This document shows positions 1-64,000 of a DNA stretch of 64,000 nt, piece by piece. The notes beneath the pieces were generated by a model. That model did not search any database, was not told the DNA's origin, and saw only the letters and a program-made list of their open reading frames with translations. Location of the stretch: contig JBAZTW010000003.1 in assembly GCA_041661665.1 (NCBI GenBank), positions 7,088 through 71,087 of the forward strand. The letters run 5' to 3'. How positions within the stretch are numbered: the stretch's first letter is position 1; each line of letters starts with the position of its first letter. The position numbers and the translations under genes are program-made. The stretch is from Phycisphaerae bacterium. Its GTDB lineage: Bacteria; Planctomycetota; Phycisphaerae; Sedimentisphaerales; UBA12454.

Positions 1-255
1 ATTTCCTGTTTGGCTGAGAATTTTTGTTTTATAAAATTATCGAAAATTTTCACGCCCTCGTCCCTGACGACTCTGTCAATATCAACGACATTGACAACAA
101 AACCAGTGTTGGGATTTATTTTGCTTTCGAGTTGCACCCAGAGCGCAAGATATAATCCGAGAACGTTTGTCGTTGGTTTTGCGCAGTATGAATTTTCGCC
201 TATTTCCATAGACTCGGCGAATGGATTAATAGCGAACCTTATTTGTCTTGCAAGT

Positions 256-828
256 TTATACATTGTGTATAAGGCTCATAACTTCAGCTCTGCTGCGAGG
301 GTCTCTTTTGAAGATTCCGCGAATGGCGCTTGTTATCATAACCGAGCCTGGTTTTTTAATTCCGCGAATCGTCATACAACTGTGCGAGGCTTCAAGGACG
401 ACAGCGACACCCTGCGGATTAAGAGTGTCTATGAGAAAATCAGCGATTTGCGAAGTAAGACGTTCCTGTACCTGAAGGCGTTTTGCGAAAGAATCGACGA
501 TTCGAGCCAGTTTGCTGACGCCGATTACAAAATCGCCGGGGAGATACGCGATGTGAGCTTTGCCTATGAAGGGCATAAGGTGATGTTCGCAAATACTGGA
601 GAAGGGAATATCGCGGAGCAGGACGACCTCATCGCATTTTTCCTTGAAAATGCTTTTGACAAATTCCTTTGGATTTTCGCTTGGGCCGGAAAGCAGCTCA
701 GCATACATCTTTGCTACGCGCTTTGGCGTGAGCTTTAAACCTTCCCTGTTCGGGTTTTCGCCGAGCGCAAGGAGGATTTCTTTTACCGCTTTTTCGATTT
801 TCGCCTGATTTATTTTTGTTTTTGCCAT
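256..828 (-). CDS. folE: GTP cyclohydrolase I
   Basis: 190-aa ORF with ...SSICEHHLMPFIGKAHIAYLP..., typical of FolE type 1. Confidence 0.9.
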   Translation of the reverse strand: MAKTKINQAKIEKAVKEILLALGENPNREGLKLTPKRVAKMYAELLSGPSENPKEFVKSIFKEKCDEVVLLRDIPFSSICEHHLMPFIGKAHIAYLPGDFVIGVSKLARIVDSFAKRLQVQERLTSQIADFLIDTLNPQGVAVVLEASHSCMTIRGIKKPGSVMITSAIRGIFKRDPRSRAEVMSLIHNV

Positions 829-840
829 TTAGTCACCTTG

Positions 841-2364
841 TTATTTGATATTTCTCAAAAATTCTGTAAGCAGTCTAACGCCAAAACCGATTGAGCCGGG
901 CTGGGTATATTTTTTCATCGGCTCGGAAGCGTCCATTGTCGGAGCAATGTCGAGATGTGCCCATGCAATATCTTTTGCGAATTCGCCGAGAAAACCGGCG
1001 GCAGTGCAGGAACCGCCCCATCGTGAGGCCGCATTTTTCAAATCTGAGATTGTGCCTTTCATTTCATCGGTGTAAACCTGTTCGTAAGGCAACTGCCAGA
1101 CAGGTTCGCTGGTTTCCTTTGCGGCAGATTTAATTTTTTCGGCGAGTTTTTCATCGTTGCTGAAAAGGCCGGCCTTGTGTTTGCCCAGCGCGACGACGCA
1201 GGCGCCTGTGAGTGTGGCCAAGTCGATAGTTGTTTTGCATTTTAAAACTTTTGCCTGTTCAAGGCCGTCACAAAGCACAAGCCTGCCTTCGGCATCGGTG
1301 TTTAAGACTTCAACAGTTTTGCCGCTGTAAGTGGTTAAAATGTCGCCCGGCAGATAACTGCCGCCATCGGGTTTATTTTCGGCGGCGCAGATTATTCCGA
1401 AAACGGCGACTGGCAGTTTCAATTTCGCGATAATCTGCATTGTCATCAGAACGGCCGCTCCGCCGGTCATATCGTATTTCATTTCGTGCATATCCGAGGC
1501 GGGCTTGAGGCTTATTCCGCCTGTGTCGAAAGTGATGGCTTTGCCGACAAGAGCTATCGACTCTTTATTTTTCGCGCCGCGCGGTGCGTATTTGATGATT
1601 ACCATTCTCGGCTTGTGAACCGAACCCTGACCGACGCCGAGGATTCCGCCCATTTTTTTGGCGGCTAATTGTTTGTCGTCAAAAACTGTGCAGCTAAGGC
1701 CTTTAGTCGCGGCAGAAACTTTTTTCGCAATAGCGGCAAGTTCGGCGGGATATAATACGCTGCCGGGACGATTGCAGAGCGTTCTTGCGAAGTTTTGAGC
1801 CTGACCGATAATTTGTCCGACGGAAACGCCTTTGCTGATTTTGTTTATAACAGGCTGTCTGTCGCTGACTATGGTTGCCGAAAGACTCGTAACAGCTTCA
1901 TCGGGTTTTTGTGAGACAAATTCATTATATCTGTATCCGCCGAAGTGGATGCCTTCTGTAATAGTCTGGCCGAGTTTTTCAAAATCGGCGTCCTTTTCTT
2001 CATAGTGCAGAAGAATGGCAAGTTTTTTGGCTTTCACATTGACAGCCTCAAACGCGGCTTTGGCAGCGGCCTGACGGAAAATATCCATCGAGACCTTTTT
2101 CTGTTCGCCGAAGCCGATAAGCAAAACTCGCTCGGCAGCGATTTTGCCGTTTGCGTAAACAAATGCGCTGCTGCCGATGGCGGCTTTGAAGTCGCCGATT
2201 TTTTTCAGCCTGCTTATCGCGCCATTCAGCTTTTTATCGAGACCGTCGAGTATTGCTGAATTTTTTACATCGCTGAAAACGCCAATAGCCAAAACATCAG
2301 CCTTTATTTTGGCCGCGTCGGCGTTTTGCGCTTTAACATCAATCTTTATTATTTCTTTTGCCAT
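841..2364 (-). CDS. pepA: leucyl aminopeptidase (M17 family)
   Basis: NTDAEGRLVLCD M17 signature. Start moved to the internal MAKEIIK, because the 15 upstream codons of the ORF look like read-through. Confidence 0.88.
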   Translation of the reverse strand: MAKEIIKIDVKAQNADAAKIKADVLAIGVFSDVKNSAILDGLDKKLNGAISRLKKIGDFKAAIGSSAFVYANGKIAAERVLLIGFGEQKKVSMDIFRQAAAKAAFEAVNVKAKKLAILLHYEEKDADFEKLGQTITEGIHFGGYRYNEFVSQKPDEAVTSLSATIVSDRQPVINKISKGVSVGQIIGQAQNFARTLCNRPGSVLYPAELAAIAKKVSAATKGLSCTVFDDKQLAAKKMGGILGVGQGSVHKPRMVIIKYAPRGAKNKESIALVGKAITFDTGGISLKPASDMHEMKYDMTGGAAVLMTMQIIAKLKLPVAVFGIICAAENKPDGGSYLPGDILTTYSGKTVEVLNTDAEGRLVLCDGLEQAKVLKCKTTIDLATLTGACVVALGKHKAGLFSNDEKLAEKIKSAAKETSEPVWQLPYEQVYTDEMKGTISDLKNAASRWGGSCTAAGFLGEFAKDIAWAHLDIAPTMDASEPMKKYTQPGSIGFGVRLLTEFLRNIK

Positions 2365-2428
2365 AATAACTCCTAAATTAATAGCCAGTAGCAAATAGTC
2401 AATAGCCATTTTTACGAACTATTGACCG

Positions 2429-3551
2429 TCAGCTTTTTTTATGTTTTTTTTCTGCTCTGTAATGCAGATAGCTTTCGATAAAATCTTCTATATCTCCATC
2501 GAGGACGGCGTTTACGTTGCCGGTCTGAAAATCCGTGCGATGGTCTTTAACTAACTGATAAGGCTGAAGAACGTAGCTGCGAATTTGGTTGCCCCAGGCG
2601 ATTTCGCCTTTGCTGCCGTAAAGTTTGGCAACTTCGCTGTCGCGTTTCTGCTGCTCAATCATATACAATTTACCTTTGAGCATTTTCATTGCTTCAGCCT
2701 TGTTGCGGTGCTGGCTGCGGTCGTTCTGGCACTGGGTAACTATGCCGGTCGGAAAATGCGTAATGCGGACAGCGGAGCTTGTTTTATTGACGTGCTGGCC
2801 GCCTGCGCCGCCTGCGCGGTAAAAATCAATTCGCAAATCTTTTTCGTCGATTTCAATATCAACGTCTATATCATCATATTCCGGCATTACATCGACGGCG
2901 GCAAAAGTTGTATGCCTGCGTTTGTTCGCGTCGAAAGGACTGATTCGCACAAGTCTGTGAACGCCTGTTTCGCAGGAAATTTTGCCGAATGCAAACGGCC
3001 CGCTGACTTTTAAGGTGATGGAACGCAGTCCCGCTTCTTCGCCGGGCGTTAAGTCCATTTCCTCATAACTGAAATTATTCTGCTGAAAATATCGAGTGTA
3101 CATTCTCAGGAGCATACTTACCCAGTCGCAGCTTTCAGTTCCGCCTGCGCCGGCGTGAATGCTCATAAAGCAGTTTCTTGTGTCGTCTGGGCCGCTGAGT
3201 GTGCCGGAGAGTTCAACCCGTGTGCATTGCTTTTGAACAGCGGGGAGTTCTTTTTCTATGTCGGCGAGAATCTGCTCATCGTTTTCCGAAACGGCCATTG
3301 CGAAAAGTTCGTGGATGTCGGCGGCTTTTTTGTCAATCTCAAGCACCGGCTCAATTAACATTTTTAATGCGCTCATCTTTGAAACAACGGATTTAGCAGT
3401 CTCCTGATTGTCCCAGAAACCTGGTTTGGCGAGCTGGTCTTCGAGGCTCTTTCGTTCCTGCTGTTTTGCGGGAACGTCAAAGCCAGTCCCGGATTTTTGC
3501 TATCCGGGCCCGCAGGTCTTCAATACTCGCCTTAATCTCCGATATTTCCAT
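2429..3551 (-). CDS. prfB: peptide chain release factor 2, two frames joined by a programmed +1 frameshift
   Basis: The 315-aa ORF has SPF and GGQ motifs (RISPFDANKRRHTTFA, GAGGQHVNKT). Upstream, a 24-codon leader MEISEIKASIEDLRARIAKIRDWL ends at in-frame TGA in the context CTT TGA C. The +1 frame continues DVPAKQQERKSLEDQLAKPGFWDN... into the main ORF. Confidence 0.9.
3476..3482 (-). promoter_or_regulatory. RF2 autoregulatory +1 frameshift site (CTT TGA C)
   Basis: The minus strand reads TGG CTT TGA CGT. This is the same slippery heptamer as in E. coli prfB. Confidence 0.8.
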
Positions 3552-3580
3552 TATTTGTCCCTAATAAACCTGAAAAATAG

Positions 3581-3608
3581 CCACAGAGGACACAGAGTTC
3601 ACAGAGGA
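3581..3608 (+). repeat. repeat family R6 (CCACAGAGRACACAGAGTTCACAGAGGA)
   Basis: Near-identical to the 8069-8096 copy. A variant lies at 62241-62267 and a partial copy at 33595-33612. Confidence 0.75.
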
Positions 3609-3623
3609 ACTATTTTTTGGTAA

Positions 3624-3649
3624 CCGCGTGGGCTAAGAGCCCACCCTAC
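3624..3649 (-). repeat. repeat family R1 (GTAGGGTGGGCTCTTAGCCCACGCGG), reverse orientation
   Basis: Exact reverse complement of the 26-mer found at 16128, 54612, 56736 and 62003. Palindromic core is GTGGGCT/AGCCCAC. Confidence 0.85.
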
Positions 3650-3666
3650 GAAATCGTTATAACAGA

Positions 3667-4398
3667 TTATATGGTTATTGGCAAGGCTTCAAGTTTGCCG
3701 CTTACAGCGTTGAAAATAATTTTGAAGCCTGACGGTACTATGAGAATTTCATCGTCGGTTTTTTCAGCGAGGAGCAGTTTTTCGAAAAATTTTGTGCTGC
3801 CGGCCATTTCTTCGTATTTCCAGCCGTATTTTTCCGCGGTTGCCTGGGCAAGCTTTCGACATTCATCGGCTCTTTCGGAACCGGTATTGACAAAAACCGC
3901 TCTTGTATAATTTTTTTGCCAGCCGGAGAAGAATTCTTCTATAAGCGTGGTAATTTCCTGTTCACTGTGTCCCGGAGAGGATTGCATAAGCCACCTTCGC
4001 AAGTCGTCGGGGCCGGAACCTTTGTCGAGCCAGCCCGTGGTGAAGTAATATGTGCCGGGACATTTTTCAAACTGTTCCTTATATATAGCAGCCGAACCGA
4101 GAAACAGCGATATGCAGTCGTGCATTTGCGGAATAATCAGCGGCAATTTGCCGGCGGTTATGCCGTCTGTGCCCTGGCCGCAGATACCGTAGCCGAGTAT
4201 GATTCTGTCGTATTGTTCGGGCGAGACGGCATCTATCGCCTGCTGAAGCTCGATTTTGAGCTTTTCCGGTGTGTCGTGCAGAGTAGATTCGAGAAATTTG
4301 AAATCGGCCTCTATGCCTAATTTTTGTGCGGTCTTTTGCATTTCCGGCTTGAGAACGCCACAGGCGATTATATATGATTTTTCGCGGTTTTGTGCCAA
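3667..4398 (-). CDS. DUF1638 domain protein
   Basis: The pattern IIACGVL...LHDTPEKL...ILGYGICGQG...PLIIPQMHDCISLFLGS matches my memory of the DUF1638 consensus. Confidence 0.6.
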   Translation of the reverse strand: MAQNREKSYIIACGVLKPEMQKTAQKLGIEADFKFLESTLHDTPEKLKIELQQAIDAVSPEQYDRIILGYGICGQGTDGITAGKLPLIIPQMHDCISLFLGSAAIYKEQFEKCPGTYYFTTGWLDKGSGPDDLRRWLMQSSPGHSEQEITTLIEEFFSGWQKNYTRAVFVNTGSERADECRKLAQATAEKYGWKYEEMAGSTKFFEKLLLAEKTDDEILIVPSGFKIIFNAVSGKLEALPITI

Positions 4399-4473
4399 AT
4401 CTTTGTCCTAAAAAACGCTTTTCTAAACCTTGCCGCTATGATAAACTAAATCGTCCAAATTGAGGCATAAAAA

Positions 4474-5448
4474 ATGAAAAAATCAAAACTTGGCAATTCG
4501 CGGCTCGAAATTACAAGAGTCGGGCTGGGTACCTGGGCTATCGGTGGGCCGTGGCAGTTCGGCTGGGGTCGGCAGGATGATAACGATTCTATGAAAGCTA
4601 TTGTCGAATCGCTCGATGCGGGCGTGAATTGGCTCGATACCGCTCCGATTTACGGTTGCGGACATAGTGAAGATATTATCGGAAAGGTTTTAAAACGAAC
4701 CGGCCAAAAGCCGATTATCGCCACAAAATGCGGGCTTGTGTGGAACGACAAGAGAGAGAAGATAAGCTGCCTGAAGGCAAAAAGCATTTTGGCTGAATGT
4801 GATGCATCGCTAAAAAGGCTCGGCGTTGAGATAATCGACCTTTATCAGATGCACTGGAACCAGCCGGATGAAGATATTGAAGAAGGTTTCGAGGCGATGG
4901 CCAGATGCGTAAAGGCGGGCAAGGTTCGCTATCTTGGCGTGTCTAATTTTACGGTTGAACAGATGGAGCGCGTTATGAAGATTCATCCGCTTACTTCGCT
5001 TCAGCCGCCTTACAGTATGTTTCGGCGCGATATTGAAAATGAGATTCTGCCGTTTTGCGGCAAAAATAATATCGGCGTGATTGTTTATAGTCCGCTGCAA
5101 AAGGGACTGCTGAGCGGAAAATTTACGCCTGAGAAAATCGCGGCACTGCCTGCTGATGATGTAAGGCATATTGACTCGAATTTTAAACCGCCCCTGCTTG
5201 ATGCCAATATTAAGGTTATCAACAGATTGACGGATATCGCAAAACGCAATCATATAACGGTCGCTCAATTGGCAATCGGCTGGACGCTGCGAAATAAAGA
5301 GGTAACGGCGGCAATAGTCGGTGCTCGCAGAGCAGGACAAATCGGCGAAACCGCACCGGCAGCGGATGTGGAATTATCAGGTGATGATATAAATGAAATC
5401 GAGGAACTCCTGAAAGAAAGAGACAGGAAAATCAAAAATGAAAAATAA
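4474..5448 (+). CDS. aldo/keto reductase
   Basis: 324 aa; GLGTWAIGG..., [17 protein letters not shown] motifs. Confidence 0.85.
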
Positions 5449-6868
5449 TAATATTTACAATTCTCCTTTAGTACAAAGGAATGCGTCAAAGGAAATGTCT
5501 GAATTGTTCGGCAATCAGACGAAATTTTCGCTGTGGCGGAGACTTTGGCTGGAGCTTGCCAAGGCGGAAAAAAAACTCGGGCTGGATATTAAGCAAACTC
5601 AAATTGCGCAGATGGCACAGCATTTGGATGATATCAATTTTGATAAGGCCGCCGAGTACGAGAAAAAATTTCGGCACGATGTGATGGCGCATATTCATAC
5701 ATTCGGCGACGTTGCACCGAAGGCGGCGCCGATAATTCATCTCGGCGCGACGAGCTGCTATGTCGGCGATAACGCGGATTTGATAATTATGCGGCAGGCG
5801 ATGGGGATTATCGCGGGCAAGCTGGCGAGTCTGATTGATTTGCTGAGCGGGTTTGCAAAAACGTATCGCAAACTGCCGGCGCTGGGCTTTACGCATTTTC
5901 AGCCTGCACAGTTGACGACTGTCGGCAAACGCGCGACGCTGTGGTGTAATGATTTTCTGACTGACCTGGCGGATATCGAATACAGAATCGAGACGATGCC
6001 TTTCAGAGGCGTTAAAGGCACGACAGGAACGCAGGCATCATTTTTGGAGTTGTTCGGCGGGAATCATAAAAAAGTCAAGCAGCTTGATAAAATGGTTTCA
6101 AAGGCGTTTGAGTTTGATAAAATTTGTCCTGTTACCGGCCAGACATATTCGCGAAAAATTGATTCGATGGTAATTAATACGCTGGCGGGAATTGCACAAT
6201 CGGCACATAAGCTTTGCAATGATGTGCGACTGCTGGCGAATCTGAAGGAAATTGAAGAGCCTTTTGAGAAGTCGCAAATCGGCTCAAGCGCGATGGCGTA
6301 TAAACGCAATCCGATGAGATGCGAACGAGCGACGGCGCTTTCAAGATTTTTGATTAGCATATCGAGCAGTCCTCAAATGACAGCGGCGGAACAGTGGCTT
6401 GAAAGAACTTTAGACGACTCTGCAAATCGCAGGCTTGTGATACCGGAAGCGTTTTTGGCGGCAGATGGCATTCTTGAGATTTTGATAAATGTCGCCGGCG
6501 GACTGGTGGTTTATCCTAAAGTTATAGAGGCGAGAATAAAATCCGAGCTGCCTTTTATGGCGACGGAAAATATTCTTATGGCAGCGGTAAAAGCAGGTGG
6601 AAATCGTCAGCAGCTTCACGAAAAAATTCGGGTGCATTCGCACGCTGCCGCTGAACAGGTTAAAAAATTCGGCAAATCGAACGATTTAATAGAGAGGCTA
6701 AAAAACGATGCGGCATTTGCAAAGGTTGATTTTAAAAAGGTTTTGAATCCTGCGGATTATGTAGGCAGGTCGCCGGAGCAGGTTAATGATTTTATCGCAG
6801 AAGTTGTAAAACCCGCGATTAGAAAATATCGCGGACAAATAAATAAGAAAACGGAACTTAAAGTCTAA
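5438..6868 (+). CDS. purB: adenylosuccinate lyase
   Basis: 476 aa; fumarate-lyase signature [14 protein letters not shown]. Confidence 0.9.
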
Positions 6869-6881
6869 TAGGAAATTTTAG

Positions 6882-7406
6882 ATGACAAAACAGGAACTTA
6901 TAAAAAGAGTTAAGGAAACATCATATTTGGAAGGTGACTTCACTCTTAGAAGCGGTAAAAAAAGTAAGTATTATATGGACAAGTATTTATTTGAGACTCA
7001 GCCTGACATTTTGAAGGCTCTCGGCGAGGAATTCGCAAAGCACGTCGGCAATGATGTAACTTTGATTGCAGGCGCCGAGCTGGGCGGAGTGGCTCTTGCG
7101 GCGGTGACAGCGATGGCCGCAAATAAAAAATGGATTATCGTTCGCAACAGCAAAAAAGATTACGGCACGAGCAAGATGGTTGAAGGTATTTTGCAAAAAG
7201 ACGATGTTGTTCTGCTTGTCGAAGATATTGCCACCACCGGCGGTCAGGTTCTCGAAGCGGCAAAGATTGTTACCGAAGCAGGTGCAAAAGTGAAAAAGAT
7301 TGTCGCCGTGATTGACAGAAAACAAGGTGCAGCGGAAAACATTACAACTGCTGGCTATAAATTTGAAAGCATTATGACCAAAGAAGATTTGGGAATAAAA
7401 GATTAA
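6882..7406 (+). CDS. pyrE: orotate phosphoribosyltransferase
   Basis: 174 aa; PRPP-binding motif VVLLVEDIATTGGQ. Confidence 0.85.
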   Translation: MTKQELIKRVKETSYLEGDFTLRSGKKSKYYMDKYLFETQPDILKALGEEFAKHVGNDVTLIAGAELGGVALAAVTAMAANKKWIIVRNSKKDYGTSKMVEGILQKDDVVLLVEDIATTGGQVLEAAKIVTEAGAKVKKIVAVIDRKQGAAENITTAGYKFESIMTKEDLGIKD

Positions 7407-8056
7407 ACAGACGCGGATTTTTCAATCAATTTGATGATTTTAGCCGCATTGGCGGATTTGCTGTCTAAAGGCAGTTTGAGCCAGTTTTGGGCGGCTTGTT
7501 TGATTTCTATTTTCGATTTTTCTGTCCCGATTGCAGCAGGCGAATTTGCGATTATGATGTCAAGGTTTTTATCCTTGAGTTTTTTCTCGGCATTTTTACG
7601 CAAATTTTGAGCTTCCAGCGCAAAGCCGACAACTATTTGGCCAAGCTTTTTGTTTTTACCTGCCCATTTTAAAATATCAGTTGTCGGTTTTAATTTGATT
7701 GTCAGGTTTTTATTTTCTTTTTTTATTTTTCTTTTTGAAATTTTTATCGGCGTGTAATCAGAAACAGCCGCGGCCATAATTAAACAATCACACTTTTTGA
7801 AATGCTTTTTTACCGCCTTGAACATTTGTTCGGCAGTTTCAACTTCCACAATTTTGACTTCTGACTTCTGACTTCTGACCTCTGGCTTCTTAACCGTTGT
7901 TATCAGTGTTGCCCTGTGGCCTGATTTGAGGGCGGCACGGGCAAGTTCAAAGCCCATCTTTCCGCTGCTTGCGTTTGAAATGAATCGGACAGGGTCGATG
8001 TATTCCCTTGTCCCGCCTGCTGTAATTAAGAAATGTTTTTTGGATACGGATTTCAC
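7403..8056 (-). CDS. coaB: phosphopantothenate--cysteine ligase (stand-alone CoaB half of CoaBC)
   Basis: GTG start; FLITAGGTREYIDPVRFISNASSGKMG motif. Confidence 0.85.
   Translation of the reverse strand: MKSVSKKHFLITAGGTREYIDPVRFISNASSGKMGFELARAALKSGHRATLITTVKKPEVRSQKSEVKIVEVETAEQMFKAVKKHFKKCDCLIMAAAVSDYTPIKISKRKIKKENKNLTIKLKPTTDILKWAGKNKKLGQIVVGFALEAQNLRKNAEKKLKDKNLDIIIANSPAAIGTEKSKIEIKQAAQNWLKLPLDSKSANAAKIIKLIEKSASV
7856..7890. repeat. tandem heptamer (GACTTCT)x3 + GACCTCT + GGCTTCT inside coaB
   Basis: Read directly. Encodes KKPEVRSQKSEVK on the minus strand. Confidence 0.8.
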
Positions 8057-8068
8057 GATTTTTTTGAG

Positions 8069-8096
8069 CCACAGAGAACACAGAGTTCACAGAGGA
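8069..8096 (+). repeat. repeat family R6, in the coaC-coaB gap
   Basis: CCACAGAGAACACAGAGTTCACAGAGGA, which fills most of the 49-nt gap. Confidence 0.8.
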
Positions 8097-8105
8097 AAAA
8101 TCAAA

Positions 8106-8672
8106 TTATTTTTTTGCCATTTTTTCGATTCTTGTGATGATGTCCGGCGTTTCCGACATTCTGCCTATCCCATCTGTTCCGCAGGCGAGTCGGCCTTTTT
8201 CGGGGCCGATTAGCTCGAAGCCCATTTCACCGAGAGTTTTGACATTCCACTGCACGGCAGGATTGAGCCACATTTTTTCATTCATAGCAGGAGCGAATAA
8301 AACCTTTTTTTGCCAGCAGGCACAAAGCGTCGTGCTGAGCAGGTCATCGCAGATGCCGTTTGCTATTTTGCCGATAATGTTCGCCGTGGCAGGAGCGACA
8401 ACGACAACATCACAGGTCTCGGCAAGACTTATGTGGCCGATTTCAAAACCAGCCGGGCTTTCCCACATACTTGTAAAAACAGGCCTGCCTGTTACCGCTT
8501 CAAAACTTTTCGGCAGAACAAATTTACAGGCAGCCTCGGTCATAACAACATCAATAATCGCTCCTGCGCCGGTCAGTTTGCTTGCCAGGTCAACCGCCTT
8601 ATAGACAGCCACTCCGCCGCTTACGCCGAGCAGGATTTTTAAACCGCTGATTGCTGATGCGTTTTTAGCCAT
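8106..8672 (-). CDS. coaC: phosphopantothenoylcysteine decarboxylase (stand-alone CoaC half)
   Basis: 188 aa flavoprotein; LLGVSGGVAVYKAVDL, PAMNEKMW. Confidence 0.85.
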   Translation of the reverse strand: MAKNASAISGLKILLGVSGGVAVYKAVDLASKLTGAGAIIDVVMTEAACKFVLPKSFEAVTGRPVFTSMWESPAGFEIGHISLAETCDVVVVAPATANIIGKIANGICDDLLSTTLCACWQKKVLFAPAMNEKMWLNPAVQWNVKTLGEMGFELIGPEKGRLACGTDGIGRMSETPDIITRIEKMAKK

Positions 8673-8683
8673 TGTGTTATCGC

Positions 8684-8914
8684 CTATAATTTCGGTATCT
8701 CTATTTTATCGGGCTGGGCAGTGTAATCGGGAGCGATTTTGTCCTGCATAATTTCTTCGACTACAATTTCCATCATCGTTTTGCCTTCGGTGTTTTCTAT
8801 CAGGGGTCTTGACCCATCCAAAAGCTCGACCATTCTTTTTTGAATAAGAGCGGAAAGCTTGAAAGCGCCGCCGACTTTCTCAACAATTTTTTTGTTCTTT
8901 AATTCATTAATCAT
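8684..8914 (-). CDS. rpoZ: DNA-directed RNA polymerase subunit omega (planctomycete-type)
   Basis: 76 aa. [22 protein letters not shown] resembles omega subunits as I recall them from Planctomycetota. Sits in the classic position downstream of gmk. Confidence 0.65.
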
Positions 8915-8929
8915 CTTTTTAATCTCCGA

Positions 8930-9481
8930 CTATCTTTTAATTATGTCTATTATTTCATTAACCGCCTGTTCAAGGTCGTCGTTAATCACCATATACTTAT
9001 AATGCTGCCAGGCGGCGGCAATTTCAATGCCCGCCCCGGCAAGCCTTTTTTCAATTTCTTTTTCCTCATCTCTGCCGCGGCCGTTTATTCTTCTTTGCAG
9101 TTCGGTATGTCTCGGCGGCAAAATAAAAATCAGCTTCACATCTGGATAGTGTTCCTTAATCTGTTTTGCGCCCTGCACATCAATTTCAAGAATAACAATT
9201 TTGCCCTGTTCAAGGGCAGATAGCGTTTTATCTTTCGGCGTGCCGTAAAAATTGCCGAATACCTCGGCATATTCGATAAAATTGCCCGCGGTAATTTGTC
9301 TTTTAAATTCATCCCTGGAGACGAAGTTATATTCTTTGGCTTCCTGTTCGTCGACTCTTTTTTCTCTGCTTGTGGTCGAAATGCTTAGATAGGCATCGTC
9401 GAGCCGCTTAAGAATCTCGCCGCAAATAGTGCTTTTGCCCACTCCGCTTGGGCCGCTTATAACAACCAGTTGGCCTGTCAA
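8930..9481 (-). CDS. gmk: guanylate kinase
   Basis: P-loop GPSGVGKST; 183 aa. Confidence 0.9.
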   Translation of the reverse strand: MTGQLVVISGPSGVGKSTICGEILKRLDDAYLSISTTSREKRVDEQEAKEYNFVSRDEFKRQITAGNFIEYAEVFGNFYGTPKDKTLSALEQGKIVILEIDVQGAKQIKEHYPDVKLIFILPPRHTELQRRINGRGRDEEKEIEKRLAGAGIEIAAAWQHYKYMVINDDLEQAVNEIIDIIKR

Positions 9482-9493
9482 TTTCCGCTCCGA

Positions 9494-10381
9494 TTACTCT
9501 ATGTTCTGCACCTGTTCTTTGATTCTTTCGATGCAGGATTTTATTTGAACAACGTCGAGACAAATTTTCGCATCCGATGCCTTGCTCGCGATAGTGTTTG
9601 CTTCGCGAAGCATTTCCTGTGTGATGAAATCCAGCTTTCGTCCGGTATGCTCGCCCTGTTTGCAACTGGCGACAAACTGCTCGATGTGAGAGCTAAGCCG
9701 AATAATTTCCTCGCTTATATCGCTTCTGTCGGCAAACAGCGCGACTTCTCTTGCCAGCGTATCGTTGTCAAGTTCGAGCCTTGCGCTTTGCAGCAGGTCT
9801 TTAACTCTTGCCGAAAGCCTGTCTCTATATTCCTGAACAACGACTAATTTTCTTGTTTTTACGTCCTCAAGCAGGCCGCCTATCTGTGTACACTGCTGAA
9901 AAAGGTCGTCAGCCAGAGCGGAGCCTTCCTGAAGACGCATTTTTTTCATCTGCTCCAGCGCAAGGGCGGTAACTTCAAAAACAGCTTTTTTCAGATTGTC
10001 CGCTTTTTCGTTTTCCGGCTCCTGAGGCCTTACAACTCCCGGCAGCAAAAGTAAATCCGCAAGATTGATAGTGCAGTCGATGCCGCTTTGAGGCCGACTG
10101 ACGTTATTGAGTTTTTCGACATAGCTTTTCAGGGCGGCTGAATCGATTTCATACATCGGCTCGCCGCTTACGTTTTTATATCTGAGAAAATAGTTGACCG
10201 ACCCGCGATATATATTGTCGCGAAGGAGCCTTTCGATTTCCTGTTCAAGAAAAGCGGCAGCTTCGGGCAATTTTATATTCGGCTTGAAATACCTGTTATT
10301 GACGGAACGTATTTCTACGGCATAGCTGATACCGTGAACTTCCCGGCAAACACGGGCAAAACCTGTCATACTATTTAACAT
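9494..10381 (-). CDS. yicC: YicC/YloC family protein
   Basis: N-terminal MTGFARV..., C-terminal EIERIKEQVQNIE. The true start may be the MTGFA Met at 10369. Confidence 0.85.
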   Translation of the reverse strand: MLNSMTGFARVCREVHGISYAVEIRSVNNRYFKPNIKLPEAAAFLEQEIERLLRDNIYRGSVNYFLRYKNVSGEPMYEIDSAALKSYVEKLNNVSRPQSGIDCTINLADLLLLPGVVRPQEPENEKADNLKKAVFEVTALALEQMKKMRLQEGSALADDLFQQCTQIGGLLEDVKTRKLVVVQEYRDRLSARVKDLLQSARLELDNDTLAREVALFADRSDISEEIIRLSSHIEQFVASCKQGEHTGRKLDFITQEMLREANTIASKASDAKICLDVVQIKSCIERIKEQVQNIE

Positions 10382-10396
10382 ATTTGGCTGCTTTCA

Positions 10397-10774
10397 TTAT
10401 TTAGCGGTCGGAGCGTTTGTTTCCGCTGCCGCCGGCTGCTGTGTTTCGGCTGGCTGAGTAGGTTGTGTTTGTGTCGCCGGCGCTGAAATTGGAGCGTTCT
10501 GCAGAAATTCGCTTGCTGTCGGTTTGAACCACTTTGCCGCGGCAACACTAAGCAGCAGCCATACGCCGACGATACTGATTGTAACCCAGGTAAGAAAATC
10601 GCCGGTCTTTGTTCCAAGCAGAGAGCTGCCGATGCCGCCAAAGGCCGCTGACAGCCCGCCGCCTTTGCCCTTTTGAATCAGGACGACAAGCACCAGAATT
10701 AGTGCCGCCAGTGTCCAGATGCCAATAACCAGTTTCATTACTAACGGCACAGCCGCTAAAGCAAAATTCATCAT
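10397..10774 (-). CDS. secG: preprotein translocase subunit SecG
   Basis: LIQKGKGGGLSAAFGG motif and two TM segments. Start set at the MMNF Met. Confidence 0.8.
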   Translation of the reverse strand: MMNFALAAVPLVMKLVIGIWTLAALILVLVVLIQKGKGGGLSAAFGGIGSSLLGTKTGDFLTWVTISIVGVWLLLSVAAAKWFKPTASEFLQNAPISAPATQTQPTQPAETQQPAAAETNAPTAK

Positions 10775-10816
10775 ACTAAATACCTCTGAAAAAGTTTTAT
10801 ATTTATTATAGTTTTT

Positions 10817-10875
10817 GCACCTGTCGCTTCCGTCTTCGTTAAAACTACGACGAGACAAGTTCGCTCCAGGCTCTG
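10817..10875 (-). repeat. repeat family R4, interrupted variant
   Basis: GCACCTGTCGCT...GCTCCAGGCTCTG with a ~30-nt internal insert. Confidence 0.5.
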
Positions 10876-10880
10876 TTTTT

Positions 10881-11651
10881 TTACTTTTTCGCTTCCGCTG
10901 CAGCCTTTATCATTGCTGCGAAGTCGTCAGCTTTCAAACTTGCTCCGCCTACCAGCAGGCCATCGACATCGGGCTGCGACATCAGAACAGCGGCATTGCC
11001 GGCATTTGCCGACCCGCCGTACTGGATTCTGATTTGGGCGGCAAAGTCCTTATTATACATACCGGCGATAAGCTGTCGAATCATTAAATGGACATCCTGT
11101 GCCTGCTGCGGAGTGGCGGTTAAGCCCGTTCCGATAGCCCATACCGGCTCGTAAGCAATGGTAATCGCCTTTGCTTTTTCAACGGTTATGCCAGCCATAC
11201 CCTTTTGTATCTGCTCTTTTACAACGCTGTCGGTTTTGCCGGCTTTGCGTTCTTCAATGAGTTCGCCAACGCAGAAAATCGGCAGCAAACCCGCGTCAAT
11301 AGCTGCAATCATCTTTTTGTTGATGAGTTCGTTGCTCTCGCCGATAACGTGTCTTCTCTCAGAGTGGCCGATGAGTACATCTTTACAGCCGACATCTTTG
11401 AGCATCGAACAGCTTACTTCGCCGGTGAAAGCGCCTTTTGCTTCAAAATAAACATCCTGGGCGCCTAAGCCGAGCTTTGCCGAACCGATGGCGTTTTTCA
11501 CAGCCGCAAGATAAACGAAAGGCGGACAAACAGAAACATCAACTTTGTCAAGCAGGTCTGCGCATTTCAGCGCAACACCCTTTGCTAATTCGACAGCGCC
11601 TTTGCTGTCGGTATTCATCTTCCAGTTTCCGCCGATAAATGGCTTTCTCAT
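10881..11651 (-). CDS. tpiA: triosephosphate isomerase
   Basis: IAYEPVWAIGTG and GGASLK motifs. Confidence 0.92.
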   Translation of the reverse strand: MRKPFIGGNWKMNTDSKGAVELAKGVALKCADLLDKVDVSVCPPFVYLAAVKNAIGSAKLGLGAQDVYFEAKGAFTGEVSCSMLKDVGCKDVLIGHSERRHVIGESNELINKKMIAAIDAGLLPIFCVGELIEERKAGKTDSVVKEQIQKGMAGITVEKAKAITIAYEPVWAIGTGLTATPQQAQDVHLMIRQLIAGMYNKDFAAQIRIQYGGSANAGNAAVLMSQPDVDGLLVGGASLKADDFAAMIKAAAEAKK

Positions 11652-11723
11652 CCTTTAAAACTCCAAAATTTTTTAGACACAGCTCGGCTGAACTCGCCGA
11701 AGTCGAATTTACGCTGTTTTGTA

Positions 11724-12791
11724 TTACTCCAACAGCGTGTTATTCCTGGGATAGCTTCCAAGCACCGAAAGCTGCAAACAATGCTGCTTTACTTCTTCAA
11801 GACAGGCAAGGATTTTTTCTTCCCTGCGATGTCCCTGACAATCGACAAAGAAATAATACTCCCATTGCCTTTTCTTGCTCGGCCTGGACTCTATATTAGT
11901 AAGGTTCACTTCCTTTTTCTTAAAAACGTCCAGCACATCGGCCAACGCGCCCGCCTTGTGAGCGGTGCTGAACAATATCGATGTTTTGTCGTCGCCGCTG
12001 GGTTTTGCATCTTCCCTGCTGATAACCAAAAACCGCGTTACGTTGTTCGCGATATCTTCTATGTTCTCGCATACAATCTGCAATCCGTACAGTTCAGCGG
12101 CTATGTCCGAGCCGATTGCCGCGGCGAATTTTTCTTCCGCCGCCATTTGCGCCGCTTTGGCGGTAGAGGCGACAGGTATCGTATTGGCTTCCTTAAAAGT
12201 CGCGCCCAGCCATTTTCGGCACTGAACAAAAACCTCAGGCTTGGAATAAACCTTCTCAACTTCCTGAAGCTTGCAGTTAGCCAGCAGATTATGATGGACA
12301 GGCATATAGACTTCCGCGCAGATAAGCGCGGATGTATCAACAAAGGCATCAAGCGTTTCAACGACTTCGCCGCCGGTTGAGTTTTCTATCGGCACAACGC
12401 CGAGGTCGCAATGTCCCTTGCCGACCTCTTCAAATATCCCGCGAATATCAAGCACAGCTTCGTATTCAACGCTCTGACCGAATTTTCGTATTGCTGCGGT
12501 ATGAGAAAAGCTGCCTTTCGGCCCTAAAAATCCAATTCGCAAAGGTCTTTCAAGAAAGAACGAGCCGCTCATCATTTCCCGCCAAATCGCAGCAAGCGTT
12601 CTGTCGGGCAGGGGGCCTTTGTTCAGTTCGGCGATTCGAGCGAGAACTTTTTTTTCCCGGTCAGGCGCATAAATCGGACCATCGCCTTTAGCCTTGCCTA
12701 CTTCAACAACCACCTGCGCACGCTCGTTAAGCAGCTCTACGAGCCTTGCGTCAATCTGGTCTATTTTCTTTCGTAAGTCCTCGATATTCAT
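11724..12791 (-). CDS. pheA: bifunctional chorismate mutase / prephenate dehydratase
   Basis: N-terminal CM helix (LRKKIDQIDARLVELLNERA), a PDT domain, and a C-terminal ACT-like ESRPSKK. Confidence 0.9.
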   Translation of the reverse strand: MNIEDLRKKIDQIDARLVELLNERAQVVVEVGKAKGDGPIYAPDREKKVLARIAELNKGPLPDRTLAAIWREMMSGSFFLERPLRIGFLGPKGSFSHTAAIRKFGQSVEYEAVLDIRGIFEEVGKGHCDLGVVPIENSTGGEVVETLDAFVDTSALICAEVYMPVHHNLLANCKLQEVEKVYSKPEVFVQCRKWLGATFKEANTIPVASTAKAAQMAAEEKFAAAIGSDIAAELYGLQIVCENIEDIANNVTRFLVISREDAKPSGDDKTSILFSTAHKAGALADVLDVFKKKEVNLTNIESRPSKKRQWEYYFFVDCQGHRREEKILACLEEVKQHCLQLSVLGSYPRNNTLLE

Positions 12792-12984
12792 TGTTTTACT
12801 GCCAGAATATCCTAAAACCGGCTATACTTACCATAATTGTCGGCGGCAGTCAAATAAATTGGTAAATTACAGTTTGTTTGCGGATAAAAAGATGAGACAA
12901 TGTGTGATATGCTGATTTTCTATCGCCTTGGCCTTAAAAATCAGGATTGCTTTTATTCTGTTTTTGATTAGACTCAAAATCGAG

Positions 12985-13587
12985 ATGGTAAAACAAATGC
13001 CCAATATGTTGACTTTCGGCAGATTAGTTCTGTCGGTGATATTTTTAGTTATGGTCTATCTGTCGCCGAACAGGGCCGAGCCGCACTGGCCGAACTGGCT
13101 TTATCTCGATACGGCGTTTGCGATTTTTCTTGTCGCTGCTTTTACCGATTTAGCCGATGGCTATTTAGCTCGGAAATTCAACGCTGCCAGCAAATTCGGC
13201 AGAATTGTTGACCCTTTGGCTGATAAAGTGCTGATTTGCGGAGCATTTGTCGTTTTCGCAATTATCGGCGAACCGAAACTTTTCAATCTCAGCAAGCCGA
13301 CCCTTGCGATTATCCAGTGGGCTTTCGTTGGCGTTATAATTGCCAGAGAAGCGATGGTTACGATTATTCGGCAATGGAGCGAGTCACACGGCATAGTATT
13401 CCCTGCTACCTTGAGCGGCAAACTGAAAATGTTAGTGCAGGCCTTCGCCGTCGGCACGGTTATGGTCAAAATGGCTCACGTTCAAACCGCCGCCTGGGGC
13501 TACTGGTTCACATCTGCCGTTTATCTTATTACCATTTCAATTACCATTATCAGCGGCGTTTTGAGTTTTAAAAAGCTCAAAACATAG
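12985..13587 (+). CDS. pgsA: CDP-alcohol phosphatidyltransferase (PgsA-like)
   Basis: DLADGYLARKFNAASKFGRIVDPLADK motif. Start set at the MVKQMPN Met. Confidence 0.8.
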   Translation: MVKQMPNMLTFGRLVLSVIFLVMVYLSPNRAEPHWPNWLYLDTAFAIFLVAAFTDLADGYLARKFNAASKFGRIVDPLADKVLICGAFVVFAIIGEPKLFNLSKPTLAIIQWAFVGVIIAREAMVTIIRQWSESHGIVFPATLSGKLKMLVQAFAVGTVMVKMAHVQTAAWGYWFTSAVYLITISITIISGVLSFKKLKT

Positions 13588-13790
13588 ATGTCAGAAATCA
13601 GACATCAGACTTCCGCTAATCTCCGGCTTTTCAGAGGTCTTGATTAAAATTTTTAAAAAATTTACAAAAATTTGATACTTTTCTATTGAACTTCTCTTCG
13701 TACATAGATATACCGTCAATCTTATAGAGACTGCGCCGCCCAGCCGGCTTTGGCAGAGCCGCAGTCGGAATTTACTTTAAGGAACCCTGT

Positions 13791-15143
13791 ATGTATGAGT
13801 TGTGCAGCTTGTCTGCGAACATTGACCAGGCAGACGAACCTCCGCCTATTACCGCTCAGAATCCCACTGATTCTGGGCAGCTCTCTGACACAAGCCAAAG
13901 AAGCGTCAATTGTTTTGATGATTGGAAATGGCAAATAAGCAAGCGAATCCGGGATTTATCCGGCCTTTACGAGCTTTTCCCAAACCTCAAGAATAACGAT
14001 TTCATTCCCGCTGTAATTAAGAAGTATCCGATGGCTATTACGCCTTATTATGCTTCTTTAATACGCAAACTTGATATGTCTGACCCTGTTTTCGCGATGA
14101 GCATACCTCAAATCAGCGAACTTCAGGACCCGGCCTGTCTTAGCGAAGACCCGCTGGAAGAAAACGAAGATATGCCCGTGCCGGGACTTGTTCACCGTTA
14201 TCCCGACCGCGCGCTTCTGATTGCGACCACAACCTGCTCGATGTATTGCAGGCACTGTACAAGAAAAAGAGTCGCAGGCACAAGAGAAAGCACAATTTCA
14301 CCGCTGCGGCTTAAACAGGTATATGAATATCTGATTACCCACCCGGAAATTCACGATGTGATTATCTCCGGCGGCGACCCGCTGACGATGAATACCGATG
14401 CTATCGAGCGGATATTAGAGACTTTAAGAAGCATTCCAAGCGTCCAGATTATCCGAATCGGCACAAGAACGCCTGTCGTCCTTCCGCAGAGAATTACCGA
14501 TGAGCTGGTAAATATACTCAAAAAGTATCATCCGGTCTGGATAAATACCCACTTTAACCATCCCAACGAGCTTACCGCCCAAGCGGTCGAGGCTTGCGCG
14601 AAACTGGCTGATGCCGGAATACCGCTTGGCAACCAGTCTGTTCTGCTGCGAGGCATCAATGATACCCCGCAGATTTTCGAGCAGCTTTGCAGGGGCTTAG
14701 TTAGAATGAGAGTTAGACCTTACTATCTGTTCCAGTGCGACCTTGTTAAGGGTGTTGAGCATTTCAGAACGCCTTTGAGCAGAGGCATTGAGATTATGGA
14801 GTATCTCCGCGGCAGATTAAGCGGCATAGCGATTCCGACTTTTGTCGTCGATGCTCCCCACGGCGGCGGGAAAATCCCCGTTTTGCCGAATTATATCGTT
14901 TCCACGAGCCCGACACATACCGTATTGAGAAACTTTGAAGGTATGATGATTAACTATCCCGAACCATCTCTCGGCAGACCGGCGGAAATTCCGGTTGTTG
15001 AAACTCCCGCCCGGTCGGTATGGGATTTGGCAAGCGGAAGAAGCTCGGTCATCGTGCCGGAGAATACCAAACGCTATCAAAGGCGAAAAACAATCATCAG
15101 AAAGAAGAACGCTTCAATGATTCAGGAAGAGTTCAACTTCTAA
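13791..15143 (+). CDS. kamA: lysine 2,3-aminomutase family radical SAM enzyme (KamA-like)
   Basis: CSMYCRHCTRK (CxxxCxxC), ISGGDPL, PHGGGKIPV; 450 aa. Confidence 0.85.
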   Translation: MYELCSLSANIDQADEPPPITAQNPTDSGQLSDTSQRSVNCFDDWKWQISKRIRDLSGLYELFPNLKNNDFIPAVIKKYPMAITPYYASLIRKLDMSDPVFAMSIPQISELQDPACLSEDPLEENEDMPVPGLVHRYPDRALLIATTTCSMYCRHCTRKRVAGTRESTISPLRLKQVYEYLITHPEIHDVIISGGDPLTMNTDAIERILETLRSIPSVQIIRIGTRTPVVLPQRITDELVNILKKYHPVWINTHFNHPNELTAQAVEACAKLADAGIPLGNQSVLLRGINDTPQIFEQLCRGLVRMRVRPYYLFQCDLVKGVEHFRTPLSRGIEIMEYLRGRLSGIAIPTFVVDAPHGGGKIPVLPNYIVSTSPTHTVLRNFEGMMINYPEPSLGRPAEIPVVETPARSVWDLASGRSSVIVPENTKRYQRRKTIIRKKNASMIQEEFNF

Positions 15144-15144
15144 T

Positions 15145-16131
15145 ATGATTGTAGGTCTCACTTATGATTTAAGAAAAGATTATGAAAAACTCGGCTATAG
15201 CGAGCAGGCCGTAGCCGAGTTTGATTCTGAAGAAACCATTTCGTTTATCGAATCCACCATACAGAGTCTCGGCTATGAGACCGCCCGAATCGGCAATGTG
15301 TTTTCGCTGTGCGAAAAATTGGCCGCCGGCGAAAAATGGGATTTGGTTTTCAATATCGCCGAAGGCCTTACCGGCAGAAACAGAGAAGCACAGGTTCCCG
15401 CGATGCTGGAGGCGTATAACATACCTTATACAATGTCTGACCCATTAGTTTGCGCGCTTACGCTTGATAAAGCGATGACCAAACGCATTTTGCAGTCGGC
15501 AGGTCTTGCGACACCGAGATTTGCTGTTGTGGAATCTGCGAAAGACATTGCCGGCATTTCACTGCGGTATCCGCTTTTCGCAAAACCAATCGCCGAAGGC
15601 ACAGGCAAGGGCGTTGATGAAAAAAGCAAAATTGAAAACCCAAAACAGCTTAAAACCGTCTGCGAAAATCTGCTTGAGCAGTTCAGGCAGCCTGTTTTAG
15701 TTGAAGAATTTCTGCCAGGCCGTGAATTTACCACCGCGATACTCGGCACGGGCAGCGATGCCTATGTGCTTGGCACGATGGAAATCGTAATGAGAACGCA
15801 AACCGATGGAAATATCTATTCTTATGATGCCAAGGAACGATGCGAGCAGTTGATAGACTATGTGCGGTTTGATGAAAAGCCGCTGGTCGATAAAATCGCC
15901 GCTCTGGCTCTTGAGGCTTACAAGGTTTTGGAATGTCGGGATACCGGCAGGATTGATATCCGCTGCGATTCAGCGGGCGAACCGTGTTTTATCGAAATTA
16001 ACCCTCTGCCCGGTATGCATCCGACACATTCTGATTTGCCGATGATTGCAACAAGAGAAGGTATGAGTTATAAAAACCTGGTAAAAACAATAATAGATAG
16101 CGCTTTAAAAAGGGTCAAAAAGTTTTTGTAG
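15145..16131 (+). CDS. ATP-grasp ligase, D-Ala-D-Ala ligase-like (1 of 2)
   Basis: 328 aa; LDKAMTKRIL, YPLFAKP, FIEINPLPG. Starts 1 nt after the kamA stop. Confidence 0.75.
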   Translation: MIVGLTYDLRKDYEKLGYSEQAVAEFDSEETISFIESTIQSLGYETARIGNVFSLCEKLAAGEKWDLVFNIAEGLTGRNREAQVPAMLEAYNIPYTMSDPLVCALTLDKAMTKRILQSAGLATPRFAVVESAKDIAGISLRYPLFAKPIAEGTGKGVDEKSKIENPKQLKTVCENLLEQFRQPVLVEEFLPGREFTTAILGTGSDAYVLGTMEIVMRTQTDGNIYSYDAKERCEQLIDYVRFDEKPLVDKIAALALEAYKVLECRDTGRIDIRCDSAGEPCFIEINPLPGMHPTHSDLPMIATREGMSYKNLVKTIIDSALKRVKKFL

Positions 16132-16153
16132 GGTGGGCTCTTAGCCCACGCGG
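16128..16153 (+). repeat. repeat family R1 between the two ATP-grasp genes
   Basis: Exact 26-mer. Its GTAGGG supplies the TAG stop (16129-16131) of the upstream ORF. Confidence 0.85.
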
Positions 16154-16160
16154 CTGCTAT

Positions 16161-17144
16161 ATGAATATATTGATTATCCATAACGATTATGCTTCACACG
16201 CTTTCGCCGAAAGTAACGCCGGCCTGAAAGAGGAAGTGAACGCGGTTTGTAAAGCTCTGGTGGAACTTAAAATAAAATACACCATCAAAAGTATTAAGAA
16301 GATTGAGCAGCTTCCGAAAATTCTCGCAGCAAATAAGCAAAAAATTGTTTTTAATCTCGTTGAGGAATTGCCCGCGGATATTAAACACGCCTGTTTGGTG
16401 CCTGCGATTTGCCGCGGCTTCGGCAGAAAATTTACCGGCAGCGATACCCCCGCTCTGCTCCTCGCGCAAAACAAGGGACAGACAAAAGCGATTTTAAAAG
16501 CCGCAGGCGTTCCAGCTCCTGATGGCGCAATGGTTGAGGTTGGGCAGAAAATTTCCGTTAAAAATCTTACAAAAGGTTATTATATTGTCAAACCAGCTTT
16601 CTCCGATGCCAGCGAGGGCATAACCGCCGATTCTATCGTATCGCTCGGCAGCAAAAAAATGTCCGCCGTAATAGAAAAAATTCACAAGCAGTTTCGCCAG
16701 CCTGCGATCGTTGAGCAATTCATACCGAATCGGGAATTAAACGTTTCTGTTTTGCAGTGCGGCAGAAAAATAAAAGTTATGCCTATTGCGGAGATTGATT
16801 TCGGTGCATTTAAAAAAGGCAAACCAAAAATAGTTGATTACGCCGCCAAATGGTACGCCGATTCGTTTGAGTATAATAATACGCCTCGAATTTTGCCGGC
16901 AAAGCTGCCCGCCAAAGTTGCCGCGCTTGTCATGCAATATGCGATTGGCGCATTTAATGCTTTAGGCTGCAAAGATTATGTTCGAGTCGATTTTCGGTTA
17001 GACGAAAAAAATCATCCATTTGTTATTGAGGTAAATCCCAACCCTGATATTTCGCCTGATGCGGGTTTTGCCGCGGCGATTGAGGCAGGCGGAATAAACT
17101 ACAAAAAATTTGTTGAAACATTATTGAAAAATCCGGAATTATGA
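16161..17144 (+). CDS. ATP-grasp ligase, D-Ala-D-Ala ligase-like (2 of 2)
   Basis: 327 aa; NKGQTKAILKAAGVP, YIVKPAFSDAS, VIEVNPNPD. Confidence 0.75.
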   Translation: MNILIIHNDYASHAFAESNAGLKEEVNAVCKALVELKIKYTIKSIKKIEQLPKILAANKQKIVFNLVEELPADIKHACLVPAICRGFGRKFTGSDTPALLLAQNKGQTKAILKAAGVPAPDGAMVEVGQKISVKNLTKGYYIVKPAFSDASEGITADSIVSLGSKKMSAVIEKIHKQFRQPAIVEQFIPNRELNVSVLQCGRKIKVMPIAEIDFGAFKKGKPKIVDYAAKWYADSFEYNNTPRILPAKLPAKVAALVMQYAIGAFNALGCKDYVRVDFRLDEKNHPFVIEVNPNPDISPDAGFAAAIEAGGINYKKFVETLLKNPEL

Positions 17145-17626
17145 AAACTAATGAAATAACGATTCACCAGACCCAGCAAAAAGACAAGCCTGCCATTATG
17201 AGGATGCTGAAAGATACTAAATTCTTTCGTGATGGCGAAATTGTTATCGCCGAGGAAGTTCTTGACGATTCGCTTATTTGTGGAAAAGACGGAGAATATC
17301 GTTCATATTCCGCCGTCGAAAACAACGAGACAATCGGCTGGGTCTGTTTCGGCCCGACCGCCTGCACTATCGGCACGTTTGATGTTTTCTGGATTGTCGT
17401 GAACCCGAAATCGCAGGCCAAGGGCCTCGGCACAAAACTTATGGACTTCGCCACTGACCTTATAAAGAAGGATAATGGAAGGTTGATTGTCGTTGAAACA
17501 TCGGGAATGGCGAAATATCTGGCCACGCAAAAGTTTTATGAAAAGCTCGGCTACAAAAAAGAAGCTGTACTGAAAGACTTCTACACCAAAGGTGATGACA
17601 AAATCATTTATCTCAAAAAATGTTGA
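17141..17626 (+). CDS. GNAT family N-acetyltransferase
   Basis: 161 aa; acetyl-CoA motif NPKSQAKGLGTKL. ATGA overlap with the upstream gene. Confidence 0.8.
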   Translation: MKTNEITIHQTQQKDKPAIMRMLKDTKFFRDGEIVIAEEVLDDSLICGKDGEYRSYSAVENNETIGWVCFGPTACTIGTFDVFWIVVNPKSQAKGLGTKLMDFATDLIKKDNGRLIVVETSGMAKYLATQKFYEKLGYKKEAVLKDFYTKGDDKIIYLKKC

Positions 17627-17766
17627 GAGGTATTTCTTTTGTCGATTAATTTTCATGCTATTTTACCACATAAATTCGTATATTAAAAAACAGTTTTTTC
17701 ATTGAGTGTTAGTAGAAAAGATATATAATCAGAAGTTGTTTAATCCATTTTACAGGAGATATTGAT

Positions 17767-18501
17767 ATGAAGAAACTATTGCAGGTGTTTATTCCTATTC
17801 TTTGTGTGCCATTCCTTTGTGGTTTTCTGTTCGACTCGAAACCCAAAACCTCAAAAAAACTTATAGAGGCTCGTGTTCTTGATGTAACCGCTACTGGCGA
17901 GGTCGTTATAGACGCAAACAATAGCATGGTGAAGACTAAAGTAATGTTAGATATTTTCAGGACAAATGGGGAATTAACAGCCAAAAGTGATATAGAAATC
18001 CCCGTAGCCAGAATTATAATTACTCAAACAACTCCGACTTATAGCACAGGGACTATCGCCAGTAAAATTGACGGTAGTAAAGCCCAAATCAGGGATATTT
18101 CCAGAGGTATGCTTTGCAGAGAAACTACGAAACAAACTCTTAAGGCCGAAAAGAAATTTTACAAAAAAACTTTAAAGAGCCAAGGTAAATTAATGAGGTT
18201 AAAAAAAGTATCAAAATATGAGGCAAAGCTAAATAGTTGGATAGGAGTTGATGTTAATAATTTAATTGCAAGCTGGGGATATCCTGAATCATCCTTTGTT
18301 GCACCCAATGGCAACAAAGTATATGTTTATTCTCAAAGTTCAAGTTATACCAAGCCAATGGTCACCAATATCAACCCATATACGCATAGTGCTATTACAT
18401 ATGGTGGGAAAACAGTCGAACATTGGTGTAATACTTATATAGAGGCTGACAATACCGGAAGAATTATCAAGTGTACATGGAAAGGAAATCATTGTAAGTG
18501 A
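17767..18501 (+). CDS. hypothetical secreted protein
   Basis: Signal-like N-terminus MKKLLQVFIPILCVPFLCG. AT-rich codon usage. No family recognised. Confidence 0.5.
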   Translation: MKKLLQVFIPILCVPFLCGFLFDSKPKTSKKLIEARVLDVTATGEVVIDANNSMVKTKVMLDIFRTNGELTAKSDIEIPVARIIITQTTPTYSTGTIASKIDGSKAQIRDISRGMLCRETTKQTLKAEKKFYKKTLKSQGKLMRLKKVSKYEAKLNSWIGVDVNNLIASWGYPESSFVAPNGNKVYVYSQSSSYTKPMVTNINPYTHSAITYGGKTVEHWCNTYIEADNTGRIIKCTWKGNHCK

Positions 18502-18561
18502 CATGATTATAGTGATCTGAATTTTTGTTGGCAGAAAAAGTTTAAAAAAAGATGGGTAGCG

Positions 18562-19245
18562 TTGTCTAAGAAAACAGAGCAAAAACATAAAGGTATTTGT
18601 GTACTATGTGGGAAAGAAGAGTATTTGACCAGAGAACACGTTCCCCCAAAAAATTTATTCTCTAAACCTCGTCCGAAGAATACAATTACAGCCTGGACTT
18701 GTAAACCATGCAATGCCAGCTATTCGCAAGATGAAGAATACTTCCGAATATATATTGCTGCGGGAGCTTCGCCAGATTCAGACTGCGGTCGTCTCTGGAA
18801 GGAAAAGGTAGAAAATTCAACATTTTCACGTAGCCCAGCATTACGCCAAAAACTTTCTGATGGCATGGATGTTATTCAGCAATATCACAAATTAAATCCG
18901 CTTAAGGATTTTGATGGCAAACCAATTCCCGACGAACTAATCCCATATGCACTTCCTTTAGAATCAGATCGTATTTGCAGGGTTATAAAAAAAATCATTC
19001 GGTGTTTGTACTTTAAACACTTCAAATTTGTACTTTCACCGGAGATAGAGATATCCATTAGCACTGAACCTTTAACTGAAGTGGAGGTGGAAAAAATTGT
19101 TATTGAGCATAAAGGTTTTGTAGGTAATAAAGTAGATAATTTATTTATTTATTGGTTTGACCAACAGGAAAAAGATGGGAGTATTGACTGGATACTTTTG
19201 TTTCAAGGTGGTTTTAAATATTTTCGTGCAACCATTAAAATGTGA
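18562..19245 (+). CDS. hypothetical protein with HNH-like CxxC...EH...CxxCN motif
   Basis: CVLCGKEEYLTREHVPPKNLF...CKPCNASYS resembles a beta-beta-alpha-Me finger; the rest is unrecognised. Confidence 0.45.
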   Translation: MSKKTEQKHKGICVLCGKEEYLTREHVPPKNLFSKPRPKNTITAWTCKPCNASYSQDEEYFRIYIAAGASPDSDCGRLWKEKVENSTFSRSPALRQKLSDGMDVIQQYHKLNPLKDFDGKPIPDELIPYALPLESDRICRVIKKIIRCLYFKHFKFVLSPEIEISISTEPLTEVEVEKIVIEHKGFVGNKVDNLFIYWFDQQEKDGSIDWILLFQGGFKYFRATIKM

Positions 19246-19446
19246 ATAAATAATGGCCATTTGGGCTGTTAAAAAAATACGCCGAAGGCCGATTCCATAA
19301 CTCAAAACTAAGAATTTAAAATTAAAAATTTCTTCTTTCCTCATTCAACGTTGGGCGTTAGATGTTGAATGTTCGACGTTCTTCTGGGTTTTACGTTCTT
19401 TGTACTATATTCTTTTTTTCTGATAACCGATAACTGAATTGCTGTT

Positions 19447-21306
19447 TTATCCTGTTGTTTTTCTTGCTGCTCTGCGTCTGTCTTCTTCTTTCAGGAATTT
19501 TTTGCGAATACGAATTGAATTTGGACAAATTTCGACATACTCATCTTCCTGAATATATTCCATCGCAATCTCAAGGCTCATTATGCGGGCGGGTCTTACT
19601 TTAGCGGCATCATCCTTGCCGGAGGAACGCATATTTGTAAGCTGTTTTAATTTGACAACATTTACGGGGATGTCGATTTCCTTACAGTGTTCACCGACGA
19701 CCTGGCCATCATAAACCCTGTCGCCCGGCGAAACAAAGAATATGCCCCTGTCATACAGCGCGTCTAAAGCGTAAGCTGTAACCTGGCCGGTTGTGGTAGC
19801 AACCATAACGCCTGCCTTGCGCTGCGGGATACTGCCTCGCATCAGGTCATATTTTTCAAACGAATGGTGCATAATCGCTCTGCCCTGCGTAGCGTTGAGC
19901 ATTCTTGCGTGCAGACCGAACAGGCCGCGCGACGGAATAATAAATTCCATATGCACAAAATCATTCGCGCCGCTTTTGGCGTCTATTTTTAATATCTCGC
20001 TTCGGCGGTCGCCAAGCAGACTCATCACAGAACCCTGACAATCAGTGGGACAGTCAACGGCAAGCAATTCTATAGGCTCATGTTTTTGGCCGTCCACAAT
20101 TTTTAAAATTACACTTGGTTTTCCAACACAAAGCTCAAAACCTTCACGGCGCATATTTTCGAGAAGTATGCCAAGGTGCATCAGTCCTCTGCCGGAAACA
20201 TTAAACTCTTCCGGCGTCTGACCTGGTGAAACCCGCAAAGCAACATTAGACTGAAGCTCTTTATCAAGTCTTATGCCGATTTGTCTGCTGGTGAGGTATT
20301 TGCCGTCTAAGCCTGCAAATGGGCCATCGTTGACACGGAAAGTCATCGACATCGTCGGCTCATCAACAGCGATAATCGAAAGCTGCGTCGGATTATCCGG
20401 GCAGGCGATTGTATTGCCGATGTCAACAGGGTCAAGCCCCGACACCGCGCAGATATCGCCGGCAAGAACTTCAGTAACGCGCCTTCTGCTCAGGCCGTCA
20501 AACTGATGAATATGCATAACCTTCTGTTGGGTATGTTCGCCGTTTGAATCAATAACTGTAACGCGCTGGTCTTCAGCGATTTGACCTGCAAAAACTTTGC
20601 CGATGGCGATTCTGCCGACATAATCCGAATACTCCAGACTTGTAACAAGCATCTGAAGCGGTGCGTCCGGGTCAACCTTTGGAGCCGGAATGTTTTTAAT
20701 AATAGTATCGAACACAATTTTCAGATTGTCGGTTTTCTTGTCCGGGTCATCCGAGGCCCAGCCTTCTCTGCCCGATGCGTAAATACAGGGAAAATCAAGA
20801 GCCTTGTCATCGGCACCGAGCTGCACAAGCAAATCGAAAACTTCATTTACAACCTCGTGCGGCCGACTATTCGGACGGTCAACCTTATTTATCACAACTA
20901 TCGGCCTAAGCTTATGTTCCATCGCCTTGGTAAGCACAAATCTTGTCTGCGGCATAGGCCCTTCAAACGCGTCAACCAAAAGCATAACCCCGTCAGCCAT
21001 TTTCAGAACACGTTCCACTTCGCCGCCGAAATCAGCGTGGCCGGGCGTGTCAATAATGTTAATTTTGTAATCGTCACCGTTGTCATCAGTGTAGTTGACG
21101 GCGCAATTTTTGCTCAAAATCGTTATGCCTCGTTCACGCTCAAGCGGGTTGGAGTCCATAATGAGGTTGTTTTCGCCACCGGCGAGTTTATCAAGGTCTT
21201 CAGTGCGAAACTGCCCCGATTGATACAATAATCTGTCAACCAAAGTCGTCTTGCCGTGGTCAACGTGGGCAATTATCGCTACATTACGAATATAATTTGA
21301 ATACAT
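19447..21306 (-). CDS. typA: translational GTPase TypA/BipA
   Basis: AHVDHGKTTL, DTPGHADF, NKVDR. Start set at the MYSNYIRNVAII Met. Confidence 0.92.
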   Translation of the reverse strand: MYSNYIRNVAIIAHVDHGKTTLVDRLLYQSGQFRTEDLDKLAGGENNLIMDSNPLERERGITILSKNCAVNYTDDNGDDYKINIIDTPGHADFGGEVERVLKMADGVMLLVDAFEGPMPQTRFVLTKAMEHKLRPIVVINKVDRPNSRPHEVVNEVFDLLVQLGADDKALDFPCIYASGREGWASDDPDKKTDNLKIVFDTIIKNIPAPKVDPDAPLQMLVTSLEYSDYVGRIAIGKVFAGQIAEDQRVTVIDSNGEHTQQKVMHIHQFDGLSRRRVTEVLAGDICAVSGLDPVDIGNTIACPDNPTQLSIIAVDEPTMSMTFRVNDGPFAGLDGKYLTSRQIGIRLDKELQSNVALRVSPGQTPEEFNVSGRGLMHLGILLENMRREGFELCVGKPSVILKIVDGQKHEPIELLAVDCPTDCQGSVMSLLGDRRSEILKIDAKSGANDFVHMEFIIPSRGLFGLHARMLNATQGRAIMHHSFEKYDLMRGSIPQRKAGVMVATTTGQVTAYALDALYDRGIFFVSPGDRVYDGQVVGEHCKEIDIPVNVVKLKQLTNMRSSGKDDAAKVRPARIMSLEIAMEYIQEDEYVEICPNSIRIRKKFLKEEDRRRAARKTTG

Positions 21307-21435
21307 AAAAAACTCGAAAAAAAGGTTAGTTAATCTGAGGATTGTTCTAATCATTTTTGCAGAAGCGGAGCAATATACACCATTTTCGGCAAATGTCAAT
21401 AGAATTGAGTAAATCTAATGAAAAGCTAATCGGTA

Positions 21436-21705
21436 TTACTCTTCGCCTTTTTCGAGCATTTTGCGAAGGTATTGGTTTTCTCTGCGGGTTGCTTCCAAAT
21501 CGAAGAGCAGATATTTGACGGTAAGGCGAAGATGGTCAAGCGAATCGTGAAGGGTTTCACCGCTTTTTTGCAGCTTTTCATTGTAAATTTTTGCCTGTTT
21601 GGCAAGAGAAAGCAATTTTTTACTCCGCTCGGCAGGCAAATCGTTGATTTCGTTAAGCAGTTCGTTGAGTCTAATTTCAAAAGTAGAAATATCCATTGTA
21701 CACAC
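21436..21705 (-). CDS. hypothetical coiled-coil protein
   Basis: 89-aa ORF with heptad-like sequence and no recognised family. Preferred over the overlapping low-complexity 204-aa ORF. Confidence 0.4.
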   Translation of the reverse strand: MCTMDISTFEIRLNELLNEINDLPAERSKKLLSLAKQAKIYNEKLQKSGETLHDSLDHLRLTVKYLLFDLEATRRENQYLRKMLEKGEE

Positions 21706-22259
21706 CCTTCCAGAAGCAAAAATCTTTTTCTTCCCTCCCTGCGAGTAGACAATATCCTTGATGAGTTTTTATGTGCAAAGGATATACCATCAGCCATTGA
21801 CAAAGTTTGACCTCTCAGTTTTGTGCCAAAAGAGGGGTTTTGAAGTTGCCAAAGGCGGGTTTTTTGTGATGAGAGATATTGCAAATTGCGCAAGTTTTGC
21901 CGCAATGTTGCAAAAAAAAGACACTCGATAGCACGAAAAGACGAAAAACTCAGATATATGGATATGAGGTAAAAGCCAATGTTGATTAAAATAAACATTA
22001 TATTGCGGATGTACAATGTTAAGTGTTTTATTGGTTGCAATTCGAAATAGATTTTGATAAAATAGCGAAGTTATGTTGGCTGCGTAGTCCAGCGTTTAAT
22101 AAATATTGGAAATCCCGATTTAAGAGACTACTAACGCACAACTTGATGCTCCTCGGGCGTGCCTGTTGAGGTTTTCAACAGCGCGTAGAGGCTCTCGGTA
22201 AAAGAGCCAAGACAGCTTGCCGAGCTGTTTTCTTAATTCAGCGATAAGGAGTGAGCGTG

Positions 22260-24542
22260 ATGAAGAAATGCAATCAGATATTGTGTATCTCTGTTTTTTT
22301 ACTGCTGATACTAAGCACATCAAATGCCGGTCAATTTCCTTCAGAGCCTAATGAACCGACAGTTTCCCAGCCTTGTAACGGAGAAGGCAAAGATATATAC
22401 TGCGGCCATTTGAAATCCACTCTCGCCGCACTTATGGCTCAGGGTTCCCAGCAGGCGAGGGACATTTACCGCGAATCGAATTCTTATACCGACATTCTTA
22501 ACTGTTCCTTAAACCTTGATATAAATCCCACTACGGAAATTGTCAGCGGCACAAACGCACTCACAGTGAAAAGTCTTATTAACGGTCTGGCTACATTCAC
22601 TCTCGACCTTCGCGACAATATGACCGTCGATAGCGTTACAGGCGATGTCGCTTCCTATACGCATCCGGGACACACTATCGAAATCACTCTCAACAGGCCC
22701 TATGATATAAATGAAATCTTTACTGTAACCGTTACCTATCACGGCATACCGCAAAACCTCGGTTTTTCTTCTTTCGACTGGACCACACACAACGGCAATG
22801 CAATTTTCGCAACGCTCAGTGAACCCTGGTTCGCACACACATGGTGGCCCTGCAAGGATGTTCTCGATGATAAATTTACAATGGATATGTGGGTTACAGT
22901 GCCGAGCTGGATGATTGTTACTTCAAACGGCCTTTTGCAGGGCACAGATTCAGTCGCAGGCGGGAAAACACGCTACCGCTGGCACGAATCGTATCCTATC
23001 GCCACCTACCTTGTTTCTTTGACCGGCACAAATTATGTTCACTGGACTTATAATTACAATCACGCCGCGGGTACAATGCCTGTGGAAATGTACGCTTATC
23101 CCGAAAGCGAATCCTACGTCCGCGGCATAACAGCCGACTTAGTAACGCAAATACAAACCTTCAGCAGCGCTTATGGCGAATATCCTTTCATCAACGAAAA
23201 ATACGGCATAACCCAGTTCCAGTGGAGCGGCGGAATGGAAAACCAGACCCTCACAAGTCAGGGCGCCTATGCCTCATGGCTCAACGCACACGAACTTTCA
23301 CATCAGTGGTGGGGCGATATGATTACCTGCAAAACCTGGCACGATATCTGGCTCAACGAAGGTTTTGCCACATATTCGGAAGCCGTATATGAAGAAAAAA
23401 GACCGGGCGGAAGTTATTCCTTGTATTTCAGCAGAATGCAGTCTCGAAGGCCGGGCTCTTACGGCGGAACCGTCTATGTTTATGACATCTCCGATTTCGG
23501 TGCGGTTTTTGATGGAACTACCGTCTATAACAAGGCCGCCTGGGTGCTTCATATGCTTCGGCACGTTGTCGGCGACGCTAATTTTTTTGACATTCTCGCT
23601 ACATACAGGTCTGCATACGAGGGCGACAGCGCGACGACCGAAGATTTCAGAGCTTCAGCGGAAAGCGTTTATGGCGGCGATTTACAGTGGTTCTTCGATG
23701 AATGGGTTTATAACGGCGGCGCTCCTTATTACAGATTCGGCTGGGAGCAGCAGCAAATCGGTTCGCAAAACTGGATGAGGTTATATATAAATCAATACCA
23801 GCAGGCCTCCTACGGCTATCCAAATTTCAAAATGCCAATCGACATAACCATTAATTCAGCTTCGACAACCCCCGTTTGGAATAACGCAGTCTCCCAGTGG
23901 TACCTGATCAAAACAGCCTCTCCCGTAACATCGGTGCAGTTCGATAAGAACACATGGATATTGCGAGGCACCACATCATCCGTTTCCTATGTAAAAGGCC
24001 CCGCAAAAATTATCGATACCGCGCCGCTGCCCAACCAGACTATTCACTCGGCAGTCCTTGACCATATCACCATACAGTTCAGCGAACCAATTACATACAG
24101 CAACTCCAATATAGCGGTAACCGGAAGCCTCACCGGGGCACAAAGTTTCTCAAGCGCCTTTTCTATGAGCAATTATATGCTTACTCTGACATTCCCACAG
24201 CCCCTAATGCAGGGGCAAACTTATACCGTTACAGTTACCGATGGCATTTTGACGCCGAGTTCAGGGTATGCAATCGATGGCGAACTATCATCCGGCTCGC
24301 CGTTATTCCCGTCAGGAGACGGATTACCGGGCGGAAACGCCGTATTTTCTTTTTACCTCGGTTATGGCGCAGACCTCTCCGGCGATAACAAGGTCAATTT
24401 CGATGACTTCGCTTTATTCGCCGCTCAATGGCAAAAAACAAATTGCGGCGCCTGCGGCGGCGCCGACCTCTCCGGCGACGGTAATGTTAATTTCTCCGAT
24501 TTAAAAATCTTTTCAGCCTCCTGGCTCGTAGAACCGCAGTAA
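22260..24542 (+). CDS. secreted M1 family metallopeptidase with C-terminal dockerin-like repeats
   Basis: WSGGMENQT, HELSHQWWGD and WLNEGFATY motifs, plus a signal peptide. Tail has ADLSGDNKVNFDDF / ADLSGDGNVNFSDL. ATG follows an AAGGAG site. Confidence 0.85.
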   Translation: MKKCNQILCISVFLLLILSTSNAGQFPSEPNEPTVSQPCNGEGKDIYCGHLKSTLAALMAQGSQQARDIYRESNSYTDILNCSLNLDINPTTEIVSGTNALTVKSLINGLATFTLDLRDNMTVDSVTGDVASYTHPGHTIEITLNRPYDINEIFTVTVTYHGIPQNLGFSSFDWTTHNGNAIFATLSEPWFAHTWWPCKDVLDDKFTMDMWVTVPSWMIVTSNGLLQGTDSVAGGKTRYRWHESYPIATYLVSLTGTNYVHWTYNYNHAAGTMPVEMYAYPESESYVRGITADLVTQIQTFSSAYGEYPFINEKYGITQFQWSGGMENQTLTSQGAYASWLNAHELSHQWWGDMITCKTWHDIWLNEGFATYSEAVYEEKRPGGSYSLYFSRMQSRRPGSYGGTVYVYDISDFGAVFDGTTVYNKAAWVLHMLRHVVGDANFFDILATYRSAYEGDSATTEDFRASAESVYGGDLQWFFDEWVYNGGAPYYRFGWEQQQIGSQNWMRLYINQYQQASYGYPNFKMPIDITINSASTTPVWNNAVSQWYLIKTASPVTSVQFDKNTWILRGTTSSVSYVKGPAKIIDTAPLPNQTIHSAVLDHITIQFSEPITYSNSNIAVTGSLTGAQSFSSAFSMSNYMLTLTFPQPLMQGQTYTVTVTDGILTPSSGYAIDGELSSGSPLFPSGDGLPGGNAVFSFYLGYGADLSGDNKVNFDDFALFAAQWQKTNCGACGGADLSGDGNVNFSDLKIFSASWLVEPQ

Positions 24543-24677
24543 ATCTCTATAATTGGCAGATTACCGAGCCTGCCGCGCAATACCCAAAAACGCAAGGTTA
24601 TGCTTGCGAAAAAACAGTCTGGGCGGTATTATAAGGCCGGTTAAAATATCGACAGCAGAATTTATGGAGAGCCTGAA

Positions 24678-25628
24678 ATGAGACCAAAACAGCTTGAGCA
24701 GTGGCAGTTTTTATTTATAGGAATGGCGATTGTGGGTATTGTTCTTTGGCCTTTGAGCCAATGGCTTACAACGCTAAGAGGCAGTTTTATTATGGCGGCC
24801 TATTTCGCCGCGGCTGTGGGTATTTTTGGGATACTGCAAGTGCTGGCGGAAACGATTAAAAATCTCAACCGGCAGCAGGAGAAAATAGAACAACTCAGCG
24901 AGTCGCTGACGGCAAACAAAAATCTGCTCGAACAAATTTCGCAGGAAGTTCGACTGTCCGAAGCGGCAAAGACTATCTGTTATCGCGATACCGACAGGCA
25001 GCTGCTGCGGGCAAGCGTGATTGAAAGACTTCATCAGCAGGATTTCGAGGCGACCTACGCGATGATTGACAACATTGAAAGGCGGCCGGAATATAAACAA
25101 TTAGCGGCAGATTTAAGACTTACCGCAGACCGATATCGCGACGCTACCGAGCAGGACAGAGTAAGCCAGGTAATTAATTATATCGACAGGCTTCTCGAAC
25201 AGCGTCAGTGGGCAAACGCCGAGACACAGATAGAAAGGCTCATTAAAAAATATCCCGATTCTGAAAAAGCCGGCGATATGAGCGAAAAACTTTTTGAGAA
25301 AAAAGAGAAAAGAAAAAGAGAGCTGCTCGACGAATGGGATACCGCGGTTAAGAAATCCGATATTGACCGGAGTCTTGAGGTTTTACATGAGCTTGACCTT
25401 TATCTTACGCCCAGCGAAGGGCTGGCTCTGCAGGAAGCGGCAAGCGAGATATTCAAAAACAAGCTGCATAATATGGGCGTTCAATTCTCGCTCGCTGTCA
25501 GCGATAAGCAGTGGGACAAGGCTCTTGAGACCGGACAAACCATTATCAGGGAATTTCCAAACAGCAAAATGGCTGACGAAATCAGAAACAAAAAAGAGAT
25601 ACTTCAGGAATTGGCGAAAAAACAATAA
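24678..25628 (+). CDS. hypothetical membrane-anchored helical/coiled-coil protein
   Basis: Two N-terminal TM segments followed by a long helical, TPR-like region. Confidence 0.5.
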   Translation: MRPKQLEQWQFLFIGMAIVGIVLWPLSQWLTTLRGSFIMAAYFAAAVGIFGILQVLAETIKNLNRQQEKIEQLSESLTANKNLLEQISQEVRLSEAAKTICYRDTDRQLLRASVIERLHQQDFEATYAMIDNIERRPEYKQLAADLRLTADRYRDATEQDRVSQVINYIDRLLEQRQWANAETQIERLIKKYPDSEKAGDMSEKLFEKKEKRKRELLDEWDTAVKKSDIDRSLEVLHELDLYLTPSEGLALQEAASEIFKNKLHNMGVQFSLAVSDKQWDKALETGQTIIREFPNSKMADEIRNKKEILQELAKKQ

Positions 25629-25665
25629 CCATCCGGCTTCGTCTTCGACTTCGCCGCGACAGGCA
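25629..25665 (+). repeat. repeat family R7 (37-mer CCATCCGGCTTCGTCTTCGACTTCGCCGCGACAGGCA)
   Basis: Identical to 35587-35623. Starts immediately after a stop codon. Confidence 0.85.
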
Positions 25666-25678
25666 AAGGACATAGAGA

Positions 25679-26566
25679 TTGCAGACTAAAATTATAACCA
25701 TCGGTTTAAGTCCCGCGTGGGATAAAACAATCGAAGTTGCGGGCGTCGAATGGGGTGAGCATAAAATAATCTCCTCACAGAAAATTATTCCAGCGGGCAA
25801 AGCTCTCAATATAAACAGGTCTCTTGCGCAGATGAAAATTCCGAGTATCGCGGCAGGTCTGTGGGGCGAAAATGACTGGGACAAAATGCAACAGGCCGTC
25901 ACGGCTTTGAAAAAATTTGTGCGGATTAAATTCATAAAAGCAAAAGGCGCGACAAGAGAAAATATAACTATCGTCGATGCCGCCAAAAAAAGGAATATAC
26001 ACCTTCGCAGCAAAAACACTCTTGCCAACGCAAAGTCATTATCGGATTTGAACAGGAATTTGAAAACGGTTATTACCAAAGACAGCATTTGCGTTTTCGC
26101 GGGCGCTCTGTCTGGCGGCAAACTTTTAAAACAAACCATATCACTGCTCGAAACTGCAAAACGCAGGCAGGCGAAAATTATCGTCGATAGTTCAGGCATC
26201 GAGTTTAAGAAAATCGTTTCTATGGGCGGATTGTTTATGATTAAGCCGAATGTCGAGGAACTTGGTGAACTTGTCGGCAGGAAAATTGAAAACCAAAAAG
26301 ATACGCTCGCCGATGCCGCCAGGAAATTTCTGAATAAAACGGAATTTGTTTTGGTCAGCAGAGGCGAAAAAGGAGCGATGCTCATAGGTAAGGATTTAAT
26401 TATCTCCACCGAATACTGCGGCAAAAAGTTCGATGTCTGCAATACCGTCGGCTGTGGCGATTACCTGCTGGCAGGTTTCATCGCGGGATTATGCAAAACG
26501 GGAGATTTAAAAATCGCACTCCAAACCGCCGTTCACAACGCAGCGATGCGGGCGTTTGGGAAATAA
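25679..26566 (+). CDS. PfkB family sugar kinase (1-phosphofructokinase-like)
   Basis: TTG start; ITIGLSPAWDKT, C-terminal TVGCGDYLLAGF. Confidence 0.8.
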   Translation: MQTKIITIGLSPAWDKTIEVAGVEWGEHKIISSQKIIPAGKALNINRSLAQMKIPSIAAGLWGENDWDKMQQAVTALKKFVRIKFIKAKGATRENITIVDAAKKRNIHLRSKNTLANAKSLSDLNRNLKTVITKDSICVFAGALSGGKLLKQTISLLETAKRRQAKIIVDSSGIEFKKIVSMGGLFMIKPNVEELGELVGRKIENQKDTLADAARKFLNKTEFVLVSRGEKGAMLIGKDLIISTEYCGKKFDVCNTVGCGDYLLAGFIAGLCKTGDLKIALQTAVHNAAMRAFGK

Positions 26567-26713
26567 GAAGTAAGGAAGCAAGGAAATAGGGAAGTAAAGA
26601 ACGTTGAACATTCAATGTCCAACTTCCGGGGAAAATAGGGCAGTTACCTATTTTGTATTGGTTGGAATAAAAACTTTTCTGAAGAGATTTCTCGGCTGCG
26701 CTCGAAATGACAC

Positions 26714-26749
26714 GAATCCCGGCAACACTTTGCCGGGGCTAACCACGAA
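26714..26749 (-). repeat. repeat family R8 (hairpin CCCCGGCAA..TTGCCGGGG)
   Basis: Reverse complement of the 55485-55520 copy, with a few mismatches. Confidence 0.7.
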
Positions 26750-26751
26750 AT

Positions 26752-28068
26752 TTAATTACCGATAACGGAGCGGATAGTATATTGTGAAAGTTTTTGCCTC
26801 CGGTCTGCGGACAGTTGAGTAATCACTGCGGACTGGTCGGAAGGTCTTGCGAAACTCGCATCGGCGACAGCATCATAAATATCGGCAAGCGTCATATTTT
26901 CAGCGACAGTGGAAGGGGCAAAGCCGACTGAAGGTTCAGATGTTCGTAAAATTATTTTCGCTGCGGTAAGATGGCCGAGAATTTTATCCGCGAATTCGGC
27001 GGGCAGGCAAAGATAACTGCTGATGAATTCGGCGGGAACAGGAGAATTCTTTTTCTCAAATTCCTTAAAAATCAAATTAACTATATTTATTACGTGTAAA
27101 TCAGAGGCGATGAAAAACTTCTGTTTAATTTGCTCGGCGGCACGCTCGGCATCTTCAATGGTTTTCAGATATTGGGTTGTGAACGTAAGCTGCAAGCCGA
27201 AAAGCACAATCAGCCAGGTGAAATAAATCCACAAAACACCCAGCGGGATAAGGCCGAGCACGCCGTAGACGACGCTGTATGGAATGAGTTTTATCATATA
27301 GAGACCGAATGCCCACTTGGCGACGAGAAAAATGCAGGCGGCCACAAACGCGCCCCATAACGCGGCTTTTGGATTAACTTTGGCGTTGGGCATCAGCATA
27401 TAGAGAGCGAACAATCCGATGAACGCAACAACGAAAGGCACGACAAAAGGAACTACCGGCCCGAGAAAGCTGAAGATATTTTTCCCCAGATATGCAGCGA
27501 TGCTGTATTTTGTATTAATATAAACAGCTACGCCGAGCAGAAAGGAGCCGAGAGTCAGGAATGTCCAGTAATAAGCTATTCGCTGGAGCAGATTTCGTCC
27601 GCGAACCACGCCCCATATAGTATTAAAGGAACTTTCTATGGTAATCAGCAGCGCGATTGCAACCCAGATAATAAGCACACTGCTGACAATGGTAATAGAG
27701 CCTTTATTGATATTGCTGTAAAAGCCGCTTGTGAATTCCTCGACTTTTTCCGAGAGTGTAATTTTTGCGGTTGATGTGTTTGGGTCAACCGGGTACTGAA
27801 CGTTTTTGATGAAAGTCTGCTCGTAGAAGAAATTTCTCATCTGTTTGCCGAGGTCATCAAATGTGCCCAGCGATTGGAAAATCAGCAGCATTACGATAGC
27901 CAGCGGCACGATTCCGAATATGGTATTGTACGACAGTATCGAAGCCTGGCGGTCGGCTCTGTTCTTCCACAGCAGTTTTACGCACCGCGGCCAGAGGTGA
28001 ATTTGAAAAACCACAAAGCGCGTGAACCTGCTGATATTGGTCGGCACTGATAATAGTTCATTTAACAT
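26752..28068 (-). CDS. YihY/BrkB family membrane protein
   Basis: 438 aa, multi-TM, with a soluble C-terminal extension. Confidence 0.75.
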   Translation of the reverse strand: MLNELLSVPTNISRFTRFVVFQIHLWPRCVKLLWKNRADRQASILSYNTIFGIVPLAIVMLLIFQSLGTFDDLGKQMRNFFYEQTFIKNVQYPVDPNTSTAKITLSEKVEEFTSGFYSNINKGSITIVSSVLIIWVAIALLITIESSFNTIWGVVRGRNLLQRIAYYWTFLTLGSFLLGVAVYINTKYSIAAYLGKNIFSFLGPVVPFVVPFVVAFIGLFALYMLMPNAKVNPKAALWGAFVAACIFLVAKWAFGLYMIKLIPYSVVYGVLGLIPLGVLWIYFTWLIVLFGLQLTFTTQYLKTIEDAERAAEQIKQKFFIASDLHVINIVNLIFKEFEKKNSPVPAEFISSYLCLPAEFADKILGHLTAAKIILRTSEPSVGFAPSTVAENMTLADIYDAVADASFARPSDQSAVITQLSADRRQKLSQYTIRSVIGN

Positions 28069-28079
28069 TGTCAGCTCCT

Positions 28080-31000
28080 TTATTTTTTCAGCAACCCCTC
28101 CAGGAGTTTTTTAGCCTGGTTTTCTATTTCCTGCTGTATCTGAGGATTTTTTAAAAGGCTGTTAAGGTCTAAATCAAGTTCTGGCTTGTCAACCGACCCC
28201 TTGAGCGGGATGGGCATTCTCTGGTCTTTATACGGCACAGTAACAGTCATTTTCATTGATTTGTCCAGGCCGATTCTGCCTGCGAAATTGACAGGGTATT
28301 TGCCGATGTCCATTTGCATATTGTCGTAACTGATTATGCCGTCGGCGACGGTGAATTTTGTCGGCTGGAGAGTAATAATCGGTTCCGTCGAGCCGCCTGT
28401 AAGTTGAACTATCGTATTAAGCAGCGGCGAGCCAAGCCGCATATTTGTGATGGAGAGAGTTCCGATGATGGCGATGGTTTTGTCGTAGCCTTTTTCAAGA
28501 GGGAAGACGAGTTTTTCACAGTCGAAACTTAATGTGCCGCTCACATTGGTTGCACGGGCGAATATCGGATTCATATAACCTAAAATAATATCGGATGTCT
28601 GCTGGTTGATTTGAATATTTTCAAAAATTTTCATCTGGCCGGGCGTTTTGAGCAGGGTTGGTTTGTCGGAGAAATTCGCAGAGCCGCCGAAGTTGAGTTT
28701 GCCGGTGTTGACGGTTGAGGTGAACGGCGCGACAGTCATAATACCTTTGTCGATTTTGACATCGAAGTCGCTTTTGCTGATGTTGAATCCCATATACTCG
28801 GCCTTATCGAAACCGAAAGTTGTTTTTGCGCTCAGGTTCGCTTTGAATTGCTGCGGTTCTTTTTTTGGATAGGTGCTTGAAAACCACAGTGAGTCATTTC
28901 GTTTGCCTGCCGCTGTAAAGCCCTGCGGCATAAAAGGCGAAACAATCGAACTGACGGCGGCAAGGTCGTACTCGGCTTTCAGGCTGCCTTCGGTTTTTGT
29001 GTTGGCGCCGAGCTCCGCATTTGAGAGATTGCCGGAGAGTTTTATCTGCGGGCTGGTTACATTCAGCGTCGGTATGTTATAAATCTTTTTGACGGTGTCA
29101 AATTTTCCTGTGAATGCGATTGTCATATTAGGCTGAGTGAAAGGCTCTTTACCGGGCGAGGAAATTTTCAGATTCGTAATGTCTGTTTGTTTAGTCGAGG
29201 CTTCAATTACATCGCCGGTTTTGGCAAATGCCAAATCACCTTTGGCAAGGCCTGCAAATTGCGTATTAGAATCAGCCGCTCCAAAAGCGGTCGCCAGAGA
29301 CATAAGTTTTTCAATCTGTGTTGAAAAGGTTGCGTGGAGTTTTGTGGCGGCAACGGTATTTTTGCCGAATGGCATTGAAAGGTTTGTGATGTTAATTTTA
29401 CCGGCATCGGCGGAAATATCAGCGGTTTTCGCTGTGAGCAGTTGTTTATCGAAGTCTGCGCTGAAATCGAATCCGGCCTTTGCGGCGGGTTCGGAAATAA
29501 TTTTTCCATTCGTCATTTTTATTACGACATTAGTCGCTGATGCGCTGCCTGTGGAAGCGAAAACTTTTTTGACAAACGAGCCTTTACCGATTAACTGGGC
29601 TGAGCCTGACAGTTTCGGTTTTATTTCGATGAACTGCCCCATATCAGCCTGAAGTCTTTCGAGGTCAACATCGGCGGTGTAATTCATATTGTCGGTTGTG
29701 CCGGTGAGGTTGGCTTTTACAAAAGAAGAATCGACGTTTAACTTTTCAAAAATTATCTGCTTATTTTGTGAAACGAGTTTCGCATCAATTTCGACGGGTT
29801 TTGAAAGTATAATTTGTTTGATGGGAAATCTGCCTTCCAGCGCCCAGAGTTTTATTTTGCCAGCCAGAATTCTTTTGCCGCTCTGTCCTTCGGTATTGAT
29901 ATTTCCGCTGAGTCTGCCATAGTTGATATCGAAATCCTGTTTGAATTTGGCAATAGTTTTTACCTGTTTGAGCGTTTTGGCAAGGTCGCAGTCGAACTGA
30001 GCCTGCATGGTGTCGGTCGAATCGGACTGTAAAAATTTACCAAGACCGTCGAAAGTTCTCGGCACAGTTCCCTTCGCTTCGGCGGTGAGGCCGTCAGCTT
30101 CTATTTTGAGTCGGCTGATGTTGATGGACTTTTCAGTTGTACTTAATTTTACATCGGTGGCGAACTTTGTGCTTTGCAGTCTGTCGCCTTTGAGGAAATC
30201 GCCGGAGACATCGAGATTTGTCGCGTGAACTTTGCCTTCGAGATTTTCGAATTGTCCTTTTTTTATTTCAGCGTTCACATTTGCGCTGAGTCTGCCCGCA
30301 GCGGCGACATTGACATTCATCGCTTTGAAGAGCGGAGACAGGGTCGCAAGTTCAAGGTCGTTGACATCGACAGCCAGGTTGCCGTAAGCGCCCGTTAGCG
30401 ACCATTCCTTTTTCGGGGTCATATCGCCTGCCACAGCGATATTCGTAATATCATTTGCGCCGGCGACGGTCATCGCGACATTAAAATCACTTGTGTTGCC
30501 GAGCGGCCTCATCGCGATTTTGCTGTTTATGTCTTTCAGTTCGAGCGTCTGCATAATTTGCTTGGCGTCGGGTGCGATAATTTTTACATTACCCTGATTT
30601 ATTGTAAGGTTCATTCGGTCAAGCGGAATCATCGGAACGGAGGGAGTTTTTTTGGTCTGCTGCGAAATGACGACAGTACTCTGTTTCTTCTTTGGCGTTT
30701 CTATGCCAATGGTAAGCGATAAATATGGTTTGTCTATAATAGCTTTATCTATGGCGACTTTTCCGCCGAGCAGCGAAATATAATCCGGGTACGCGGCGAT
30801 TTGTTCTGCGGTCAGTTTGGTCGAGCCAGCGGTGTTGGTAAAATCGAGCTTATTCGCTTTAATGCCGGAAAACCAGCCCATTGAAATCGAGCGAATAGCG
30901 ACTTTGCCGTCTATTGCGCCGTTGATTTTCTGAAGAATAAAGTTATTCCCGCCCCTGCTGGATACATAAACAGGTATACCGAAGAATGGAATCGCAAGCA

Positions 31001-31082
31001 AAACGCACAAAAAAATCAGCGCGGACAGAAGAATTTTTTTTACGGACAATTTCTTTTTAACAGGATTGTTTTCGGTTTGCAT
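28080..31082 (-). CDS. large membrane-anchored beta-rich protein, AsmA/TamB-like (tentative)
   Basis: 1000 aa with a single N-terminal TM (ILLSALIFLCVLLAIPFFGIPVYV), then a repetitive T/S/N/G-rich sequence. Confidence 0.5.
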   Translation of the reverse strand: MQTENNPVKKKLSVKKILLSALIFLCVLLAIPFFGIPVYVSSRGGNNFILQKINGAIDGKVAIRSISMGWFSGIKANKLDFTNTAGSTKLTAEQIAAYPDYISLLGGKVAIDKAIIDKPYLSLTIGIETPKKKQSTVVISQQTKKTPSVPMIPLDRMNLTINQGNVKIIAPDAKQIMQTLELKDINSKIAMRPLGNTSDFNVAMTVAGANDITNIAVAGDMTPKKEWSLTGAYGNLAVDVNDLELATLSPLFKAMNVNVAAAGRLSANVNAEIKKGQFENLEGKVHATNLDVSGDFLKGDRLQSTKFATDVKLSTTEKSINISRLKIEADGLTAEAKGTVPRTFDGLGKFLQSDSTDTMQAQFDCDLAKTLKQVKTIAKFKQDFDINYGRLSGNINTEGQSGKRILAGKIKLWALEGRFPIKQIILSKPVEIDAKLVSQNKQIIFEKLNVDSSFVKANLTGTTDNMNYTADVDLERLQADMGQFIEIKPKLSGSAQLIGKGSFVKKVFASTGSASATNVVIKMTNGKIISEPAAKAGFDFSADFDKQLLTAKTADISADAGKINITNLSMPFGKNTVAATKLHATFSTQIEKLMSLATAFGAADSNTQFAGLAKGDLAFAKTGDVIEASTKQTDITNLKISSPGKEPFTQPNMTIAFTGKFDTVKKIYNIPTLNVTSPQIKLSGNLSNAELGANTKTEGSLKAEYDLAAVSSIVSPFMPQGFTAAGKRNDSLWFSSTYPKKEPQQFKANLSAKTTFGFDKAEYMGFNISKSDFDVKIDKGIMTVAPFTSTVNTGKLNFGGSANFSDKPTLLKTPGQMKIFENIQINQQTSDIILGYMNPIFARATNVSGTLSFDCEKLVFPLEKGYDKTIAIIGTLSITNMRLGSPLLNTIVQLTGGSTEPIITLQPTKFTVADGIISYDNMQMDIGKYPVNFAGRIGLDKSMKMTVTVPYKDQRMPIPLKGSVDKPELDLDLNSLLKNPQIQQEIENQAKKLLEGLLKK

Positions 31083-31176
31083 AAACTTCTCCGAAGTTAG
31101 TTGTTAATTCTTTGAGCCGTTTGCGGCGGAATTGTTTTTACTGATAACTGAGCTTCTGATAACTGATAACTTTTTT

Positions 31177-31737
31177 TCAGTCTTTCATTATTTCATCGGA
31201 CTTATGTTTAATGGCCGATTCTATTTTATCGGTGTACTCCTTGGTCAGGTCGTCCATCGTTTTTTTGCCTTTTTCCTTATCGTCTTCGGTAGCGGTCTTT
31301 GCTTTTTCGGCGTCTTCAAGTTTCTTAATCGCGTCCCTGCGTATGTTGCGGAGAGTTACCTTCGATTGTTCGCCGAGCTGTTTAGCCTGTGCGGCAAGCT
31401 GTTTTCTTCGCTCCTGGCTAAGCGGGGGAATACTCAGCCGAATGACTTTGCCGTCGCTCATCGGATTGATGGAAAGGTCGCTGGCCTGGATTGCTTTTTC
31501 AATTCCCTTGATTGATGCCGGGTCGAAAGGCTTTATCAATATCGTGGTGCCGTCCTGTATTGAGAGCGTGGCCAACTGTTTCAATGGCGTAGGCGTGCCG
31601 TAGTATTCAACTCTGAGATTTTCGACAAGACCGGTCGATGCTCTGCCGGTTCTAACGCCCTTAAACTCACCTGCCAAATGCTCAAGAGCTTTTTCCATTA
31701 ACCCTTTGTGTTCAACTATAATTTTTTGCGTTGGCAT
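31177..31737 (-). CDS. frr: ribosome recycling factor
   Basis: Start at MPTQK; GVRTGRASTGLVENLRVEYYG. Confidence 0.92.
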   Translation of the reverse strand: MPTQKIIVEHKGLMEKALEHLAGEFKGVRTGRASTGLVENLRVEYYGTPTPLKQLATLSIQDGTTILIKPFDPASIKGIEKAIQASDLSINPMSDGKVIRLSIPPLSQERRKQLAAQAKQLGEQSKVTLRNIRRDAIKKLEDAEKAKTATEDDKEKGKKTMDDLTKEYTDKIESAIKHKSDEIMKD

Positions 31738-31796
31738 AATATTTCCTGTCAAAATAAAATAAAAAATCAAAGATACAAAATCAAAATTAAGTTTTT

Positions 31797-31824
31797 ACAC
31801 CTGTCGCTGTCGCTCCAGGCTCTG
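31797..31824 (-). repeat. repeat family R4 (CAGAGCCTGGAGCGAWAGCGACAGGTGT)
   Basis: Reverse complement of the copies at 49099 and 61966. Confidence 0.8.
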
Positions 31825-31828
31825 ATTA

Positions 31829-31853
31829 CCGCTCCATCACTGTCGCGGCTCTG
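31829..31853 (-). repeat. repeat family R5 (CAGAGCCGCGACAGTGATGGAGCGG)
   Basis: Matches 62194-62218. Variants lie at 37792 and 55550. Confidence 0.75.
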
Positions 31854-31856
31854 ATT

Positions 31857-32573
31857 TTAGGATACTATTGTTCCGATTTTTTCGCCCTTCAGGGCTTTTA
31901 TAATATTTCCCTTCTGGAAGATATTTAAAACAATAATCGGTATATTATTTTCACTGCAAAGACTTATCGCGGCCTGGTCCATCACGCGCAGATTTTTATT
32001 TAAAACATCGCGATATGAAATTTTCTCGAATAATTTGGCGTTTGGATTTTTGTTCGGGTCATCATCATAAACGCCGTCAACCTTCGTCGCCTTTATAATC
32101 AGATCCGCATCGAGTTCGCTTGCCCGCAAAGCTGCGCAGGTATCGGTCGAGAAAAACGGATTGCCGGTGCCGCCAGCGAGTATCGCGACTCTGCCTTCTT
32201 CGAGATGCTTGATTGCTTTTCTCCTGATGAATGGCTCGCAAATGGCCGAGACATCTATCGCACTGAGAACTCTTGTCGGCTGACCGAGTTTTTCGAGAGT
32301 TTCCTGTAGAGCACAGGCATTGATAACCGTCGCAAGCATTCCCATATAATCGGCGGTGTGTCTTGGGATATGACTTTTTTTGCTGAAAGTTTCGCCTCGA
32401 AGGAAGTTGCCTCCTCCGATAACGATAGCGATTTGCACGCCGAGTTTATGAACCTGTATGATTCTGTCGGCCACGGATTCGAGCTGTTCGCCGTCGATGC
32501 CGAAACCCCCGGCTTTGCAAAAACTTTCGCCGCTGATTTTGAGCAGCACCCGTTTGTATTTTAATTCGCTCAT
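31857..32573 (-). CDS. pyrH: UMP kinase
   Basis: KRVLLKISGE, GGGNFLRG. Confidence 0.92.
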   Translation of the reverse strand: MSELKYKRVLLKISGESFCKAGGFGIDGEQLESVADRIIQVHKLGVQIAIVIGGGNFLRGETFSKKSHIPRHTADYMGMLATVINACALQETLEKLGQPTRVLSAIDVSAICEPFIRRKAIKHLEEGRVAILAGGTGNPFFSTDTCAALRASELDADLIIKATKVDGVYDDDPNKNPNAKLFEKISYRDVLNKNLRVMDQAAISLCSENNIPIIVLNIFQKGNIIKALKGEKIGTIVS

Positions 32574-32657
32574 CCCTGTCGCCTTACAAACATAATAGAC
32601 ATAAAAAAAGCACTCCCGCGCTTTCTTGCGAAAGCAAGAGTGGGAGTGCTTATTATA

Positions 32658-33527
32658 TTAGCCAATAGCCAAACGTACAAATCTTTTTATTTTAGCAGTT
32701 CCACCCGCCGTCTTTGCAGAGTCGGCGAGAACTTTTTCAACTGAAACCTTGTCGTCCTTGACAAAACCCTGCGAAAGCAGACAATTTTCGGCATAAAATT
32801 TCTTCATTTTGCCTTCAACTATTTTCTCTATCATATTCGCGGGCTTATCTTTCATCTGGTCAGCGGCAATAGCCTTTTCCTTTTCAATAACTTCAGCCGG
32901 AATGCCGGAAGAATCTAATGCCAAAGGATTTATAGCAGCAATGTGCATACAAATATCCTTCGCGATCAGGGCAAAAGCCGCATTGTCAGCGACCGCCTGG
33001 GTCGATGTTTCGATTTCGAGCATAACGCCGATTTTGCCATTAAAGTGAACATAAGTCGAAATCAGACCGGGCGAGGTGAGTTTGAATCTGGCGTAATCGC
33101 CAATTTCTATTTTTTCGCCGATCTTACTTACTGTTTCGGTGATAAGCTGAGATAAACTTTTTCCTCCAGTATCCTCTGTTTTTAACAATTCTTCAACGCT
33201 GTTATCAGAAGGACAAGCAATGATATAGTTATTTAAAGCCTCACCTGTGGAGATGAAATCATCGCTATTTGTGACAAAATCAGTCTCACAGCAAAGTGTC
33301 GCCATCGAAGCTGTTTTGCCATTGTCGCCGGTAACGCAAAGAACTTTACCTTCGGTTGTATCTCTGTCGGCTCTTTTTGCGAGAGTTGCCATACCCTTCT
33401 TTCTAAGCAGGGTCATAGCTTCTTCGAGGTTTCCATTTGTCTCTTCGAGAGCCTTTTTGCAATCCATCATTCCCTGTCCGCTCATTTTGCGGAGCTTCAT
33501 AACTGCTGCGGCTGAAATTTCTGCCAT
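32658..33527 (-). CDS. tsf: elongation factor Ts
   Basis: N-terminal AAAVMKLRKMSGQGMMDCKKAL; 289 aa. Confidence 0.92.
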   Translation of the reverse strand: MAEISAAAVMKLRKMSGQGMMDCKKALEETNGNLEEAMTLLRKKGMATLAKRADRDTTEGKVLCVTGDNGKTASMATLCCETDFVTNSDDFISTGEALNNYIIACPSDNSVEELLKTEDTGGKSLSQLITETVSKIGEKIEIGDYARFKLTSPGLISTYVHFNGKIGVMLEIETSTQAVADNAAFALIAKDICMHIAAINPLALDSSGIPAEVIEKEKAIAADQMKDKPANMIEKIVEGKMKKFYAENCLLSQGFVKDDKVSVEKVLADSAKTAGGTAKIKRFVRLAIG

Positions 33528-33543
33528 TTTTTTACTCCTATTT

Positions 33544-33569
33544 AAGAAAACCCCCAGTAGAACTGGGGG
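33544..33569 (-). terminator. intrinsic terminator/attenuator-like hairpin between rpsB and tsf
   Basis: The minus strand reads CCCCCAG-TTCTA-CTGGGGG followed by TTTTCTT. Confidence 0.5.
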
Positions 33570-33594
33570 CTACATATTTTTCAAATTTAACTTT

Positions 33595-33612
33595 CACAGA
33601 GAACACAGAGTT
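33595..33612 (+). repeat. repeat family R6, partial
   Basis: CACAGAGAACACAGAGTT. Confidence 0.5.
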
Positions 33613-33633
33613 TCGTGTTCATTTGCGGCTATT

Positions 33634-34443
33634 TTACGCTCCGGCTGCGTTCTCATCAGTGCCTGCCGGTGCGCCGGCATCTTCGGCTCTGACTAATGAA
33701 CGCCTGCGAGTTCTTGGTTTGCGTGAATCATCGTCTTTTGACGCGGGCTTATATATAGTCTTGGCCTCAGCGACCGCCGCGGCAAGCTGGCCTATAATCA
33801 GGTCGATAGTCTTTACCGAATCATCGTTTGCCGGTATCGCAACATCAACGAGGTCCGGGTCGGAATCTGTGTCGATGATGCCGATGGTCATAACACCCAT
33901 TTTCTTGGCTTCTTTGAGGGCAAGCATTTCCTTGCGAGCGTCAACAACCACAATCACGCCAGGTACCTGGTTGAGCTTGCGGATGCCGTCGAGGTTTGAT
34001 TTCATTTTTCGAAGTTCGCGTTTGAGAGTCGAGGCTCTCTTTTTGCTTTCGGATTCGATTGAGCCATCGTTTGACATTGCCTCAAGCTCTTCAAGACGCT
34101 GAATTCTTGAGTGCACGGTTCTGAAGTTGGTGAGCGTTCCGCCCAGCCATCTGGTAATAACATAGTGCATACCGGTTGACTCGGCGGCGGATTTAATCGC
34201 CTTGCATGCCTGCCGCTTTGTCCCGACAAAGACGACATCTCTGCCGCTTGAGACGGTATCAGCAAGAAGTTTCTGGGCAATTAAAATGCCCTTTAGAGTT
34301 TCGCGGATATTGATGATGTGAATCATTCCGCGCTTGCTGAAAATGTACGGCTTCATTTTGGGATTCCACCGACTTGCGGCATGACCAAAATGCACGCCTG
34401 CATTTATCAAACTACGAGCTAAATCATTTGCCACTAAAGACAC
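33634..34443 (-). CDS. rpsB: 30S ribosomal protein S2
   Basis: LINAGVHFGHAASRWNPKMKPYIF. Confidence 0.93.
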   Translation of the reverse strand: MSLVANDLARSLINAGVHFGHAASRWNPKMKPYIFSKRGMIHIINIRETLKGILIAQKLLADTVSSGRDVVFVGTKRQACKAIKSAAESTGMHYVITRWLGGTLTNFRTVHSRIQRLEELEAMSNDGSIESESKKRASTLKRELRKMKSNLDGIRKLNQVPGVIVVVDARKEMLALKEAKKMGVMTIGIIDTDSDPDLVDVAIPANDDSVKTIDLIIGQLAAAVAEAKTIYKPASKDDDSRKPRTRRRSLVRAEDAGAPAGTDENAAGA

Positions 34444-34661
34444 TCCAAATACGGTTAAGTTTTATTTTTTACCGCCGAGAACCACAGATATTGCCTGAAA
34501 ACAAGCTCTCTGTTTGCTCTGCGGCTAATTCACGTTGAAACTCAAAATTTGAGAACTCAATACCTTACTGGCAGAGGGCGGCTCTGTCAAGATATTTTGT
34601 CCACATTTAAAGATAGGATTAAAAGGATTATCGCTGTCGTTATTATTGAAATGTAAAAAAC

Positions 34662-34689
34662 TTGCTTTTGTTATTTCCTTAATTATAGT
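34662..34689 (+). promoter_or_regulatory. sigma70-like promoter TTGCTT-N16-TATAGT
   Basis: The -10 element ends 8 nt before the ATG at 34698. Confidence 0.4.
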
Positions 34690-34697
34690 CTGAAGCG

Positions 34698-35225
34698 ATG
34701 CGAAAAGGGCTGAAATATGTAATTTTCAAAACAAAAGCCGGTTTTTTCGGACTTTTGGCTGATGAAAATGGTCTCAAGAGGACTGTTTTGCCTCAAGCTT
34801 CGTATTTAAAAGCTAAAAAATACATACTGGTTGGTACGCAAGATGGGGTAAAAGAATCTAATGTGCTTTGCTCGGCATTGCAAAAGGCGATAAAAGCATA
34901 TTATGATACTGATAACGGGGATTTAATAGATTTTGCAAAACACTTTTCTGGGTTGCTTTGTTTTGAGGGGTCCGAATTTACCCAAAAAGTTCTGAAAACC
35001 TGTATGAAAATTCCGCCCGGCCAAACATTGTCATATTCCCAGCTCGCAAAAAAAGCTGGCTTTCCAAACGCAGCCCGCGCAGTCGGCAGCGTTCTTGCAA
35101 AAAATAAATTGCCTTTAATAATCCCCTGCCATAGAGTTGTCCGTGCTGACGGCAAAATCGGAAACTTCAGCGCGCCCGGCGGAACGAAAACAAAAAAAAG
35201 GATGCTCGATTATGAAAAAAATTAA
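34698..35225 (+). CDS. ogt: methylated-DNA--protein-cysteine methyltransferase
   Basis: Active site IIPCHRVV. Confidence 0.85.
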   Translation: MRKGLKYVIFKTKAGFFGLLADENGLKRTVLPQASYLKAKKYILVGTQDGVKESNVLCSALQKAIKAYYDTDNGDLIDFAKHFSGLLCFEGSEFTQKVLKTCMKIPPGQTLSYSQLAKKAGFPNAARAVGSVLAKNKLPLIIPCHRVVRADGKIGNFSAPGGTKTKKRMLDYEKN

Positions 35226-35586
35226 TACGCAAAATGCACCGGCAGCAGTAGGACCATATTCACAGGCGATTGACGCTGGAGTGTTTATCTTTCTGGCGGG
35301 ACAAATTCCGCTCGACCCGAAAACCGGCCAATTGGTCGAAGGCGGGGTTGATGTACAAACCAAACGGGTAATCGAAAATATCAAAGCTGTTCTGGCTGCG
35401 GCGGGAAGCGATTTGACAAAAATTGTTTCATCGACCGTCTATCTGACGGATATGGATAATTTCGCGAAAATGAATGAAGTTTACGCAAGTTATTTTACTG
35501 AGCCTTATCCGGCAAGAGTTACTATCGCGATTAAAAGCCTGCCGAAAAATGCGCTGGTGGAAATCGCGGTAATTGCGGTTAAGTAG
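35212..35586 (+). CDS. ridA: RidA family reactive-intermediate deaminase
   Basis: MKKINTQNAPAAVGPYSQAI...; overlaps the ogt end by 14 nt. Confidence 0.88.
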   Translation: MKKINTQNAPAAVGPYSQAIDAGVFIFLAGQIPLDPKTGQLVEGGVDVQTKRVIENIKAVLAAAGSDLTKIVSSTVYLTDMDNFAKMNEVYASYFTEPYPARVTIAIKSLPKNALVEIAVIAVK

Positions 35587-35623
35587 CCATCCGGCTTCGT
35601 CTTCGACTTCGCCGCGACAGGCA
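35587..35623 (+). repeat. repeat family R7 (37-mer)
   Basis: Identical to 25629-25665. Starts immediately after the ridA stop. Confidence 0.85.
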
Positions 35624-35660
35624 GAGAACACAGAAAAAAATTGTTTTGCGGAGAAAAATT

Positions 35661-36035
35661 ATGCAGGAAAAATTTGAAAATATGAATATCAGCGGCTCAT
35701 GTTTTATGGATGCAAATTTATCCAAGTCAAAATTTGAAAACGTGAATCTCTCTGAATCGGTTTTTCACAATATAAATTTCGGTAATGTTTCTTTTTCCGC
35801 TGCGCAAATGGGCGGCACTATATTCAGGCATATCGGCCTGCCGGACGAAATAAGAGGTACGAAAAAACAGAAGGGGCTTGTTTTTGAGCAGTGCGACCTC
35901 AACGATACTATTTTTAAAGAATGTAATCTTAAAAATGTCAGGATTGAAAAATCTGAAATTGATGGAATGACTATTGACGGCTATTCTGTTAAAGAACTGA
36001 TAGAACATTATAATGCCAAAGGCGGATGTAAATAA
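35661..36035 (+). CDS. pentapeptide repeat protein
   Basis: Repeats such as ANLSKSKFENVNLSESVFHNINFGNVSF. Confidence 0.75.
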   Translation: MQEKFENMNISGSCFMDANLSKSKFENVNLSESVFHNINFGNVSFSAAQMGGTIFRHIGLPDEIRGTKKQKGLVFEQCDLNDTIFKECNLKNVRIEKSEIDGMTIDGYSVKELIEHYNAKGGCK

Positions 36036-36077
36036 TTTTCATCACAAAAAACATAGGGGCATAGCAGAATTTTATAT

Positions 36078-36839
36078 ATGAAACTTAGTCGAATTATTAT
36101 TTTGTTTTTGTGTGCGGTTGGGATGATGTTTTTATCTGGCTGTTATTATTTTCGATTGCAGGAAACAAAAAGCCAATTGATGAATTTCGACAAGTATTAC
36201 ATTCTTGAAGACAGCAATCAATTCTCCATTTCCGCCAGTAAGCCGATGTTGTATCCCGATGATGTTGTTCGCATTTTTAAATCCGAACCGGCAGCGAAAG
36301 AACAAACAACGAGTGAATTGTATTATGATTATGTTCTCGAAAAACAGTATCAGGCTGGAAAAGATGAGCAGGGCGATTACAATATCAAATTGCGATTTGT
36401 GTTTACCGACGGGAAATTAAATAAGCTTTTGATAGATGAACGATTCTTTGCGATACTGCCAAAAAATGTTGTTGCTGCTTTGGCAAGGTCGTTAGGGGAC
36501 GCGAAAATAGACGTGAGGAATCGGCGTTTGTCGTTAAATCTAAATGTCAGTCAGATACATTTGCCTGATGTGAATGAAGTTGCCGCATCGCTCGGCAAGC
36601 CATCCTGGCAAAAAGATAATCGGTATGTTTATAATTATCTTCGCAAAAATCCAAACGAGAAAAATAATAACGGCAAACCTGCATGGGCAGATTTTGTTTT
36701 TGACAAGCAAGGCAAATGTATAAAATGCCGAAACAGGGTGTTTGGCATTCCGTTTGAGATGGATACTGAAAAACAGTTGCTGTCAGGCACAAAAACTGAT
36801 GGGCAGACGGTACAACTGAAAATAGTCGTTAATAGATAG
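36078..36839 (+). CDS. hypothetical lipoprotein
   Basis: Lipobox MFLSGC after a hydrophobic leader. Confidence 0.5.
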   Translation: MKLSRIIILFLCAVGMMFLSGCYYFRLQETKSQLMNFDKYYILEDSNQFSISASKPMLYPDDVVRIFKSEPAAKEQTTSELYYDYVLEKQYQAGKDEQGDYNIKLRFVFTDGKLNKLLIDERFFAILPKNVVAALARSLGDAKIDVRNRRLSLNLNVSQIHLPDVNEVAASLGKPSWQKDNRYVYNYLRKNPNEKNNNGKPAWADFVFDKQGKCIKCRNRVFGIPFEMDTEKQLLSGTKTDGQTVQLKIVVNR

Positions 36840-36844
36840 GCGGT

Positions 36845-37258
36845 ATGGCAAATTCGCATCTTGTTATTTTGAAAAAGCAGTATCTTGATAAGATACTCGA
36901 CGGCAGCAAAACAATCGAGTCGAGACTTACAAAGGGTAGATGCCCGCCATTCGATTGCGTCTCGGTTGGTGATGTGTTGTTCTTTAAAGAATCCGCTGGA
37001 ATGGTTGTTGCCAAAGCGCAGGCGGCGGCGGTAAAGCAATTCAGCAATCTTACGCCGCAGGCTGTCGCAAAACTTAAAGCTGAATACAACGACCGAATCT
37101 GCGGCGATGATGAATACTGGCAGCTAAAGGCTGACAGCGAATACGCGACGTTAGTAAAATTAAAAAATGTGGAGACAATTCCGCCCCGGAGAATTTATAA
37201 AAAAGACTGGCGGGCGTGGGTGGTTTTGAAAAAGCCGAATGATTTCGGACTGCTGTAA
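36845..37258 (+). CDS. ASCH (PUA-like) domain protein
   Basis: 137 aa; KKQYLDKILDGSKTIESRL...VGDVLFFKE pattern. Confidence 0.6.
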   Translation: MANSHLVILKKQYLDKILDGSKTIESRLTKGRCPPFDCVSVGDVLFFKESAGMVVAKAQAAAVKQFSNLTPQAVAKLKAEYNDRICGDDEYWQLKADSEYATLVKLKNVETIPPRRIYKKDWRAWVVLKKPNDFGLL

Positions 37259-37440
37259 AAAAGGCACAAAGGAGCAAAGGCACATAGGCACAAAGAAACT
37301 GAAACACTGATTTAGCGGATTTTATTGCCGATAACTGATAACCGAGTTTCTGATAACTGTTTTGCGGTTGACAAAAAGATAGGTATGGTAGAGAATGTAC
37401 CGAAAGGATTTAGAGTTTGAGAATACAAGGAGCTTGATTT

Positions 37441-37764
37441 ATGGAAACGACAAAAATAGCGGTTTTCAAAGGTAAAGAGATACGAAAAACAATCCAAAAG
37501 AATGAATGGTGGTTTTCGGTTGTTGATGTATGTGAGGCATTGACAGAGAGCCCCGATGCCGGAGCGTATTGGAGAAAGTTAAAACAACGGCTAAAAGAAG
37601 AAGGAAGCGAAGTTGTGACATTTTGTCACGGGTTGAAATTGGAAGCGCCGGACGGCAAAATGCGTGATACTGATTGTGCCAATACCGAAGGCGTTTTTCG
37701 CATAATCCAGTCGATTCCGTCACCTACAATCAGAGCCCAAGCGACAGCGCAAGGGGTTTCGTAG
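37441..37764 (+). pseudogene. Bro-N / prophage antirepressor-like gene fragment
   Basis: FKGKEIRKTIQKNEWWFSVVDVCEALT...TEGVFRIIQSIPSP, then the ORF runs into repeat R2, whose GTAGGGG supplies the stop. Homologues as I recall them continue well beyond this point. Confidence 0.55.
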
Positions 37765-37788
37765 GGGCAAACCTATGTGTCTGCCCAC
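37761..37788 (+). repeat. repeat family R2 (GTAGGGGCAGACCTGTGTGTCTGCCCGC), diverged copy
   Basis: 3 mismatches to the copies at 54572 and 56693. Confidence 0.75.
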
Positions 37789-37791
37789 ATT

Positions 37792-37816
37792 CAGAGCCGC
37801 GAATGTTAATGAGCGG
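37792..37816 (+). repeat. repeat family R5 variant
   Basis: CAGAGCCGCGAATGTTAATGAGCGG. Confidence 0.55.
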
Positions 37817-37819
37817 TAT

Positions 37820-37832
37820 TCCCTGTTTTTTT
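37820..37832 (+). repeat. left copy of 13-bp direct repeat TCCCTGTTTTTTT
   Basis: The same 13-mer recurs at 40320-40332. Confidence 0.5.
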
Positions 37833-38029
37833 AATTTTAGTGCGGGGTTGACAAAGAAAATTAAAAATTAAATATCAAAAATAAAAATGACCCCGATGAG
37901 ATAGTCGAAGCGACATCTCACAGGGCAGGCAAAGCAAAATTTAAAAATAGGTGGCTGTTCCTATTTTTACTATTTTTAATTTTTACGTATTTTTTCAACA
38001 TCGAATTGTGTTAAGCAAGGAACTATGAG

Positions 38030-39148
38030 ATGGCAATACCTTTAATCGCATTTGATGAAACAGGAAATACAGGACAAAATTTACTTGACCCTGACCAGCC
38101 AGTGTTTGTTTTAGCATCTGTTAATTTAAGCTATGCAGAAACACAACGTGCATTAGAAATCTTAAATCCCAAAAAAGGACAGGAAGTCCATTTTGCAAGT
38201 TTCAGTAAAAGTTGTTCTGGTAAGGCACGGATCTTGCAATTTTGCCAATCAGATTTAATTTCATCAGATAAAATAAATATAAGTGTAATCCATAAGGGCT
38301 ACATGGTTGTCACAAAGGTCGTTGATTTGCTTATAGAGAACTTATGTTACGAAACTGGATTTGACCTGTATAAAAATGGTGCTAATATTGGAATGGCAAA
38401 TATTTTTTATATGTGCATTCCGACTTTTTGTGGACAAGATAACTTTAAAAGTTTTTTGGATAAATTTGTTTGCATGATACGAAATAAAGATGCCAGTTCC
38501 ATTACAGAGTTCTATAAAAGTGTTAATAATCTGAGCTTAACATGTAATAGTAAGCTCTTCAAAGAAATGATTGAGCTTATATTAGCTACCCAGTGTATTA
38601 TTGATGAAGTAATTACTAGGTGTAGTGTTGTTGATTTAGATCCAGCTGTTCCTGCGTTCGTGAATGATTGTATTGCATGGGGAGAACAATTGGGCTGCGA
38701 ATTTAACATAGTTCATGACCAATCTAAACCAATTGAGCATCAACAAGAAATACTTACCTGTTTAATGGCCAAGGATGAACCAGAAATTATAGTTGGATAT
38801 GACCAAAGAAAAATGAAATACCCTTTAAAGGTGCATGGCTTTAAGTTGTGCGATTCTAATGTTGTGCCTCAAATACAAATAGCAGATATTATAAGTGGCA
38901 CATATGGCTATGTGCTAAAAGGTCGCTTAGGAAAAAAAGTTGACAATAACTTTTTTGAAACTATAGAGAAAAGTAAGTTGTTAGGTTTGCCATGTCATCC
39001 ACTTTGGCCGTCAGATGAAGTAACACCAGAAGACTTAGGGACAATAGGACCAGATGCAGGTGATCCAAACCTTTATGTTGGAAATTTAATTGACAGACAA
39101 AAAATGAAGAGGATGCAAAAAAGTAAAGAATCTCGAACTACGCTATAG
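38030..39148 (+). CDS. DUF3800-like protein
   Basis: N-terminal IAFDETGNTG and C-terminal CDSNVVPQIQIADIISG match the DUF3800 hallmarks as I remember them. AT-rich codons. Confidence 0.65.
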   Translation: MAIPLIAFDETGNTGQNLLDPDQPVFVLASVNLSYAETQRALEILNPKKGQEVHFASFSKSCSGKARILQFCQSDLISSDKINISVIHKGYMVVTKVVDLLIENLCYETGFDLYKNGANIGMANIFYMCIPTFCGQDNFKSFLDKFVCMIRNKDASSITEFYKSVNNLSLTCNSKLFKEMIELILATQCIIDEVITRCSVVDLDPAVPAFVNDCIAWGEQLGCEFNIVHDQSKPIEHQQEILTCLMAKDEPEIIVGYDQRKMKYPLKVHGFKLCDSNVVPQIQIADIISGTYGYVLKGRLGKKVDNNFFETIEKSKLLGLPCHPLWPSDEVTPEDLGTIGPDAGDPNLYVGNLIDRQKMKRMQKSKESRTTL

Positions 39149-39172
39149 ACAGATAAAAGTGCAGAAATAAAA

Positions 39173-40312
39173 ATGACAAAAATGATTAATTTGCTTAAGG
39201 ATTATTTAAAGACAATTGATTGGAGTTTGTTTAGACGCGGTCCAAAAGGGCCAGGAACATTGCTTATTGTTTTATCTATAGATAGTTTTGCCCATAGCCA
39301 GGGGTTTGAGTACGAGAAAGAAGTCTTTCTTGGCCTAACAAGAAAAACAAACAATCATAAAGGATATATTGATATAATCATTAAAAGCCCCGATGGAATT
39401 AAGTACGCAATAGAAATTGACAGCAGTAATAAAAAATGGTCGCTTGAAAAACTTCTCCATGCGCATAGTATAGGATATGTGCCGATTTGGGTTCGTTGGC
39501 GTGTAAAAATAAATATTAACATTCCAGCAATCATAAATTTGATAGATTTAACAGAACGTGAGACTTTTTCCACCATGGATTTGGAGCGAAAAGATATGAC
39601 CAATAAACTAAAACATGTTGAAATTTACACTGATGGTGCTTGTCGTCCCAACCCAGGTATTGGCGGCTATGGCTTAATATTGATATATTGTGATACACGT
39701 AAAGAAATAAGTGGTGGTTTTAATCATACGACAAACAATAGAATGGAGATGTATGCTGCTATTAAGGGATTGGAGATGCTCAAAGAAGCTTGTAAAGTTA
39801 CTTTGTATAGTGACTCAAAATACTTGGTCAATTCCATGGCCAAAGGAAGAGTTAAGCTTTGGCGAGATAATAATTGGCAGCTTCGTAAACATAAACAGAA
39901 AGAAATTGCCAATATAGATTTATGGACAAGATTACTGGCTTTATGTGACATTCACGAAGTCGAATTCAATTGGGTAAAAGGACATGATGGAAATCCTCTA
40001 AATGAAAGATGTGACATTCTTTCCACAATAGCTTGGGAACAAAAAGATTTGCCTGCTGATGAAGGTTACAAGAAGTCCAATGCAATTAAAGTCAATCACG
40101 ACAATCAACCATATAAAAACTATTCAGCTTCTGATGTTAAAATAACTTATGAGGGTCAACCATGCAGAAAGTGCTCAACTCCTGTGGTTAAGAAATTCAC
40201 ACGTAAAAATAGGGATAAAAGTCGTAGAAAGTATTGGTTTGAGTATTATTTTCATTGTCCAAATTGTCAGACTATGTATATGACTGATGAAGCAAAACGG
40301 TATATGCCTTAA
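39173..40312 (+). CDS. fusion protein: N-terminal PD-(D/E)xK-like domain + RNase HI + C-terminal Zn ribbon
   Basis: Full RNase HI core VEIYTDGACRPNPG...NNRMEMYAA...LYSDSKYLV...WVKGHDGNPLNERCD. N-terminus has GYIDIII...YAIEIDSSNKK. C-terminus has CRKC...CPNC. Confidence 0.8.
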   Translation: MTKMINLLKDYLKTIDWSLFRRGPKGPGTLLIVLSIDSFAHSQGFEYEKEVFLGLTRKTNNHKGYIDIIIKSPDGIKYAIEIDSSNKKWSLEKLLHAHSIGYVPIWVRWRVKININIPAIINLIDLTERETFSTMDLERKDMTNKLKHVEIYTDGACRPNPGIGGYGLILIYCDTRKEISGGFNHTTNNRMEMYAAIKGLEMLKEACKVTLYSDSKYLVNSMAKGRVKLWRDNNWQLRKHKQKEIANIDLWTRLLALCDIHEVEFNWVKGHDGNPLNERCDILSTIAWEQKDLPADEGYKKSNAIKVNHDNQPYKNYSASDVKITYEGQPCRKCSTPVVKKFTRKNRDKSRRKYWFEYYFHCPNCQTMYMTDEAKRYMP

Positions 40313-40319
40313 GTGATTG

Positions 40320-40332
40320 TCCCTGTTTTTTT
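40320..40332 (+). repeat. right copy of 13-bp direct repeat TCCCTGTTTTTTT
   Basis: Lies 8 nt after the stop of the RNase HI fusion gene. Confidence 0.5.
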
Positions 40333-40367
40333 CTGAAAAAGGGAAAACAAAAATGACGAAGCCTGTG

Positions 40368-41597
40368 TTATCTGCTTCTGCCGATGTTATTGATTAGGCC
40401 GATGGACATAATGTTTGTCATAATGCTTGAGCCGCCATAGCTGATGAATGGGAGAGTCAAACCTGTAATAGGTATCAGGCCAATCGTCATACTGATATTA
40501 ATCAAAATCTGGATTGCGAAAAGCACGGCGAAGCCTGCGGCGATGTAACTGCCAAACGTGTCGAAACTCGATGAGGCAATGTCAATCGAGCAGGCAATCA
40601 GCATCGCATATAAACACAACAGCAATACAGCGCCCGCGAATCCCCACTGATGGCAAACCAGCGCGAAAATAAAATCATTATGTCTGTCAGGCAGGAATTT
40701 ATATTTTATAAATGGGCCTGCGCGGTAGCCCTGACCTGCGAATCCGCCCGAGGCGATTGCAAGTTTGGAACGCATAAGCTGATAGCCTGCGCCGATATCC
40801 CAGTTTCGCAGTCGTTCGGTATTTACGCCGAGCAATTTTGCAAGTGCGGGATGTTTTTCAACTTTGGTTCTGAGCCAGCTTGGACTGCCGTCAATTTTAT
40901 TCTGCAATAATACCGAGCTAACTCTCATTCGTTGATAGTCTTCGATACCGAGCCAGAGAATCGGAAAGGCAATCACTGCCAGCAGAATTATCACAAGCAG
41001 ATGTTTGACTTTCGCGCCGGCGATAAACAGCATCGACAGCAGCACCGGCATCATCAGCATAACCGTACCCAAATCAGGCTCACGATATATCAGGAGCATC
41101 GGAAACAGCGTCAGGACAAATGGCGGGATAAGCGAAGTGAAATTTCGGTAATTGCTTCGATACCGCAGATGCCAGGCCAGCGCGATGATGTAAGCGAACT
41201 TGAAAAACTCCGAAGGCTGAAACTGTATCGAACCGATAACAATCCAGCATCGCGAGCCGTGCTTGACGTTGACGAAGGGCATATCTATGAATTGATCCAG
41301 CACGAGCCAGAAAAGCATGGCGATAGTCGCCCAGTAAAGGACGAAGCTCATTGAGCCGAGTTTTTTGTAGCTGAATGAATTTATTATTATAAAGCCGAGA
41401 AAACCGACGGCTGCGAAGAGACATTGCTTTTTCCACAAGCTCGAATAGCCTGCGAACTGCTGCATTTCTGAATTTACGGGGTTGCCGGATGCGTAAATCA
41501 TCATTACGCCGATAGCAACGAGTCCGCCTGCGCAGGCCAGGAGTATCAGCCGAGTTGCCAGAAGTCTGCCTTTGAAGAATTCAAAAATATCGAACAT
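40368..41597 (-). CDS. SEDS family protein (RodA/FtsW)
   Basis: Multi-TM; ...TGLTLPFISYGGSS... Start set at MFDIFEFF. Confidence 0.85.
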   Translation of the reverse strand: MFDIFEFFKGRLLATRLILLACAGGLVAIGVMMIYASGNPVNSEMQQFAGYSSLWKKQCLFAAVGFLGFIIINSFSYKKLGSMSFVLYWATIAMLFWLVLDQFIDMPFVNVKHGSRCWIVIGSIQFQPSEFFKFAYIIALAWHLRYRSNYRNFTSLIPPFVLTLFPMLLIYREPDLGTVMLMMPVLLSMLFIAGAKVKHLLVIILLAVIAFPILWLGIEDYQRMRVSSVLLQNKIDGSPSWLRTKVEKHPALAKLLGVNTERLRNWDIGAGYQLMRSKLAIASGGFAGQGYRAGPFIKYKFLPDRHNDFIFALVCHQWGFAGAVLLLCLYAMLIACSIDIASSSFDTFGSYIAAGFAVLFAIQILINISMTIGLIPITGLTLPFISYGGSSIMTNIMSIGLINNIGRSR

Positions 41598-41715
41598 ATT
41601 TATAATGATAACAGAAGAATCGCAAAAAACAACGATTGGAGACACATAATCAGGACAAATCACATAAAGAACCCAAAATCCTAAATCTTAAACAAATCCG
41701 AATTACCAAAGCTTG

Positions 41716-41733
41716 TCCCCGCGAAAACGGGGA
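41716..41733. repeat. short hairpin element TCCCCG-CGAAAA-CGGGGA
   Basis: Related hairpin TTCCCGC-TTTC-GCGGGAA at 62109-62126, both followed by ATGAC. Confidence 0.4.
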
Positions 41734-41833
41734 TTAAAATGACCAAAACCCGCTAATCAGCGAAAATATCGCGGTTTTGTGCGGCAGGGGGCGTATCAGT
41801 ACTGAAAATGAGGTTTTTTTTAAGAAAAAAGTC

Positions 41834-41862
41834 TTGCTTTGCCGATAGAGTCCTTGTATAGT
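41834..41862 (+). promoter_or_regulatory. sigma70-like promoter TTGCTT-N17-TATAGT
   Basis: Read directly. Lies ~230 nt upstream of tRNA-Gln. Confidence 0.4.
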
Positions 41863-42089
41863 ACCACCAAAGTTCCGTGCCAAACGGGGCGTGTTATGGG
41901 TTGACAGCATCACGGCATAGTCAGCTCAGGCCTCCGGCAGGACAATCCGTCCGAACTCGAAAACGGACACCGTGAAAGCTAAAAGAATTGAAAATTGTAA
42001 ATTGAACATTGAAGATTTTTGTATCTCTTAATGTCTGCCAGGATTTAATCTTCAATCTGCAATCTTAAATCTTCTATTTTCAATGATTT

Positions 42090-42161
42090 TACCCGGTGGT
42101 GTAATTGGCAACACAGAGGTTTTTGGTACCTCTATTTCTGGTTCGAGTCCAGACCGGGTAG
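42090..42161 (+). tRNA. tRNA-Gln (anticodon UUG)
   Basis: Manual cloverleaf. Acceptor TACCCGG/CCGGGTA, D arm GTGT..ACAC, anticodon stem GAGGT/ACCTC with loop TTTTGGT, T arm TCTGG-TTCGAGT-CCAGA. No encoded CCA. Confidence 0.85.
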
Positions 42162-42180
42162 TATAAAAAAATAAAATATC

Positions 42181-42220
42181 AAAAATTAAAAATAAAAATT
42201 GTGGATTCGCCTTTGGCGAA
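42181..42220 (+). repeat. repeat family R9 (AAAAATTAAAAATNAAAATTGTGGAWTCG + hairpin)
   Basis: Matches 52157-52199. Ends 11 nt before the glmU ATG. Confidence 0.7.
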
Positions 42221-42231
42221 ATTGTTTTTGT

Positions 42232-43443
42232 ATGGCTGAAAAAGTAGCGATAATTTTAGCGGCTGGCGTGAGCAGCAGAATGAATACGAAGCTGCCGAAG
42301 GTTCTGCACGAAGTATGCGGCAGGCCTATGCTGGCTTATGTTCTTGATGCCTGCCGAAAAGCCGGCGTTGAAAAGACATATGTAATCGTTGGCTACGGAA
42401 AAGAGCAGGTAATCGAGCGATTCAGCGATGATAAAAACATTATCTGGATTGAGCAGACAGAAAGAAAAGGCACAGGGCACGCGGTTATGTGCTGCAAAGA
42501 ACATTTGGCCAACTTCGATGGCGATACGCTGATTATCTGCGGCGATATGCCATTGATTCGTTCTGAGATAATCGAAACGCTGATTGAAAAGCACGGTCAG
42601 GAATCAGCGGCGGCGACTCTGGCGACGGCGATTCTTGATGACCCAAAAGGCTACGGCAGGATTATTCGCGACGGTTACGGCAACATTCAGGGCATTATTG
42701 AAGACGGCGACTGCAATCCGCAGCAGAAGAACATAAAAGAAGTAAATCCGAGTTATTATTGTTTCAAAAATAAAACGCTGTTCGAGGCGCTCGGCAAAAT
42801 TACGCCGAACAACGTTAAGAATGAATATTATCTGACCGATGCGCTGCACCTGATTATAGCGGCGGGGCATAAGGTTGTCGCGGTAACGGCAGTTGCGGCT
42901 GAAGACGCGATTGGCGTTAATAATCGTCAGCAGCTCAGCGAAGCGGGCAAAATTATGCAGCGCAGGATTCAGGACAGACTGATGAAGTCCGGCGTAACGA
43001 TTGTTGACCCGCCGAATACCTGGATTGACGCTCGCGCGGAAATCGGGCAGGATACGGTAATTGAGCCGTTCACATATATCCACGGGCAGATTAAAATAGG
43101 AAGTAATTGCAGAGTCGGGCCTTTCGCTTATTTGCGCGAAGGCGCTATTCTGAAAGACGATGTTGTTCTGGGCGTTTTTACCGAAGTGAAAAATTCCACG
43201 CTCGGCGATGGCGTTCGGGCAAGGCATCACAGTTTTATCGGCGATGCGGTAATCGGCAAAAATGTAAATATCGGAGCAGGTGCGATAACGGCCAATTATG
43301 ATGGCAAGACAATTCATAAGAGCCAAATCGGTGATAATGTTTATATCGGGCCGGGAACGATAATTGTTGCGCCGATAGAGGTTCCGGCAGGGTATAATCT
43401 GAAAGCCGGCTCGGTTGTGAACGCAAGCGACATAAAAAAATGA
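42232..43443 (+). CDS. glmU: bifunctional GlcNAc-1-P uridyltransferase / GlcN-1-P acetyltransferase (GlmU-like)
   Basis: ILAAGVSSRM..LPKVLH N-terminus and C-terminal hexapeptide repeats. Start set at MAEKV. Confidence 0.8.
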   Translation: MAEKVAIILAAGVSSRMNTKLPKVLHEVCGRPMLAYVLDACRKAGVEKTYVIVGYGKEQVIERFSDDKNIIWIEQTERKGTGHAVMCCKEHLANFDGDTLIICGDMPLIRSEIIETLIEKHGQESAAATLATAILDDPKGYGRIIRDGYGNIQGIIEDGDCNPQQKNIKEVNPSYYCFKNKTLFEALGKITPNNVKNEYYLTDALHLIIAAGHKVVAVTAVAAEDAIGVNNRQQLSEAGKIMQRRIQDRLMKSGVTIVDPPNTWIDARAEIGQDTVIEPFTYIHGQIKIGSNCRVGPFAYLREGAILKDDVVLGVFTEVKNSTLGDGVRARHHSFIGDAVIGKNVNIGAGAITANYDGKTIHKSQIGDNVYIGPGTIIVAPIEVPAGYNLKAGSVVNASDIKK

Positions 43444-43493
43444 GATTGCCGCGGCCTGCATAGCAGGCCTCGCAATGACAAAGGAAGCGAAAA

Positions 43494-44441
43494 ATGTTTT
43501 TGAGTGATAATATAAAAGTTTTCGGCGGCTCGAGCAATACCGAGCTGACGGCTCGGATATGCAAATATCTCGGCGTGCCGATAGGCGGCGCCAAGATTGA
43601 GCGTTTTCCGGACGGCGAAAAAATTATCAAATGCGAAGACGATGTTCGCGGCAAAGACTGTTTTGTTGTTCAGTCGGGATGCGAGCCTGTTGATGAAAAT
43701 ATCATTGAGCTTTTGATTTTTCTCGACTGCCTCAAACGCGCAAGCGCTTCAAGGGTAACAGCGGTCATACCATATTTCGGCTATGCCCGTCAGGACAGAA
43801 AAGACGAAGGCAGAGTGCCTATAACGGCCAAACTGATGTCTAACCTTATAGCGACTGCAGGGGCGGACAGAGTTTTGGCGATGGATTTACACGCGGCTCA
43901 GCTTCAGGGATTTTTTGATATTCCGGTTGACCATCTTTTTGCCGAGCCTGTGCTGACGAAGCACTTCAGGGATAAGAAAATTGATAACCTTACAATAGTT
44001 TCGCCCGATGTAGGCAATATCAAGCGGGCAGCGAGATATGTTCGCAGCCTTAACGGCGATTTGGCGATAATTCACAAGAGAAGAGTCAGCGCAAATCTTG
44101 TCGAGGCGTGCGAGATGATAGGCTCGGTAGAAGGCCGAAATGTTATTATGTGCGATGATATTATTTCGACGGCGGGAACTATCGCCACAGCGGCAAAAAT
44201 CGTAAAGGAACGCGGCGCAAAGAAGGTATTTGTCGGCGCGACGCACGGAATATTTTGCGGACCTGCGGTTGAAAGAATCAATGAAGCTCCGATTGATGAG
44301 ATAGTTGTTACCGATACAGTTCCGCTGGATGACAAAGCAGGCAAAATAAAGAATCTCAAAGTTTTAACAGTTTCTGAGATTCTTGGCGAAGCAATAAAAC
44401 GTATTCACAGAAACGAATCAATAAGCGCAATGTTTCATTAA
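43494..44441 (+). CDS. prs: ribose-phosphate pyrophosphokinase
   Basis: DLHAAQLQGFF, VIMCDDIISTAGT. Confidence 0.92.
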   Translation: MFLSDNIKVFGGSSNTELTARICKYLGVPIGGAKIERFPDGEKIIKCEDDVRGKDCFVVQSGCEPVDENIIELLIFLDCLKRASASRVTAVIPYFGYARQDRKDEGRVPITAKLMSNLIATAGADRVLAMDLHAAQLQGFFDIPVDHLFAEPVLTKHFRDKKIDNLTIVSPDVGNIKRAARYVRSLNGDLAIIHKRRVSANLVEACEMIGSVEGRNVIMCDDIISTAGTIATAAKIVKERGAKKVFVGATHGIFCGPAVERINEAPIDEIVVTDTVPLDDKAGKIKNLKVLTVSEILGEAIKRIHRNESISAMFH

Positions 44442-44502
44442 ATGAAAGTATAGACGCGGGATTTTGCGTTCCTGCACAAGTGAACTTTAGAAGAGGTAAA
44501 AA

Positions 44503-45165
44503 ATGGCAGTAAAAGAGATATTATTAAAAGCTGAAACAAGAAAAGAAATTGGCACAAAAGACGCCAGGAAGCTGCGGGCACAGAAGAAGATTCCGGCCAT
44601 AGTTTATGGTCACAAGGAACAGCCGACGGCGATTGTAATCGACCAGCACGCGTTTGCCGAAGGCCTTCATCACGGCAGCAGGCTTTTCGACGTTGAAATT
44701 GACGGCAAAACAGAAAAGCTGCTGATAAAGAGCGTTCAGCACGATTATCTTGGCAGTACAATCATTCACGCTGATTTTCTCAGGGTTGACCTGAGCGAAA
44801 AAGTGAAGGTTGAAGTGCCTATCAACTATAAGGGTGTACCGGCTGGCAAACAGGAAGGCGGCATTCTCGAAGAACACCTCGACAAGCTTGAAGTTGAGTG
44901 CGCGGTTGTGGCTATACCGGCATCGATAGATGTGTCCGTAAAAGCTCTTAAGGTCGATGAATCTATTTTCGCCAAGGATGTTGTTCTGCCGGCAGGCGTT
45001 AAACTTATGACTAATCCGGAAACATTGCTGATTGCCTGCCATATCCCTGCGGCTGCTCCGGTCGAAGAAGCGGTTCCGACAGGTGAAGAGCCGACAAGTC
45101 CTGAAGTTCTTACTGAGCGCAAGCCTAAGGAAGGCGAAGATGCAGAATCCGAAGAAAAGAAATAA
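44503..45165 (+). CDS. rplY: 50S ribosomal protein L25/Ctc
   Basis: RKLRAQKKIPAIVYG N-terminus and an acidic tail. Confidence 0.88.
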   Translation: MAVKEILLKAETRKEIGTKDARKLRAQKKIPAIVYGHKEQPTAIVIDQHAFAEGLHHGSRLFDVEIDGKTEKLLIKSVQHDYLGSTIIHADFLRVDLSEKVKVEVPINYKGVPAGKQEGGILEEHLDKLEVECAVVAIPASIDVSVKALKVDESIFAKDVVLPAGVKLMTNPETLLIACHIPAAAPVEEAVPTGEEPTSPEVLTERKPKEGEDAESEEKK

Positions 45166-45197
45166 CGGATTCGATGTGGCGTTCGTGAAGTGTTTAA

Positions 45198-45818
45198 ATG
45201 GATGATATACGATTAGTTGCAGGGCTCGGTAATCCGGGTGAAGAATATCGCAGAACTCGGCATAATGTCGGGTTTGACGCGCTCGACCTGCTTGCTGACG
45301 GGCTGAAAGTTGAGATGGACAGAGAAAAGTTCGGAGCTTCTTTCGGCCAGATAAATATCGGCAGTAAAAAGTTAATATTGTTAAAGCCAATGCTGTTTAT
45401 GAATAACAGCGGCCAATCGGTGTCGGCGGTTTGTAATTTTTATAAAATCGCTCCAGGCGATGTGCTGGTGCTTACTGATGATTTGGCTCTTGAGCCTGGA
45501 ACGCTCCGGATTCGTTCCGGCGGCTCGGCAGGCGGGCATAACGGTCTTGCTGATATTGTCGAAAAGCTGGGGACAGACCAGTTCGGCAGGCTGCGTATTG
45601 GAATCGGCAGCAAAGGCGAGTTTGCAGGACGCGATTATGTTTTGTCTCGGCCTGATAAAGCAGAAAGAGAACTAATAGATAAGGCCATTATGGAAGCGAC
45701 GAAAGCCGCGATGACCTGGCTTACGGAAGGTATCGCTGTCGCGATGAACAGATTTAATAAAAAGATAACGCCGAGCGAAAACGGCGAAGGTAAAGAAAGT
45801 TTAAAAGATAAAAACTAA
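45198..45818 (+). CDS. pth: peptidyl-tRNA hydrolase
   Basis: LVAGLGNPGEEYRRTRHNVGF. Confidence 0.9.
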   Translation: MDDIRLVAGLGNPGEEYRRTRHNVGFDALDLLADGLKVEMDREKFGASFGQINIGSKKLILLKPMLFMNNSGQSVSAVCNFYKIAPGDVLVLTDDLALEPGTLRIRSGGSAGGHNGLADIVEKLGTDQFGRLRIGIGSKGEFAGRDYVLSRPDKAERELIDKAIMEATKAAMTWLTEGIAVAMNRFNKKITPSENGEGKESLKDKN

Positions 45819-45842
45819 AGATTTTATTTAGGAGATAGAAAT

Positions 45843-46295
45843 TTGGAAACAGTAACAAAAAGGTTGTATGAGGCTATGATTCTTGTTGATTCAGCCGAGG
45901 CAATCGCCGACTGGCAGGGCATCAATGACCATATTAAGAAGATACTCGACCGCAGCGAAGTTGAAATCCTGAGTATGCGCAAATGGGATGAGAGGCCTTT
46001 GGCTTATGAGATTGAAAACAAAAAGAGAGGCACTTATATCCTTGTTTATTTCAACTGCATTACAGAAAAGATTTCTGTGATTGAAAGAGATTTTCAGCTT
46101 TCCGAGCGGATTGTACGGGCGCTGATACTTCGCGGCGACCATATTACAAAGGAAGATATGGAAAAGGATACTCCTTTCCAGATGTTTGAGAAGGGCATCG
46201 TTCCGCCACCGCCGCCCGCAGCGGTAGTGGCAGCCTCGCCTATTAGCGATATCGAAGTAATTCCGCCGGAAGTCGCGGAAGAACTGGAAAAATAA
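45843..46295 (+). CDS. rpsF: 30S ribosomal protein S6
   Basis: TTG start; LYEAMILVDS...; position upstream of ssb-rpsR. Confidence 0.85.
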   Translation: METVTKRLYEAMILVDSAEAIADWQGINDHIKKILDRSEVEILSMRKWDERPLAYEIENKKRGTYILVYFNCITEKISVIERDFQLSERIVRALILRGDHITKEDMEKDTPFQMFEKGIVPPPPPAAVVAASPISDIEVIPPEVAEELEK

Positions 46296-46362
46296 TTTTA
46301 GTTATGAGCATTGAGTCTTTACTTACGACTAAGAGCTAAAAACTATTTTATCAGAGGGCAAA

Positions 46363-46812
46363 ATGGCGAATTTTAATAAAGTTATATTGGCAGGCAACCT
46401 TACTCGGGACCCGCAGTTGTCGTATTTGCCCAGCCAGACGGCAGTGGTGAATTTCGGACTTGCGGTTAACCGGCAATGGAAGGGGCAGGACGGGCAAATG
46501 AAGCAGGAAGTTTGCTTTGTTGACTGCAGGTCGTTTGGCAAGCCCGCCGAGACGATAAATAAGTATTGCAAAAAGGGCAAACCGCTATTGGTCGAAGGCA
46601 GGCTTACTTATGACAGCTGGACAGGCAAAGACGGCGTAAAAAAAAGCAAGCTGTATGTTACGGCAGAAACGTTCCAGTTTCTCGGCACAGGCGGAGCTGG
46701 TGAACACGGCGGCGAGCACAGCAGTTCTGCCGGCAGCGAATCGCAGGCGCCTTCGGAAGATTATGGTTCAGCCGAACCGCCACAAACCGGCGGCGATGAT
46801 ATTCCGTTTTAA
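46363..46812 (+). CDS. ssb: single-stranded DNA-binding protein
   Basis: NKVILAGNLTRDPQL OB fold; C-terminal DDIPF. Confidence 0.92.
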   Translation: MANFNKVILAGNLTRDPQLSYLPSQTAVVNFGLAVNRQWKGQDGQMKQEVCFVDCRSFGKPAETINKYCKKGKPLLVEGRLTYDSWTGKDGVKKSKLYVTAETFQFLGTGGAGEHGGEHSSSAGSESQAPSEDYGSAEPPQTGGDDIPF

Positions 46813-46867
46813 ATAGCGGCTAAATAAGAAATATAAAAGATTGTAAATTTTTTAGGAGTAGTTTTCA

Positions 46868-47140
46868 GTGAGAGCGCAAGGCTTTAAAAAGAGCAAAACA
46901 GACGTGAACAAGCGGAAAAAACGCAAAGAAACTGTTCGTGAACAGACGCAATGCAGGTTCTGCCGGTCAAAAACAGAGTATGTTGACTACAAGGACCTTG
47001 AGATTTTGAGCAAGCTGCTTACGCATCGCGGGAAGATATTTTCCCGCAAGCGCAGCGGAAATTGTGCAAGCTGCCAGCGTAAAGTCAGACTGGCAATCAA
47101 GCGCGCACGTTACATCGGTTTTCTGCCGTTCACGAGCTAA
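46868..47140 (+). CDS. rpsR: 30S ribosomal protein S18
   Basis: CRFCRSK...YVDYKDLEIL..., RLAIKRARYIGFLPF. Confidence 0.88.
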   Translation: MRAQGFKKSKTDVNKRKKRKETVREQTQCRFCRSKTEYVDYKDLEILSKLLTHRGKIFSRKRSGNCASCQRKVRLAIKRARYIGFLPFTS

Positions 47141-47197
47141 CAGCGGATTTTATTTAAAAATCATAAGAGAATCCAAAAGGTTATTGGAGATATTAGT

Positions 47198-47692
47198 ATG
47201 AAGGTTTTACTTTGTGAAGATGTTGAAAATCTCGGCTGGTATGGCGACGTAGTCGAAGTTAAAGAAGGCTATGCGCGTAATTATCTTTTGCCGCAGCGGG
47301 TTGCGGTTGTTCCCAGCGAAAGCAAAATAAAGGCAATGGCAGAAGAAAAAGCCAAACGCACCGAGCAGAGGAATGTAGCTCTGGAACGTCTGAAGAAGAT
47401 TGCCGAGAAGGTCGAAGGGGCAGAGGCCGTTATTGCCGCCAAGGTGAACGAACAGGGTCATCTGTTTGGTTCGATTACCGAAAATCAGATTGCAGAAAAT
47501 CTCAGGCAGCAGGGCTTTGAGATTGCGGATAAGTTTATTCGTCTCGATGAGCATATTAAGGAGGCCGGGCAGTTTAGCGTACGGATTAAATTTGCTGCGG
47601 ATGTAACCGCAACGGTAAAAGTAACAGTAGTCCCGGAAGGACAGATTGCTGAAGCTGCTGATGACTCAGCCGGACAGACAAACGCGGAATAG
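47198..47692 (+). CDS. rplI: 50S ribosomal protein L9
   Basis: MKVLLCEDVENLGWYGDVVEVKEGYARNYLLP. Confidence 0.9.
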   Translation: MKVLLCEDVENLGWYGDVVEVKEGYARNYLLPQRVAVVPSESKIKAMAEEKAKRTEQRNVALERLKKIAEKVEGAEAVIAAKVNEQGHLFGSITENQIAENLRQQGFEIADKFIRLDEHIKEAGQFSVRIKFAADVTATVKVTVVPEGQIAEAADDSAGQTNAE

Positions 47693-47726
47693 GAACGCTG
47701 CTGTAAGCCAGTCGGGCGGTTCTTCG

Positions 47727-49085
47727 ATGAACTCCGAGGTGATTTCAGGCAGAACGATGCCTGAATCGCTTGAGGCTGAGGCGGCGGTACTTGGGTCGAT
47801 GATACTCGACCCGGAGTGCATTGGTCTGGTAATTCAGAAGATAAAGGCGGACTCTTTTTATCGTCTGGAGCATCAGATGATGTTCGATGCCATTGTCCAT
47901 CTATGGGAAAAGATGGATACCCCGGAAAAGTTTGACCTTGTGCTTTTGCGGGATGAACTCAAAAAGCGAAGTCAAATTGACGAGGTCGGCGGGCCTGAGT
48001 ATCTGATGAAAATAGCCGAGTCTGTGCCTTCCAGCGCGAATATCGAGCAGTACGTCAACATTGTGCAGGAAAAGCAGATGCTGCGTGAGCTTATTGCCGC
48101 AGCAGGCGAAGTAATGACCGAAGCGTTTGACGCAGGCGGCGATGTGAGCGAAAAGCTCGACCGCGCAGAGCAGAAGATATTCCAGGTAACCGAAAAGAAA
48201 ATCAGCGGCGCGGCGATTTCAATTAAGGATTTGCTTACGCAGGCTTTTGAGGCGATTGATAAACGCGAAGGCCATCATGTTACAGGTCTTCCGACAGGCT
48301 TTACGGAGCTTGACGATTTGACGTGCGGCCTTCAGAGCGGCGAAATGATTGTAATTGCCGGCAGGCCGAGTATGGGCAAAACCAGTTTCGCGATGAATAT
48401 GGCCGAACATATCGGCGCTGATAATAATATGCCTGTCGTGATTTTTTCTCTTGAAATGAGCAAACAGCAACTGGCAGAGAGAATGCTTTGCAGCAGGGCG
48501 ATGATGGATTCGCAGTTAGTGCGCAAGGGAATGCTCAATGATGAGCAGTATCAGGAACTCGTTCAGGCGGCAAGCGAATTGAGCGATAAGCCTATTTATG
48601 TTGACGACAGCCCCGGCATAACTCCGCTGGAACTTCGAGGCAAGGCTCGCAGGCTCAAGGCTCAATATGGAATAAGATGTATATTTGTCGATTATCTTCA
48701 GCTTATGAGTGCCGGAGGCAGGGTTGAAAGCCGACAGCAGGAAGTCAGCGAGATGAGCAGATATTTAAAGGCATTAGCCAGGGAACTGGAAGTGCCCGTA
48801 ATTGTTTTGAGTCAGTTGAATCGTTCGCCGGAAGGCAGAGAAGGCCACAAGCCTCGAATGAGCGATTTGCGTGAAAGCGGCAGTATTGAGCAGGATGCGG
48901 ATGTTGTAATGCTTCTGCATCGTGAAGATTATTATCATAAGGGCGAGACCGATTACGAGAATACCAATAACGCCGAAGTGATTATCGCCAAGCAGCGTAA
49001 CGGCCCGACCGATACAGTAGAATTGAGCTTTAATGGTATGTGCACGCGATTTAACAATCGCGCCAGATCGCAGGAACCGTTTTAA
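47727..49085 (+). CDS. dnaB: replicative DNA helicase
   Basis: PESLEAEAAVLGSM, Walker A GRPSMGKTSF, SQLNR. Start set at MNSEV rather than the ORF start that overlaps rplI. Confidence 0.92.
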   Translation: MNSEVISGRTMPESLEAEAAVLGSMILDPECIGLVIQKIKADSFYRLEHQMMFDAIVHLWEKMDTPEKFDLVLLRDELKKRSQIDEVGGPEYLMKIAESVPSSANIEQYVNIVQEKQMLRELIAAAGEVMTEAFDAGGDVSEKLDRAEQKIFQVTEKKISGAAISIKDLLTQAFEAIDKREGHHVTGLPTGFTELDDLTCGLQSGEMIVIAGRPSMGKTSFAMNMAEHIGADNNMPVVIFSLEMSKQQLAERMLCSRAMMDSQLVRKGMLNDEQYQELVQAASELSDKPIYVDDSPGITPLELRGKARRLKAQYGIRCIFVDYLQLMSAGGRVESRQQEVSEMSRYLKALARELEVPVIVLSQLNRSPEGREGHKPRMSDLRESGSIEQDADVVMLLHREDYYHKGETDYENTNNAEVIIAKQRNGPTDTVELSFNGMCTRFNNRARSQEPF

Positions 49086-49098
49086 AAAAGTAAAAAAT

Positions 49099-49126
49099 CA
49101 GAGCCTGGAGCGATAGCGACAGGTGT
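49099..49126 (+). repeat. repeat family R4
   Basis: CAGAGCCTGGAGCGATAGCGACAGGTGT. Confidence 0.8.
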
Positions 49127-49151
49127 ATTATATTAGCAGGAAAGGGATTTT

Positions 49152-51503
49152 ATGCGGATTTTCGAGTTCTGTTTAAAAAACGGAGTGGTGCCGCGTTTTT
49201 CCGTTTTGGCAATAATGCTTGTTATAAGCCGTTATTGTTATGCGCAAGACCCGAATGTCGATGCTGCTGAATATCAGGGGAAAATCATTAACAGTGTGCA
49301 AACCGCAGGTAATGTCTATGTGAGCTACGCAAAGATAGTTTCGACAGTTAGAAGCAGGGCGGGAGAGGCGTTTGATATTGGCACGGTGCAGGAAGATGTG
49401 AGCAGAATTGCCGCGTTGCGCGGCGTCGAACTGGCGTATTACAGCGTTGCCGCTGCCGGCGAGAAAGTGGAACTTACTTTCGTTGTGAAAGAGAAAAATG
49501 TAATTCGCAAGATAACTTTCAGCGGCGACAAAAACTACAGCGACAAAAAACTGCTCGATGAAGTCGGATTCGCCAGAGGCGATTATTTTGATAAATTTAC
49601 CGCTCGGACAGGCGCCGAAAAACTTACCGAGTATTATAAGAAGAAAGGCTACCCGTTTGTAAAGGTTGATTACGATGATTCGCAAATCGGCCAGGGTGTG
49701 CTGAATTATAATATCGAATGCAGTCAGAAAGTAAAAATCAAAAAGCTTAAATTTAAGGGCAACTCGGCGATAAAGAGCAAAGAACTTAAACCTGTGGTTA
49801 AAAGCAAGCCCAAACAGTTTGGCATTTTTCAGAACTATTTCAAACAGCAGGTTATCGACGACGATATAGTAAATCTTCAGAAGGCGTATGACAGAAGAGG
49901 CTATCTCGATACAAAGGTCGGCGCCACATGGAATTTTGTAAAAAATAAAAAAGGCGCCGAAATTCTGTTCACCATAGAAGAAGGCAGGCAGTATGACGTT
50001 GAGAAAATAGAGCTTGTAGGCAATGAGTTTTTCAGCGATGCCAACCTGACCAGTACGTTCAGGCTCAAGGAAGGGAAATTTTACAGTAATGAAAAGGCTG
50101 ATTACGATAAAGATGAAATACTAAAGGCTTACAGGCAGACCGGCTTTGTGAATGTCAAAGCTGAATCCAAAAGAAGGTTCACCGATACTAATGACAAAGT
50201 AATCGCCCGTTTTGAGATAGAGCAGGGCGAGCGTTTTCGAATAGGACAAGTCAATATATCCGGCAACCGCGGCGTGCAGGACAAGGTCGTAAGACGCGTA
50301 CTTGATGAAAAGGAATTTAAGCCAGGCGAATGGTATAACGCCCATATAGCTCGAGGCGACGGCGAAGGCGAGCTTGAAAAAGATATCAAGAGCAATGTTT
50401 ATACCCAGACAGCGACGATTACGCCTGTCGACCATAACGTCCCCGGCGAGAAAAACGCAGAAGTCAGAGTTACCGAAGGCAAAACAGGCTCGGTAATGTT
50501 TGGCGCAGGCGTCAGCAGTTCGGATGGTCTGATTGGCCAGGTGATATATGAGCAGAGAAATTTCGATTACAAAAAATGGCCGAAAAGCTGGCGAAAATTT
50601 TTCTCCGAGGATTCCTTCAAAGGCGCAGGCCAGCGGTTGAGAATCGCCGCCGAACCAGGCACGCAGGTGAGCAGATATTCAATTACATGGACAGAGCCGT
50701 ATTTAAAAGATAAGCCGATATCGATGACACTGTCAGCTTCAAGTTGGCAGCGAGCCAGAGAAAGCTATGATGAAGAAAGGCTCAAAGGATATATCGGTTT
50801 TACTAAAAGGCTGAAGAAGGGGTATTACAGAATTCTGGCATTCAGATTTGAGGATGTTACCGTCGCAAACGTTGACAATGACGCTCCGAAAGAGGTAACG
50901 GATGTAAAGGGGAGCAATCTTCTTGCTGGTATAAAAATAGGCTTTGGAAGAAATACCACCGACAACCGGTATAGTCCGACGAAAGGCAAGAGTTATGAAT
51001 TGACTTACGAGCAGGTTACGCTTGACCATAATTTTGGTATTCTTGAGGGAACGTATCGCTGGTATAAAACGCTTCGCGAAGACCTTGCCAGAAGAAAAAC
51101 TGTTTTGGAAACAAAGCTGTATGCTGGTACAATTGTGGGCAACGCTCCGGTGTTTGAAAAATTTTACGCAGGAGGCAACGGCAGCATCCGCGGTTTCGAT
51201 TATCGCGGCATAAGCCCTCGTTCCGGGTCGGACAAAGACCCGATAGGCAGCAAATGGCTCGCAACAGCCAGCAGTGAAGTTGTAATGCCGATGGTAGGCG
51301 AGACGCTGGCGGGGCTTCTGTTTGTCGATACCGCTATGATTGAGACAGGCGGAATCAGGGCTTCGGTCGGTATCGGCGTGCAGATTATGATACCGCAGTG
51401 GTTCGGGCCTGTGCCGATGAGATTTGAACTTGGTCTGCCGGTTATGAAAAACGGCGAGGACGATACGCAGATGTTCAGCTTCTCGGTTGGAAGCCTGTTC
51501 TAA
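49152..51503 (+). CDS. bamA: outer membrane protein assembly factor BamA
   Basis: 783 aa; signal peptide, POTRA-like repeats, Omp85 barrel ending FSFSVGSLF. Confidence 0.88.
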   Translation: MRIFEFCLKNGVVPRFSVLAIMLVISRYCYAQDPNVDAAEYQGKIINSVQTAGNVYVSYAKIVSTVRSRAGEAFDIGTVQEDVSRIAALRGVELAYYSVAAAGEKVELTFVVKEKNVIRKITFSGDKNYSDKKLLDEVGFARGDYFDKFTARTGAEKLTEYYKKKGYPFVKVDYDDSQIGQGVLNYNIECSQKVKIKKLKFKGNSAIKSKELKPVVKSKPKQFGIFQNYFKQQVIDDDIVNLQKAYDRRGYLDTKVGATWNFVKNKKGAEILFTIEEGRQYDVEKIELVGNEFFSDANLTSTFRLKEGKFYSNEKADYDKDEILKAYRQTGFVNVKAESKRRFTDTNDKVIARFEIEQGERFRIGQVNISGNRGVQDKVVRRVLDEKEFKPGEWYNAHIARGDGEGELEKDIKSNVYTQTATITPVDHNVPGEKNAEVRVTEGKTGSVMFGAGVSSSDGLIGQVIYEQRNFDYKKWPKSWRKFFSEDSFKGAGQRLRIAAEPGTQVSRYSITWTEPYLKDKPISMTLSASSWQRARESYDEERLKGYIGFTKRLKKGYYRILAFRFEDVTVANVDNDAPKEVTDVKGSNLLAGIKIGFGRNTTDNRYSPTKGKSYELTYEQVTLDHNFGILEGTYRWYKTLREDLARRKTVLETKLYAGTIVGNAPVFEKFYAGGNGSIRGFDYRGISPRSGSDKDPIGSKWLATASSEVVMPMVGETLAGLLFVDTAMIETGGIRASVGIGVQIMIPQWFGPVPMRFELGLPVMKNGEDDTQMFSFSVGSLF

Positions 51504-51537
51504 AAAAATTAAAAATTAAAATTATGGAAGGTTAATT

Positions 51538-52155
51538 ATGAAGAAAACAAGTTTTGTTGCGATGGTTATTCTTGCGCCGGCGGTAATACTAACAGGTTTG
51601 CAGTATTCTCAGGCTGCCAAAGATAAGCCAGTATTGCCGGTAAAGATTGGTATTGTGAGCGTCAAGGAAGTTTTTGAGAAATGCCTGATGAAACAGACAA
51701 TCGAGAAGAGTCTCTCCGCTGAAGGCGATAAAAAATTCAACGAACTAAAAAAACTTGAGGATACAATCGAAGCTGACAAAACTGCTTTGAGCAAGCGCAA
51801 ACAGGACAGCGCTGATTATATGACAATGCTAAAGGCTTTAATGCTCAAACAGTCGGAGTTTGAGGCGCAAAAGGAATTTTATCAGCAGGAAATTACAGCG
51901 ATGGAAATGCAGGGCAAAGAAAAAATCTATCGCAAAATTCTTGAGGTGATTACGGTTTTAGCCAAGGAAAAAGGCCTCGATATAGTTCTTAGCAGAGATG
52001 ACAATTACCTCAGCAGGCCTGAATCATCTGATTCCGCGCAAAGTCCTACGGAATTAGTCCTTACAACAAAAACGCATAAACTGCTTTATTTTAATCCGGA
52101 ATTTGACTTCACCGCAGAAGCTTTGACCGCTATGGATAAGGCCAACCCGCAATAA
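51538..52155 (+). CDS. skp: OmpH/Skp family periplasmic chaperone
   Basis: Signal peptide and coiled-coil sequence; conserved position between bamA and lpxD. Confidence 0.75.
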   Translation: MKKTSFVAMVILAPAVILTGLQYSQAAKDKPVLPVKIGIVSVKEVFEKCLMKQTIEKSLSAEGDKKFNELKKLEDTIEADKTALSKRKQDSADYMTMLKALMLKQSEFEAQKEFYQQEITAMEMQGKEKIYRKILEVITVLAKEKGLDIVLSRDDNYLSRPESSDSAQSPTELVLTTKTHKLLYFNPEFDFTAEALTAMDKANPQ

Positions 52156-52156
52156 A

Positions 52157-52199
52157 AAAAATTAAAAATCAAAATTGTGGAATCGGCCTTTAGGCCGAT
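52157..52199 (+). repeat. repeat family R9
   Basis: AAAAATTAAAAATCAAAATTGTGGAATCGGCCTTTAGGCCGAT; ends 12 nt before the lpxD ATG. Confidence 0.7.
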
Positions 52200-52211
52200 G
52201 AGTTTTAACAA

Positions 52212-53267
52212 ATGGCAACTGAAACATTACAAAGAAAATATACAGTCAGTCAGCTTGCGAAAATAGCGGGCGCTGAACTTGTCGGCAGCGGCAAAGGTGA
52301 AATTTGCAGGGCGGCGCCGTTTGAATCCGCAACGCCGGACAGCATTACTTTTGTGTCCGATGAAAAACTTTTAGAGAACATCGTTGATTGTAAAGCAGGG
52401 GCGGTTATCGTTTCCAAAAAAATAGAAACGTGCATTCCTTTGCTTGTTGTCAAAAATGTTGAAAAGGCGCTGATTGCGGTTTTGAAGGAATTTGCGCCGA
52501 AACTCTCGGCTCCGCAGCCGGGCATACACAAAAGCGCGATTGTCGAGCAGGGAGCAGTCGTTTCGCCGACAGCGTCAATAGGCGAGTTTGTCTGTGTAAG
52601 GCAGGGCGCCATAATCGGCGAAAGAACGATTATCAGTGCAGGCTGTAAAATCGGCGAAAATTCCATTATAGGCAATGACTGCAGAATTGATGATAATGTT
52701 GTAATTTATCACAACTGTAAAATTGGTAATAATTGTATAATTTCCGCTAATAGCGTAGTTGGAGCGATGGGCTTCGGATATTATTTCTTTGACGGCGGCC
52801 ATCAGTTAATTCCTCACACTGGCGGAGTGGTGATAGAGGACTGCGTCGAAATCGGCGCAAATGCCTGCGTTGACAGGGCGAAATTCGGCAATACAATAAT
52901 CGGAGCCGGGACAAAGATTGATAATCTTGTTCAAATCGCTCATAACGTTGTAATCGGCAAATGCTGTCTGATTATTTCACAGGCAGGCATCGCCGGCAGC
53001 ACCAAACTCGGCAATGGCGTTGTTCTTGCCGGTCAGGTCGGAATCGCCGACCATAGGACCATTGGCGATGGGGCTCAAATAGGCGCACAGGCGGGCGTTA
53101 TGAACGATATTCCCGCGGGTAAGCAGATGCTCGGGTCGCCGGCGATAGATATTAAAGATTTTGCAAAGCAGGTGATTTTAAAGCGAAAACTGCCTGAAAT
53201 GAATAAAGAGCTTAAACAGCTTGTTAAAAGGATAGAGATTCTTGAAGCCGCAGCGAACAATAGCTGA
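52212..53267 (+). CDS. lpxD: UDP-3-O-acylglucosamine N-acyltransferase
   Basis: 351 aa; hexapeptide repeats; synteny. Confidence 0.9.
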   Translation: MATETLQRKYTVSQLAKIAGAELVGSGKGEICRAAPFESATPDSITFVSDEKLLENIVDCKAGAVIVSKKIETCIPLLVVKNVEKALIAVLKEFAPKLSAPQPGIHKSAIVEQGAVVSPTASIGEFVCVRQGAIIGERTIISAGCKIGENSIIGNDCRIDDNVVIYHNCKIGNNCIISANSVVGAMGFGYYFFDGGHQLIPHTGGVVIEDCVEIGANACVDRAKFGNTIIGAGTKIDNLVQIAHNVVIGKCCLIISQAGIAGSTKLGNGVVLAGQVGIADHRTIGDGAQIGAQAGVMNDIPAGKQMLGSPAIDIKDFAKQVILKRKLPEMNKELKQLVKRIEILEAAANNS

Positions 53268-54552
53268 AGAGGCAAAACTTGCCGGCAAAGGTATGTTTAG
53301 CGGGGCTGACAGTAAAGTCAGGTTTGCTCCCGCTGATGCCGATACCGGTATTGTTTTCATACGCACAGATATTGACCCGCCGGTTCGTATAGAAGCGAGC
53401 ATCAAAAATATCACCGAGCGAATGCGCCGCTCGGCTCTTCGCAGAGGCGATGTTGCCATTGAGACGACCGAACATTGTATGGCCGCGGTCAGCGCGCTGG
53501 AGATTGATAATCTTACTATCGAAGTCAGCGGGCCGGAGATGCCCGGCTTTGACGGCGGAAGTCTTGAGTATTTCAAGGCTCTGAAAAAATGCGGATATAC
53601 CGAGCAGCAAAAACCTCGAAAAGAATTTACAATAACCGAGCCTGTGATTATCAATGAGGCCGGCGCTTCGATTTACGCGCTGCCCTGCGATGGTCAGGCT
53701 CTTGAGATTACTTATGATATGGATTACACAAAGCATACCGGCATAGGCAGGCAGCAGCTTACCTGCACGCTGAGTACGGATTACTTTGAAGATAATCTTG
53801 CACCGGCCAGGACGTTTTTGCTTGAGGCAGAGGCTCGGCAGTTCCAGTCTCACGGCATCGGCACGCATCTAAGCCCCAAAGAGATATTAGTTATAAGTTC
53901 TGACGGGCCGATTAAAAATAGTTACCGGTTTCCAGATGAATGTGTAAGGCATAAAATAGTTGACCTGATAGGCGACCTAAGTCTTGTCGGCAGAAAAATT
54001 TTCGGCAGGATTGTGGCGTATAAGAGCGGCCACAACCTGAATCAGAAACTTGCCGCAAAATTACTCGAAGTAGCTGAGCATCGCGACAGAATAAGCAAAT
54101 CAGGGACAGATGCGCTGCTCGACATTCGCAGAATTCAAAAAATTCTGCCGCATCGCTATCCGTTTCTGCTCGTTGACAAAGTAATCGAAATCGACGGCGA
54201 CAAATCCATCAAGGGAATTAAAAATGTTACGTTCAATGAGCTGTTTTTTCAGGGACATTTCCCTGGTACGCCGATAATGCCGGGCGTGCTGATTCTTGAG
54301 GCGATGGCTCAGGTCTCCGGTCTGCTTTTTGCGCAGAAGCTGGAACTTACCGGCAAACTTGCCGTTCTGCTCGGAATGGATGGCGTAAAAATCAGAAAAG
54401 CCGTCGTGCCCGGCGACCAGCTTGTGCTTACTGCTGAAACGGTAAGGGTAAGAAGTAAAATGGCGATTTGTAAATGTCAGGCGTTAGTGTCAGGCATTTT
54501 GGCCGCAGAGGCGCAGATAATGTTTATGCTCGTTGACGATGATGCGGTGTAA
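53242..54552 (+). CDS. lpxC/fabZ: bifunctional UDP-3-O-acyl-GlcNAc deacetylase / 3-hydroxyacyl-ACP dehydratase (LpxC-FabZ fusion)
   Basis: TTG start. N-terminal half is LpxC-like (KPQRTI..., TEHCMAAVSALEIDN). C-terminal half is FabZ (LPHRYPFLLVDKV, FQGHFPGTPIMPGVL). Confidence 0.9.
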   Translation: MKPQRTIAEEAKLAGKGMFSGADSKVRFAPADADTGIVFIRTDIDPPVRIEASIKNITERMRRSALRRGDVAIETTEHCMAAVSALEIDNLTIEVSGPEMPGFDGGSLEYFKALKKCGYTEQQKPRKEFTITEPVIINEAGASIYALPCDGQALEITYDMDYTKHTGIGRQQLTCTLSTDYFEDNLAPARTFLLEAEARQFQSHGIGTHLSPKEILVISSDGPIKNSYRFPDECVRHKIVDLIGDLSLVGRKIFGRIVAYKSGHNLNQKLAAKLLEVAEHRDRISKSGTDALLDIRRIQKILPHRYPFLLVDKVIEIDGDKSIKGIKNVTFNELFFQGHFPGTPIMPGVLILEAMAQVSGLLFAQKLELTGKLAVLLGMDGVKIRKAVVPGDQLVLTAETVRVRSKMAICKCQALVSGILAAEAQIMFMLVDDDAV

Positions 54553-54571
54553 AAAATTTAAAATTTAATTC

Positions 54572-54599
54572 GTAGGGGCAGACCTGTGTGTCTGCCCGC
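54572..54599 (+). repeat. repeat family R2
   Basis: GTAGGGGCAGACCTGTGTGTCTGCCCGC. Confidence 0.8.
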
Positions 54600-54611
54600 A
54601 GTCAGAGTTTT

Positions 54612-54637
54612 GTAGGGTGGGCTCTTAGCCCACGCGG
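54612..54637 (+). repeat. repeat family R1
   Basis: Exact 26-mer. Confidence 0.85.
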
Positions 54638-54660
54638 TTACTATTTTCAGGAAAAGAATA

Positions 54661-55473
54661 ATGAGTAAGATACATTCGACGGCAGTAATAGAAAAAAGCG
54701 CAAAAATAGGCAGCGATGTTACAATTGGTCCTAACTGTTTTATAGATGAAGATGCGGAAATCGGAGACGGTTGTATTCTCGATGCGAATGTTATAATCGG
54801 CAAAGGCGTAAAAGCCGGCAAAATGAACGTTTTTTATCCGAACTGCGTCATCGGCAGAAATCCGCAAATGCTCGGCGCAAGACCCGACACAAAATGCGGC
54901 GGACTTGAAATCGGAAACGACAATATGATTCGCGAGTTTGTTACGATTCATCCGAGTATTTACCACGACACCTCCACGACAGTCGGAAACAATAATTTAA
55001 TTATGGTCAGCGCGCACATCGGCCACGACTGTATCGTTGAAGACAAGGTCGTGCTTAGCAATAATACGCAAATCAGCGGACACTGTAAAATCGAAACAGG
55101 AGCCTGGCTCAGCGGTACTGTCCAGATACATCAGTTCACCACCGTAGGCAAATGGTCTTATGCCGCCGCGTTTTCAGGTCTCAATCACGATGTTCCGCCT
55201 TTTGTTATAGTAAGCGGGCACTATCCGCCGGAGGTAAGAGGTGTGAACGAAAGAGGCCTCAATCGCGCAGGTTTGAACGAACAGCAGCAGGCTGCTATTA
55301 TGGAAGCTTACAAAATACTATTCAGAACAAAAACGCCTCTGCTGAAAAATGTGCAGGCTCTTATTGAAAAACCCGGCATCGATGAGAATGTCAGAGTGAT
55401 GTGCCAGTCGATTCTTAACAGCAACAAGCACAGGTTTGGCAGATTTCTTGAAGCATCAAGAAGAAAAGAATAA
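54661..55473 (+). CDS. lpxA: acyl-ACP--UDP-GlcNAc O-acyltransferase
   Basis: Hexapeptide repeats; SAHIGHDC; 270 aa. Confidence 0.9.
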   Translation: MSKIHSTAVIEKSAKIGSDVTIGPNCFIDEDAEIGDGCILDANVIIGKGVKAGKMNVFYPNCVIGRNPQMLGARPDTKCGGLEIGNDNMIREFVTIHPSIYHDTSTTVGNNNLIMVSAHIGHDCIVEDKVVLSNNTQISGHCKIETGAWLSGTVQIHQFTTVGKWSYAAAFSGLNHDVPPFVIVSGHYPPEVRGVNERGLNRAGLNEQQQAAIMEAYKILFRTKTPLLKNVQALIEKPGIDENVRVMCQSILNSNKHRFGRFLEASRRKE

Positions 55474-55484
55474 AAAATCATAGG

Positions 55485-55520
55485 TTCGTGGTTAGCCCCG
55501 GCAATACTTTGCCGGGGTTC
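55485..55520 (+). repeat. repeat family R8
   Basis: TTCGTGGTTAGCCCCGGCAATACTTTGCCGGGGTTC. Confidence 0.7.
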
Positions 55521-55547
55521 AGAGCCCAAGCGAAAGCGCAGGGTGTT
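55520..55547 (+). repeat. repeat family R3 (CAGAGCCCAAGCGAWAGCGCAGGGTGTT)
   Basis: Matches 56665-56692. Confidence 0.8.
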
Positions 55548-55549
55548 AT

Positions 55550-55598
55550 CAGAGCCGCGACAGCCTGCCATGAGTTTGTCGAATGGGTAATGGAGCGG
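55550..55598 (+). repeat. repeat family R5, expanded variant
   Basis: CAGAGCCGCGACAG...TAATGGAGCGG with an internal insert. Confidence 0.5.
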
Positions 55599-55628
55599 TC
55601 AGTTTTAATTGTAAAGGTTCTATAAAAA

Positions 55629-56645
55629 ATGCCCCAACAAAACAAACAGCTTCGCACAGCGATTATCGGCGCAGGAAAAATGGGAAATATCCACGCAAAG
55701 GTTCTGTATAAACTTCCACAGAGCAGGCTTGTCGCGATAGCTGATGTTCAGCAGGACAAAGGCAAAAAACTCGCCAAAGAATACAAATGCGAATATTTTT
55801 CCGATGTCAGGGATTTAGTCGGCAAAGTTGATGCGGTAACAATTTCCGCTCCGACAAAAAGCCATCTTGCCCTGGCTGAAGTTTTAATCAGCAATAGAAT
55901 TCCCGTACTTATCGAAAAGCCTCTTGCCGCCAGTTCCCAGGAAGGACGAAAAATTGTCGCTTTGGCAAAAGAGTATAACACAATCGTTGCCGTGGGACAC
56001 TCCGAAAGATGCAATCCGGTTGTGCAGGCGATGCAGCGTTTGAAGATTGAGGCTAAATTTATCGAGGCAACTCGAATAAGCCCATATTCATTTCGCTCCA
56101 CAGACATCGGCGTTGTTTTGGATATGATGATTCACGATATCGACATTATCCTTGCGCTTGCCCAGAGCAAAATTGTAAAAGTTGACGCCGCCGGCGTAAA
56201 TGTAATCGGCGATTATGAAGATATCTGTAATGCGAGAATTGTTTTTGCCAATGGCTGTATTGCCAATGTAACCGCATCGAGGCTTGCCCTCAAGACCGTC
56301 CGCAAAATAAGAGTGTTCAGCAGGCAGGCGTATTTGAGTCTTGATTTTTTCAAAAAAGAGGGAGTCATCATAAAAACTGATGGCAATATTGACGCTGTAA
56401 AATGGGTCAAGGAAAAGCAGGCACAGGGCGACTTTGATTTTACCGGCGTGAATTGGCCTGATTTGCTTCACATCGAGCAGCTCGATATTGACGACAGAGA
56501 ACCGCTGCGAGTTGAGCAGGAATCATTTTTAAATTCCATTCTCGATAATTCTCTTCGGCCTGAAGTAACCGCTGAAGAAGGCCTTGCCGCCCTCGAATGC
56601 GCAGAGGCGATTTTAAAATCACTCAAAGAACATCCCTGGGATTAA
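55629..56645 (+). CDS. Gfo/Idh/MocA family oxidoreductase
   Basis: Rossmann N-terminus IIGAGKMGNIHA; 338 aa. Confidence 0.8.
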   Translation: MPQQNKQLRTAIIGAGKMGNIHAKVLYKLPQSRLVAIADVQQDKGKKLAKEYKCEYFSDVRDLVGKVDAVTISAPTKSHLALAEVLISNRIPVLIEKPLAASSQEGRKIVALAKEYNTIVAVGHSERCNPVVQAMQRLKIEAKFIEATRISPYSFRSTDIGVVLDMMIHDIDIILALAQSKIVKVDAAGVNVIGDYEDICNARIVFANGCIANVTASRLALKTVRKIRVFSRQAYLSLDFFKKEGVIIKTDGNIDAVKWVKEKQAQGDFDFTGVNWPDLLHIEQLDIDDREPLRVEQESFLNSILDNSLRPEVTAEEGLAALECAEAILKSLKEHPWD

Positions 56646-56664
56646 AAATAATTGTTAAAGCATT

Positions 56665-56692
56665 CAGAGCCCAAGCGATAGCGCAGGGTGTT
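56665..56692 (+). repeat. repeat family R3
   Basis: CAGAGCCCAAGCGATAGCGCAGGGTGTT. Confidence 0.8.
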
Positions 56693-56719
56693 GTAGGGGC
56701 AGCCTGTGTGTCTGCCCGC
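56693..56719 (+). repeat. repeat family R2 (1-nt shorter)
   Basis: GTAGGGGCAGCCTGTGTGTCTGCCCGC. Confidence 0.8.
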
Positions 56720-56735
56720 TTCCTTTTTAACAGTT

Positions 56736-56761
56736 GTAGGGTGGGCTCTTAGCCCACGCGG
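56736..56761 (+). repeat. repeat family R1
   Basis: Exact 26-mer. Confidence 0.85.
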
Positions 56762-56897
56762 AAATTAATAATTACAATGTCAATCTGTGCCTTTATCATT
56801 TTGTTAGAGTTTTCTAATAGACCAACAAAAATGCCGCAGGCCTTTTGCGAGGAACTGCGGCATTTATATTTTGTGAATCTATTTCGTCAGACAGAAA

Positions 56898-57665
56898 TTA
56901 TTCCATTTTCCATAACCTTTTGACGCTGCCTATTCTTATTTTGAGTATGGCGACATTCTTGCAGAGAATCAGTCTTACCCTGCCGGCATCGAGAGTCGAA
57001 TGGTCGAAATCCATTCCGCCTTCTTCGACTAATCTTGTAGCAAGCTGAGGCGACTGGCTGAGAACATAAAGAATTCTCTCAATAGTCTGGTTGGTCATCA
57101 TTGCGCCGGTATCGACAACCTTGCTGTCTTTTCTTACTTCCAGAAAATCATCGCGAGTTATGTCGAGCATTTTCTTGACTATGGCGATTCGCTTTTCGTT
57201 TTCGCTCGCGTATGGCTCGGCCAGAGTCTTCTCATCAAGAATCATCTGACAATCGAACCTCATTTTCTGGCCTTCATTATGCAGATGCCAGGGCTTTTCA
57301 TCGACCGCCAGAAAATACTTGCGGGCTACCGTGGAATCCTCTTCATCGAACGCTGCCATTGTAACCCAGAACTGGTAAGTCTTTTTCTTTTCGTCCCAGC
57401 AGGCTACGACGCTTTCGCTTTGGCTTATAAGCTCTTTTTTATGCAGCTTTATGTTTTCCAGAACCTCGGCGCTGGTAGTCTGCTTGAGTTCCATATTTTT
57501 ATACGCATCGGGCAGTCTGTTTGTATAAGGTTTCGGTTCCTTTGCAACTCTTTCGAGAGGTTCTTCAATTCCGCAGCCTGCGAAAAATGCCGCTGCGAGC
57601 ATCGAAACGACAAAAGTTATGGAAACATTAGCCTTCACGCCAGTTCCTTTCAAATAAACCGCCAA
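56898..57665 (-). CDS. hypothetical lipoprotein
   Basis: Lipobox FFAGC. The start may be further downstream. Confidence 0.5.
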   Translation of the reverse strand: MAVYLKGTGVKANVSITFVVSMLAAAFFAGCGIEEPLERVAKEPKPYTNRLPDAYKNMELKQTTSAEVLENIKLHKKELISQSESVVACWDEKKKTYQFWVTMAAFDEEDSTVARKYFLAVDEKPWHLHNEGQKMRFDCQMILDEKTLAEPYASENEKRIAIVKKMLDITRDDFLEVRKDSKVVDTGAMMTNQTIERILYVLSQSPQLATRLVEEGGMDFDHSTLDAGRVRLILCKNVAILKIRIGSVKRLWKME

Positions 57666-57687
57666 TTTTTTATTTTACTAAAGCCGA

Positions 57688-58689
57688 TTAAGCTTCTTTA
57701 GCGTTAATCCACTTCATCATTTTGCGAAGTTTTCTGCCGACCACTTCGAGCTGACAATCGTGGTCTTTATTGTAAAGCTCGTTGAATTTCTTCATTCCGC
57801 CCTGATATTCAGCAACCCATTCTTTCGCGAATTGGCCGCTGGTTATTTCAGCGAGAATCTTTTTCATCTCTGCCTTGGTCTGGTCGGTAATGATTCTCGA
57901 CCCTCTTGTCAGGTCGCCGTATTCAGCGGTGTTTGAAATGCTGTACCGCATATAGCTCATCCCGCCCTGATACATCAGGTCAACAATCAGCTTAACTTCG
58001 TGCATGCATTCAAAATAAGCAATCTCCGGCTGATAGCCCGCGTTGACAAGCGTCTCGAAGCCGGCCTTTATCAAAGAAGTCAAACCGCCGCACAGAACTA
58101 CCTGCTCGCCGAACAAGTCGGTTTCGGTTTCCTCTTTGTATGTTGTTTCGATAATGCCCGCTCTTGCGCCGCCTACGCCGTTGCCCCAGGCAAGTGCGAT
58201 TTCCTTTGCGTTGCCGGTTGCGTTCTGCTCGACAGCTACGATGCACGGAACTCCGCCGCCTTTTTCATATTCGCTGCGAACCAAATGGCCGGGGCCTTTT
58301 GGCGCAATCATAACAATGTTGACATCCTTTGGCGGAACAATGTATTTGAAATGGATATTAAATCCATGACAGAATCCCAGTGTTTGCCCGCTCTTGAGAT
58401 TCGGAGCAATCTGAGTTGCGTAAATTTTGCCCTGCATCTCATCAGGCAGTGTAATAATAATGAGCGTTGCTCCGTTCATCGCAGTCTTGATATCGCCGGG
58501 TGTAAAGCCGTGCGACTGTGCGATTTTGAAATTGTCAGTGCCTGGGAGTTCAGCAACCGCTACTTCGATTCCGCTGTCTCTAAGGTTCTGACTGTGAGCG
58601 TGTCCCTGACTGCCATAGCCGATGACCGCTACTTTTTTGCCTTTCAGTGCGCCGATTGGTGCATCTGCTTCATAATAAATCTTTGCCAT
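57688..58689 (-). CDS. ilvC: ketol-acid reductoisomerase
   Basis: [19 protein letters not shown]. Confidence 0.93.
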
Positions 58690-58859
58690 TTTACAAAAGC
58701 TCCTAAATAAACAGTTATTATGTATCCGGTTTGGTAGTAAAACACCAATATGTTTTTACACCGAATCAGGCCTTTTTGCAAGGGAATTTAAACTTTCCGA
58801 TTTTTTCTAAATCGTATATAATGCCGGTATTAAATGATAACTTTTCAGGAGTTTTGAAA

Positions 58860-59126
58860 ATGTGTGAAAGTTGCGGCTGTCATAAAAATGACGAAAACAG
58901 TATAAAAGACAAAGTGATTGAGGTTATAAATGGTATCCGTCCGATGCTCCAAAACGACGGCGGCGATATTGATTTTATTGAACTCACTGCCGACAATGTA
59001 GTTAAGGTTCGGCTTCAGGGAGCCTGCAGAGGTTGTCCCGGCGCTGCGATGACGCTGAAAATGGGTGTTGAAAGACTTATGAAAGAGCGCGTCCCGGAAA
59101 TTAAAGAAGTCGTAGCAGTCAAATAA
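58860..59126 (+). CDS. NifU C-terminal domain (Nfu-like) Fe-S scaffold protein
   Basis: Start at MCESCGC; LQGACRGCPGAAMTLK. Confidence 0.8.
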   Translation: MCESCGCHKNDENSIKDKVIEVINGIRPMLQNDGGDIDFIELTADNVVKVRLQGACRGCPGAAMTLKMGVERLMKERVPEIKEVVAVK

Positions 59127-59382
59127 TCTGTCAAAGTTTCTTTGCGTATTGTCCGGCGGCGAAGCTGTTTCTACTGGCTGCCGGCTATTTTGGGGCTCAA
59201 GTTCATGGCGGTAGGAACAACATCTAACGTTTTAGCGAAACTGTACTTACGCTTCGGCTGTTTTTGTAGGTGTTTGCGGAATTGTTTTTCTGCTGCGGAG
59301 TCTGCTGCTTATTAAGGAAGCGATTCAATCGCTGATGTTAAGCAAAAAAACTTCCTGACATAGCTTTTATTTTTTCAGACTG

Positions 59383-60639
59383 CTAAATTATATTTATCGG
59401 AATGGCGTATATATTTTTGCCCATAGGCAGTAACTCTTTGCACAGACAGAGGACTCCGCCGCCGTCTATTTGCCCTAATCGACTAACTGTTGAAAATGCG
59501 CTTATCCACTTTTTTTTCGGGCTTGCGGATTTTTTAACTTCCAGCGGATAAAACTTTTGATTTTGCGTTATAAGGAAATCCATTTCTACGCCGTCTTTGT
59601 CGCGGTAGTAATAAATGGAAGGCATTTTGCACTGATGCCACCAGCTTTTGAGTATTTCAGCGAGAGCGTAAGTTTCAAGTATTGCCCCCGACATTGCTCC
59701 CACAGATAATGCTTTGGATGTTGTCCATTCTGTCAGATACGAGCACAACCCTGTATCCAGGAAGTATAATTTAGGCCTTTTGACTAATCTTTTTGTCAAA
59801 TTACTGTGATAAGGCTGTAATAAAAACACCTGAAAACTTGCCTGTAATATGGATAGCCAGTTTTTTGCGGTTTTGACTGAAATATCCGCATCTCGTGCCA
59901 GCTCAGTGAGGTTTAAAATTTGTGCGGTTCTGGCGGCACATGCCCTTAGAAATGTCAGAAAAGCGCCTTCATCGCCAACCTGTGCAAGATCGCGGACATC
60001 TCTTTCGAGATAAGTTCTAAGATAAGAACTGTAAAATACTTCCCAGTCTTTCACTTTGCTGGTTACCAGAGCGGGAAAACTGCCCTGCCAGATTTCATCA
60101 TAAATATTTTTTGATTCCACATTTTTAATTTTTGTTAGTCTGTTTTCGAGAAGTTCCCGCATCGGCAAAAAAGGCAGCTCTTCAATATTTTCCCGATGTC
60201 GTTCGTTCCCGGAAAAACCAAGCATATTTATAATAGCCACTCTGCCTGCAAGAGTTTCGGTAATGCCGCGCATCATTTGAAACTGCTGAGAACCTGTAAG
60301 CCAAAATTGTCCTGCTTTGTGATTGGAATCAACTTCCATTTTGATGTATGACAACAAACCTGGCGCGTATTGTATTTCATCAATTAAAATAGGCGGCTGG
60401 TATCTTCTAAAAAACGTAGCAGGGTCTTCTTTTGCCAGCAGCCGTTTATCAGGGTCATCAAGAGTTACATAGGTACGCCCCTGTTCCGAAATATGTTTAA
60501 GAAACGTGGTTTTTCCTATCTGCCTGGGGCCGGTCAGCAGCAGCACAGGAAATTGTTCTGATATTTCAAGCCATCTATTATAGAGTGTTCTTTTATAATA
60601 CATAATATATTTATCGTCTATTATGGACTTGGAGTCCAT
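59383..60639 (-). CDS. AAA+ ATPase with DUF4143-like C-terminal domain
   Basis: Walker A LLLTGPRQIGKTT; Walker B ILIDEIQ; 418 aa. Confidence 0.8.
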   Translation of the reverse strand: MDSKSIIDDKYIMYYKRTLYNRWLEISEQFPVLLLTGPRQIGKTTFLKHISEQGRTYVTLDDPDKRLLAKEDPATFFRRYQPPILIDEIQYAPGLLSYIKMEVDSNHKAGQFWLTGSQQFQMMRGITETLAGRVAIINMLGFSGNERHRENIEELPFLPMRELLENRLTKIKNVESKNIYDEIWQGSFPALVTSKVKDWEVFYSSYLRTYLERDVRDLAQVGDEGAFLTFLRACAARTAQILNLTELARDADISVKTAKNWLSILQASFQVFLLQPYHSNLTKRLVKRPKLYFLDTGLCSYLTEWTTSKALSVGAMSGAILETYALAEILKSWWHQCKMPSIYYYRDKDGVEMDFLITQNQKFYPLEVKKSASPKKKWISAFSTVSRLGQIDGGGVLCLCKELLPMGKNIYAIPINII

Positions 60640-60829
60640 AATAGACGGTAAAATTATTTATGTCAATATAATTTCATAATGTTATTTTGTTCTCAAAAAC
60701 AGCCATAACACCTTTGTATTCAATATGTTATGCATTGTCAATGGTTTCTAATATGAAAAGACCGTAGTGTTGCCAAAAATCATAAATCCAGAAATAAAAA
60801 TCGTGGGTTAAAAATTTTTCTATTTTTTT

Positions 60830-60844
60830 GTTTGCATTGCAAAC
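60830..60844. promoter_or_regulatory. 7-1-7 perfect inverted repeat GTTTGCA-T-TGCAAAC (candidate operator)
   Basis: Read directly. Lies ~60 nt upstream of the ATG at 60906 and overlaps a TTGCAT...TATTAT promoter-like stretch. Confidence 0.35.
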
Positions 60845-60905
60845 AAGTTTGTGTTATTATATTATATATCAGGGCAAGAAATTAGAATTTAAAAGGAGCA
60901 AAATT

Positions 60906-61655
60906 ATGAATACCCAGCAGAATCAAACGCCGCAGGATACGGAAAAACTCAAAGAAATTCCAAAATGGACACGCAAGTATGCACAAAATCGAACGTTGAC
61001 TAATCTTGCATTTATGGCGATAAACCTACTTTTTATTGTGGCCATCGGAGGATTGTCGCTTTTGGCAGGAATAGCGTCTAAGACAGGTCATCCGATATTA
61101 TCATGCGTTTGTACTGTTGTGTTAATTGCCGTATTGATACTCCTGTTTATTGTCGGCATTCCAAAGTTTGGCGGCGTAAAAATCTGGAGGTGGATAGACC
61201 GACGAATATACGGCCAGGAAGGAATCGCCTCGATACCAGAACCTGAATTAATGAAGAAAAAGAAATGGTTAGGTTATGTTGTTGCAATAATATTTGGCAG
61301 TTGTGTTATGGGGTCTGTGTTTTTGGGTGGAAAGTATAATCTCCCAATTAAATATATGCAGCCGATATCGGCGATTTATTTAGTTCCATTTATGACCTTT
61401 TTGTATTTCTGGCAAAGGCCGAAAGTGAGTCCAATATTACTTCTTTGGCCGATACTTTATGCTATTCATGCGATATTGATTGTTGCAGGTGTGCCGATAT
61501 TATTTACAGGAAATTTTACTGGCTTGAATATGTTTTTGCCGACATTCGGATATGGGGTTTTGACTTTTACAATCGGCCACATTTACAGTCGCTATGCGTT
61601 GAAAAAGTTAAAAGGCATTGCACGTCTTGAAGGAGAGGCGGCTAATGGAGCTTGA
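60906..61655 (+). CDS. hypothetical multi-pass membrane protein
   Basis: Start at MNTQQNQ, after an AAGGAG site; at least 6 hydrophobic segments. Confidence 0.55.
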   Translation: MNTQQNQTPQDTEKLKEIPKWTRKYAQNRTLTNLAFMAINLLFIVAIGGLSLLAGIASKTGHPILSCVCTVVLIAVLILLFIVGIPKFGGVKIWRWIDRRIYGQEGIASIPEPELMKKKKWLGYVVAIIFGSCVMGSVFLGGKYNLPIKYMQPISAIYLVPFMTFLYFWQRPKVSPILLLWPILYAIHAILIVAGVPILFTGNFTGLNMFLPTFGYGVLTFTIGHIYSRYALKKLKGIARLEGEAANGA

Positions 61656-61932
61656 CAAAATTATTCATGAGCCGGCAAGATTGAGAATTATGATGATTCT
61701 GGCTGGAATCGAACAGGCGGATTTTAATTTCCTGCTGACGACACTTAATTTGACAAGAGGCAATTTGTCTCGGCACATAGAGAAACTTGAATCCGCAGAT
61801 TATGTCAAAGTCAAAAAATCATTCAATGGCAAAATGCCGAATACCAACTATCAAATTACACAAAAAGGAACAAAAGCTCTGGCTCAATATTGGGAAAACC
61901 TTGATGCCGTTCGGCGATTAGGCCAATCGTGA
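61645..61932 (+). CDS. winged-helix transcriptional regulator (HTH_34-like)
   Basis: IHEPARLRIMMILA...LTRGNLSRHIEKLESADYV...; overlaps the upstream gene by 11 nt. Confidence 0.7.
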   Translation: MELDKIIHEPARLRIMMILAGIEQADFNFLLTTLNLTRGNLSRHIEKLESADYVKVKKSFNGKMPNTNYQITQKGTKALAQYWENLDAVRRLGQS

Positions 61933-61965
61933 TAAATGTTAAGGCAATTTTAATAATTGCAAAAC

Positions 61966-61993
61966 CAGAGCCTGGAGCGAAAGCGACAGGTGT
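61966..61993 (+). repeat. repeat family R4
   Basis: CAGAGCCTGGAGCGAAAGCGACAGGTGT. Confidence 0.8.
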
Positions 61994-62002
61994 AAAAGTT
62001 TC

Positions 62003-62028
62003 GTAGGGTGGGCTCTTAGCCCACGCGG
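62003..62028 (+). repeat. repeat family R1
   Basis: Exact 26-mer. Confidence 0.85.
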
Positions 62029-62108
62029 TTCATTAAAAACTTTGTAACATTTTAGCCAAATGTAAAAAAATAGGAAACCGCCTATGGCGGAAGCTATTTT
62101 ATACTGGA

Positions 62109-62126
62109 TTCCCGCTTTCGCGGGAA
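62109..62126. repeat. short hairpin element TTCCCGC-TTTC-GCGGGAA
   Basis: See 41716-41733. Confidence 0.4.
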
Positions 62127-62193
62127 TGACAAGTTGTATTTAGCACTTGGCTAAAGTATTACGAATTTTTAATTTTAAATGGTGAATTGATGA

Positions 62194-62218
62194 CCGCTCC
62201 ATTACTGTCGTGGCTCTG
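62194..62218 (-). repeat. repeat family R5
   Basis: CCGCTCCATTACTGTCGTGGCTCTG. Confidence 0.7.
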
Positions 62219-62240
62219 ATAGGCCAAATTGAAAATTATT

Positions 62241-62267
62241 TCTCTGCGTTCTCTGTGCCCTCTGTGG
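62241..62267 (-). repeat. repeat family R6 variant
   Basis: Reverse complement reads CCACAGAGGGCACAGAGAACGCAGAGA. Abuts the stop codon at 62268. Confidence 0.6.
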
Positions 62268-63995
62268 CTATTCTGTCTTCTGTAGATGTTTTAGCAGGTA
62301 ATCTTTATCTGGTCCGCCAAGGTGTTGCCATGGCAGGATTTCATCGTGGTCAAATTTTCTTTCGGCTGTTCTGTGCAGGTCAAGGCCGAATTGTTTGAAA
62401 GCGTTCTGCCATAAATCCAAATTAAAGCACTCATCCCACAAATCAAACCTTGCGCCGTTTTTATAAACGTATTCCAGCACATCAGCCATTCTGCGGTCTG
62501 CTCTGCCGATGGCGGATTCCAGAACGCTTCTGCGGATGTCGTGGAATTTGAAATTGATGCACCTTGCGCCAAGCCGATTCTTTTCTGAAATAATAATATC
62601 TTTTGCGTTTCTAAAATACGCTTCACTTTGCTGGCCGTTCCAGCCGAACGGTGTGTGAGCTTTCGGCACGAACCAGCTTATCGCGGCGCTGATGGACGCG
62701 AGTTTGCCGCAGACTTTTCTTCGCAGACCGGCCAGATTGTAGCAGAGTTTTACAATTTCTTTTATATCATCTTCAGTTTCGCCGGGCAGACCCGCCATAA
62801 AATAAAGTTTCACGCTTTCAAAGCCCTGCTTATACGCTTCTTCAATAGCGGCGAAAAGATTTTCGTTTGTAATGGGTTTGTTGATTATCTGGCGGAGTCG
62901 TTCGCTTGCCGCTTCGACAGCAATGGTCAGGCCGCTTTTGCGAACGCTTGTAGCGAGTTTGGGCAGCAGTCTCAATTGCGTATCGACCCGCAGGCTCGGC
63001 AGAGAAATCCCAACGTGCAGCGGCTCAAAATATTCTTTAAGAGAAGTGATGACTTCCTCAAGATACGGATAATCAGCAGTCGAAAGACTCAACAGCCCGA
63101 TTGTATCAAAACCGGTTGCCTTATACGCGGCCTTTGCGATTTCCAAAATCCTCTGCGGACTTCTGAAGCGGACAGGTCTGCGGCAAAAACTTGCCTGACA
63201 GAAATTACATCGCCCCGGACAGCCGCGCATTACCTCGATACTTATTCTTTCGTGAACTGCTTCCATAAAAGGCACTATCGGCTTGTCGGCGACTATAGAA
63301 GTGTCAAGGTCGTCAATAAAGGCATCAGTGAATTTTGTAGGCAGGCCGGGTTCAATCGGAGTAAATGATTTTATCTTCTCTCCGGCATATTCAAATTTAT
63401 AAAGCGAGGGGACATAAATAAAATTAAATTCCTTTGCGACGTTTATGAGCAGTTGTTTTTTTGCGATATTATTTTTTTTCTGCTCAATAATAAATTTCGC
63501 AAGTTCGATAACAGCTTCCTCGGCCTGTCCGAGCAGGAACATATCGAAAAATTCCGCCGCCGGTTCGCAGCAGTTGGCCATACCAGCTCCGCCGAGTATA
63601 AGCGGATAATTTTCATTTCGGTCTTTACTCCGCAGCGGAATACCCGCCAAATCAAGAGTGTTCAGCACGCCCGTCCAGCACATTTCATTGGTAAGACTGA
63701 AACCGAGAACGTCAAAATCCTTAACAGCGGCCTTTGACTCAAGCGTGTAGAGCGGGATGTTTTTTTGCTTCATTATTTCCTGCGCATCGAGCCAGGGCAG
63801 AAAGACACGCTCGGCGGCGATGTTCTCGATGCTGTTAAGAGCGGCATAAACGAGCGCAAGGCCGGTATGGCTTGTGCCGATTTCATAGGCATCGGGAAAA
63901 CACAGGGCTGCTTTTAAATCGCAGCGGTTTAGGTCTTTTTTAATTTGATTAACTTCGCCGCCGATATAGCGGGACGGCGTTCTAACAAAAGGCAA
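62268..63995 (-). CDS. B12-binding-domain radical SAM protein (TIGR03960-like), N-terminus probably beyond the window
   Basis: RYIGGEVN N-terminal motif; MRGCPGRCNFCQA (CxxxCxxC). The TTG at 63995 may not be the true start. Confidence 0.8.
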   Translation of the reverse strand: MPFVRTPSRYIGGEVNQIKKDLNRCDLKAALCFPDAYEIGTSHTGLALVYAALNSIENIAAERVFLPWLDAQEIMKQKNIPLYTLESKAAVKDFDVLGFSLTNEMCWTGVLNTLDLAGIPLRSKDRNENYPLILGGAGMANCCEPAAEFFDMFLLGQAEEAVIELAKFIIEQKKNNIAKKQLLINVAKEFNFIYVPSLYKFEYAGEKIKSFTPIEPGLPTKFTDAFIDDLDTSIVADKPIVPFMEAVHERISIEVMRGCPGRCNFCQASFCRRPVRFRSPQRILEIAKAAYKATGFDTIGLLSLSTADYPYLEEVITSLKEYFEPLHVGISLPSLRVDTQLRLLPKLATSVRKSGLTIAVEAASERLRQIINKPITNENLFAAIEEAYKQGFESVKLYFMAGLPGETEDDIKEIVKLCYNLAGLRRKVCGKLASISAAISWFVPKAHTPFGWNGQQSEAYFRNAKDIIISEKNRLGARCINFKFHDIRRSVLESAIGRADRRMADVLEYVYKNGARFDLWDECFNLDLWQNAFKQFGLDLHRTAERKFDHDEILPWQHLGGPDKDYLLKHLQKTE

Positions 63996-64000
63996 AAGCT

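Follow-up and report, generated by a model that had tools for sequence, protein, structure and literature searches.

The question raised by this locus is whether an aminomutase gene packed together with two ligase genes and an acetyltransferase gene encodes one pathway, and what that pathway would make. The four genes lie in a 64,000-nucleotide stretch of Phycisphaerae DNA, analysed here as a whole and called the window. A sequence-only reading had proposed that they form an operon for an acetylated peptide containing a beta-amino acid. The features of the locus are as follows.

13588..13790, + strand: upstream intergenic region between a pgsA-like gene and ORF1, presumed promoter
13791-15143, + strand: ORF1 (KamA), 450 aa
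15145-16131, + strand: ORF2 (AG1), 328 aa
16128..16153, + strand: REP-like 26-nt element GTAGGGTGGGCTCTTAGCCCACGCGG (hairpin) in the AG1-AG2 spacer
16161-17144, + strand: ORF3 (AG2), 327 aa
17141-17626, + strand: ORF4 (GNAT), 161 aa

The locus and its spacer repeat

Direct reading of the sequence gave the same coordinates as before for the four tightly packed same-strand ORFs and their three junctions. The TAA of ORF1 ends at 15143 and is followed after 1 base by the ATG at 15145, the TAG of ORF2 (16129-16131) is followed by a 29-nt gap and the ATG at 16161, and ORF3 and ORF4 share an ATGA overlap at 17141-17144. All of the motifs quoted earlier (CSMYCRHCTRK, ISGGDPL, FIEINPLPG, VIEVNPNPD and QAKGLGTKL) are present in the translations. 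From the spacing and the conservation described below, we infer that the four genes probably form one operon. A pgsA-like gene (12928-13587) is located immediately upstream of ORF1. In the region 13588..13790 no strong sigma70-like site was called, and a local regulator gene is absent, unlike in many relatives, where a TetR gene is present at this place in 25 loci. An Rfam search of 12500-19500 (E ≤ 1) gave no match.

The gap between ORF2 and ORF3, which had been described as mostly filled by a repeat (R1), holds a perfect hairpin, GTGGGCT-CTT-AGCCCAC. Because its 17-nt palindrome occurs in 5 exact copies in the window with 0 expected, and the hairpin is part of a 26-nt core that is invariant in the copy alignment, this repeat is real. 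The TAG inside the 26-nt element is the stop codon of AG1.

Enzymes encoded by the four ORFs

By homology, ORF1 is a KamA/AblA-like lysine 2,3-aminomutase (radical SAM plus PLP) and the predicted maker of beta-lysine. It carries the Pfam domains Radical_SAM and LAM_C and aligns with KamA of C. subterminale (PDB 2A5H) at E = 2.4e-135, with the equivalents of the Fe-S cysteine triad C125/C129/C132, of R134, D293 and D330, and of the PLP lysine K337 all retained. The Asp pair that binds the epsilon-ammonium group of lysine in KamA, D293 and D330, corresponds to D317 and D354 of ORF1, and both residues and the PLP lysine are also kept in 67/67 cluster-linked KamA homologues. Glutamate had been considered as another possible substrate, with this Asp pair as the point to inspect; since both Asp and the PLP lysine are kept, ORF1 is of the lysine type and its substrate is therefore lysine and not glutamate. 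The best-scoring NCBIfam model is AblA (TIGR03820), at 511 bits just under its equivalog cut-off of 525.4. The models for Glu-, Arg- and EpmB-type aminomutases score far under their cut-offs (EpmB, 249 bits vs 369).

ORF2 and ORF3 have Dala_Dala_lig_C / ATP-grasp_3 domains (Pfam Dala_Dala_lig_C, E = 1.7e-33 for AG1 and 5e-24 for AG2). They had been called paralogous-looking, as is borne out by their 29.7% identity (E = 5e-34), and they are nearer to each other than to E. coli DdlB (93 vs 39 bits), AG2 being the more divergent paralogue. AF2 models of the two (pLDDT 88 for AG1 and 90 for AG2) have the three-domain ATP-grasp fold and match the best DdlA/DdlB structures at TM about 0.75-0.8. In Foldseek, each of the best 50 PDB matches listed for either model was a D-Ala ligase of the Ddl or Van type (for AG1, TM about 0.7-0.8). 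As in Ddl, the equivalents of K215, R255, D257, E270 and N272 are conserved, namely K230, R269, D271, E284 and N286 in AG1, and K230, R275, D277, E290 and N292 in AG2.

Unlike Ddl, both proteins have only 19-27% identity to that family, fall under the NCBIfam cut-offs (Ddl subfamily NF002378, cut-off 243; AG1 179 bits, AG2 109 bits) and are encoded beside kamA and GNAT genes rather than mur/dcw genes. Moreover, residues of the D-Ala site are replaced family-wide, donor and acceptor positions being assigned by homology to DdlB. In AG1, Y216 of DdlB becomes E231 (E/D in 60/61 family members) and L282 becomes D297 (D in 47, C in 13), and S281 is unchanged. In AG2, Y216 becomes W231 and G276 becomes D296 (65/65 each), and S281 and L282 become A301 and G302. 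The N-terminal positions E15 and H63 align ambiguously with DdlB, and two alignments disagree there. The suspicion that AG1 and AG2 might be ordinary Ddl paralogues is thus not borne out by scores, sites or context; their Ddl fold and intact catalytic core predict competent ligases with altered substrate sites.

ORF4 matches Pfam Acetyltransf_7, _1 and _10. Its top NCBIfam match is rimI (45.7 bits vs a cut-off of 86.4) and the AblB model gave no match, in keeping with the earlier view that the locus is not a plain ablAB pair; on these profiles ORF4 is a RimI-like GNAT N-acetyltransferase, not AblB. The nearest solved structure is PDB 2R7H (E = 2.7e-34 over 147 residues), a structural-genomics entry which we take to be a Desulfovibrio G20 protein, titled 'putative D-alanine N-acetyltransferase of GNAT family'. 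The match is of orthologue level, and a 99%-identical homologue of 2R7H sits in a sigma54-EBP-KamA-AG1-AG2-GNAT cluster in Desulfovibrionaceae. 'D-alanine' in this name has no experimental basis, and we suspect that it derives from the adjacent Ddl-like annotation.

Conservation and fusion of the module

A survey seeded with AG2, which measures how often KamA accompanies AG2 and not the converse, found all four functions together in 45/57 well-flanked loci. KamA and/or AG1 are absent nearby in about a fifth of the well-flanked loci, so AG2 and GNAT can stand alone. Carriers include the PVC groups Phycisphaerae, Kiritimatiellia, Lentisphaerae and Verrucomicrobiota, as well as Desulfovibrionaceae, Bacteroidota, Ignavibacteria, Acidobacteria, Aminicenantes and one archaeon, a Bathyarchaeota MAG (L077); the host of the present locus is an anaerobic planctomycete. 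Recurrence of the four functions across so many phyla makes the grouping more than chance. The cluster is compact, keeps its gene order and is widely distributed throughout whole lineages of free-living anaerobes; its flanks vary between lineages, and an AG2-family relative is found in >584 species genomes.

Fusions join every adjacent pair: KamA::AG1 in L062, AG1::AG2 in P0405, P0411, P0428 and P0463, and AG2::GNAT in 39/80 loci. Loss of the ATP-grasp genes from kamA loci of relatives had been named as evidence that would count against a joint pathway; instead, across phyla they stay together with kamA, in some loci even as fusions to it or to each other. The only recurrent extra genes are TetR (25 loci), a sigma54 activator (Desulfovibrionaceae), a GNAT-like::HDAC deacetylase (12 loci plus L088, L090 and L091) and a DksA-like gene. 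These extras are regulators and a deacetylase, not exporters or targets, which counts for a metabolite pathway. No transporter or riboswitch is conserved, small ORFs and carrier peptides conserved near the cluster are likewise lacking, and a defence-system search gave no match. The four-gene composition had been thought to be without a characterised pathway; in agreement, the module is named nowhere in the searched full-text literature, NCBIfam or PGAP, and PGAP protein names are generic only.

The predicted product and its alternatives

Because the module is conserved and repeatedly fused across many phyla, it probably makes a beta-lysine-containing amide. We consider it moderately probable that one operon encodes a cytoplasmic route from lysine to such a product, and the checks that could be run on the earlier pathway interpretation all came out in its favour. 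On the sequence evidence, KamA converts L-lysine to beta-lysine (3,6-diaminohexanoate). AG1 and AG2 would each activate a carboxylate as acyl phosphate and couple it to an amine, and thus together form two amide bonds. AG1 probably acts on beta-lysine directly, because a KamA::AG1 fusion exists, the carboxylate-binding Ser of Ddl is kept and the acidic E231 and D297 are gained; this replacement of DdlB Y216 and L282 fits a cationic amino-acid substrate. Our preferred guess is a condensation of the beta-lysyl-(beta-)lysine type, similar to the joining of two D-Ala by Ddl. In AG2 the carboxylate-binding Ser/Leu pair is lost and an invariant Asp and Trp are gained, suggesting an acceptor amine without an adjacent carboxylate, such as an epsilon-amino group. 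The GNAT would acetylate a free amine, either of the substrate or of the product. In relatives with GNAT-like::HDAC the acetyl group is probably taken off again, for protection followed by deprotection or for turnover; since this gene is absent from the window, the end product here is probably N-acetylated.

Several known systems resemble parts of this scheme. The ablA/ablB pair of methanogens, green sulfur bacteria and Pelobacter, which makes N-epsilon-acetyl-beta-lysine, is likewise compact and cytoplasmic, and the present module also starts with an AblA-like aminomutase keeping D293/D330 and includes a GNAT. Unlike ablA/ablB, it has two integral ATP-grasp ligases, co-conserved and fused, its 161-aa GNAT is RimI-like, and its relatives add an HDAC-type deacetylase. 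GNAT acetylation and ATP-grasp ligation yield small N-acetylated peptides in Ngg/AsnO, which makes the osmolyte N-acetylglutaminylglutamine amide (NAGGN), and in NAT8L plus RIMKLA, which makes N-acetyl-aspartyl-glutamate, and a single polypeptide can carry both activities, as the AG2::GNAT fusions do here. Those ATP-grasp enzymes are RimK/cyanophycin-like rather than Ddl-like, and the systems use alpha-amino acids, with no aminomutase and no second ligase. In the pyl pathway the radical-SAM lysine mutase PylB acts first, and the ATP-grasp enzyme PylC then couples the rearranged lysine to the epsilon-nitrogen of another lysine; by analogy, a beta-lysyl-lysine type product would have a precedent here. 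PylB is outside the KamA family, PDB sequence searches with AG1 and AG2 (E ≤ 1e-3) did not list PylC, and the module has no PylD and the pyl cluster no GNAT.

Among the alternatives, modification of a protein encoded elsewhere is unlikely but the best placed. The ATP-grasp enzymes would ligate beta-lysine onto a target such as EF-P or a ribosomal protein, in an EpmA/EpmB- or RimK-like manner, and the GNAT would acetylate it. As in EF-P beta-lysylation by EpmA/EpmB, a KamA-family aminomutase would supply beta-lysine for ATP-dependent ligation, and in most phyla the modification of EF-P is, to our knowledge, not known. ORF4 is most like RimI and N-terminal acetyltransferases, AG1 and AG2 have faint or weak TTL, RimK and ATPgrasp_ST matches, some Anaerohalosphaeraceae have a DksA/YteA-like gene after the cluster, and type II clusters lie among the housekeeping genes recG, dnaG and gpsA. 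However, no conserved target gene, small ORF or efp gene is nearby, and KamA, with its LAM_C domain, belongs with AblA and the C. subterminale enzyme and scores far under the EpmB cut-off. Moreover, the ligases are full three-domain Ddl-like enzymes, not LysRS-like, whose nearest relatives join free amino acids; the local TetR and sigma54-EBP regulators are of kinds usual in metabolite-responsive operons, and the patchy distribution resembles that of an accessory trait.

A secreted specialised metabolite is improbable. The module would be the core of an antibiotic-like or signalling compound containing beta-lysine, as in streptothricin or negamycin; GNAT acetylation of the beta-lysine of streptothricin confers self-resistance, and TetR regulators are common in such clusters. 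A predicted negamycin cluster was reported to encode beta-lysine formation and to belong to the clusters that carry genes of the ATP-grasp superfamily (bioRxiv 10.1101/2025.05.27.656397). In one locus (L057) a MatE efflux gene overlaps the AG2::GNAT end, but this is the only adjacent exporter in 80 loci. The recurrent genes include no further tailoring, resistance or NRPS/PKS functions, and the compact, order-conserved module and its broad spread are unlike sporadic biosynthetic clusters.

Envelope modification, in which beta-lysine or a beta-lysyl peptide would be added to a peptidoglycan or lipid precursor as by the Enterococcus D-aspartate ligase, is very improbable. The Ddl-family fold and the upstream pgsA-like phospholipid gene would suit it, and ATP-grasp side-chain ligases acting on UDP-MurNAc-peptides exist, but conservation does not extend to the pgsA neighbour, the recurrent genes include no Mur, flippase or membrane component, each of the four proteins appears to be soluble, and TetR control is local. 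The Bathyarchaeota carrier also argues against it, archaea being without murein.

Least probable of all is plain N-epsilon-acetyl-beta-lysine, with cell-wall Ddl paralogues merely intervening: KamA plus GNAT would formally suffice, AblA is the top model, and JGI and some NCBI records label AG1 and AG2 'D-alanine--D-alanine ligase', but this reading is largely refuted by the fusions of the ligases to KamA, each other and GNAT, by their sub-cut-off Ddl scores and replaced D-Ala-site residues, and further opposed by the missing AblB match and the absence of mur/dcw genes nearby.

We therefore return to the route from lysine to a beta-lysine-containing amide. The pathway appears real, widespread, uncharacterised and distinct from ablAB, and for it we infer an ATP-grasp-ligated, acetylated product and a role. 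For the role, which is the least certain part, we prefer either a protectant or compatible solute that acts inside the cell or a polyamine-like compound of anaerobes. Oligomerisation of an osmolyte cuts its osmotic yield, which counts against a solute. Judged by record titles, many carrier MAGs apparently come from freshwater lakes, anoxic lakes, fens, groundwater and digesters, and such origins do not favour a purely salt-driven role.

The operon and its KamA

The four genes of the module were called in the window at exactly the positions that the sequence-only reading had given them, and the protein motifs and the three gene junctions quoted there were likewise recovered.

Genes of the module in the window
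13791-15143, plus strand: ORF1, KamA, 450 aa
15145-16131, plus strand: ORF2, AG1 (ATP-grasp ligase 1), 328 aa
16161-17144, plus strand: ORF3, AG2 (ATP-grasp ligase 2), 327 aa
17141-17626, plus strand: ORF4, GNAT acetyltransferase, 161 aa

Read directly from the DNA, ORF1 ends in TAA and is followed after 1 base by the ATG of ORF2 (15143/15145), the TAG of ORF2 at 16129-16131 is separated from the ATG of ORF3 at 16161 by a 29-nt spacer, and ORF3 and ORF4 overlap in an ATGA at 17141-17144. NCBI holds the same proteins verbatim (MFA6185864-67, from a Phycisphaerae MAG) under generic names only. No Rfam match to a riboswitch or leader RNA was found 5' of kamA (window 12500-19500, E <= 1). Promoter-like sites numbered 13 compared with 7.9 ± 2.7 in shuffled controls, which is no clear excess, and terminator-like sites 5 compared with 5.8 ± 2.4, with no convincing internal terminator. 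A PADLOC search for anti-phage defence gave no matches.

ORF1 aligned to the lysine 2,3-aminomutase of Clostridium subterminale (2A5H) with E = 2.4e-135 and keeps, in the numbering of 2A5H, the CxxxCxxC radical-SAM cluster, R134, D293, D330 and the PLP-binding K337, all of which are also kept in 67 of 67 cluster-linked KamA homologues. It scored 325 bits on the KamA family model TIGR00238 (cut-off 199), and its best-scoring model was the AblA equivalog TIGR03820, where 511 bits lies narrowly under the cut-off of 525.4; the KamA of a Syntrophaceae cluster member (L072) scored 530 on this model. The arginine-type NCBIfam model was far under its cut-off. A glutamate 2,3-aminomutase is recognized by replacement of the two lysine-binding Asp residues (by Lys/Asn) together with a score of at least 650, and ORF1 is not such an enzyme because both Asp residues are retained and the score is 429 bits. 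Thus the comparison with C. subterminale KamA that had been proposed in the sequence-only reading decides for lysine rather than glutamate as the substrate, and at the level of sequence ORF1 is established as a KamA of the lysine type.

The AG1-AG2 spacer contains a hairpin, GTGGGCT-CTT-AGCCCAC, which is present in five exact copies in the window where 0 are expected. This perfect 7-bp hairpin lies within the invariant core, 26 nt long, of a REP-like element (GTAGGGTGGGCTCTTAGCCCACGCGG), and the TAG stop codon of AG1 belongs to the copy in the spacer.

Exact copies of the REP-like element in the window
3628-3644, minus strand
16133-16149, plus strand (AG1-AG2 spacer)
54617-54633, plus strand
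56741-56757, plus strand
62008-62024, plus strand

Just downstream of the operon are a 244-aa ORF without a Pfam or NCBIfam match (17767-18501) and a 227-aa ORF with a sub-threshold match to HNH_5 (18562-19245; 23.1 bits, cut-off 27.5), which together may be a small foreign insert; GC is 0.39 at 18-20 kb. Further away, local GC minima of 0.348 (38001-40000) and 0.380 (60001-62000) were seen compared with ~0.46 elsewhere, and GC skew is positive throughout ~42 to 52 kb. A 763-aa ORF at 22251-24542 has a HExxH...E gluzincin motif (HELSHQWWG), and its C-terminus, judged by eye on the translation, has two dockerin-like DLSGDxxVNFxD repeats.

Conservation and gene fusions

An alignment of AG2 was scanned against one genome per species; at least 584 loci were confirmed, of which we examined the best 80. 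Relatives of the AG2 family are carried by at least 584 species genomes, from PVC, sulfate reducers, Bacteroidota, Acidobacteria and at least one archaeal MAG, and AG1 relatives in Phycisphaerae lie in the same row of genes, with flanking regions that are unrelated. All four functions are present in 45 of the 57 loci with enough flank among the best 80 of at least 584.

Gene orders of the module
Type I, [TetR]-KamA-[HDAC]-AG1-AG2-GNAT: PVC phyla and MAGs labelled Chloroflexota, Myxococcota and Eisenbacteria
Type II, AG1-AG2-GNAT-KamA: Bacteroidota, Ignavibacteria, Acidobacteria, Aminicenantes and Chlorobiaceae-labelled genomes

In Desulfovibrionaceae, including Desulfovibrio mangrovi, Oceanidesulfovibrio indonesiensis and a G20-like strain, the order is sigma54-activator-KamA-AG1-AG2-GNAT, joined in some loci by the HDAC protein, and one Bathyarchaeota MAG (L077) carries KamA, AG1 and AG2 without GNAT. 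RecG, DnaG and GpsA genes next to type II clusters were rejected as functional partners, since they reflect lineage synteny.

Moreover, the genes are fused in several combinations. AG2::GNAT fusions occur in 39 of the 80 best of at least 584 loci, and AG1::AG2 fusion proteins of 640-790 aa occur in the contexts KamA-[AG1::AG2]-GNAT and KamA-[AG1::AG2]-HDAC. The one putative KamA::AG1 fusion is a single 825-aa ORF in a Victivallales MAG (L062, 2353-4830), with Radical_SAM and LAM_C domains followed by an AG1-type ATP-grasp, and may be an assembly or frameshift artefact. Shared loci and fusions establish the four functions as genetically coupled, as read across genomes, and the co-conservation of the ATP-grasp genes with kamA, on which the sequence-only reading depended, is borne out.

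Seven loci (L013, L014, L051, L055, L059, L070 and L071) have AG2 and GNAT, separate or fused, with no KamA or AG1 within ~6 kb; YchF, a Na+/H+ exchanger-EIIA fusion and a xanthine-dehydrogenase-like operon are neighbours there. Because KamA and AG1 are missing nearby, AG2 and GNAT may also act as a stand-alone pair or work with genes elsewhere.

The optional HDAC protein is ~580 aa long and ~50% identical between PVC and Desulfovibrio, and consists of a GNAT-like N-terminal part of ~260 aa and a C-terminal domain of the HDAC/acetylpolyamine-amidohydrolase type. Its place in the cluster varies among the loci that carry it, of which there are at least 15, and the window has no copy.

Examples of the conserved ~580-aa HDAC protein
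L001, 5268-7004
L088, 8629-10386
L090, 6250-8004
L091, 2541-3929

Among the best 80 of at least 584 loci there were no other recurrent neighbour genes. A carrier or scaffold peptide encoded in cis (LysW- or RiPP-like) was sought near the module and no real conserved small ORF was found; the sole 'conserved' candidate was rejected as an antisense shadow of the TetR gene. In a Verrucomicrobiota MAG a MatE efflux gene (L057, 7536-8909) overlaps the end of AG2::GNAT, and is the sole exporter seen beside the module.

The ligases, the acetyltransferase and known systems

Both ligases carry Dala_Dala_lig_C/ATP-grasp domains, and their AF2 models (pLDDT 88 for AG1 and 90 for AG2) predict a Ddl-like fold. 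A Foldseek search of the PDB with these models returned only Ddl and Van-type D-Ala ligases among the 50 best matches (TM ~0.7-0.8, 14-28% identity), and it did not refine the specificity. Scores on the Ddl families are under the cut-offs, with 179 for AG1 and 109 for AG2 on NF002378 (cut-off 243) and 150 and 103 on TIGR01205 (cut-off 245.65), and AG1 and AG2 (E = 5e-34) are nearer each other than either is to DdlB. No canonical ddl is present in the window besides them.

In ATP-grasp enzymes, the residues K97, K144, E180, E187, K215, R255, D257, E270 and N272 of DdlB serve ATP/Mg and acyl-phosphate chemistry, and their equivalents show no or almost no variation among 61 AG1 and 65 AG2 sequences. 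By contrast, four positions of the D-Ala site differ from DdlB in one or both ligases, with assignments that agree across phmmer, MAFFT and hmmalign; the E. coli DdlB reference showed the residues expected of it wherever it was checked.

Residues of the ligases at four DdlB positions
Y216: E/D in AG1, W in AG2
G276: kept in AG1, D in AG2
S281: kept in AG1, A in AG2
L282: D/C in AG1, G in AG2

At the first D-Ala site the mapping depends on the alignment: H63 corresponds to E73 in two alignments and to T76 in the third, where E15 is unaligned. The invariant A24-E25 of AG1, and the near-invariant E17 and invariant S18 of AG2, may be the counterparts of E15/H63. AG1 and AG2 were rejected as D-alanine--D-alanine ligases on the family scores and the replaced D-Ala site residues, which also speak against the ordinary Ddl paralogues that the sequence-only reading had allowed for. 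The residue patterns establish both, by prediction, as catalytically intact ligases other than Ddl.

ORF4, a RimI-like GNAT, matches Pfam Acetyltransf_1, _7 and _10, and its motif QAKGLGTKL fits the acetyl-CoA motif A (Q/R-x-x-G-x-G/A) of GNAT enzymes. At E <= 1e-3 it matched only five NCBIfam families, namely two for rimI, two for AAC(6') and a generic GNAT family, none of them an AblB model; on the RimI model TIGR01575 it reached 45.7 bits (cut-off 86.4). Its closest solved relative, 2R7H (E = 2.7e-34), is a structural-genomics entry for an uncharacterized GNAT named 'putative D-alanine N-acetyltransferase'.

The first enzyme is shared with ablAB; however, the GNAT differs, ablAB has no ligases, and the window operon has no AblB-type acetyltransferase adjoining its ablA-like gene. 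Ddl shares the fold, but AG1 and AG2 fall outside its families. The NAGGN synthase of the Ngg type is a bifunctional GNAT and ATP-grasp enzyme that joins two glutamines and has AsnO amidotransferase as partner. Ngg/NAGGN and NAT8L/RIMKLA resemble the module in this GNAT plus ATP-grasp logic, whereas the ATP-grasp subfamily differs; Ngg is a mechanistic analogy only, and no asnO-like gene was among the recurrent neighbours in the best 80 of at least 584 loci. PylB/PylC follow the same scheme, with a lysine mutase first and an ATP-grasp ligase second. The literature searched, which did not include the amidoligase survey of Iyer et al. (2009; PMC3268129), where such a neighbourhood may have been predicted, contained no description of this gene set, papers on Desulfovibrio LysX and the sigma54 regulon do not mention the module, and NCBIfam has no model specific to it. 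Within that literature the module is uncharacterized, a small-amide biosynthesis of the ATP-grasp/GNAT kind grafted onto beta-lysine formation.

Proposed pathway, product and rival explanations

In the pathway that we propose, KamA would convert lysine to beta-lysine and pass it to AG1, as suggested by the KamA::AG1 fusion and by the acidic residues that replace Y216 and L282 next to the kept carboxylate-binding Ser, where a cationic amino acid would fit. AG2 would form another amide bond, probably at an amine that has no carboxylate next to it, because S281 and L282 are lost and an Asp and a Trp, both invariant, are gained. The GNAT would then cap an amine, and in loci with the HDAC protein the acetyl group would be taken off again, suggesting turnover, or else that acetylation shields the epsilon-amine while the carboxyl is activated. 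Since the HDAC gene is missing from the window, the end product there is most likely an N-acetylated di- or tri-amide of beta-lysine.

Beta-lysine is so far known from four settings only: as an acetylated osmolyte of methanogens, a fermentation intermediate, a modifier of EF-P and a component of a small number of actinomycete antibiotics. We give an even chance to the following reading as a whole: the product would be a new class of cytoplasmic beta-lysine amide (an N-acetyl-capped beta-lysyl di- or oligopeptide, or a beta-lysine conjugate) that serves anaerobes of at least 10 phyla as a compatible solute, stress protectant or polyamine surrogate, with AG1 as the first dedicated beta-lysine:amino-acid ATP-grasp ligase and GNAT/HDAC as a protect-then-deprotect device. 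A compatible-solute role is what ablAB and NAGGN would naturally suggest by analogy. Many carriers, judging from record titles, come from freshwater or anoxic-lake projects, and oligomerization is osmotically inefficient; thus a stress-protectant or polyamine-like role is equally possible.

Protein beta-lysylation is an unlikely alternative; EpmAB counts among the closest known systems, and ORF1 scored 249 bits on the EpmB model TIGR03821 (cut-off 369). Less probable again is a secreted specialized metabolite, and a single MatE gene was the only transporter found beside the module among the best 80 of at least 584 loci. That these Ddl-like enzymes modify an envelope precursor is very improbable. 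Least credible is plain acetyl-beta-lysine synthesis with Ddl paralogues as bystanders, which is contradicted by the fusions of the ligases, their low Ddl scores and the changes in their active sites. The beta-amino-acid amide operon proposed in the sequence-only reading is supported, as a real and widespread module with a putative product.

If this beta-lysine amide reading is true, beta-lysine coupled to two dedicated ligases would be a new branch of lysine metabolism, probably with a new small molecule, and a common misnaming would be corrected, as the ligases are often annotated as 'D-alanine--D-alanine ligase' and the GNAT as 'D-alanine N-acetyltransferase' or 'RimI'. With cultured carriers available and the GNAT orthologue solved by crystallography (2R7H), the question can be tested directly. 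These carriers are D. mangrovi, D. psychrotolerans, O. indonesiensis, a G20-like Oleidesulfovibrio and possibly Victivallis vadensis, and for strain G20 a barcoded transposon library exists.

Follow-up and report, generated by a model that had tools for sequence, protein, structure and literature searches.

Two predicted nuclease genes form A/T-rich cargo in a strain-variable slot beside rodA of a Phycisphaerae bacterium

Variable cargo slots (hotspots) with anti-phage genes are known, such as the moron slots of P2-like prophages. To our knowledge, no protein combining RNase HI with a Zn ribbon has been named or characterised. As for DUF3800, Weinberg is said to have described in 2017 the DUF3800-associated ncRNA motifs DUF3800-I to XI. 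The DUF3800 domain has been interpreted as RNase H2-like in fold and as marked by DE and QxxD motifs (described in PMC7736814) and has been tied to retron type VII and to a Cas12a2 branch (PMC7736814, PMC10910872). The window analysed here, a 64-kb stretch of DNA from a Phycisphaerae bacterium, carries a DUF3800 gene (ORF1) followed by a gene for a chimeric RNase HI protein (ORF2), and the features around them are listed in Table 1. With a probability of roughly 0.7, we regard the segment of about 37976-40367 as exchangeable acquired cargo made up of two independent nuclease genes, plausibly conflict-related, rather than as a conserved system.

Table 1. Coordinates of the features at the ASCH-rodA slot (window numbering)
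Feature	Position	Strand	Remark
ASCH-domain gene, conserved left anchor of slot	36845..37258	+	Pfam ASCH
Bro-N / PDC-S13 remnant, 107 aa	37441..37764	+	homology ends about 37737
Dispersed REP-like repeat cluster	37729..37819		in place of 3' two-thirds of Bro-N
TCCCTGTTTTTTT left copy	37820..37832	+	upstream of sequence shared with L004
Ancestral Bro-N 3' flank with terminator-like hairpin (37941-37969)	37853..37975	+	homology to L004
ORF1, 372-aa stand-alone DUF3800 protein	38030..39148	+	Pfam DUF3800; phrog_12991 at 2e-69
ORF2, 379-aa chimeric protein	39173..40312	+	NCBI name 'ribonuclease HI'
ORF2 N-terminal domain, aa 1-135, PD-(D/E)xK-fold module (predicted)	39173..39577	+	free-standing ~128-aa protein elsewhere
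ORF2 RNase HI core, aa 142-295	39596..40057	+	PDB 3H08 at 1e-42; E. coli RNase HI at 1e-38
ORF2 C-terminal Zn ribbon (C331, C334, C362, C365)	40142..40309	+	block EGQPCRKCSTPVVK...YYFEYY.CP.C
TCCCTGTTTTTTT right copy	40320..40332	+	within weak hairpin 40320-40344
rodA (SEDS), conserved right anchor	40368..41663	-	Pfam FTSW_RODA_SPOVE

The GC content of 37801-40500 was 0.318-0.368 in 500-nt windows when compared to a mean of 0.452 (sd 0.039) in the rest of the window, in agreement with an earlier note on this DNA that had judged the stretch by eye to be richer in A/T than its flanks. Other A/T-rich patches were detected at 17401-19600, 35601-36500 and 60301-61200, the one under study being the longest. 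ORF1 had a GC3 of 0.265 and the three segments of ORF2 had 0.28-0.31, against 0.43-0.55 for ASCH, rodA, glmU, prs and rpsB, and the deviation in GC and GC3 was even over ORF1 and all three ORF2 segments. The insert of 3.1 kb held no ORFs other than the Bro-N remnant, ORF1 and ORF2. The last two are intact and, as previously described, co-directional, with 24 nt between them as annotated (24-33 nt overall); the true start of ORF2 is likely 39182, because its homologues begin with MINLL.

The site was compared with that in five relatives (L004-L008). The distance from the ASCH homologue to the 3' end of rodA was only 0-110 nt in L005, L007 and L008, and the two closer relatives each carried a different cargo at the site: a 99-aa DUF2321 ORF in L006, where the ASCH homologue lies about 970 nt from rodA, and a full PDC-S13 gene with a 172-aa A/T-rich ORF in the sister strain L004. 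As ASCH abuts rodA in three relatives and other cargo occupies the site in two closer ones, the A/T-rich stretch has been acquired horizontally, and the slot beside rodA varies between strains. The empty sites and alternative cargo, the lowered GC and GC3 and the adjoining phage-type remnant thus bore out what had been proposed on acquisition, composition and setting. The remnant is indeed a truncated Bro-N gene, covering only positions 1-99 of 286 of the PADLOC model PDC-S13 (E 4e-42); its orthologue in L004 is full length (278 aa, 377 bits), and nucleotide homology was found at 37408-37515 and 37673-37737. The repeat families D5 and D19 of the REP-like cluster have further copies at 54569, 55518 and 56663, and a related unit sits after rodA in L004.

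Both edges of the cargo were placed by homology. The segments 37853-37891 and 37931-37975 are homologous to the sequence just 3' of the intact Bro-N gene in L004 (97% identity over 37 nt, then a second aligned block), and are split by a 39-nt hairpin element at 37892-37930 (dG -16.5 kcal/mol, z -4.0); the hairpin at 37935-37985 in this flank had a z of -2.8. As 37853-37975 is homologous to the Bro-N 3' flank, the left edge lies at about 37976 and not at 37820. On the right, the homology of rodA to L004-L008 ends at the rodA stop codon (limit 40340-40375), so that the swapped cargo spans about 37976 to 40367. The slot resembles the moron slots of P2-like prophages and other anti-phage hotspots in that conserved anchors enclose strain-specific A/T-rich cargo, that the defence candidate PDC-S13 occupies it in the sister strain, and that, in a P2-like phage, a distant ORF1 relative is flanked by the genes for tail-fibre assembly and the tail sheath. 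It differs from them in being chromosomal (ASCH/rodA), with phage structural or integration genes not seen.

The DUF3800-type hallmarks previously ascribed to ORF1 were confirmed by a score of 28.5 bits against PF12686 (cut-off 21), with residues 8-294 aligned to profile positions 4-148 of 149. The N-terminal DE motif is D9-E10 (FDETGN) and the C-terminal QxxD motif is Q283/D286 (QIADII); D9, E52, K89, E103, D230, Q283 and D286 were invariant in 55 homologues, and E10 nearly so. The AF2 model (pLDDT 96) gave RNase HIII and HII as its weak top Foldseek matches in the PDB, with a best E-value of 0.33, which is not significant. ORF1 is a predicted nuclease, its putative RNase H-like fold carrying a large helical insert. 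The Pfam gathering score, the DE and QxxD motifs and the presence on mobile and defence-type DNA are shared with the DUF3800 proteins of retron type VII, the TPR-DUF3800 of the Cas12a2 branch, PDC-S51 and PDC-M04A, and an RNase H-type fold is predicted for ORF1 as well. In contrast to these, ORF1 lies beside no reverse transcriptase, Cas12 or TPR gene; it is a long form, of about 360 aa, in which a helical insert takes up roughly 130 residues, and it falls below the PADLOC thresholds (no match to any v2.0.0 model); 8 and 6 of the 55 homologues weakly matched PDC-S51 and PDC-M04A, respectively. Neither an adjacent or fused reverse transcriptase nor an msr/msd RNA match, as expected for retron type VII, was found at ORF1. 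The eleven Rfam DUF3800 RNA motifs were also absent, both from 37200-40500 (no match at E up to 10) and from 33 loci with ORF1 homologues, which sets the locus apart from the DUF3800-associated RNAs; no Rfam family at all was found within the islet, and the region upstream of ORF1 folded no better than shuffles (z -1.6).

The search for relatives of ORF1 found 98 homologues, a first scan of genome contigs having given no match. Members of the family occurred on 189 plasmid records (131 conjugative) and 20 IMG/VR contigs, beside integrases or in integrase islands, and, in one relative, in the G/X/FI slot of a P2-like phage. Their neighbours were not conserved. The possibility that plasmid-borne DUF3800 genes have a constant partner upstream was considered and rejected, as the two upstream ORFs of ~200 aa were mutually unrelated and absent elsewhere.

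ORF2 was confirmed to be the three-part fusion described earlier. It joins an N-terminus of predicted PD-(D/E)xK fold to an RNase HI with its full catalytic set and to a Zn ribbon. Its sequence, like the whole locus at 100% identity, is the same in three independent metagenome assemblies, and the fusion is therefore real. The N-terminal domain (AF2 pLDDT 93) gave Bax1, CinB, MspJI, SfsA, Card1 and NucS as the top Foldseek matches, led by Bax1 (E 3.5e-4, probability about 1.0). The predicted structure has the restriction-endonuclease-like core fold together with the acidic/lysine constellation found in the Bax1 nuclease domain, NucS/EndoMS, SfsA, MspJI and the Card1 nuclease domain; E81, K93 and W109 were invariant, and E50, D67, D83 and K87 nearly so. 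The domain differs from these nucleases in its identity of just 11-22%, in lacking a Pfam PD-(D/E)xK family above threshold (2 of 39 relatives touched PDDEXK_3, E 0.018) and in its atypical motif order, E...D...ExD...K. Nuclease activity of this domain is suggested only by its fold and motif. Its family comprised 155 representatives, nearly all of 60-290 aa with a few repetitive ones of up to 1,500 aa, and none of them was fused to RNase H. Proteins of ~128 aa from Planctomycetes MAGs were 58-70% identical to the domain. These close free-standing homologues look lineage-conserved, not mobile.

The RNase HI core scored 130 bits against PF00075 and 178.6 bits against the NCBIfam ribonuclease HI model NF001236 (cut-off 160), and residues 146-299 aligned end to end with E. 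coli rnhA (1RNH/2RN2) and the Chlorobium tepidum enzyme (3H08). The catalytic set D154, E192, D214, H271 and D281 aligned with the solved structures, so that the DEDD residues and the His are kept. ORF2 differs from these enzymes by the additional 135-aa N-terminal domain of predicted PD-(D/E)xK fold and 85-aa C-terminal Zn-ribbon tail, by its foreign composition and by the lack of synteny in relatives. The block EGQPCRKCSTPVVK...YYFEYY.CP.C is kept in RNase HI homologues of ~230 aa, a family of RNase HI with Zn ribbon that has thousands of members of ~225-235 aa, some with two ribbons, including Sedimentisphaerales and Chloroflexi representatives. The top-scoring members were 54-61% identical to residues 142-379, and ORF2 differs from them in the added N-terminal domain, the triple fusion being found at this locus only among the matches returned, a statement that rests mainly on the full-length search because the N-terminal profile search missed ORF2's own cluster. 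Of the nearest RNase HI-Zn-ribbon homologues, three were examined, and two of them had defence-island-like neighbourhoods: one has a SoFic/PDC-S04 Fic gene on one side and a reverse transcriptase on the other, and another adjoins PD-Lambda-3_A. One RNase HI-Zn-ribbon homologue, from Sedimentisphaerales, lay among fatty-acid synthesis (fab) genes. In L113, a 130-aa gene called just ahead of the RNase H homologue, on its upstream side, was rejected as a spurious low-complexity ORF outside the N-terminal family.

These features raise the alternative that ORF2 is a housekeeping RNase HI with a captured N-terminal extension and ORF1 unrelated cargo, the islet having no conflict-related role. The NCBIfam equivalog score and NCBI name, the intact catalytic residues and the frequency of the RNase HI-Zn-ribbon form in related lineages, including the copy among the fab genes, all agree with it, and M142, whose internal ATG has a Shine-Dalgarno-like GGAG ahead of it and is equivalent to the position at which stand-alone homologues begin, could serve as the start of an enzyme of normal length. 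No other RNase H was found in the 64-kb window; ORF2 could be the cell's working RNase HI, as the visible genome amounts to these 64 kb. Nevertheless, none of the five relatives L004-L008 has rnhA at the ASCH-rodA site, one of them with a RodA 91% identical, and the empty and alternative sites mean that ORF2 is not a syntenic rnhA. The GC3 of ORF2 is 0.29 instead of the 0.43-0.55 of the housekeeping genes, so that neither the position nor the composition is that of a housekeeping rnhA; the best non-self homologue among 5.8 billion proteins searched was just 61% identical, and the nearest homologues lie in mobile or defence-type contexts. We therefore consider this alternative unlikely.

The earlier note had proposed an acquired two-gene module that acts on nucleic acids, for example RNA:DNA hybrids of invaders. 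On this reading, ORF1 and ORF2 would have arrived together and would work jointly in defence, two RNase H-type enzymes and a DNA endonuclease attacking such hybrids. The note's premise that both products are nucleic-acid enzymes is supported, at the level of prediction, by Pfam, NCBIfam, Foldseek and PDB matches. The co-directional genes with their 24-33 nt gap and no terminator between, the identical deviant composition, the RNase H-type folds predicted for both (DUF3800 being a partner of reverse transcriptases in retron type VII), the defence candidate PDC-S13 in this slot of the sister strain and the defence-like islands around the nearest RNase HI-Zn-ribbon homologues are in line with a system. 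The pairing itself, however, was not found elsewhere. An RNase H, Zn-ribbon or N-terminal-domain neighbour was seen in none of 100 ORF1-homologue loci, 68 of which had at least 1.2 kb downstream; in the closest of them (L009, 58% identity), an unrelated 737-aa protein follows. From the ORF2 side, neither RNase H nor DUF3800 adjoined the N-terminal-family members (0 of 8 looked up), and neither DUF3800 nor an N-terminal-family gene adjoined the RNase HI-Zn-ribbon homologues (0 of 3). A conserved gene pair was rejected on these 100 loci and 11 look-ups. The PADLOC v2.0.0 search proposed for both proteins matched no model, the one hit of ORF2, to PDC-S26, covering just 43 residues (E 0.002), and the 13-mer delimits no unit. 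A two-gene system is on this evidence quite improbable, and homologues of the two genes were never adjacent in the other loci examined. The tight spacing and identical composition are also compatible with a recently assembled functional pair.

It is likewise doubtful, to much the same degree, that ORF2 is a single-protein effector in which the RNase HI-Zn-ribbon part finds hybrids and the PD-(D/E)xK part cuts DNA, maybe together with ORF1, the RNase HI-Zn-ribbon subfamily then being a possibly unrecognised component of defence islands. Its targets could be, for example, R-loop-primed replication intermediates, reverse-transcription products or retron-like msDNA of invaders, and a partnership with ORF1 may represent a newly assembled, lineage-specific hybrid-targeting module.

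The 13-mer TCCCTGTTTTTTT had exact matches only at 37820 and 40320, 2500 bp apart as the earlier note had seen, and one copy with a single mismatch at 22288; its bracketing of an acquired unit did not hold, the ancestral flank at 37853-37975 lying inside. The left copy is not a cargo boundary because it is upstream of the sequence common to L004, and the hairpin around the right copy was not significant (dG -7.8 kcal/mol, z -1.1). An exact direct repeat of at least 13 nt arose somewhere in the 3.1-kb stretch in 21% of Markov simulations. A role of the 13-mer as a TSD or att site was rejected on the L004 alignment and the simulations, and tRNA-Gln (42089-42162) was rejected as an integration site, being on the far side of rodA. 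It is hence very hard to maintain that a discrete mobile element of 2.5 kb inserted here, with the 13-mer as its target duplication or attachment site: there are exactly two copies close to the compositional edges, in a placement (one between the Bro-N remnant and ORF1, the second within the final 100 nt) reached in only 0.3% of the simulated runs by a test chosen post hoc, but repeats of this length can occur by chance, the 13-mer is missing from every other locus examined, empty and alternative sites included, 123 nt of the supposed element are ancestral Bro-N flank, integrase, transposase or other recombinase ORFs and terminal inverted repeats were absent from the unit, and the left copy does not sit at the true junction.

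The reading of the segment as exchangeable cargo with two independent nuclease genes would then run as follows. The ancestral state was probably an ASCH gene and rodA as convergent neighbours, and different relatives now carry different A/T-rich cargo at this site; in the present strain, the slot would lie between the terminator of the Bro-N/PDC-S13 gene, which has decayed, and the rodA stop codon. ORF1 and ORF2 are probably co-transcribed. The ORF1 family moves without a partner, be it on conjugative plasmids, in the moron slots of P2-type prophages or next to integrases, and ORF1 may be a metal-dependent nuclease that works as a single gene where mobile elements and hosts are in conflict, through exclusion, abortive infection or defence. 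ORF2 would be a one-off fusion of the free-standing PD-(D/E)xK-fold protein of Planctomycetes with RNase HI and a Zn ribbon. We infer for its substrates and biological role that it may bind RNA:DNA hybrids through RNase HI and the Zn ribbon and degrade the RNA strand, whereupon DNA next to the hybrid would be the target of the tethered endonuclease domain; a product of RNase HI only may also arise from the internal start M142.

These results document that, in Phycisphaerae-type Planctomycetes, ASCH and rodA flank an exchange slot on the chromosome whose small A/T-rich cargoes differ by strain and include a PADLOC defence candidate. They also point to two candidate conflict nucleases, the long stand-alone DUF3800 family, which is frequent on conjugative plasmids and in the moron slots of prophages, and the RNase HI-Zn-ribbon lineage, which has Fic, reverse transcriptase and PD-Lambda-3 genes as neighbours. 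Shared composition and tight spacing alone were insufficient to define a system. The triple fusion of ORF2 can be seen as a natural experiment that would join hybrid recognition to a DNA endonuclease fold.

The best-supported reading of this A/T-rich stretch is an exchangeable, horizontally acquired cargo in the slot between the ASCH/Bro-N genes and rodA, carrying two independent predicted nucleases. The GC content in 500-nt windows was 0.318-0.368 across ~37800-40500, when compared to a mean of 0.452 (sd 0.039) in the remainder of the window. The GC3 values were 0.265 for ORF1 and 0.31, 0.29 and 0.28 for three segments of ORF2, and those of the ASCH-domain gene, rodA, glmU, prs and rpsB were 0.43-0.55. 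The deviant composition that an earlier note had judged by eye was thus confirmed, as was its description of ORF1 (38030-39148) and ORF2 (39173-40312) as genes in the same direction with a 24-nt gap; both are intact. The locus was 100% identical among three independent metagenome assemblies, so that neither the ORFs nor the in-frame ORF2 fusion is an assembly artefact. The NCBI product names in a Phycisphaerae MAG are 'DUF3800 domain-containing protein' and 'ribonuclease HI'. Other A/T-rich patches were seen at 17401-19600 (GC as low as 0.33), with a lipoprotein-like ORF of 244 aa (17767-18501) and a Cys-rich 227-aa ORF (18562-19245) whose start, CxxC...EHVPPKN, is HNH-like; at 60301-61200, where a 418-aa ATPase-like ORF ends and a 275-aa membrane ORF begins; and at 35601-36500, which takes in a 129-aa pentapeptide-repeat-like ORF and the beginning of a 253-aa ORF without a Pfam match.

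The slot was compared with five loci (L004-L008) obtained from a scan for RodA relatives. In L005, L007 and L008 (RodA 68-72% identical), 0-110 nt separated the ASCH homologue from the stop codon of rodA, indicating that convergent, adjoining ASCH and rodA genes represent the ancestral order. The gap in L006 (RodA 78%) was ~970 nt and contained a 99-aa DUF2321 Zn-ribbon ORF. In the sister strain L004 (RodA 91%), rodA was followed by a 172-aa A/T-rich ORF (GC 0.34) and then by a 278-aa full-length Bro-N protein, which matched the PADLOC defence candidate PDC-S13 with 377 bits. This region (L004 8170-9635) may represent an arrangement of Bro-N plus a variable effector; the 172-aa ORF matched no family, has membrane helices predicted at its N terminus, and is separated from the intact Bro-N gene by a shared terminator. 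Neither an RNase H nor a DUF3800 gene was present at the ASCH-rodA site in any of the five relatives. Homology of the window's Bro-N gene to that of L004 ceased at ~37737, with REP-like dispersed repeats beyond, in agreement with the truncation proposed earlier. Further downstream, 37853-37891 and 37931-37975 aligned directly downstream of the intact L004 Bro-N gene, the first block with 97% identity over 37 nt. As these blocks are common to the Bro-N flank of L004, the strain-variable cargo was delimited to ~37976 through the rodA stop codon (40368). The relatives with empty sites or other cargo bore out the claim that the DNA was acquired.

Short dispersed G+C-rich hairpin (REP-like) repeats of several families, such as GTAGGGTGGGCTCTTAGCCCACGCGG and TCAGAGCCCAAGCGA.AGCGCAGGG, were found in the window, one such cluster taking the place of the 3' part of Bro-N. 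After rodA in L004 there is a related unit with reversed orientation. The loop (GTCGAAGCGAC) of the 39-nt hairpin element near the cargo is similar to the AAGCGA.AGCG core of the REP-like family. A recurrent A/T-rich leader, AAAATATCAAAAAT.AAAAATAAAAAT, was located directly before start codons, including that of glmU; it also precedes ORF2 (AAATAAAAATGAC at 39165) and comes after the Bro-N gene in L004. It resembles an upstream or translation-initiation element typical of the lineage. A 51-nt direct repeat (25626-25676 and 35584-35634; 92% identical, 10 kb apart) has its second copy right at the end of a RidA-like gene.

Repeat and hairpin features in the window
Feature	Position	Remark
Terminator-like hairpin	37941-37969	inside the region aligned with the L004 Bro-N downstream sequence
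Stable 39-nt hairpin element	37892-37930	inserted between the two L004-aligned blocks; dG -16.5 kcal/mol, z -4.0
REP-like repeats	16117-16155, 54601-54639, 56725-56763, 61992-62030	
REP-like repeats	37729-37819, 55518-55558, 56663-56703	
REP-like repeats	49081-49140, 61948-62007	
A/T-rich leader copies	37845-37888, 42156-42199, 5409-5452, 31744-31787, 51502-51529, 52155-52182	

ORF1 scored above the Pfam threshold for DUF3800, the type assigned to it from its hallmarks in the earlier note, and strongly matched phrog_12991; it had no match in PADLOC or NCBIfam. Among 5.8 billion proteins searched, 98 homologues (~360 aa) were found. In an alignment of 55, D9, E52, K89, E103, D230, Q283 and D286 were invariant and E10 nearly so, and the conserved residues take in the DE and QxxD motifs described for DUF3800 (PMC7736814). 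The AlphaFold model was confident (pLDDT 96) and gave no significant match to solved structures; the weak top matches, RNase HIII and RNase HII, agree with the published RNase H2-like assignments of DUF3800 (PMC7736814, PMC10910872). The family is mobile: it was found in 189 plasmid records (131 conjugative), on 20 IMG/VR contigs, in a P2-like phage at the slot flanked by the tail-fibre assembly and tail-sheath genes, and beside integrases. The PADLOC candidates PDC-S51 and PDC-M04A were matched weakly by 8 and 6 of 55 relatives, respectively. The published DUF3800-associated RNA motifs were absent from the window and 33 related loci.

In ORF2, residues 146-299 aligned over their whole length to solved structures of RNase HI (3H08, 1e-42; the E. 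coli enzyme, 1e-38) with D154, E192, D214, H271 and D281 all in place, and the CxxC...CxxC Zn ribbon consists of C331, C334, C362 and C365. Compared with the best-scoring members of a ~225-235-aa protein family, residues 142-379 showed 54-61% identity; the proteins of this family begin at the equivalent of M142 and number in the thousands, so that RNase HI plus Zn ribbon is a common architecture. Residues 1-135 represent a separate family, of which 155 representatives from an exhaustive HMMER search included none with an RNase H domain; nearly all are 60-290 aa, with a few repetitive proteins up to 1,500 aa. A profile search gave ~50 stand-alone ~128-aa proteins (58-70% identical) from Planctomycetes MAGs and ~152-aa relatives conserved across Streptomyces and Kitasatospora. 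The domain had no match among curated sequence families, and its model (pLDDT 93) matched the PD-(D/E)xK nucleases Bax1, CinB, MspJI, SfsA, Card1 and NucS, with E50, D67, E81, D83, K87 and K93 conserved. Among its other fusions (P0271, P0360, P0240, P0263 and P0290), some carry an N-terminal DUF4379 treble-clef zinc finger and others C-terminal helix-turn-helix-like tails, which suggests a DNA-directed role for the domain. The three-part combination was found only in ORF2's own cluster by the full-length search, on which its uniqueness rests since the N-terminal profile search did not return this cluster. The linker (TERETFSTMDLERKD) lies before the M142 ATG, with GGAG 9 nt upstream of the ATG, and could be a former intergenic region, in which case an RNase HI-only product might be made from M142.

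The earlier note had regarded the two genes as one module. Among 100 ORF1-homologue loci (80 metagenomic, 20 viral; 68 with at least 1.2 kb downstream), none had an RNase H, Zn-ribbon or N-terminal-domain ORF in the flanks; the positive controls of this survey were three same-locus contigs. Neither RNase H nor DUF3800 was found beside the eight members of the N-terminal-domain family looked up, and neither DUF3800 nor the N-terminal family beside the three RNase H homologues looked up. Viewed from all three sides, homologues of the two genes were never adjacent in the other loci examined, an outcome that the earlier note had named as refuting the module, which was not upheld. The ORF1 family had no conserved partner, the largest neighbour families being P2-type prophage genes (8 loci); in the nearest ORF1 locus examined (L009, 58% identical), the gene after the homologue encodes an unrelated 737-aa protein. 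Plasmid upstream ORFs were rejected as partners, as the two are unrelated to one another. The N-terminal-domain members were located between glgP and a PPIase gene, after pyruvate dehydrogenase E2, after McrBC, after DprA, before a pentapeptide-repeat or ion-channel gene, or by unrelated or unannotated ORFs on short contigs. In three Planctomycetes MAG loci (L125 5001-6298, L126 5001-6421 and L127 543-1963), a ~128-aa relative is followed by a pentapeptide-repeat or ion-channel-type gene, and the stop and start codons of the two overlap or abut; the relative in L122 instead comes after McrBC. A new, lineage-specific pairing of ORF1 and ORF2 is less likely, the argument for it being their spacing and shared composition.

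ORF2 could also be regarded as the housekeeping rnhA, as it passed the NCBIfam equivalog, one Sedimentisphaerales RNase HI-Zn-ribbon homologue lies amid fab genes, and no second RNase H was found within the 64-kb window. However, the gene was non-syntenic in the five relatives, against the conserved syntenic rnhA that the earlier note had named as an alternative, and had a foreign codon composition. Its best non-self match was 61% identical, whereas RodA reached 91%. Two of the three closest RNase HI-Zn-ribbon homologues examined were in island-type contexts. P0111, the 229-aa form, has a SoFic/PDC-S04 Fic gene on one side and a reverse transcriptase gene on the other, with transposase and recombinase genes nearby, and P0104, with two tandem Zn ribbons, is directly upstream of PD-Lambda-3_A (1e-41). 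The defence-like island loci of these homologues are L111 6001-7598 and L128 4348-8084.

The 13-mer TCCCTGTTTTTTT was indeed an exact pair (37820 and 40320, 2500 bp apart) with no third copy in the window, but did not bracket the acquired unit. When 3.1-kb regions of the same composition were simulated with a Markov model, 21% had an exact direct repeat of at least 13 nt; the end-to-end placement occurred in 0.3%, a test picked after the data were seen. The right copy falls within a weak, non-significant hairpin. A target duplication or attachment site was rejected, as the left copy lies outside the cargo, such repeats can arise by chance, the 13-mer was missing from all other fetched loci (empty and alternative sites included), and neither recombinase nor terminal inverted repeats were found in the islet.

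As to the exchangeable cargo with two independent predicted nucleases, its constituents are of known kinds: a variable cargo slot, and members of the DUF3800, RNase HI and PD-(D/E)xK nuclease groups. What is new is the variant, with the three-part fusion in ORF2 and the present occupant of the slot. For ORF1, the most likely role is that of a predicted metal-dependent nuclease with an RNase H fold, acting alone in mobile-element conflicts; for ORF2, it is the removal of RNA from RNA:DNA hybrids, with an attached domain of predicted endonuclease fold. A candidate defence role of the islet is plausible from its context: PDC-S13 in the slot of L004, the phage slot, the weak PADLOC matches of ORF1 relatives, the island neighbours and the plasmids.

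What the first reader, a model, noticed from the sequence alone, without database searches (positions are those of the whole stretch)
39173..40312. Unusual three-part RNase HI fusion (PD-(D/E)xK-like N-terminus, RNase HI, CxxC...CxxC ribbon)
Seen in the sequence:
- Residues ~145-285 carry all four RNase HI catalytic acidic positions in the canonical order: YTDGA, NNRMEM, YSDSKY, NERCD.
- The first ~140 aa contain GYIDIIIKSPDGIKYAIEIDSSNKKWSLEKLL. This resembles the D...(D/E)xK / Vsr-DUF559-like core strand pattern.
- The last ~60 aa contain CRKC...(31 aa)...CPNC.

Established knowledge: housekeeping bacterial RNase HI is ~150 aa and single-domain.

Inference: the extra domains could target or couple hybrid cleavage to DNA cleavage. 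The nuclease assignment of the N-terminus is tentative and rests on one short motif.
Basis: partly seen in the sequence, partly recalled or inferred. Interest (0 to 1): 0.62.

Follow-up and report, generated by a model that had tools for sequence, protein, structure and literature searches.

The report
One-off nuclease–RNase HI–zinc-finger gene fusion
A real but apparently unique gene in one uncultured Phycisphaerae bacterium joins a small DNA-nuclease-like protein to a common "RNase HI plus zinc finger" enzyme, on a recently acquired DNA island; it is a curiosity rather than a new class of enzyme.

Summary

- **Middle domain.** Residues 146-290 are a canonical RNase HI with an intact D154/E192/D214/H271/D281 site.
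- **C-terminal ribbon.** This CxxC…CxxC ribbon is not unusual. 178 of the 183 closest RNase HI relatives carry it. In Sedimentisphaerales it sits in a conserved fabG-acpP-fabF neighbourhood, so it looks like a housekeeping form. It resembles the Fpg/Nei zinc finger (hhalign probability 95%).
- **N-terminal domain.** Residues 1-128 belong to an unnamed family of stand-alone proteins of about 130 aa. The AlphaFold2 model is confident (pLDDT 92.6) and matches PD-(D/E)xK nucleases. The motif is D67…E81-x-D83 plus invariant K87. In the closest relatives this gene is followed by a pentapeptide-repeat/ion-channel gene, never by RNase H.
- **The fusion.** The three-part protein occurs only in this strain. 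The junction lies at codon 128. The linker looks like the old RNase HI 5' leader and keeps a GGAG 9 nt before Met142.
- **Context.** The gene lies with a DUF3800 gene on a 2.6-kb, 35%-GC island. Relatives with 86-89% identical flanks lack this island.

Coupled DNA and hybrid cleavage is plausible but untested. Interest is moderate.

The parts
39173..40312 (+). Whole fused ORF, 379 aa from the first ATG. The likely true start is the ATG at 39182 (376 aa).
   Evidence: homologues begin at MINLL
39173..39556 (+). N-terminal PD-(D/E)xK-fold domain (residues 1-128). Family-invariant residues are E50, D67, E81, D83, K87, S90, K93, L94, W106, W109 and P118.
   Evidence: Representative search: 155 relatives, mostly stand-alone proteins of 125-160 aa. 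Alignments A1/A2. AlphaFold2 pLDDT 92.6. Foldseek against PDB and BFVD.
39557..39595 (+). Linker (residues 129-141). It has no homology to either parent family and is probably the former 5' leader of the RNase HI gene, now translated. It contains GGAG at 39583-39586.
   Evidence: Nucleotide homology to stand-alone genes stops after codon 128. pLDDT is 62-73 here. GGAG lies 9 nt upstream of ATG 39596.
39596..39598 (+). ATG of Met142. This is the probable ancestral start of the RNase HI-zinc-finger gene and a possible internal start.
   Evidence: Two-domain homologues start 5-10 residues before IYTDGA. A Shine-Dalgarno-like GGAG is upstream.
39608..40042 (+). RNase HI catalytic domain (residues 146-290). 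D154, E192, D214, H271 and D281 correspond to E. coli D10, E48, D70, H124 and D134. The basic protrusion is present.
40043..40138 (+). Variable, predicted-disordered linker (residues 291-322) between RNase HI and the zinc ribbon.
   Evidence: pLDDT about 42 for A3 positions 1-24. Length and sequence vary among homologues.
40139..40309 (+). C-terminal four-Cys zinc ribbon (residues 323-379). CRKC is at 40163-40174 and CPNC at 40256-40267, with a basic hairpin between them. It is Fpg/Nei-zinc-finger-like.
   Evidence: Alignment A3: C36, C39, C67 and C70 invariant. Core pLDDT about 90. hhalign against the E. coli Fpg C-terminus gives probability 94.9%. Top Foldseek hits are MutM/Nei/Nei2, but E=0.7. 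Weak HMM hits.
38030..39148 (+). Upstream DUF3800 gene (372 aa). It ends 24 nt before the fused ORF, has the same low GC and is probably co-transcribed.
   Evidence: Pfam PF12686 at 28.5 bits against a cutoff of 21. phrog_12991 at E=2e-69. No terminator-like site between the genes. Present with the fusion in L001/L002.
37738..40367 (.). Strain-specific island of about 35% GC that carries the DUF3800 gene and the fused gene. It lies between a truncated Bro-N gene and the rodA stop codon.
   Evidence: GC profile. Synteny with relatives of 86-89% identity ends at 40368 and 37737.
37765..38029 (+). 265-nt non-coding leader of the DUF3800 gene with predicted structure. It is a possible ncRNA and is unverified.
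   Evidence: Folding z-score -2.9, with 0 of 200 shuffles folding as well. No Rfam match.

Best explanation
**What it is (shown).** This is a genuine, recently formed gene fusion on a horizontally acquired accessory island. A recombination joined codon ~128 of a small stand-alone PD-(D/E)xK-fold gene to the 5' leader of an RNase HI-zinc-finger gene. Translation from Met1/Met4 now reads through the old leader (residues 129-141) into RNase HI. All three parts are intact.

**How it most likely works (inferred).**
- The RNase HI domain uses its DEDD-His site to cut the RNA strand of RNA:DNA hybrids, like any type-1 RNase H.
- The C-terminal Fpg/Nei-like zinc finger, with its basic hairpin, acts as an extra nucleic-acid backbone clamp. 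This is analogous in role to the hybrid-binding domain of eukaryotic RNase H1. It is the normal state of this widespread two-domain RNase HI.
- The tethered N-terminal domain keeps a full acidic metal-binding set (D67, E81, D83, plus E50 and K87). It is probably an Mg2+-dependent DNA endonuclease.
- In the fusion, that endonuclease is brought to wherever the RNase HI/zinc-finger moiety binds. It could therefore nick or cut DNA at or next to hybrids or R-loops.

The gene is an accessory function of a variable, defence-island-like hotspot. It is not the lineage's housekeeping rnhA.
For: - **Intact RNase HI:**
- **Ribbon is the norm in relatives:** 178 of 183 close RNase HI relatives carry it. 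It is strongly conserved and Fpg-like.
- **N-domain family:** a family of stand-alone proteins with invariant acidic residues, all retained here. The model is confident and PD-(D/E)xK-like. A profile alignment to Cas4 SSO0001 places D67 and E81-I-D83 on that protein's D…E-I-K stretch. Other family members are fused to HTH or zinc-finger DNA-binding modules.
- **Junction:** mapped at codon 128, with the GGAG-ATG of Met142 preserved.
- **Uniqueness:** the only full-length match among 5.8 billion protein clusters is the identical P0001. None of about 40 loci with N-domain relatives has RNase H nearby.
- **Island:** 35% GC against 47-50% in the flanks. It is absent from relatives with 86-89% identical flanks, where a full-length Bro-N gene and a 172-aa gene, or nothing, sit in its place.
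- **Reproducibility:** identical DNA in two further assemblies.
- **Phylogeny:** the RNase HI part sits on a long branch outside the Sedimentisphaerales housekeeping clade.
Against: - No biochemical data exist.
- The canonical Lys of (D/E)xK is Asp here, so nuclease activity is not assured.
- The fusion occurs in a single strain. There is therefore no evolutionary replication and no evidence that selection favours the fused state.
- The preserved GGAG-ATG at Met142 means RNase HI could still be made separately.
- I could not search the rest of this genome for a second rnhA, so 'accessory' rests on the absence of the island in relatives, GC content and the tree.
- The Fpg-like assignment of the ribbon rests on one pairwise hhalign and sub-threshold hits.
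Confidence: 0.5

Rival explanations
1. The fusion is functionally neutral. The cell mainly makes the ordinary RNase HI-zinc-finger protein from the internal start at Met142, using its old Shine-Dalgarno sequence. The upstream nuclease-fold part is either a separate activity with an irrelevant read-through tail or on its way to decay. No coupling of activities exists.
For: - GGAG lies 9 nt before ATG 39596, while the annotated start has no Shine-Dalgarno-like motif. About 43% of long ORFs in the window have one.
- The linker is unrelated to either parent and is predicted with low confidence.
- The fusion is a singleton.
Against: - There is no stop codon between the parts, so any ribosome starting at Met4 must make the fused protein.
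- All family-invariant residues of the N-domain are retained.
- A Shine-Dalgarno-like tetramer in a 14-nt window is expected by chance roughly 1 time in 8.
Confidence: 0.25
2. The island is an undescribed anti-mobile-element module. It would consist of DUF3800 (RNase H2-like fold, usually partnered with an ncRNA or a retron), a structured leader RNA, and the dual-nuclease fusion as effector. The effector would destroy RNA:DNA hybrid replication intermediates of phages or plasmids.
For: - The variable hotspot next to rodA holds a PADLOC candidate PDC-S13/Bro-N gene in relatives. That gene is truncated here.
- DUF3800 is linked to retron type VII and to 11 ncRNA motifs (PMC7736814, PMC5737381).
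- The leader folds better than all shuffles.
- N-domain relatives form a conserved two-gene module with a pentapeptide/ion-channel protein, or sit beside McrBC-like genes.
- A 60%-identical RNase HI-ribbon gene lies between Fic and a reverse transcriptase.
Against: - There is no significant PADLOC match for the fusion or for DUF3800.
- There is no reverse transcriptase in the window.
- There is no Rfam DUF3800 motif.
- DUF3800 is not next to RNase HI-ribbon or N-domain genes in any other locus examined.
- The arrangement is seen once, so guilt by association has no replication.
Confidence: 0.15
3. It is this organism's only, housekeeping RNase HI, and it happens to have captured an extra N-terminal domain.
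For: - It passes the NCBIfam rnhA equivalog cutoff.
- There is no other RNase HI in the 64-kb window.
- RNase HI plus ribbon is the housekeeping form in related Sedimentisphaerales.
Against: - The gene is missing at this locus in close relatives.
- Its GC content is about 12 points below that of the flanking genes.
- It does not cluster with the fabG-linked Sedimentisphaerales clade.
- It is not in the conserved fabG-acpP-fabF context.
Confidence: 0.08
4. It is an assembly or sequencing artefact that merges two adjacent genes.
For: It comes from a metagenome-assembled genome, and both Logan contigs break at the island's left edge, at 37862.
Against: Three assemblies from different runs are 100% identical across the junction. 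The junction is a replacement of sequence, not a single-base frame or stop change.
Confidence: 0.02

Closest known systems
Bacterial RNase HI (rnhA; E. coli RNase HI, Chlorobium tepidum RNase H 3h08)
   Same: Residues 146-290 align end to end with 3h08 (E=1e-42). They have D154/E192/D214/H271/D281 and the basic protrusion, and they pass the NCBIfam equivalog cutoff.
   Different: Here the domain carries about 145 extra residues at the N-terminus and about 90 at the C-terminus. The gene sits on an accessory island.
The widespread but unnamed two-domain 'RNase HI + C-terminal CxxC…CxxC ribbon' proteins (224-250 aa; Planctomycetota/Sedimentisphaerales, Chloroflexota such as Chloroploca and Anaerolineales)
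   Same: Residues 142-379 are a full member. They are 55-61% identical over the whole length and share the ribbon consensus KITxEGQPCRKCSTPVVK…YYFEYYxxCPxCxTMYMxxEAKR.
   Different: None of the other 178 ribbon-bearing relatives examined has the N-terminal nuclease-fold domain. Some instead carry a second ribbon (P0006, P0015, P0018, P0028).
Fpg/MutM-Nei C-terminal zinc finger (Pfam zf-FPG_IleRS)
   Same: It has four Cys in a β-hairpin ribbon. EGQPCRKCSTPVVK aligns with E. coli Fpg RKGEPCRVCGTPIVA, and YCPxCQ aligns with YCRQCQ (hhalign probability 94.9%). MutM, Nei and Nei2 are the top Foldseek hits.
   Different: It has an insertion of about 10 basic/aromatic residues in the hairpin. It scores below the Pfam gathering threshold (10.3 against 21.3 bits). 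It is attached to RNase HI, not to a glycosylase.
PD-(D/E)xK nucleases: Bax1, Cas4/ACE1, NucS/EndoMS, SfsA and small phage PD-(D/E)xK proteins
   Same: It has the same α-β-β-β-α-β core. The Asp on β2 and the Glu on β3 are in register with the Cas4 D…ExK motif.
   Different: The Lys position is Asp (E81-I-D83), and an invariant Lys lies four residues later. There is no significant sequence match to any Pfam PD-(D/E)xK family. Foldseek TM-scores are only 0.4-0.6.
Eukaryotic and Bacillus halodurans RNase H1 with an N-terminal hybrid-binding domain; bifunctional RNase H/acid phosphatase (Rv2228c type)
   Same: These are precedents for RNase HI carrying an extra nucleic-acid-binding or catalytic domain.
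   Different: No hybrid-binding domain (Pfam Cauli_VI) is detected. The NCBIfam bifunctional RNase H/phosphatase model scores 32.9 bits against a cutoff of 326.

Membership tests
RNase HI (type 1 RNase H, PF00075 / NCBIfam NF001236) | Profile score above the curated cutoffs | tested here: met
   Pfam 130.3 bits (cutoff 25.8). NCBIfam equivalog 178.6 bits (cutoff 160)..
RNase HI (type 1 RNase H, PF00075 / NCBIfam NF001236) | Four catalytic carboxylates plus His, in canonical order | tested here: met
   D154, E192, D214, H271 and D281 align with E. coli D10, E48, D70, H124 and D134.
RNase HI (type 1 RNase H, PF00075 / NCBIfam NF001236) | Cleaves the RNA strand of RNA:DNA hybrids | not testable with these tools
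   This needs an enzyme assay.
Two-domain RNase HI + C-terminal zinc ribbon (unnamed) | Conserved ribbon consensus with four invariant Cys, following a variable linker after RNase HI | tested here: met
   A3: C36, C39, C67 and C70 invariant. The window sequence is 43-63% identical to 40 homologous C-termini. 178 of 183 relatives have the ribbon.
Fpg/Nei-type zinc finger (PF06827 zf-FPG_IleRS) | Pfam model above the gathering score | tested here: not met
   10.0-10.3 bits against 21.3. 11 of 41 family members hit weakly.
Fpg/Nei-type zinc finger (PF06827 zf-FPG_IleRS) | Profile and structural similarity to a bona fide Fpg zinc finger | tested here: inconclusive
Foldseek top hits are MutM/Nei/Nei2, but E=0.7.
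PD-(D/E)xK nuclease superfamily | α-β-β-β-α-β restriction-endonuclease-like core fold | tested here: met
   AlphaFold2 pLDDT 92.6, with H25-42, E46-56, E63-71, E77-83, H88-99 and E103-108. PDB and BFVD hits are dominated by PD-(D/E)xK nucleases.
PD-(D/E)xK nuclease superfamily | Catalytic D…(D/E)xK signature | tested here: inconclusive
   D67 and E81 are invariant and in register. The K position is an invariant D83, and K87 is nearly invariant. I could not inspect the model's active-site geometry.
   No such Pfam hit for the window domain at E<=10, nor among 39 family members at E<=1. The only trace is a rank-24 BFVD structural hit to a DUF559 protein.
RNase H1 with hybrid-binding domain | N-terminal hybrid-binding domain (dsRHbd / Cauli_VI) | tested here: not met
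   No such Pfam hit. The N-terminus has a different fold.
Bifunctional RNase H/acid phosphatase (NF005567) | Score above the cutoff, including the phosphatase domain | tested here: not met
   32.9 bits against 326, on the RNase H part only.
Known anti-phage defence systems (PADLOC-DB v2) | Significant match of the fusion or its DUF3800 neighbour to a defence model | tested here: not met
   The fusion matches only PDC-S26, at E=0.002 and 15 bits over about 40 residues. DUF3800 has no match. The truncated Bro-N neighbour matches PDC-S13 at E=4e-42.

The most novel reading that the evidence does not exclude
The small PD-(D/E)xK-fold protein family could be a modular nuclease or sensor component of undescribed conflict systems that pairs with interchangeable partners. 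In most Planctomycetota relatives the partner is a pentapeptide-repeat/K+-channel-like membrane protein. Here the partner would be an RNase HI-zinc-finger joined by fusion. Together with DUF3800 and a structured leader RNA, the island would then be a new defence module that recognises and destroys RNA:DNA-hybrid intermediates of invading elements by cutting both strands.
Probability: 0.12. Interest if true: 0.75.

Novelty: new variant of a known kind. Interest (0 to 1): 0.4.

Why it matters
If the fused protein is active in both halves, it would be a natural enzyme that cuts both the RNA and the DNA at RNA:DNA hybrids or R-loops. That would be useful as a tool and relevant to how cells or mobile elements deal with hybrids. 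As a single-strain fusion, its biological weight is limited.

Three by-products may matter more:
- A very widespread RNase HI form with an Fpg/Nei-like zinc finger has no Pfam model for that domain and no literature that I could find.
- An unnamed PD-(D/E)xK-fold family has a conserved pentapeptide/ion-channel partner gene.
- A DUF3800 gene has a structured leader.

Each of these can be tested directly.

Tried and rejected
**Tools and searches that failed or found nothing**
- A homologue search with the ribbon alone returned only one candidate because of the word-index limit. I characterised the ribbon from the full-length hits instead.
- The search for related loci with the 39-sequence alignment failed. 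A smaller alignment worked.
- Viral-contig scans for the N-domain, the ribbon and DUF3800 found nothing.
- Literature searches found nothing on an RNase HI zinc ribbon or on this fusion. One search was rejected for syntax.

**Ideas tested and not supported**
- No known DUF3800 RNA motif lies on the island, by Rfam at the gathering threshold and at E<=1.
- No reverse transcriptase is present in the window, so a retron reading is not supported.
- Promoter and terminator scans were no better than shuffles.
- Loss of the stop codon by a point mutation is rejected. Nucleotide homology to stand-alone genes ends at codon 128, and the downstream sequence is replaced.

**Left open**
- The 13-nt direct repeat TCCCTGTTTTTTT (37820 and 40320) is of a length expected by chance about 0.5 times in 8.5 kb, and it is T-rich. 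I do not rely on it as an attachment site.
- The search for a second RNase HI of the same MAG, using P0081 as query, was inconclusive.
- Contexts of distant N-domain relatives in Nocardia, Streptomyces, Terriglobus and an archaeon showed no common neighbour.
Full report
**1. Observation**

The ORF at 39173-40312 (+) is open for 379 codons. The opposite strand has only short shadow ORFs.
- YTDGA at residue 152, NNRMEM at 188, YSDSKY at 212, NERCD at 277
- IDIII at 66, IEIDSS at 80
- CRKC at 331, CPNC at 362

Relatives of the N-terminal domain begin at MINLL…. The true start is therefore probably the second ATG at 39182, giving 376 aa, which is how the gene was called elsewhere (P0001).

The window comes from a Phycisphaerae metagenome-assembled genome. 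Its S2, Prs, Pth, RodA and DUF3800 proteins are GenBank MFA6185880 to MFA6185892 on an 82-kb contig. Two independent Logan assemblies (SRR18595301 and SRR6484324) carry 3.5-3.8 kb that is 100% identical across the whole gene. The continuous frame is therefore not a sequencing error.

**2. RNase HI domain**

Residues 146-290 match:
- Pfam RNase_H at E=7e-38
- the NCBIfam rnhA equivalog at 178.6 bits (cutoff 160)
- solved RNases HI at E=1e-42 (3h08) and 1e-40 (E. coli)

D154, E192, D214, H271 and D281 align with E. coli D10, E48, D70, H124 and D134. The basic protrusion is present. No second RNase HI lies in the window.

**3. C-terminal ribbon**

This part is not unusual. 4283 proteins matched the full query. 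118 of the 119 best non-identical hits are proteins of 221-308 aa that cover only residues ~142-379 at 52-61% identity and carry the same CxxC…CxxC module. After a second search seeded with a Sedimentisphaerales protein, 178 of 183 relatives have it. A few have two copies.

The consensus is KITxEGQPCRKCSTPVVKRxPRKKPKxxQxYYFEYYLYCPxCxTMYMVEEAKR, with four invariant Cys. AlphaFold2 gives a β-rich core at pLDDT ~90 after a disordered linker.

Pfam has no model that covers the window's copy. 37 of the 41 family members weakly hit PF23895, 'Phage zinc binding domain'.

Several independent weak signals point to the Fpg/Nei zinc finger:
- NCBIfam Nei2 and Pfam zf-FPG_IleRS, both sub-threshold
- a profile hit to Fpg 1k82
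- MutM, Nei and Nei2 as the top Foldseek hits, with 41 columns, 27-29% identity and E~0.7
- an hhalign probability of 94.9% against the E. coli Fpg C-terminus (EGQPCRKCSTPVVK / RKGEPCRVCGTPIVA), with an insertion of about 10 basic residues in the hairpin

In two different Sedimentisphaerales genomes, the two-domain gene sits divergently from a conserved 265-aa gene and fabG-acpP-fabF. This is a stable housekeeping-type context. In other lineages the context differs, for example between Fic and a reverse transcriptase next to a transposase.

**4. N-terminal domain**

Pfam finds nothing at E<=10. An exhaustive phmmer search of 1.84 billion representatives finds 155 relatives (29 at E<=1e-10). 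Most are stand-alone proteins of 125-160 aa. The best is 130 aa and 66% identical over residues 4-130.

The family keeps E50, D67, E81, D83, K87, S90, K93, L94, W106, W109 and P118, and the window retains all of them.

The AlphaFold2 model is confident (pLDDT 92.6, pTM 0.83) and has α-α-β-β-β-α-β-β topology. Foldseek hits are almost exclusively PD-(D/E)xK nucleases:
- Bax1 (4e-4), Cas4-family ACE1, NucS/EndoMS, MspJI, SfsA, Card1/Can2, McrC and type II restriction enzymes
- among viral models, small uncharacterised phage proteins (3.8e-6, TM 0.54-0.62), followed by annotated PD-(D/E)xK, RecB, Cas4, DUF559, DUF2726, RecU and Mrr proteins

A non-significant profile alignment to Cas4 SSO0001 puts D67 and E81-I-D83 in register with that protein's D…E-I-K stretch. 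The fold assignment is therefore supported. The motif is a D…ExD variant with a nearby invariant Lys, so catalysis is likely but unproven.

The specific Vsr/DUF559 label is not supported by sequence. Longer family members add sigma-70-region-4/HTH or DUF4379 zinc-finger modules, which suggests a DNA-directed role.

**5. The fusion**

Only the identical P0001 matches all three parts among 5.8 billion clusters. I examined 24 genome loci and 18 metagenome loci encoding N-domain relatives. None has RNase H or DUF3800 nearby.

In at least 16 loci, the closest relatives (58-70% identical, Planctomycetota) are instead followed 5-10 nt downstream by a pentapeptide-repeat protein with an Ion_trans_2 pore carrying a GFGD signature. 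One lineage sits after McrB/McrC-like genes; I identified these from the sequences by eye and did not scan them.

At the nucleotide level, the window matches the stand-alone genes up to …TTAACAGA at codon 128. It then diverges. The relatives continue with 3-5 codons, TAA and the next gene's ATG. The window continues with …cgtgagactttttccaccATGgatttGGAGcgaaaagatATG….

Two-domain RNase HI proteins start 5-10 residues before IYTDGA. Met142 is therefore the likely ancestral start. The GGAG 9 nt upstream is its Shine-Dalgarno sequence. Residues 129-141 are a translated former leader.

The fusion thus arose by recombination or deletion, not by a stop-codon point mutation. Internal initiation at Met142 remains possible. 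About 43% of long ORFs in the window have a Shine-Dalgarno-like core, and the annotated start has none.

**6. Genomic setting**

The stretch 37800-40350 is ~35% GC, against 47-50% in the flanking rodA-glmU-prs-L25-pth genes.

Relatives share 86-89% nucleotide identity through pth…rodA. Their synteny with the window ends exactly at the rodA stop codon (window 40368).
- One group has a 172-aa gene and a full-length 275-aa Bro-N gene there.
- Another group has neither.

The window keeps only the first ~96 codons of that Bro-N gene (37441-37764), which matches PADLOC candidate PDC-S13 at positions 1-99 of 286. This is followed by the island, which carries a DUF3800 gene (38030-39148; phrog_12991 E=2e-69) and, 24 nt later, the fusion.

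The fusion is therefore an accessory gene in a variable hotspot. In a crude neighbour-joining tree, its RNase HI-ribbon part sits on a long branch outside the fabG-linked Sedimentisphaerales clade. I could not search the rest of the genome for a housekeeping copy (one search was inconclusive).

**7. Mechanism**

Shown:
- three intact modules
- a complete RNase HI active site
- a conserved four-Cys ribbon
- a PD-(D/E)xK fold with conserved acidic residues
- single-strain origin on an island

Inferred:
- RNase HI cleaves the RNA of hybrids.
- The Fpg/Nei-like finger with its basic hairpin supplies additional backbone contacts. This is a role analogous to a hybrid-binding domain and is the normal state of this RNase HI subfamily.
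- The tethered N-domain is an Mg2+-dependent DNA endonuclease that the fusion brings to hybrid or R-loop substrates.

Rivals are listed with their tests in the Rival explanations section:
- neutral fusion with separate translation from Met142 (0.25)
- part of a DUF3800-centred defence module (0.15)
- housekeeping enzyme with a captured domain (0.08)
- artefact (0.02)

**8. Comparison and novelty**

The protein is a member of RNase HI and of the unnamed RNase HI-ribbon subfamily. Its N-domain belongs structurally to the PD-(D/E)xK superfamily but to no named family. Its ribbon works like, and is probably related to, the Fpg/Nei zinc finger, but it fails the Pfam threshold. It is not an HBD-type RNase H1 and not the RNase H/phosphatase type.

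I rate it a new variant of a known kind. The three-part architecture is new but occurs once. The two-part architecture is common and seemingly undescribed.

Interest is 0.4. However, the ribbon is ordinary for this clade, the fusion has no evolutionary replication, and function is untested.

**9. Dead ends**

These are listed in the tried-and-rejected field.

Noticed in passing
window 37765-38029 (+): The 265-nt non-coding leader of the DUF3800 gene folds better than all 200 shuffles (z=-2.9). It contains a strong hairpin, GAGAUAGUCGAAGCGACAUCUC, at about 37899-37922. It has no Rfam match. DUF3800 genes are known to associate with 11 different ncRNA motifs and with type VII retrons (PMC5737381, PMC7736814).
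   Followed up: partly
L003-L007 (e.g. L005 5001-6289), L043-L054: There is a conserved two-gene module in Planctomycetota. The stand-alone ~128-aa PD-(D/E)xK-fold gene is followed 5-10 nt later by a pentapeptide-repeat protein with an Ion_trans_2 pore (GFGD signature). This is seen in at least 16 loci and looks like an undescribed gene pair, possibly a conflict system.
   Followed up: partly
window 38030-39148 (+): The DUF3800 protein carries the N-terminal FDETG ('DE') motif and a C-terminal QIAD ('QxxD') motif, both described for this family. DUF3800 has been modelled as RNase H2-like (PMC7736814). The island may therefore encode two RNase H-fold proteins in tandem.
   Followed up: partly
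window 37441-37764 (+): This is a truncated Bro-N gene of 107 aa. Relatives have 275 aa (L027 10161-10988). It matches PADLOC candidate PDC-S13 at positions 1-99 of 286, and its C-terminal part has been replaced by the island.
   Followed up: yes
window 37820-37832 and 40320-40332: An exact 13-nt direct repeat, TCCCTGTTTTTTT, lies 2500 nt apart just inside both island borders. It may be chance or terminator tails rather than attachment sites.
   Followed up: partly
window 3622-3653, 16124-16156, 54606-54645, 56734-56761, 61997-62030; L030 9277-9310: A dispersed element of ~30-40 nt contains the hairpin GTGGGCTcttAGCCCAC. It recurs in intergenic regions of the window and of relatives, including right after rodA in L030. 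It is REP-like or terminator-like.
   Followed up: no
L001 and L002 ends = window 37862: Both independent Logan contigs end at exactly the same base near the island's left border. This suggests strain heterogeneity or a repeat at that junction.
   Followed up: no
L039 3348-7084: An RNase HI-ribbon gene 60% identical to the window's (P0013) lies between a Fic gene and a 422-aa RVT_1 reverse transcriptase, next to DDE transposase fragments. Some members of the two-domain family therefore sit in mobile or retroelement contexts.
   Followed up: partly
P0006, P0015, P0018, P0028, P0029, P0037: Some RNase HI-ribbon proteins (280-298 aa) carry a second, shorter copy of the zinc ribbon in tandem.
   Followed up: no
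window 42090-42161 (+) and 37845-37888 / 42156-42199: A tRNA gene lies between rodA and glmU. A 44-nt A/T-rich stretch starting in its 3' end is 77% similar to sequence at the island's left edge. This is low-complexity sequence and probably not meaningful.
   Followed up: no
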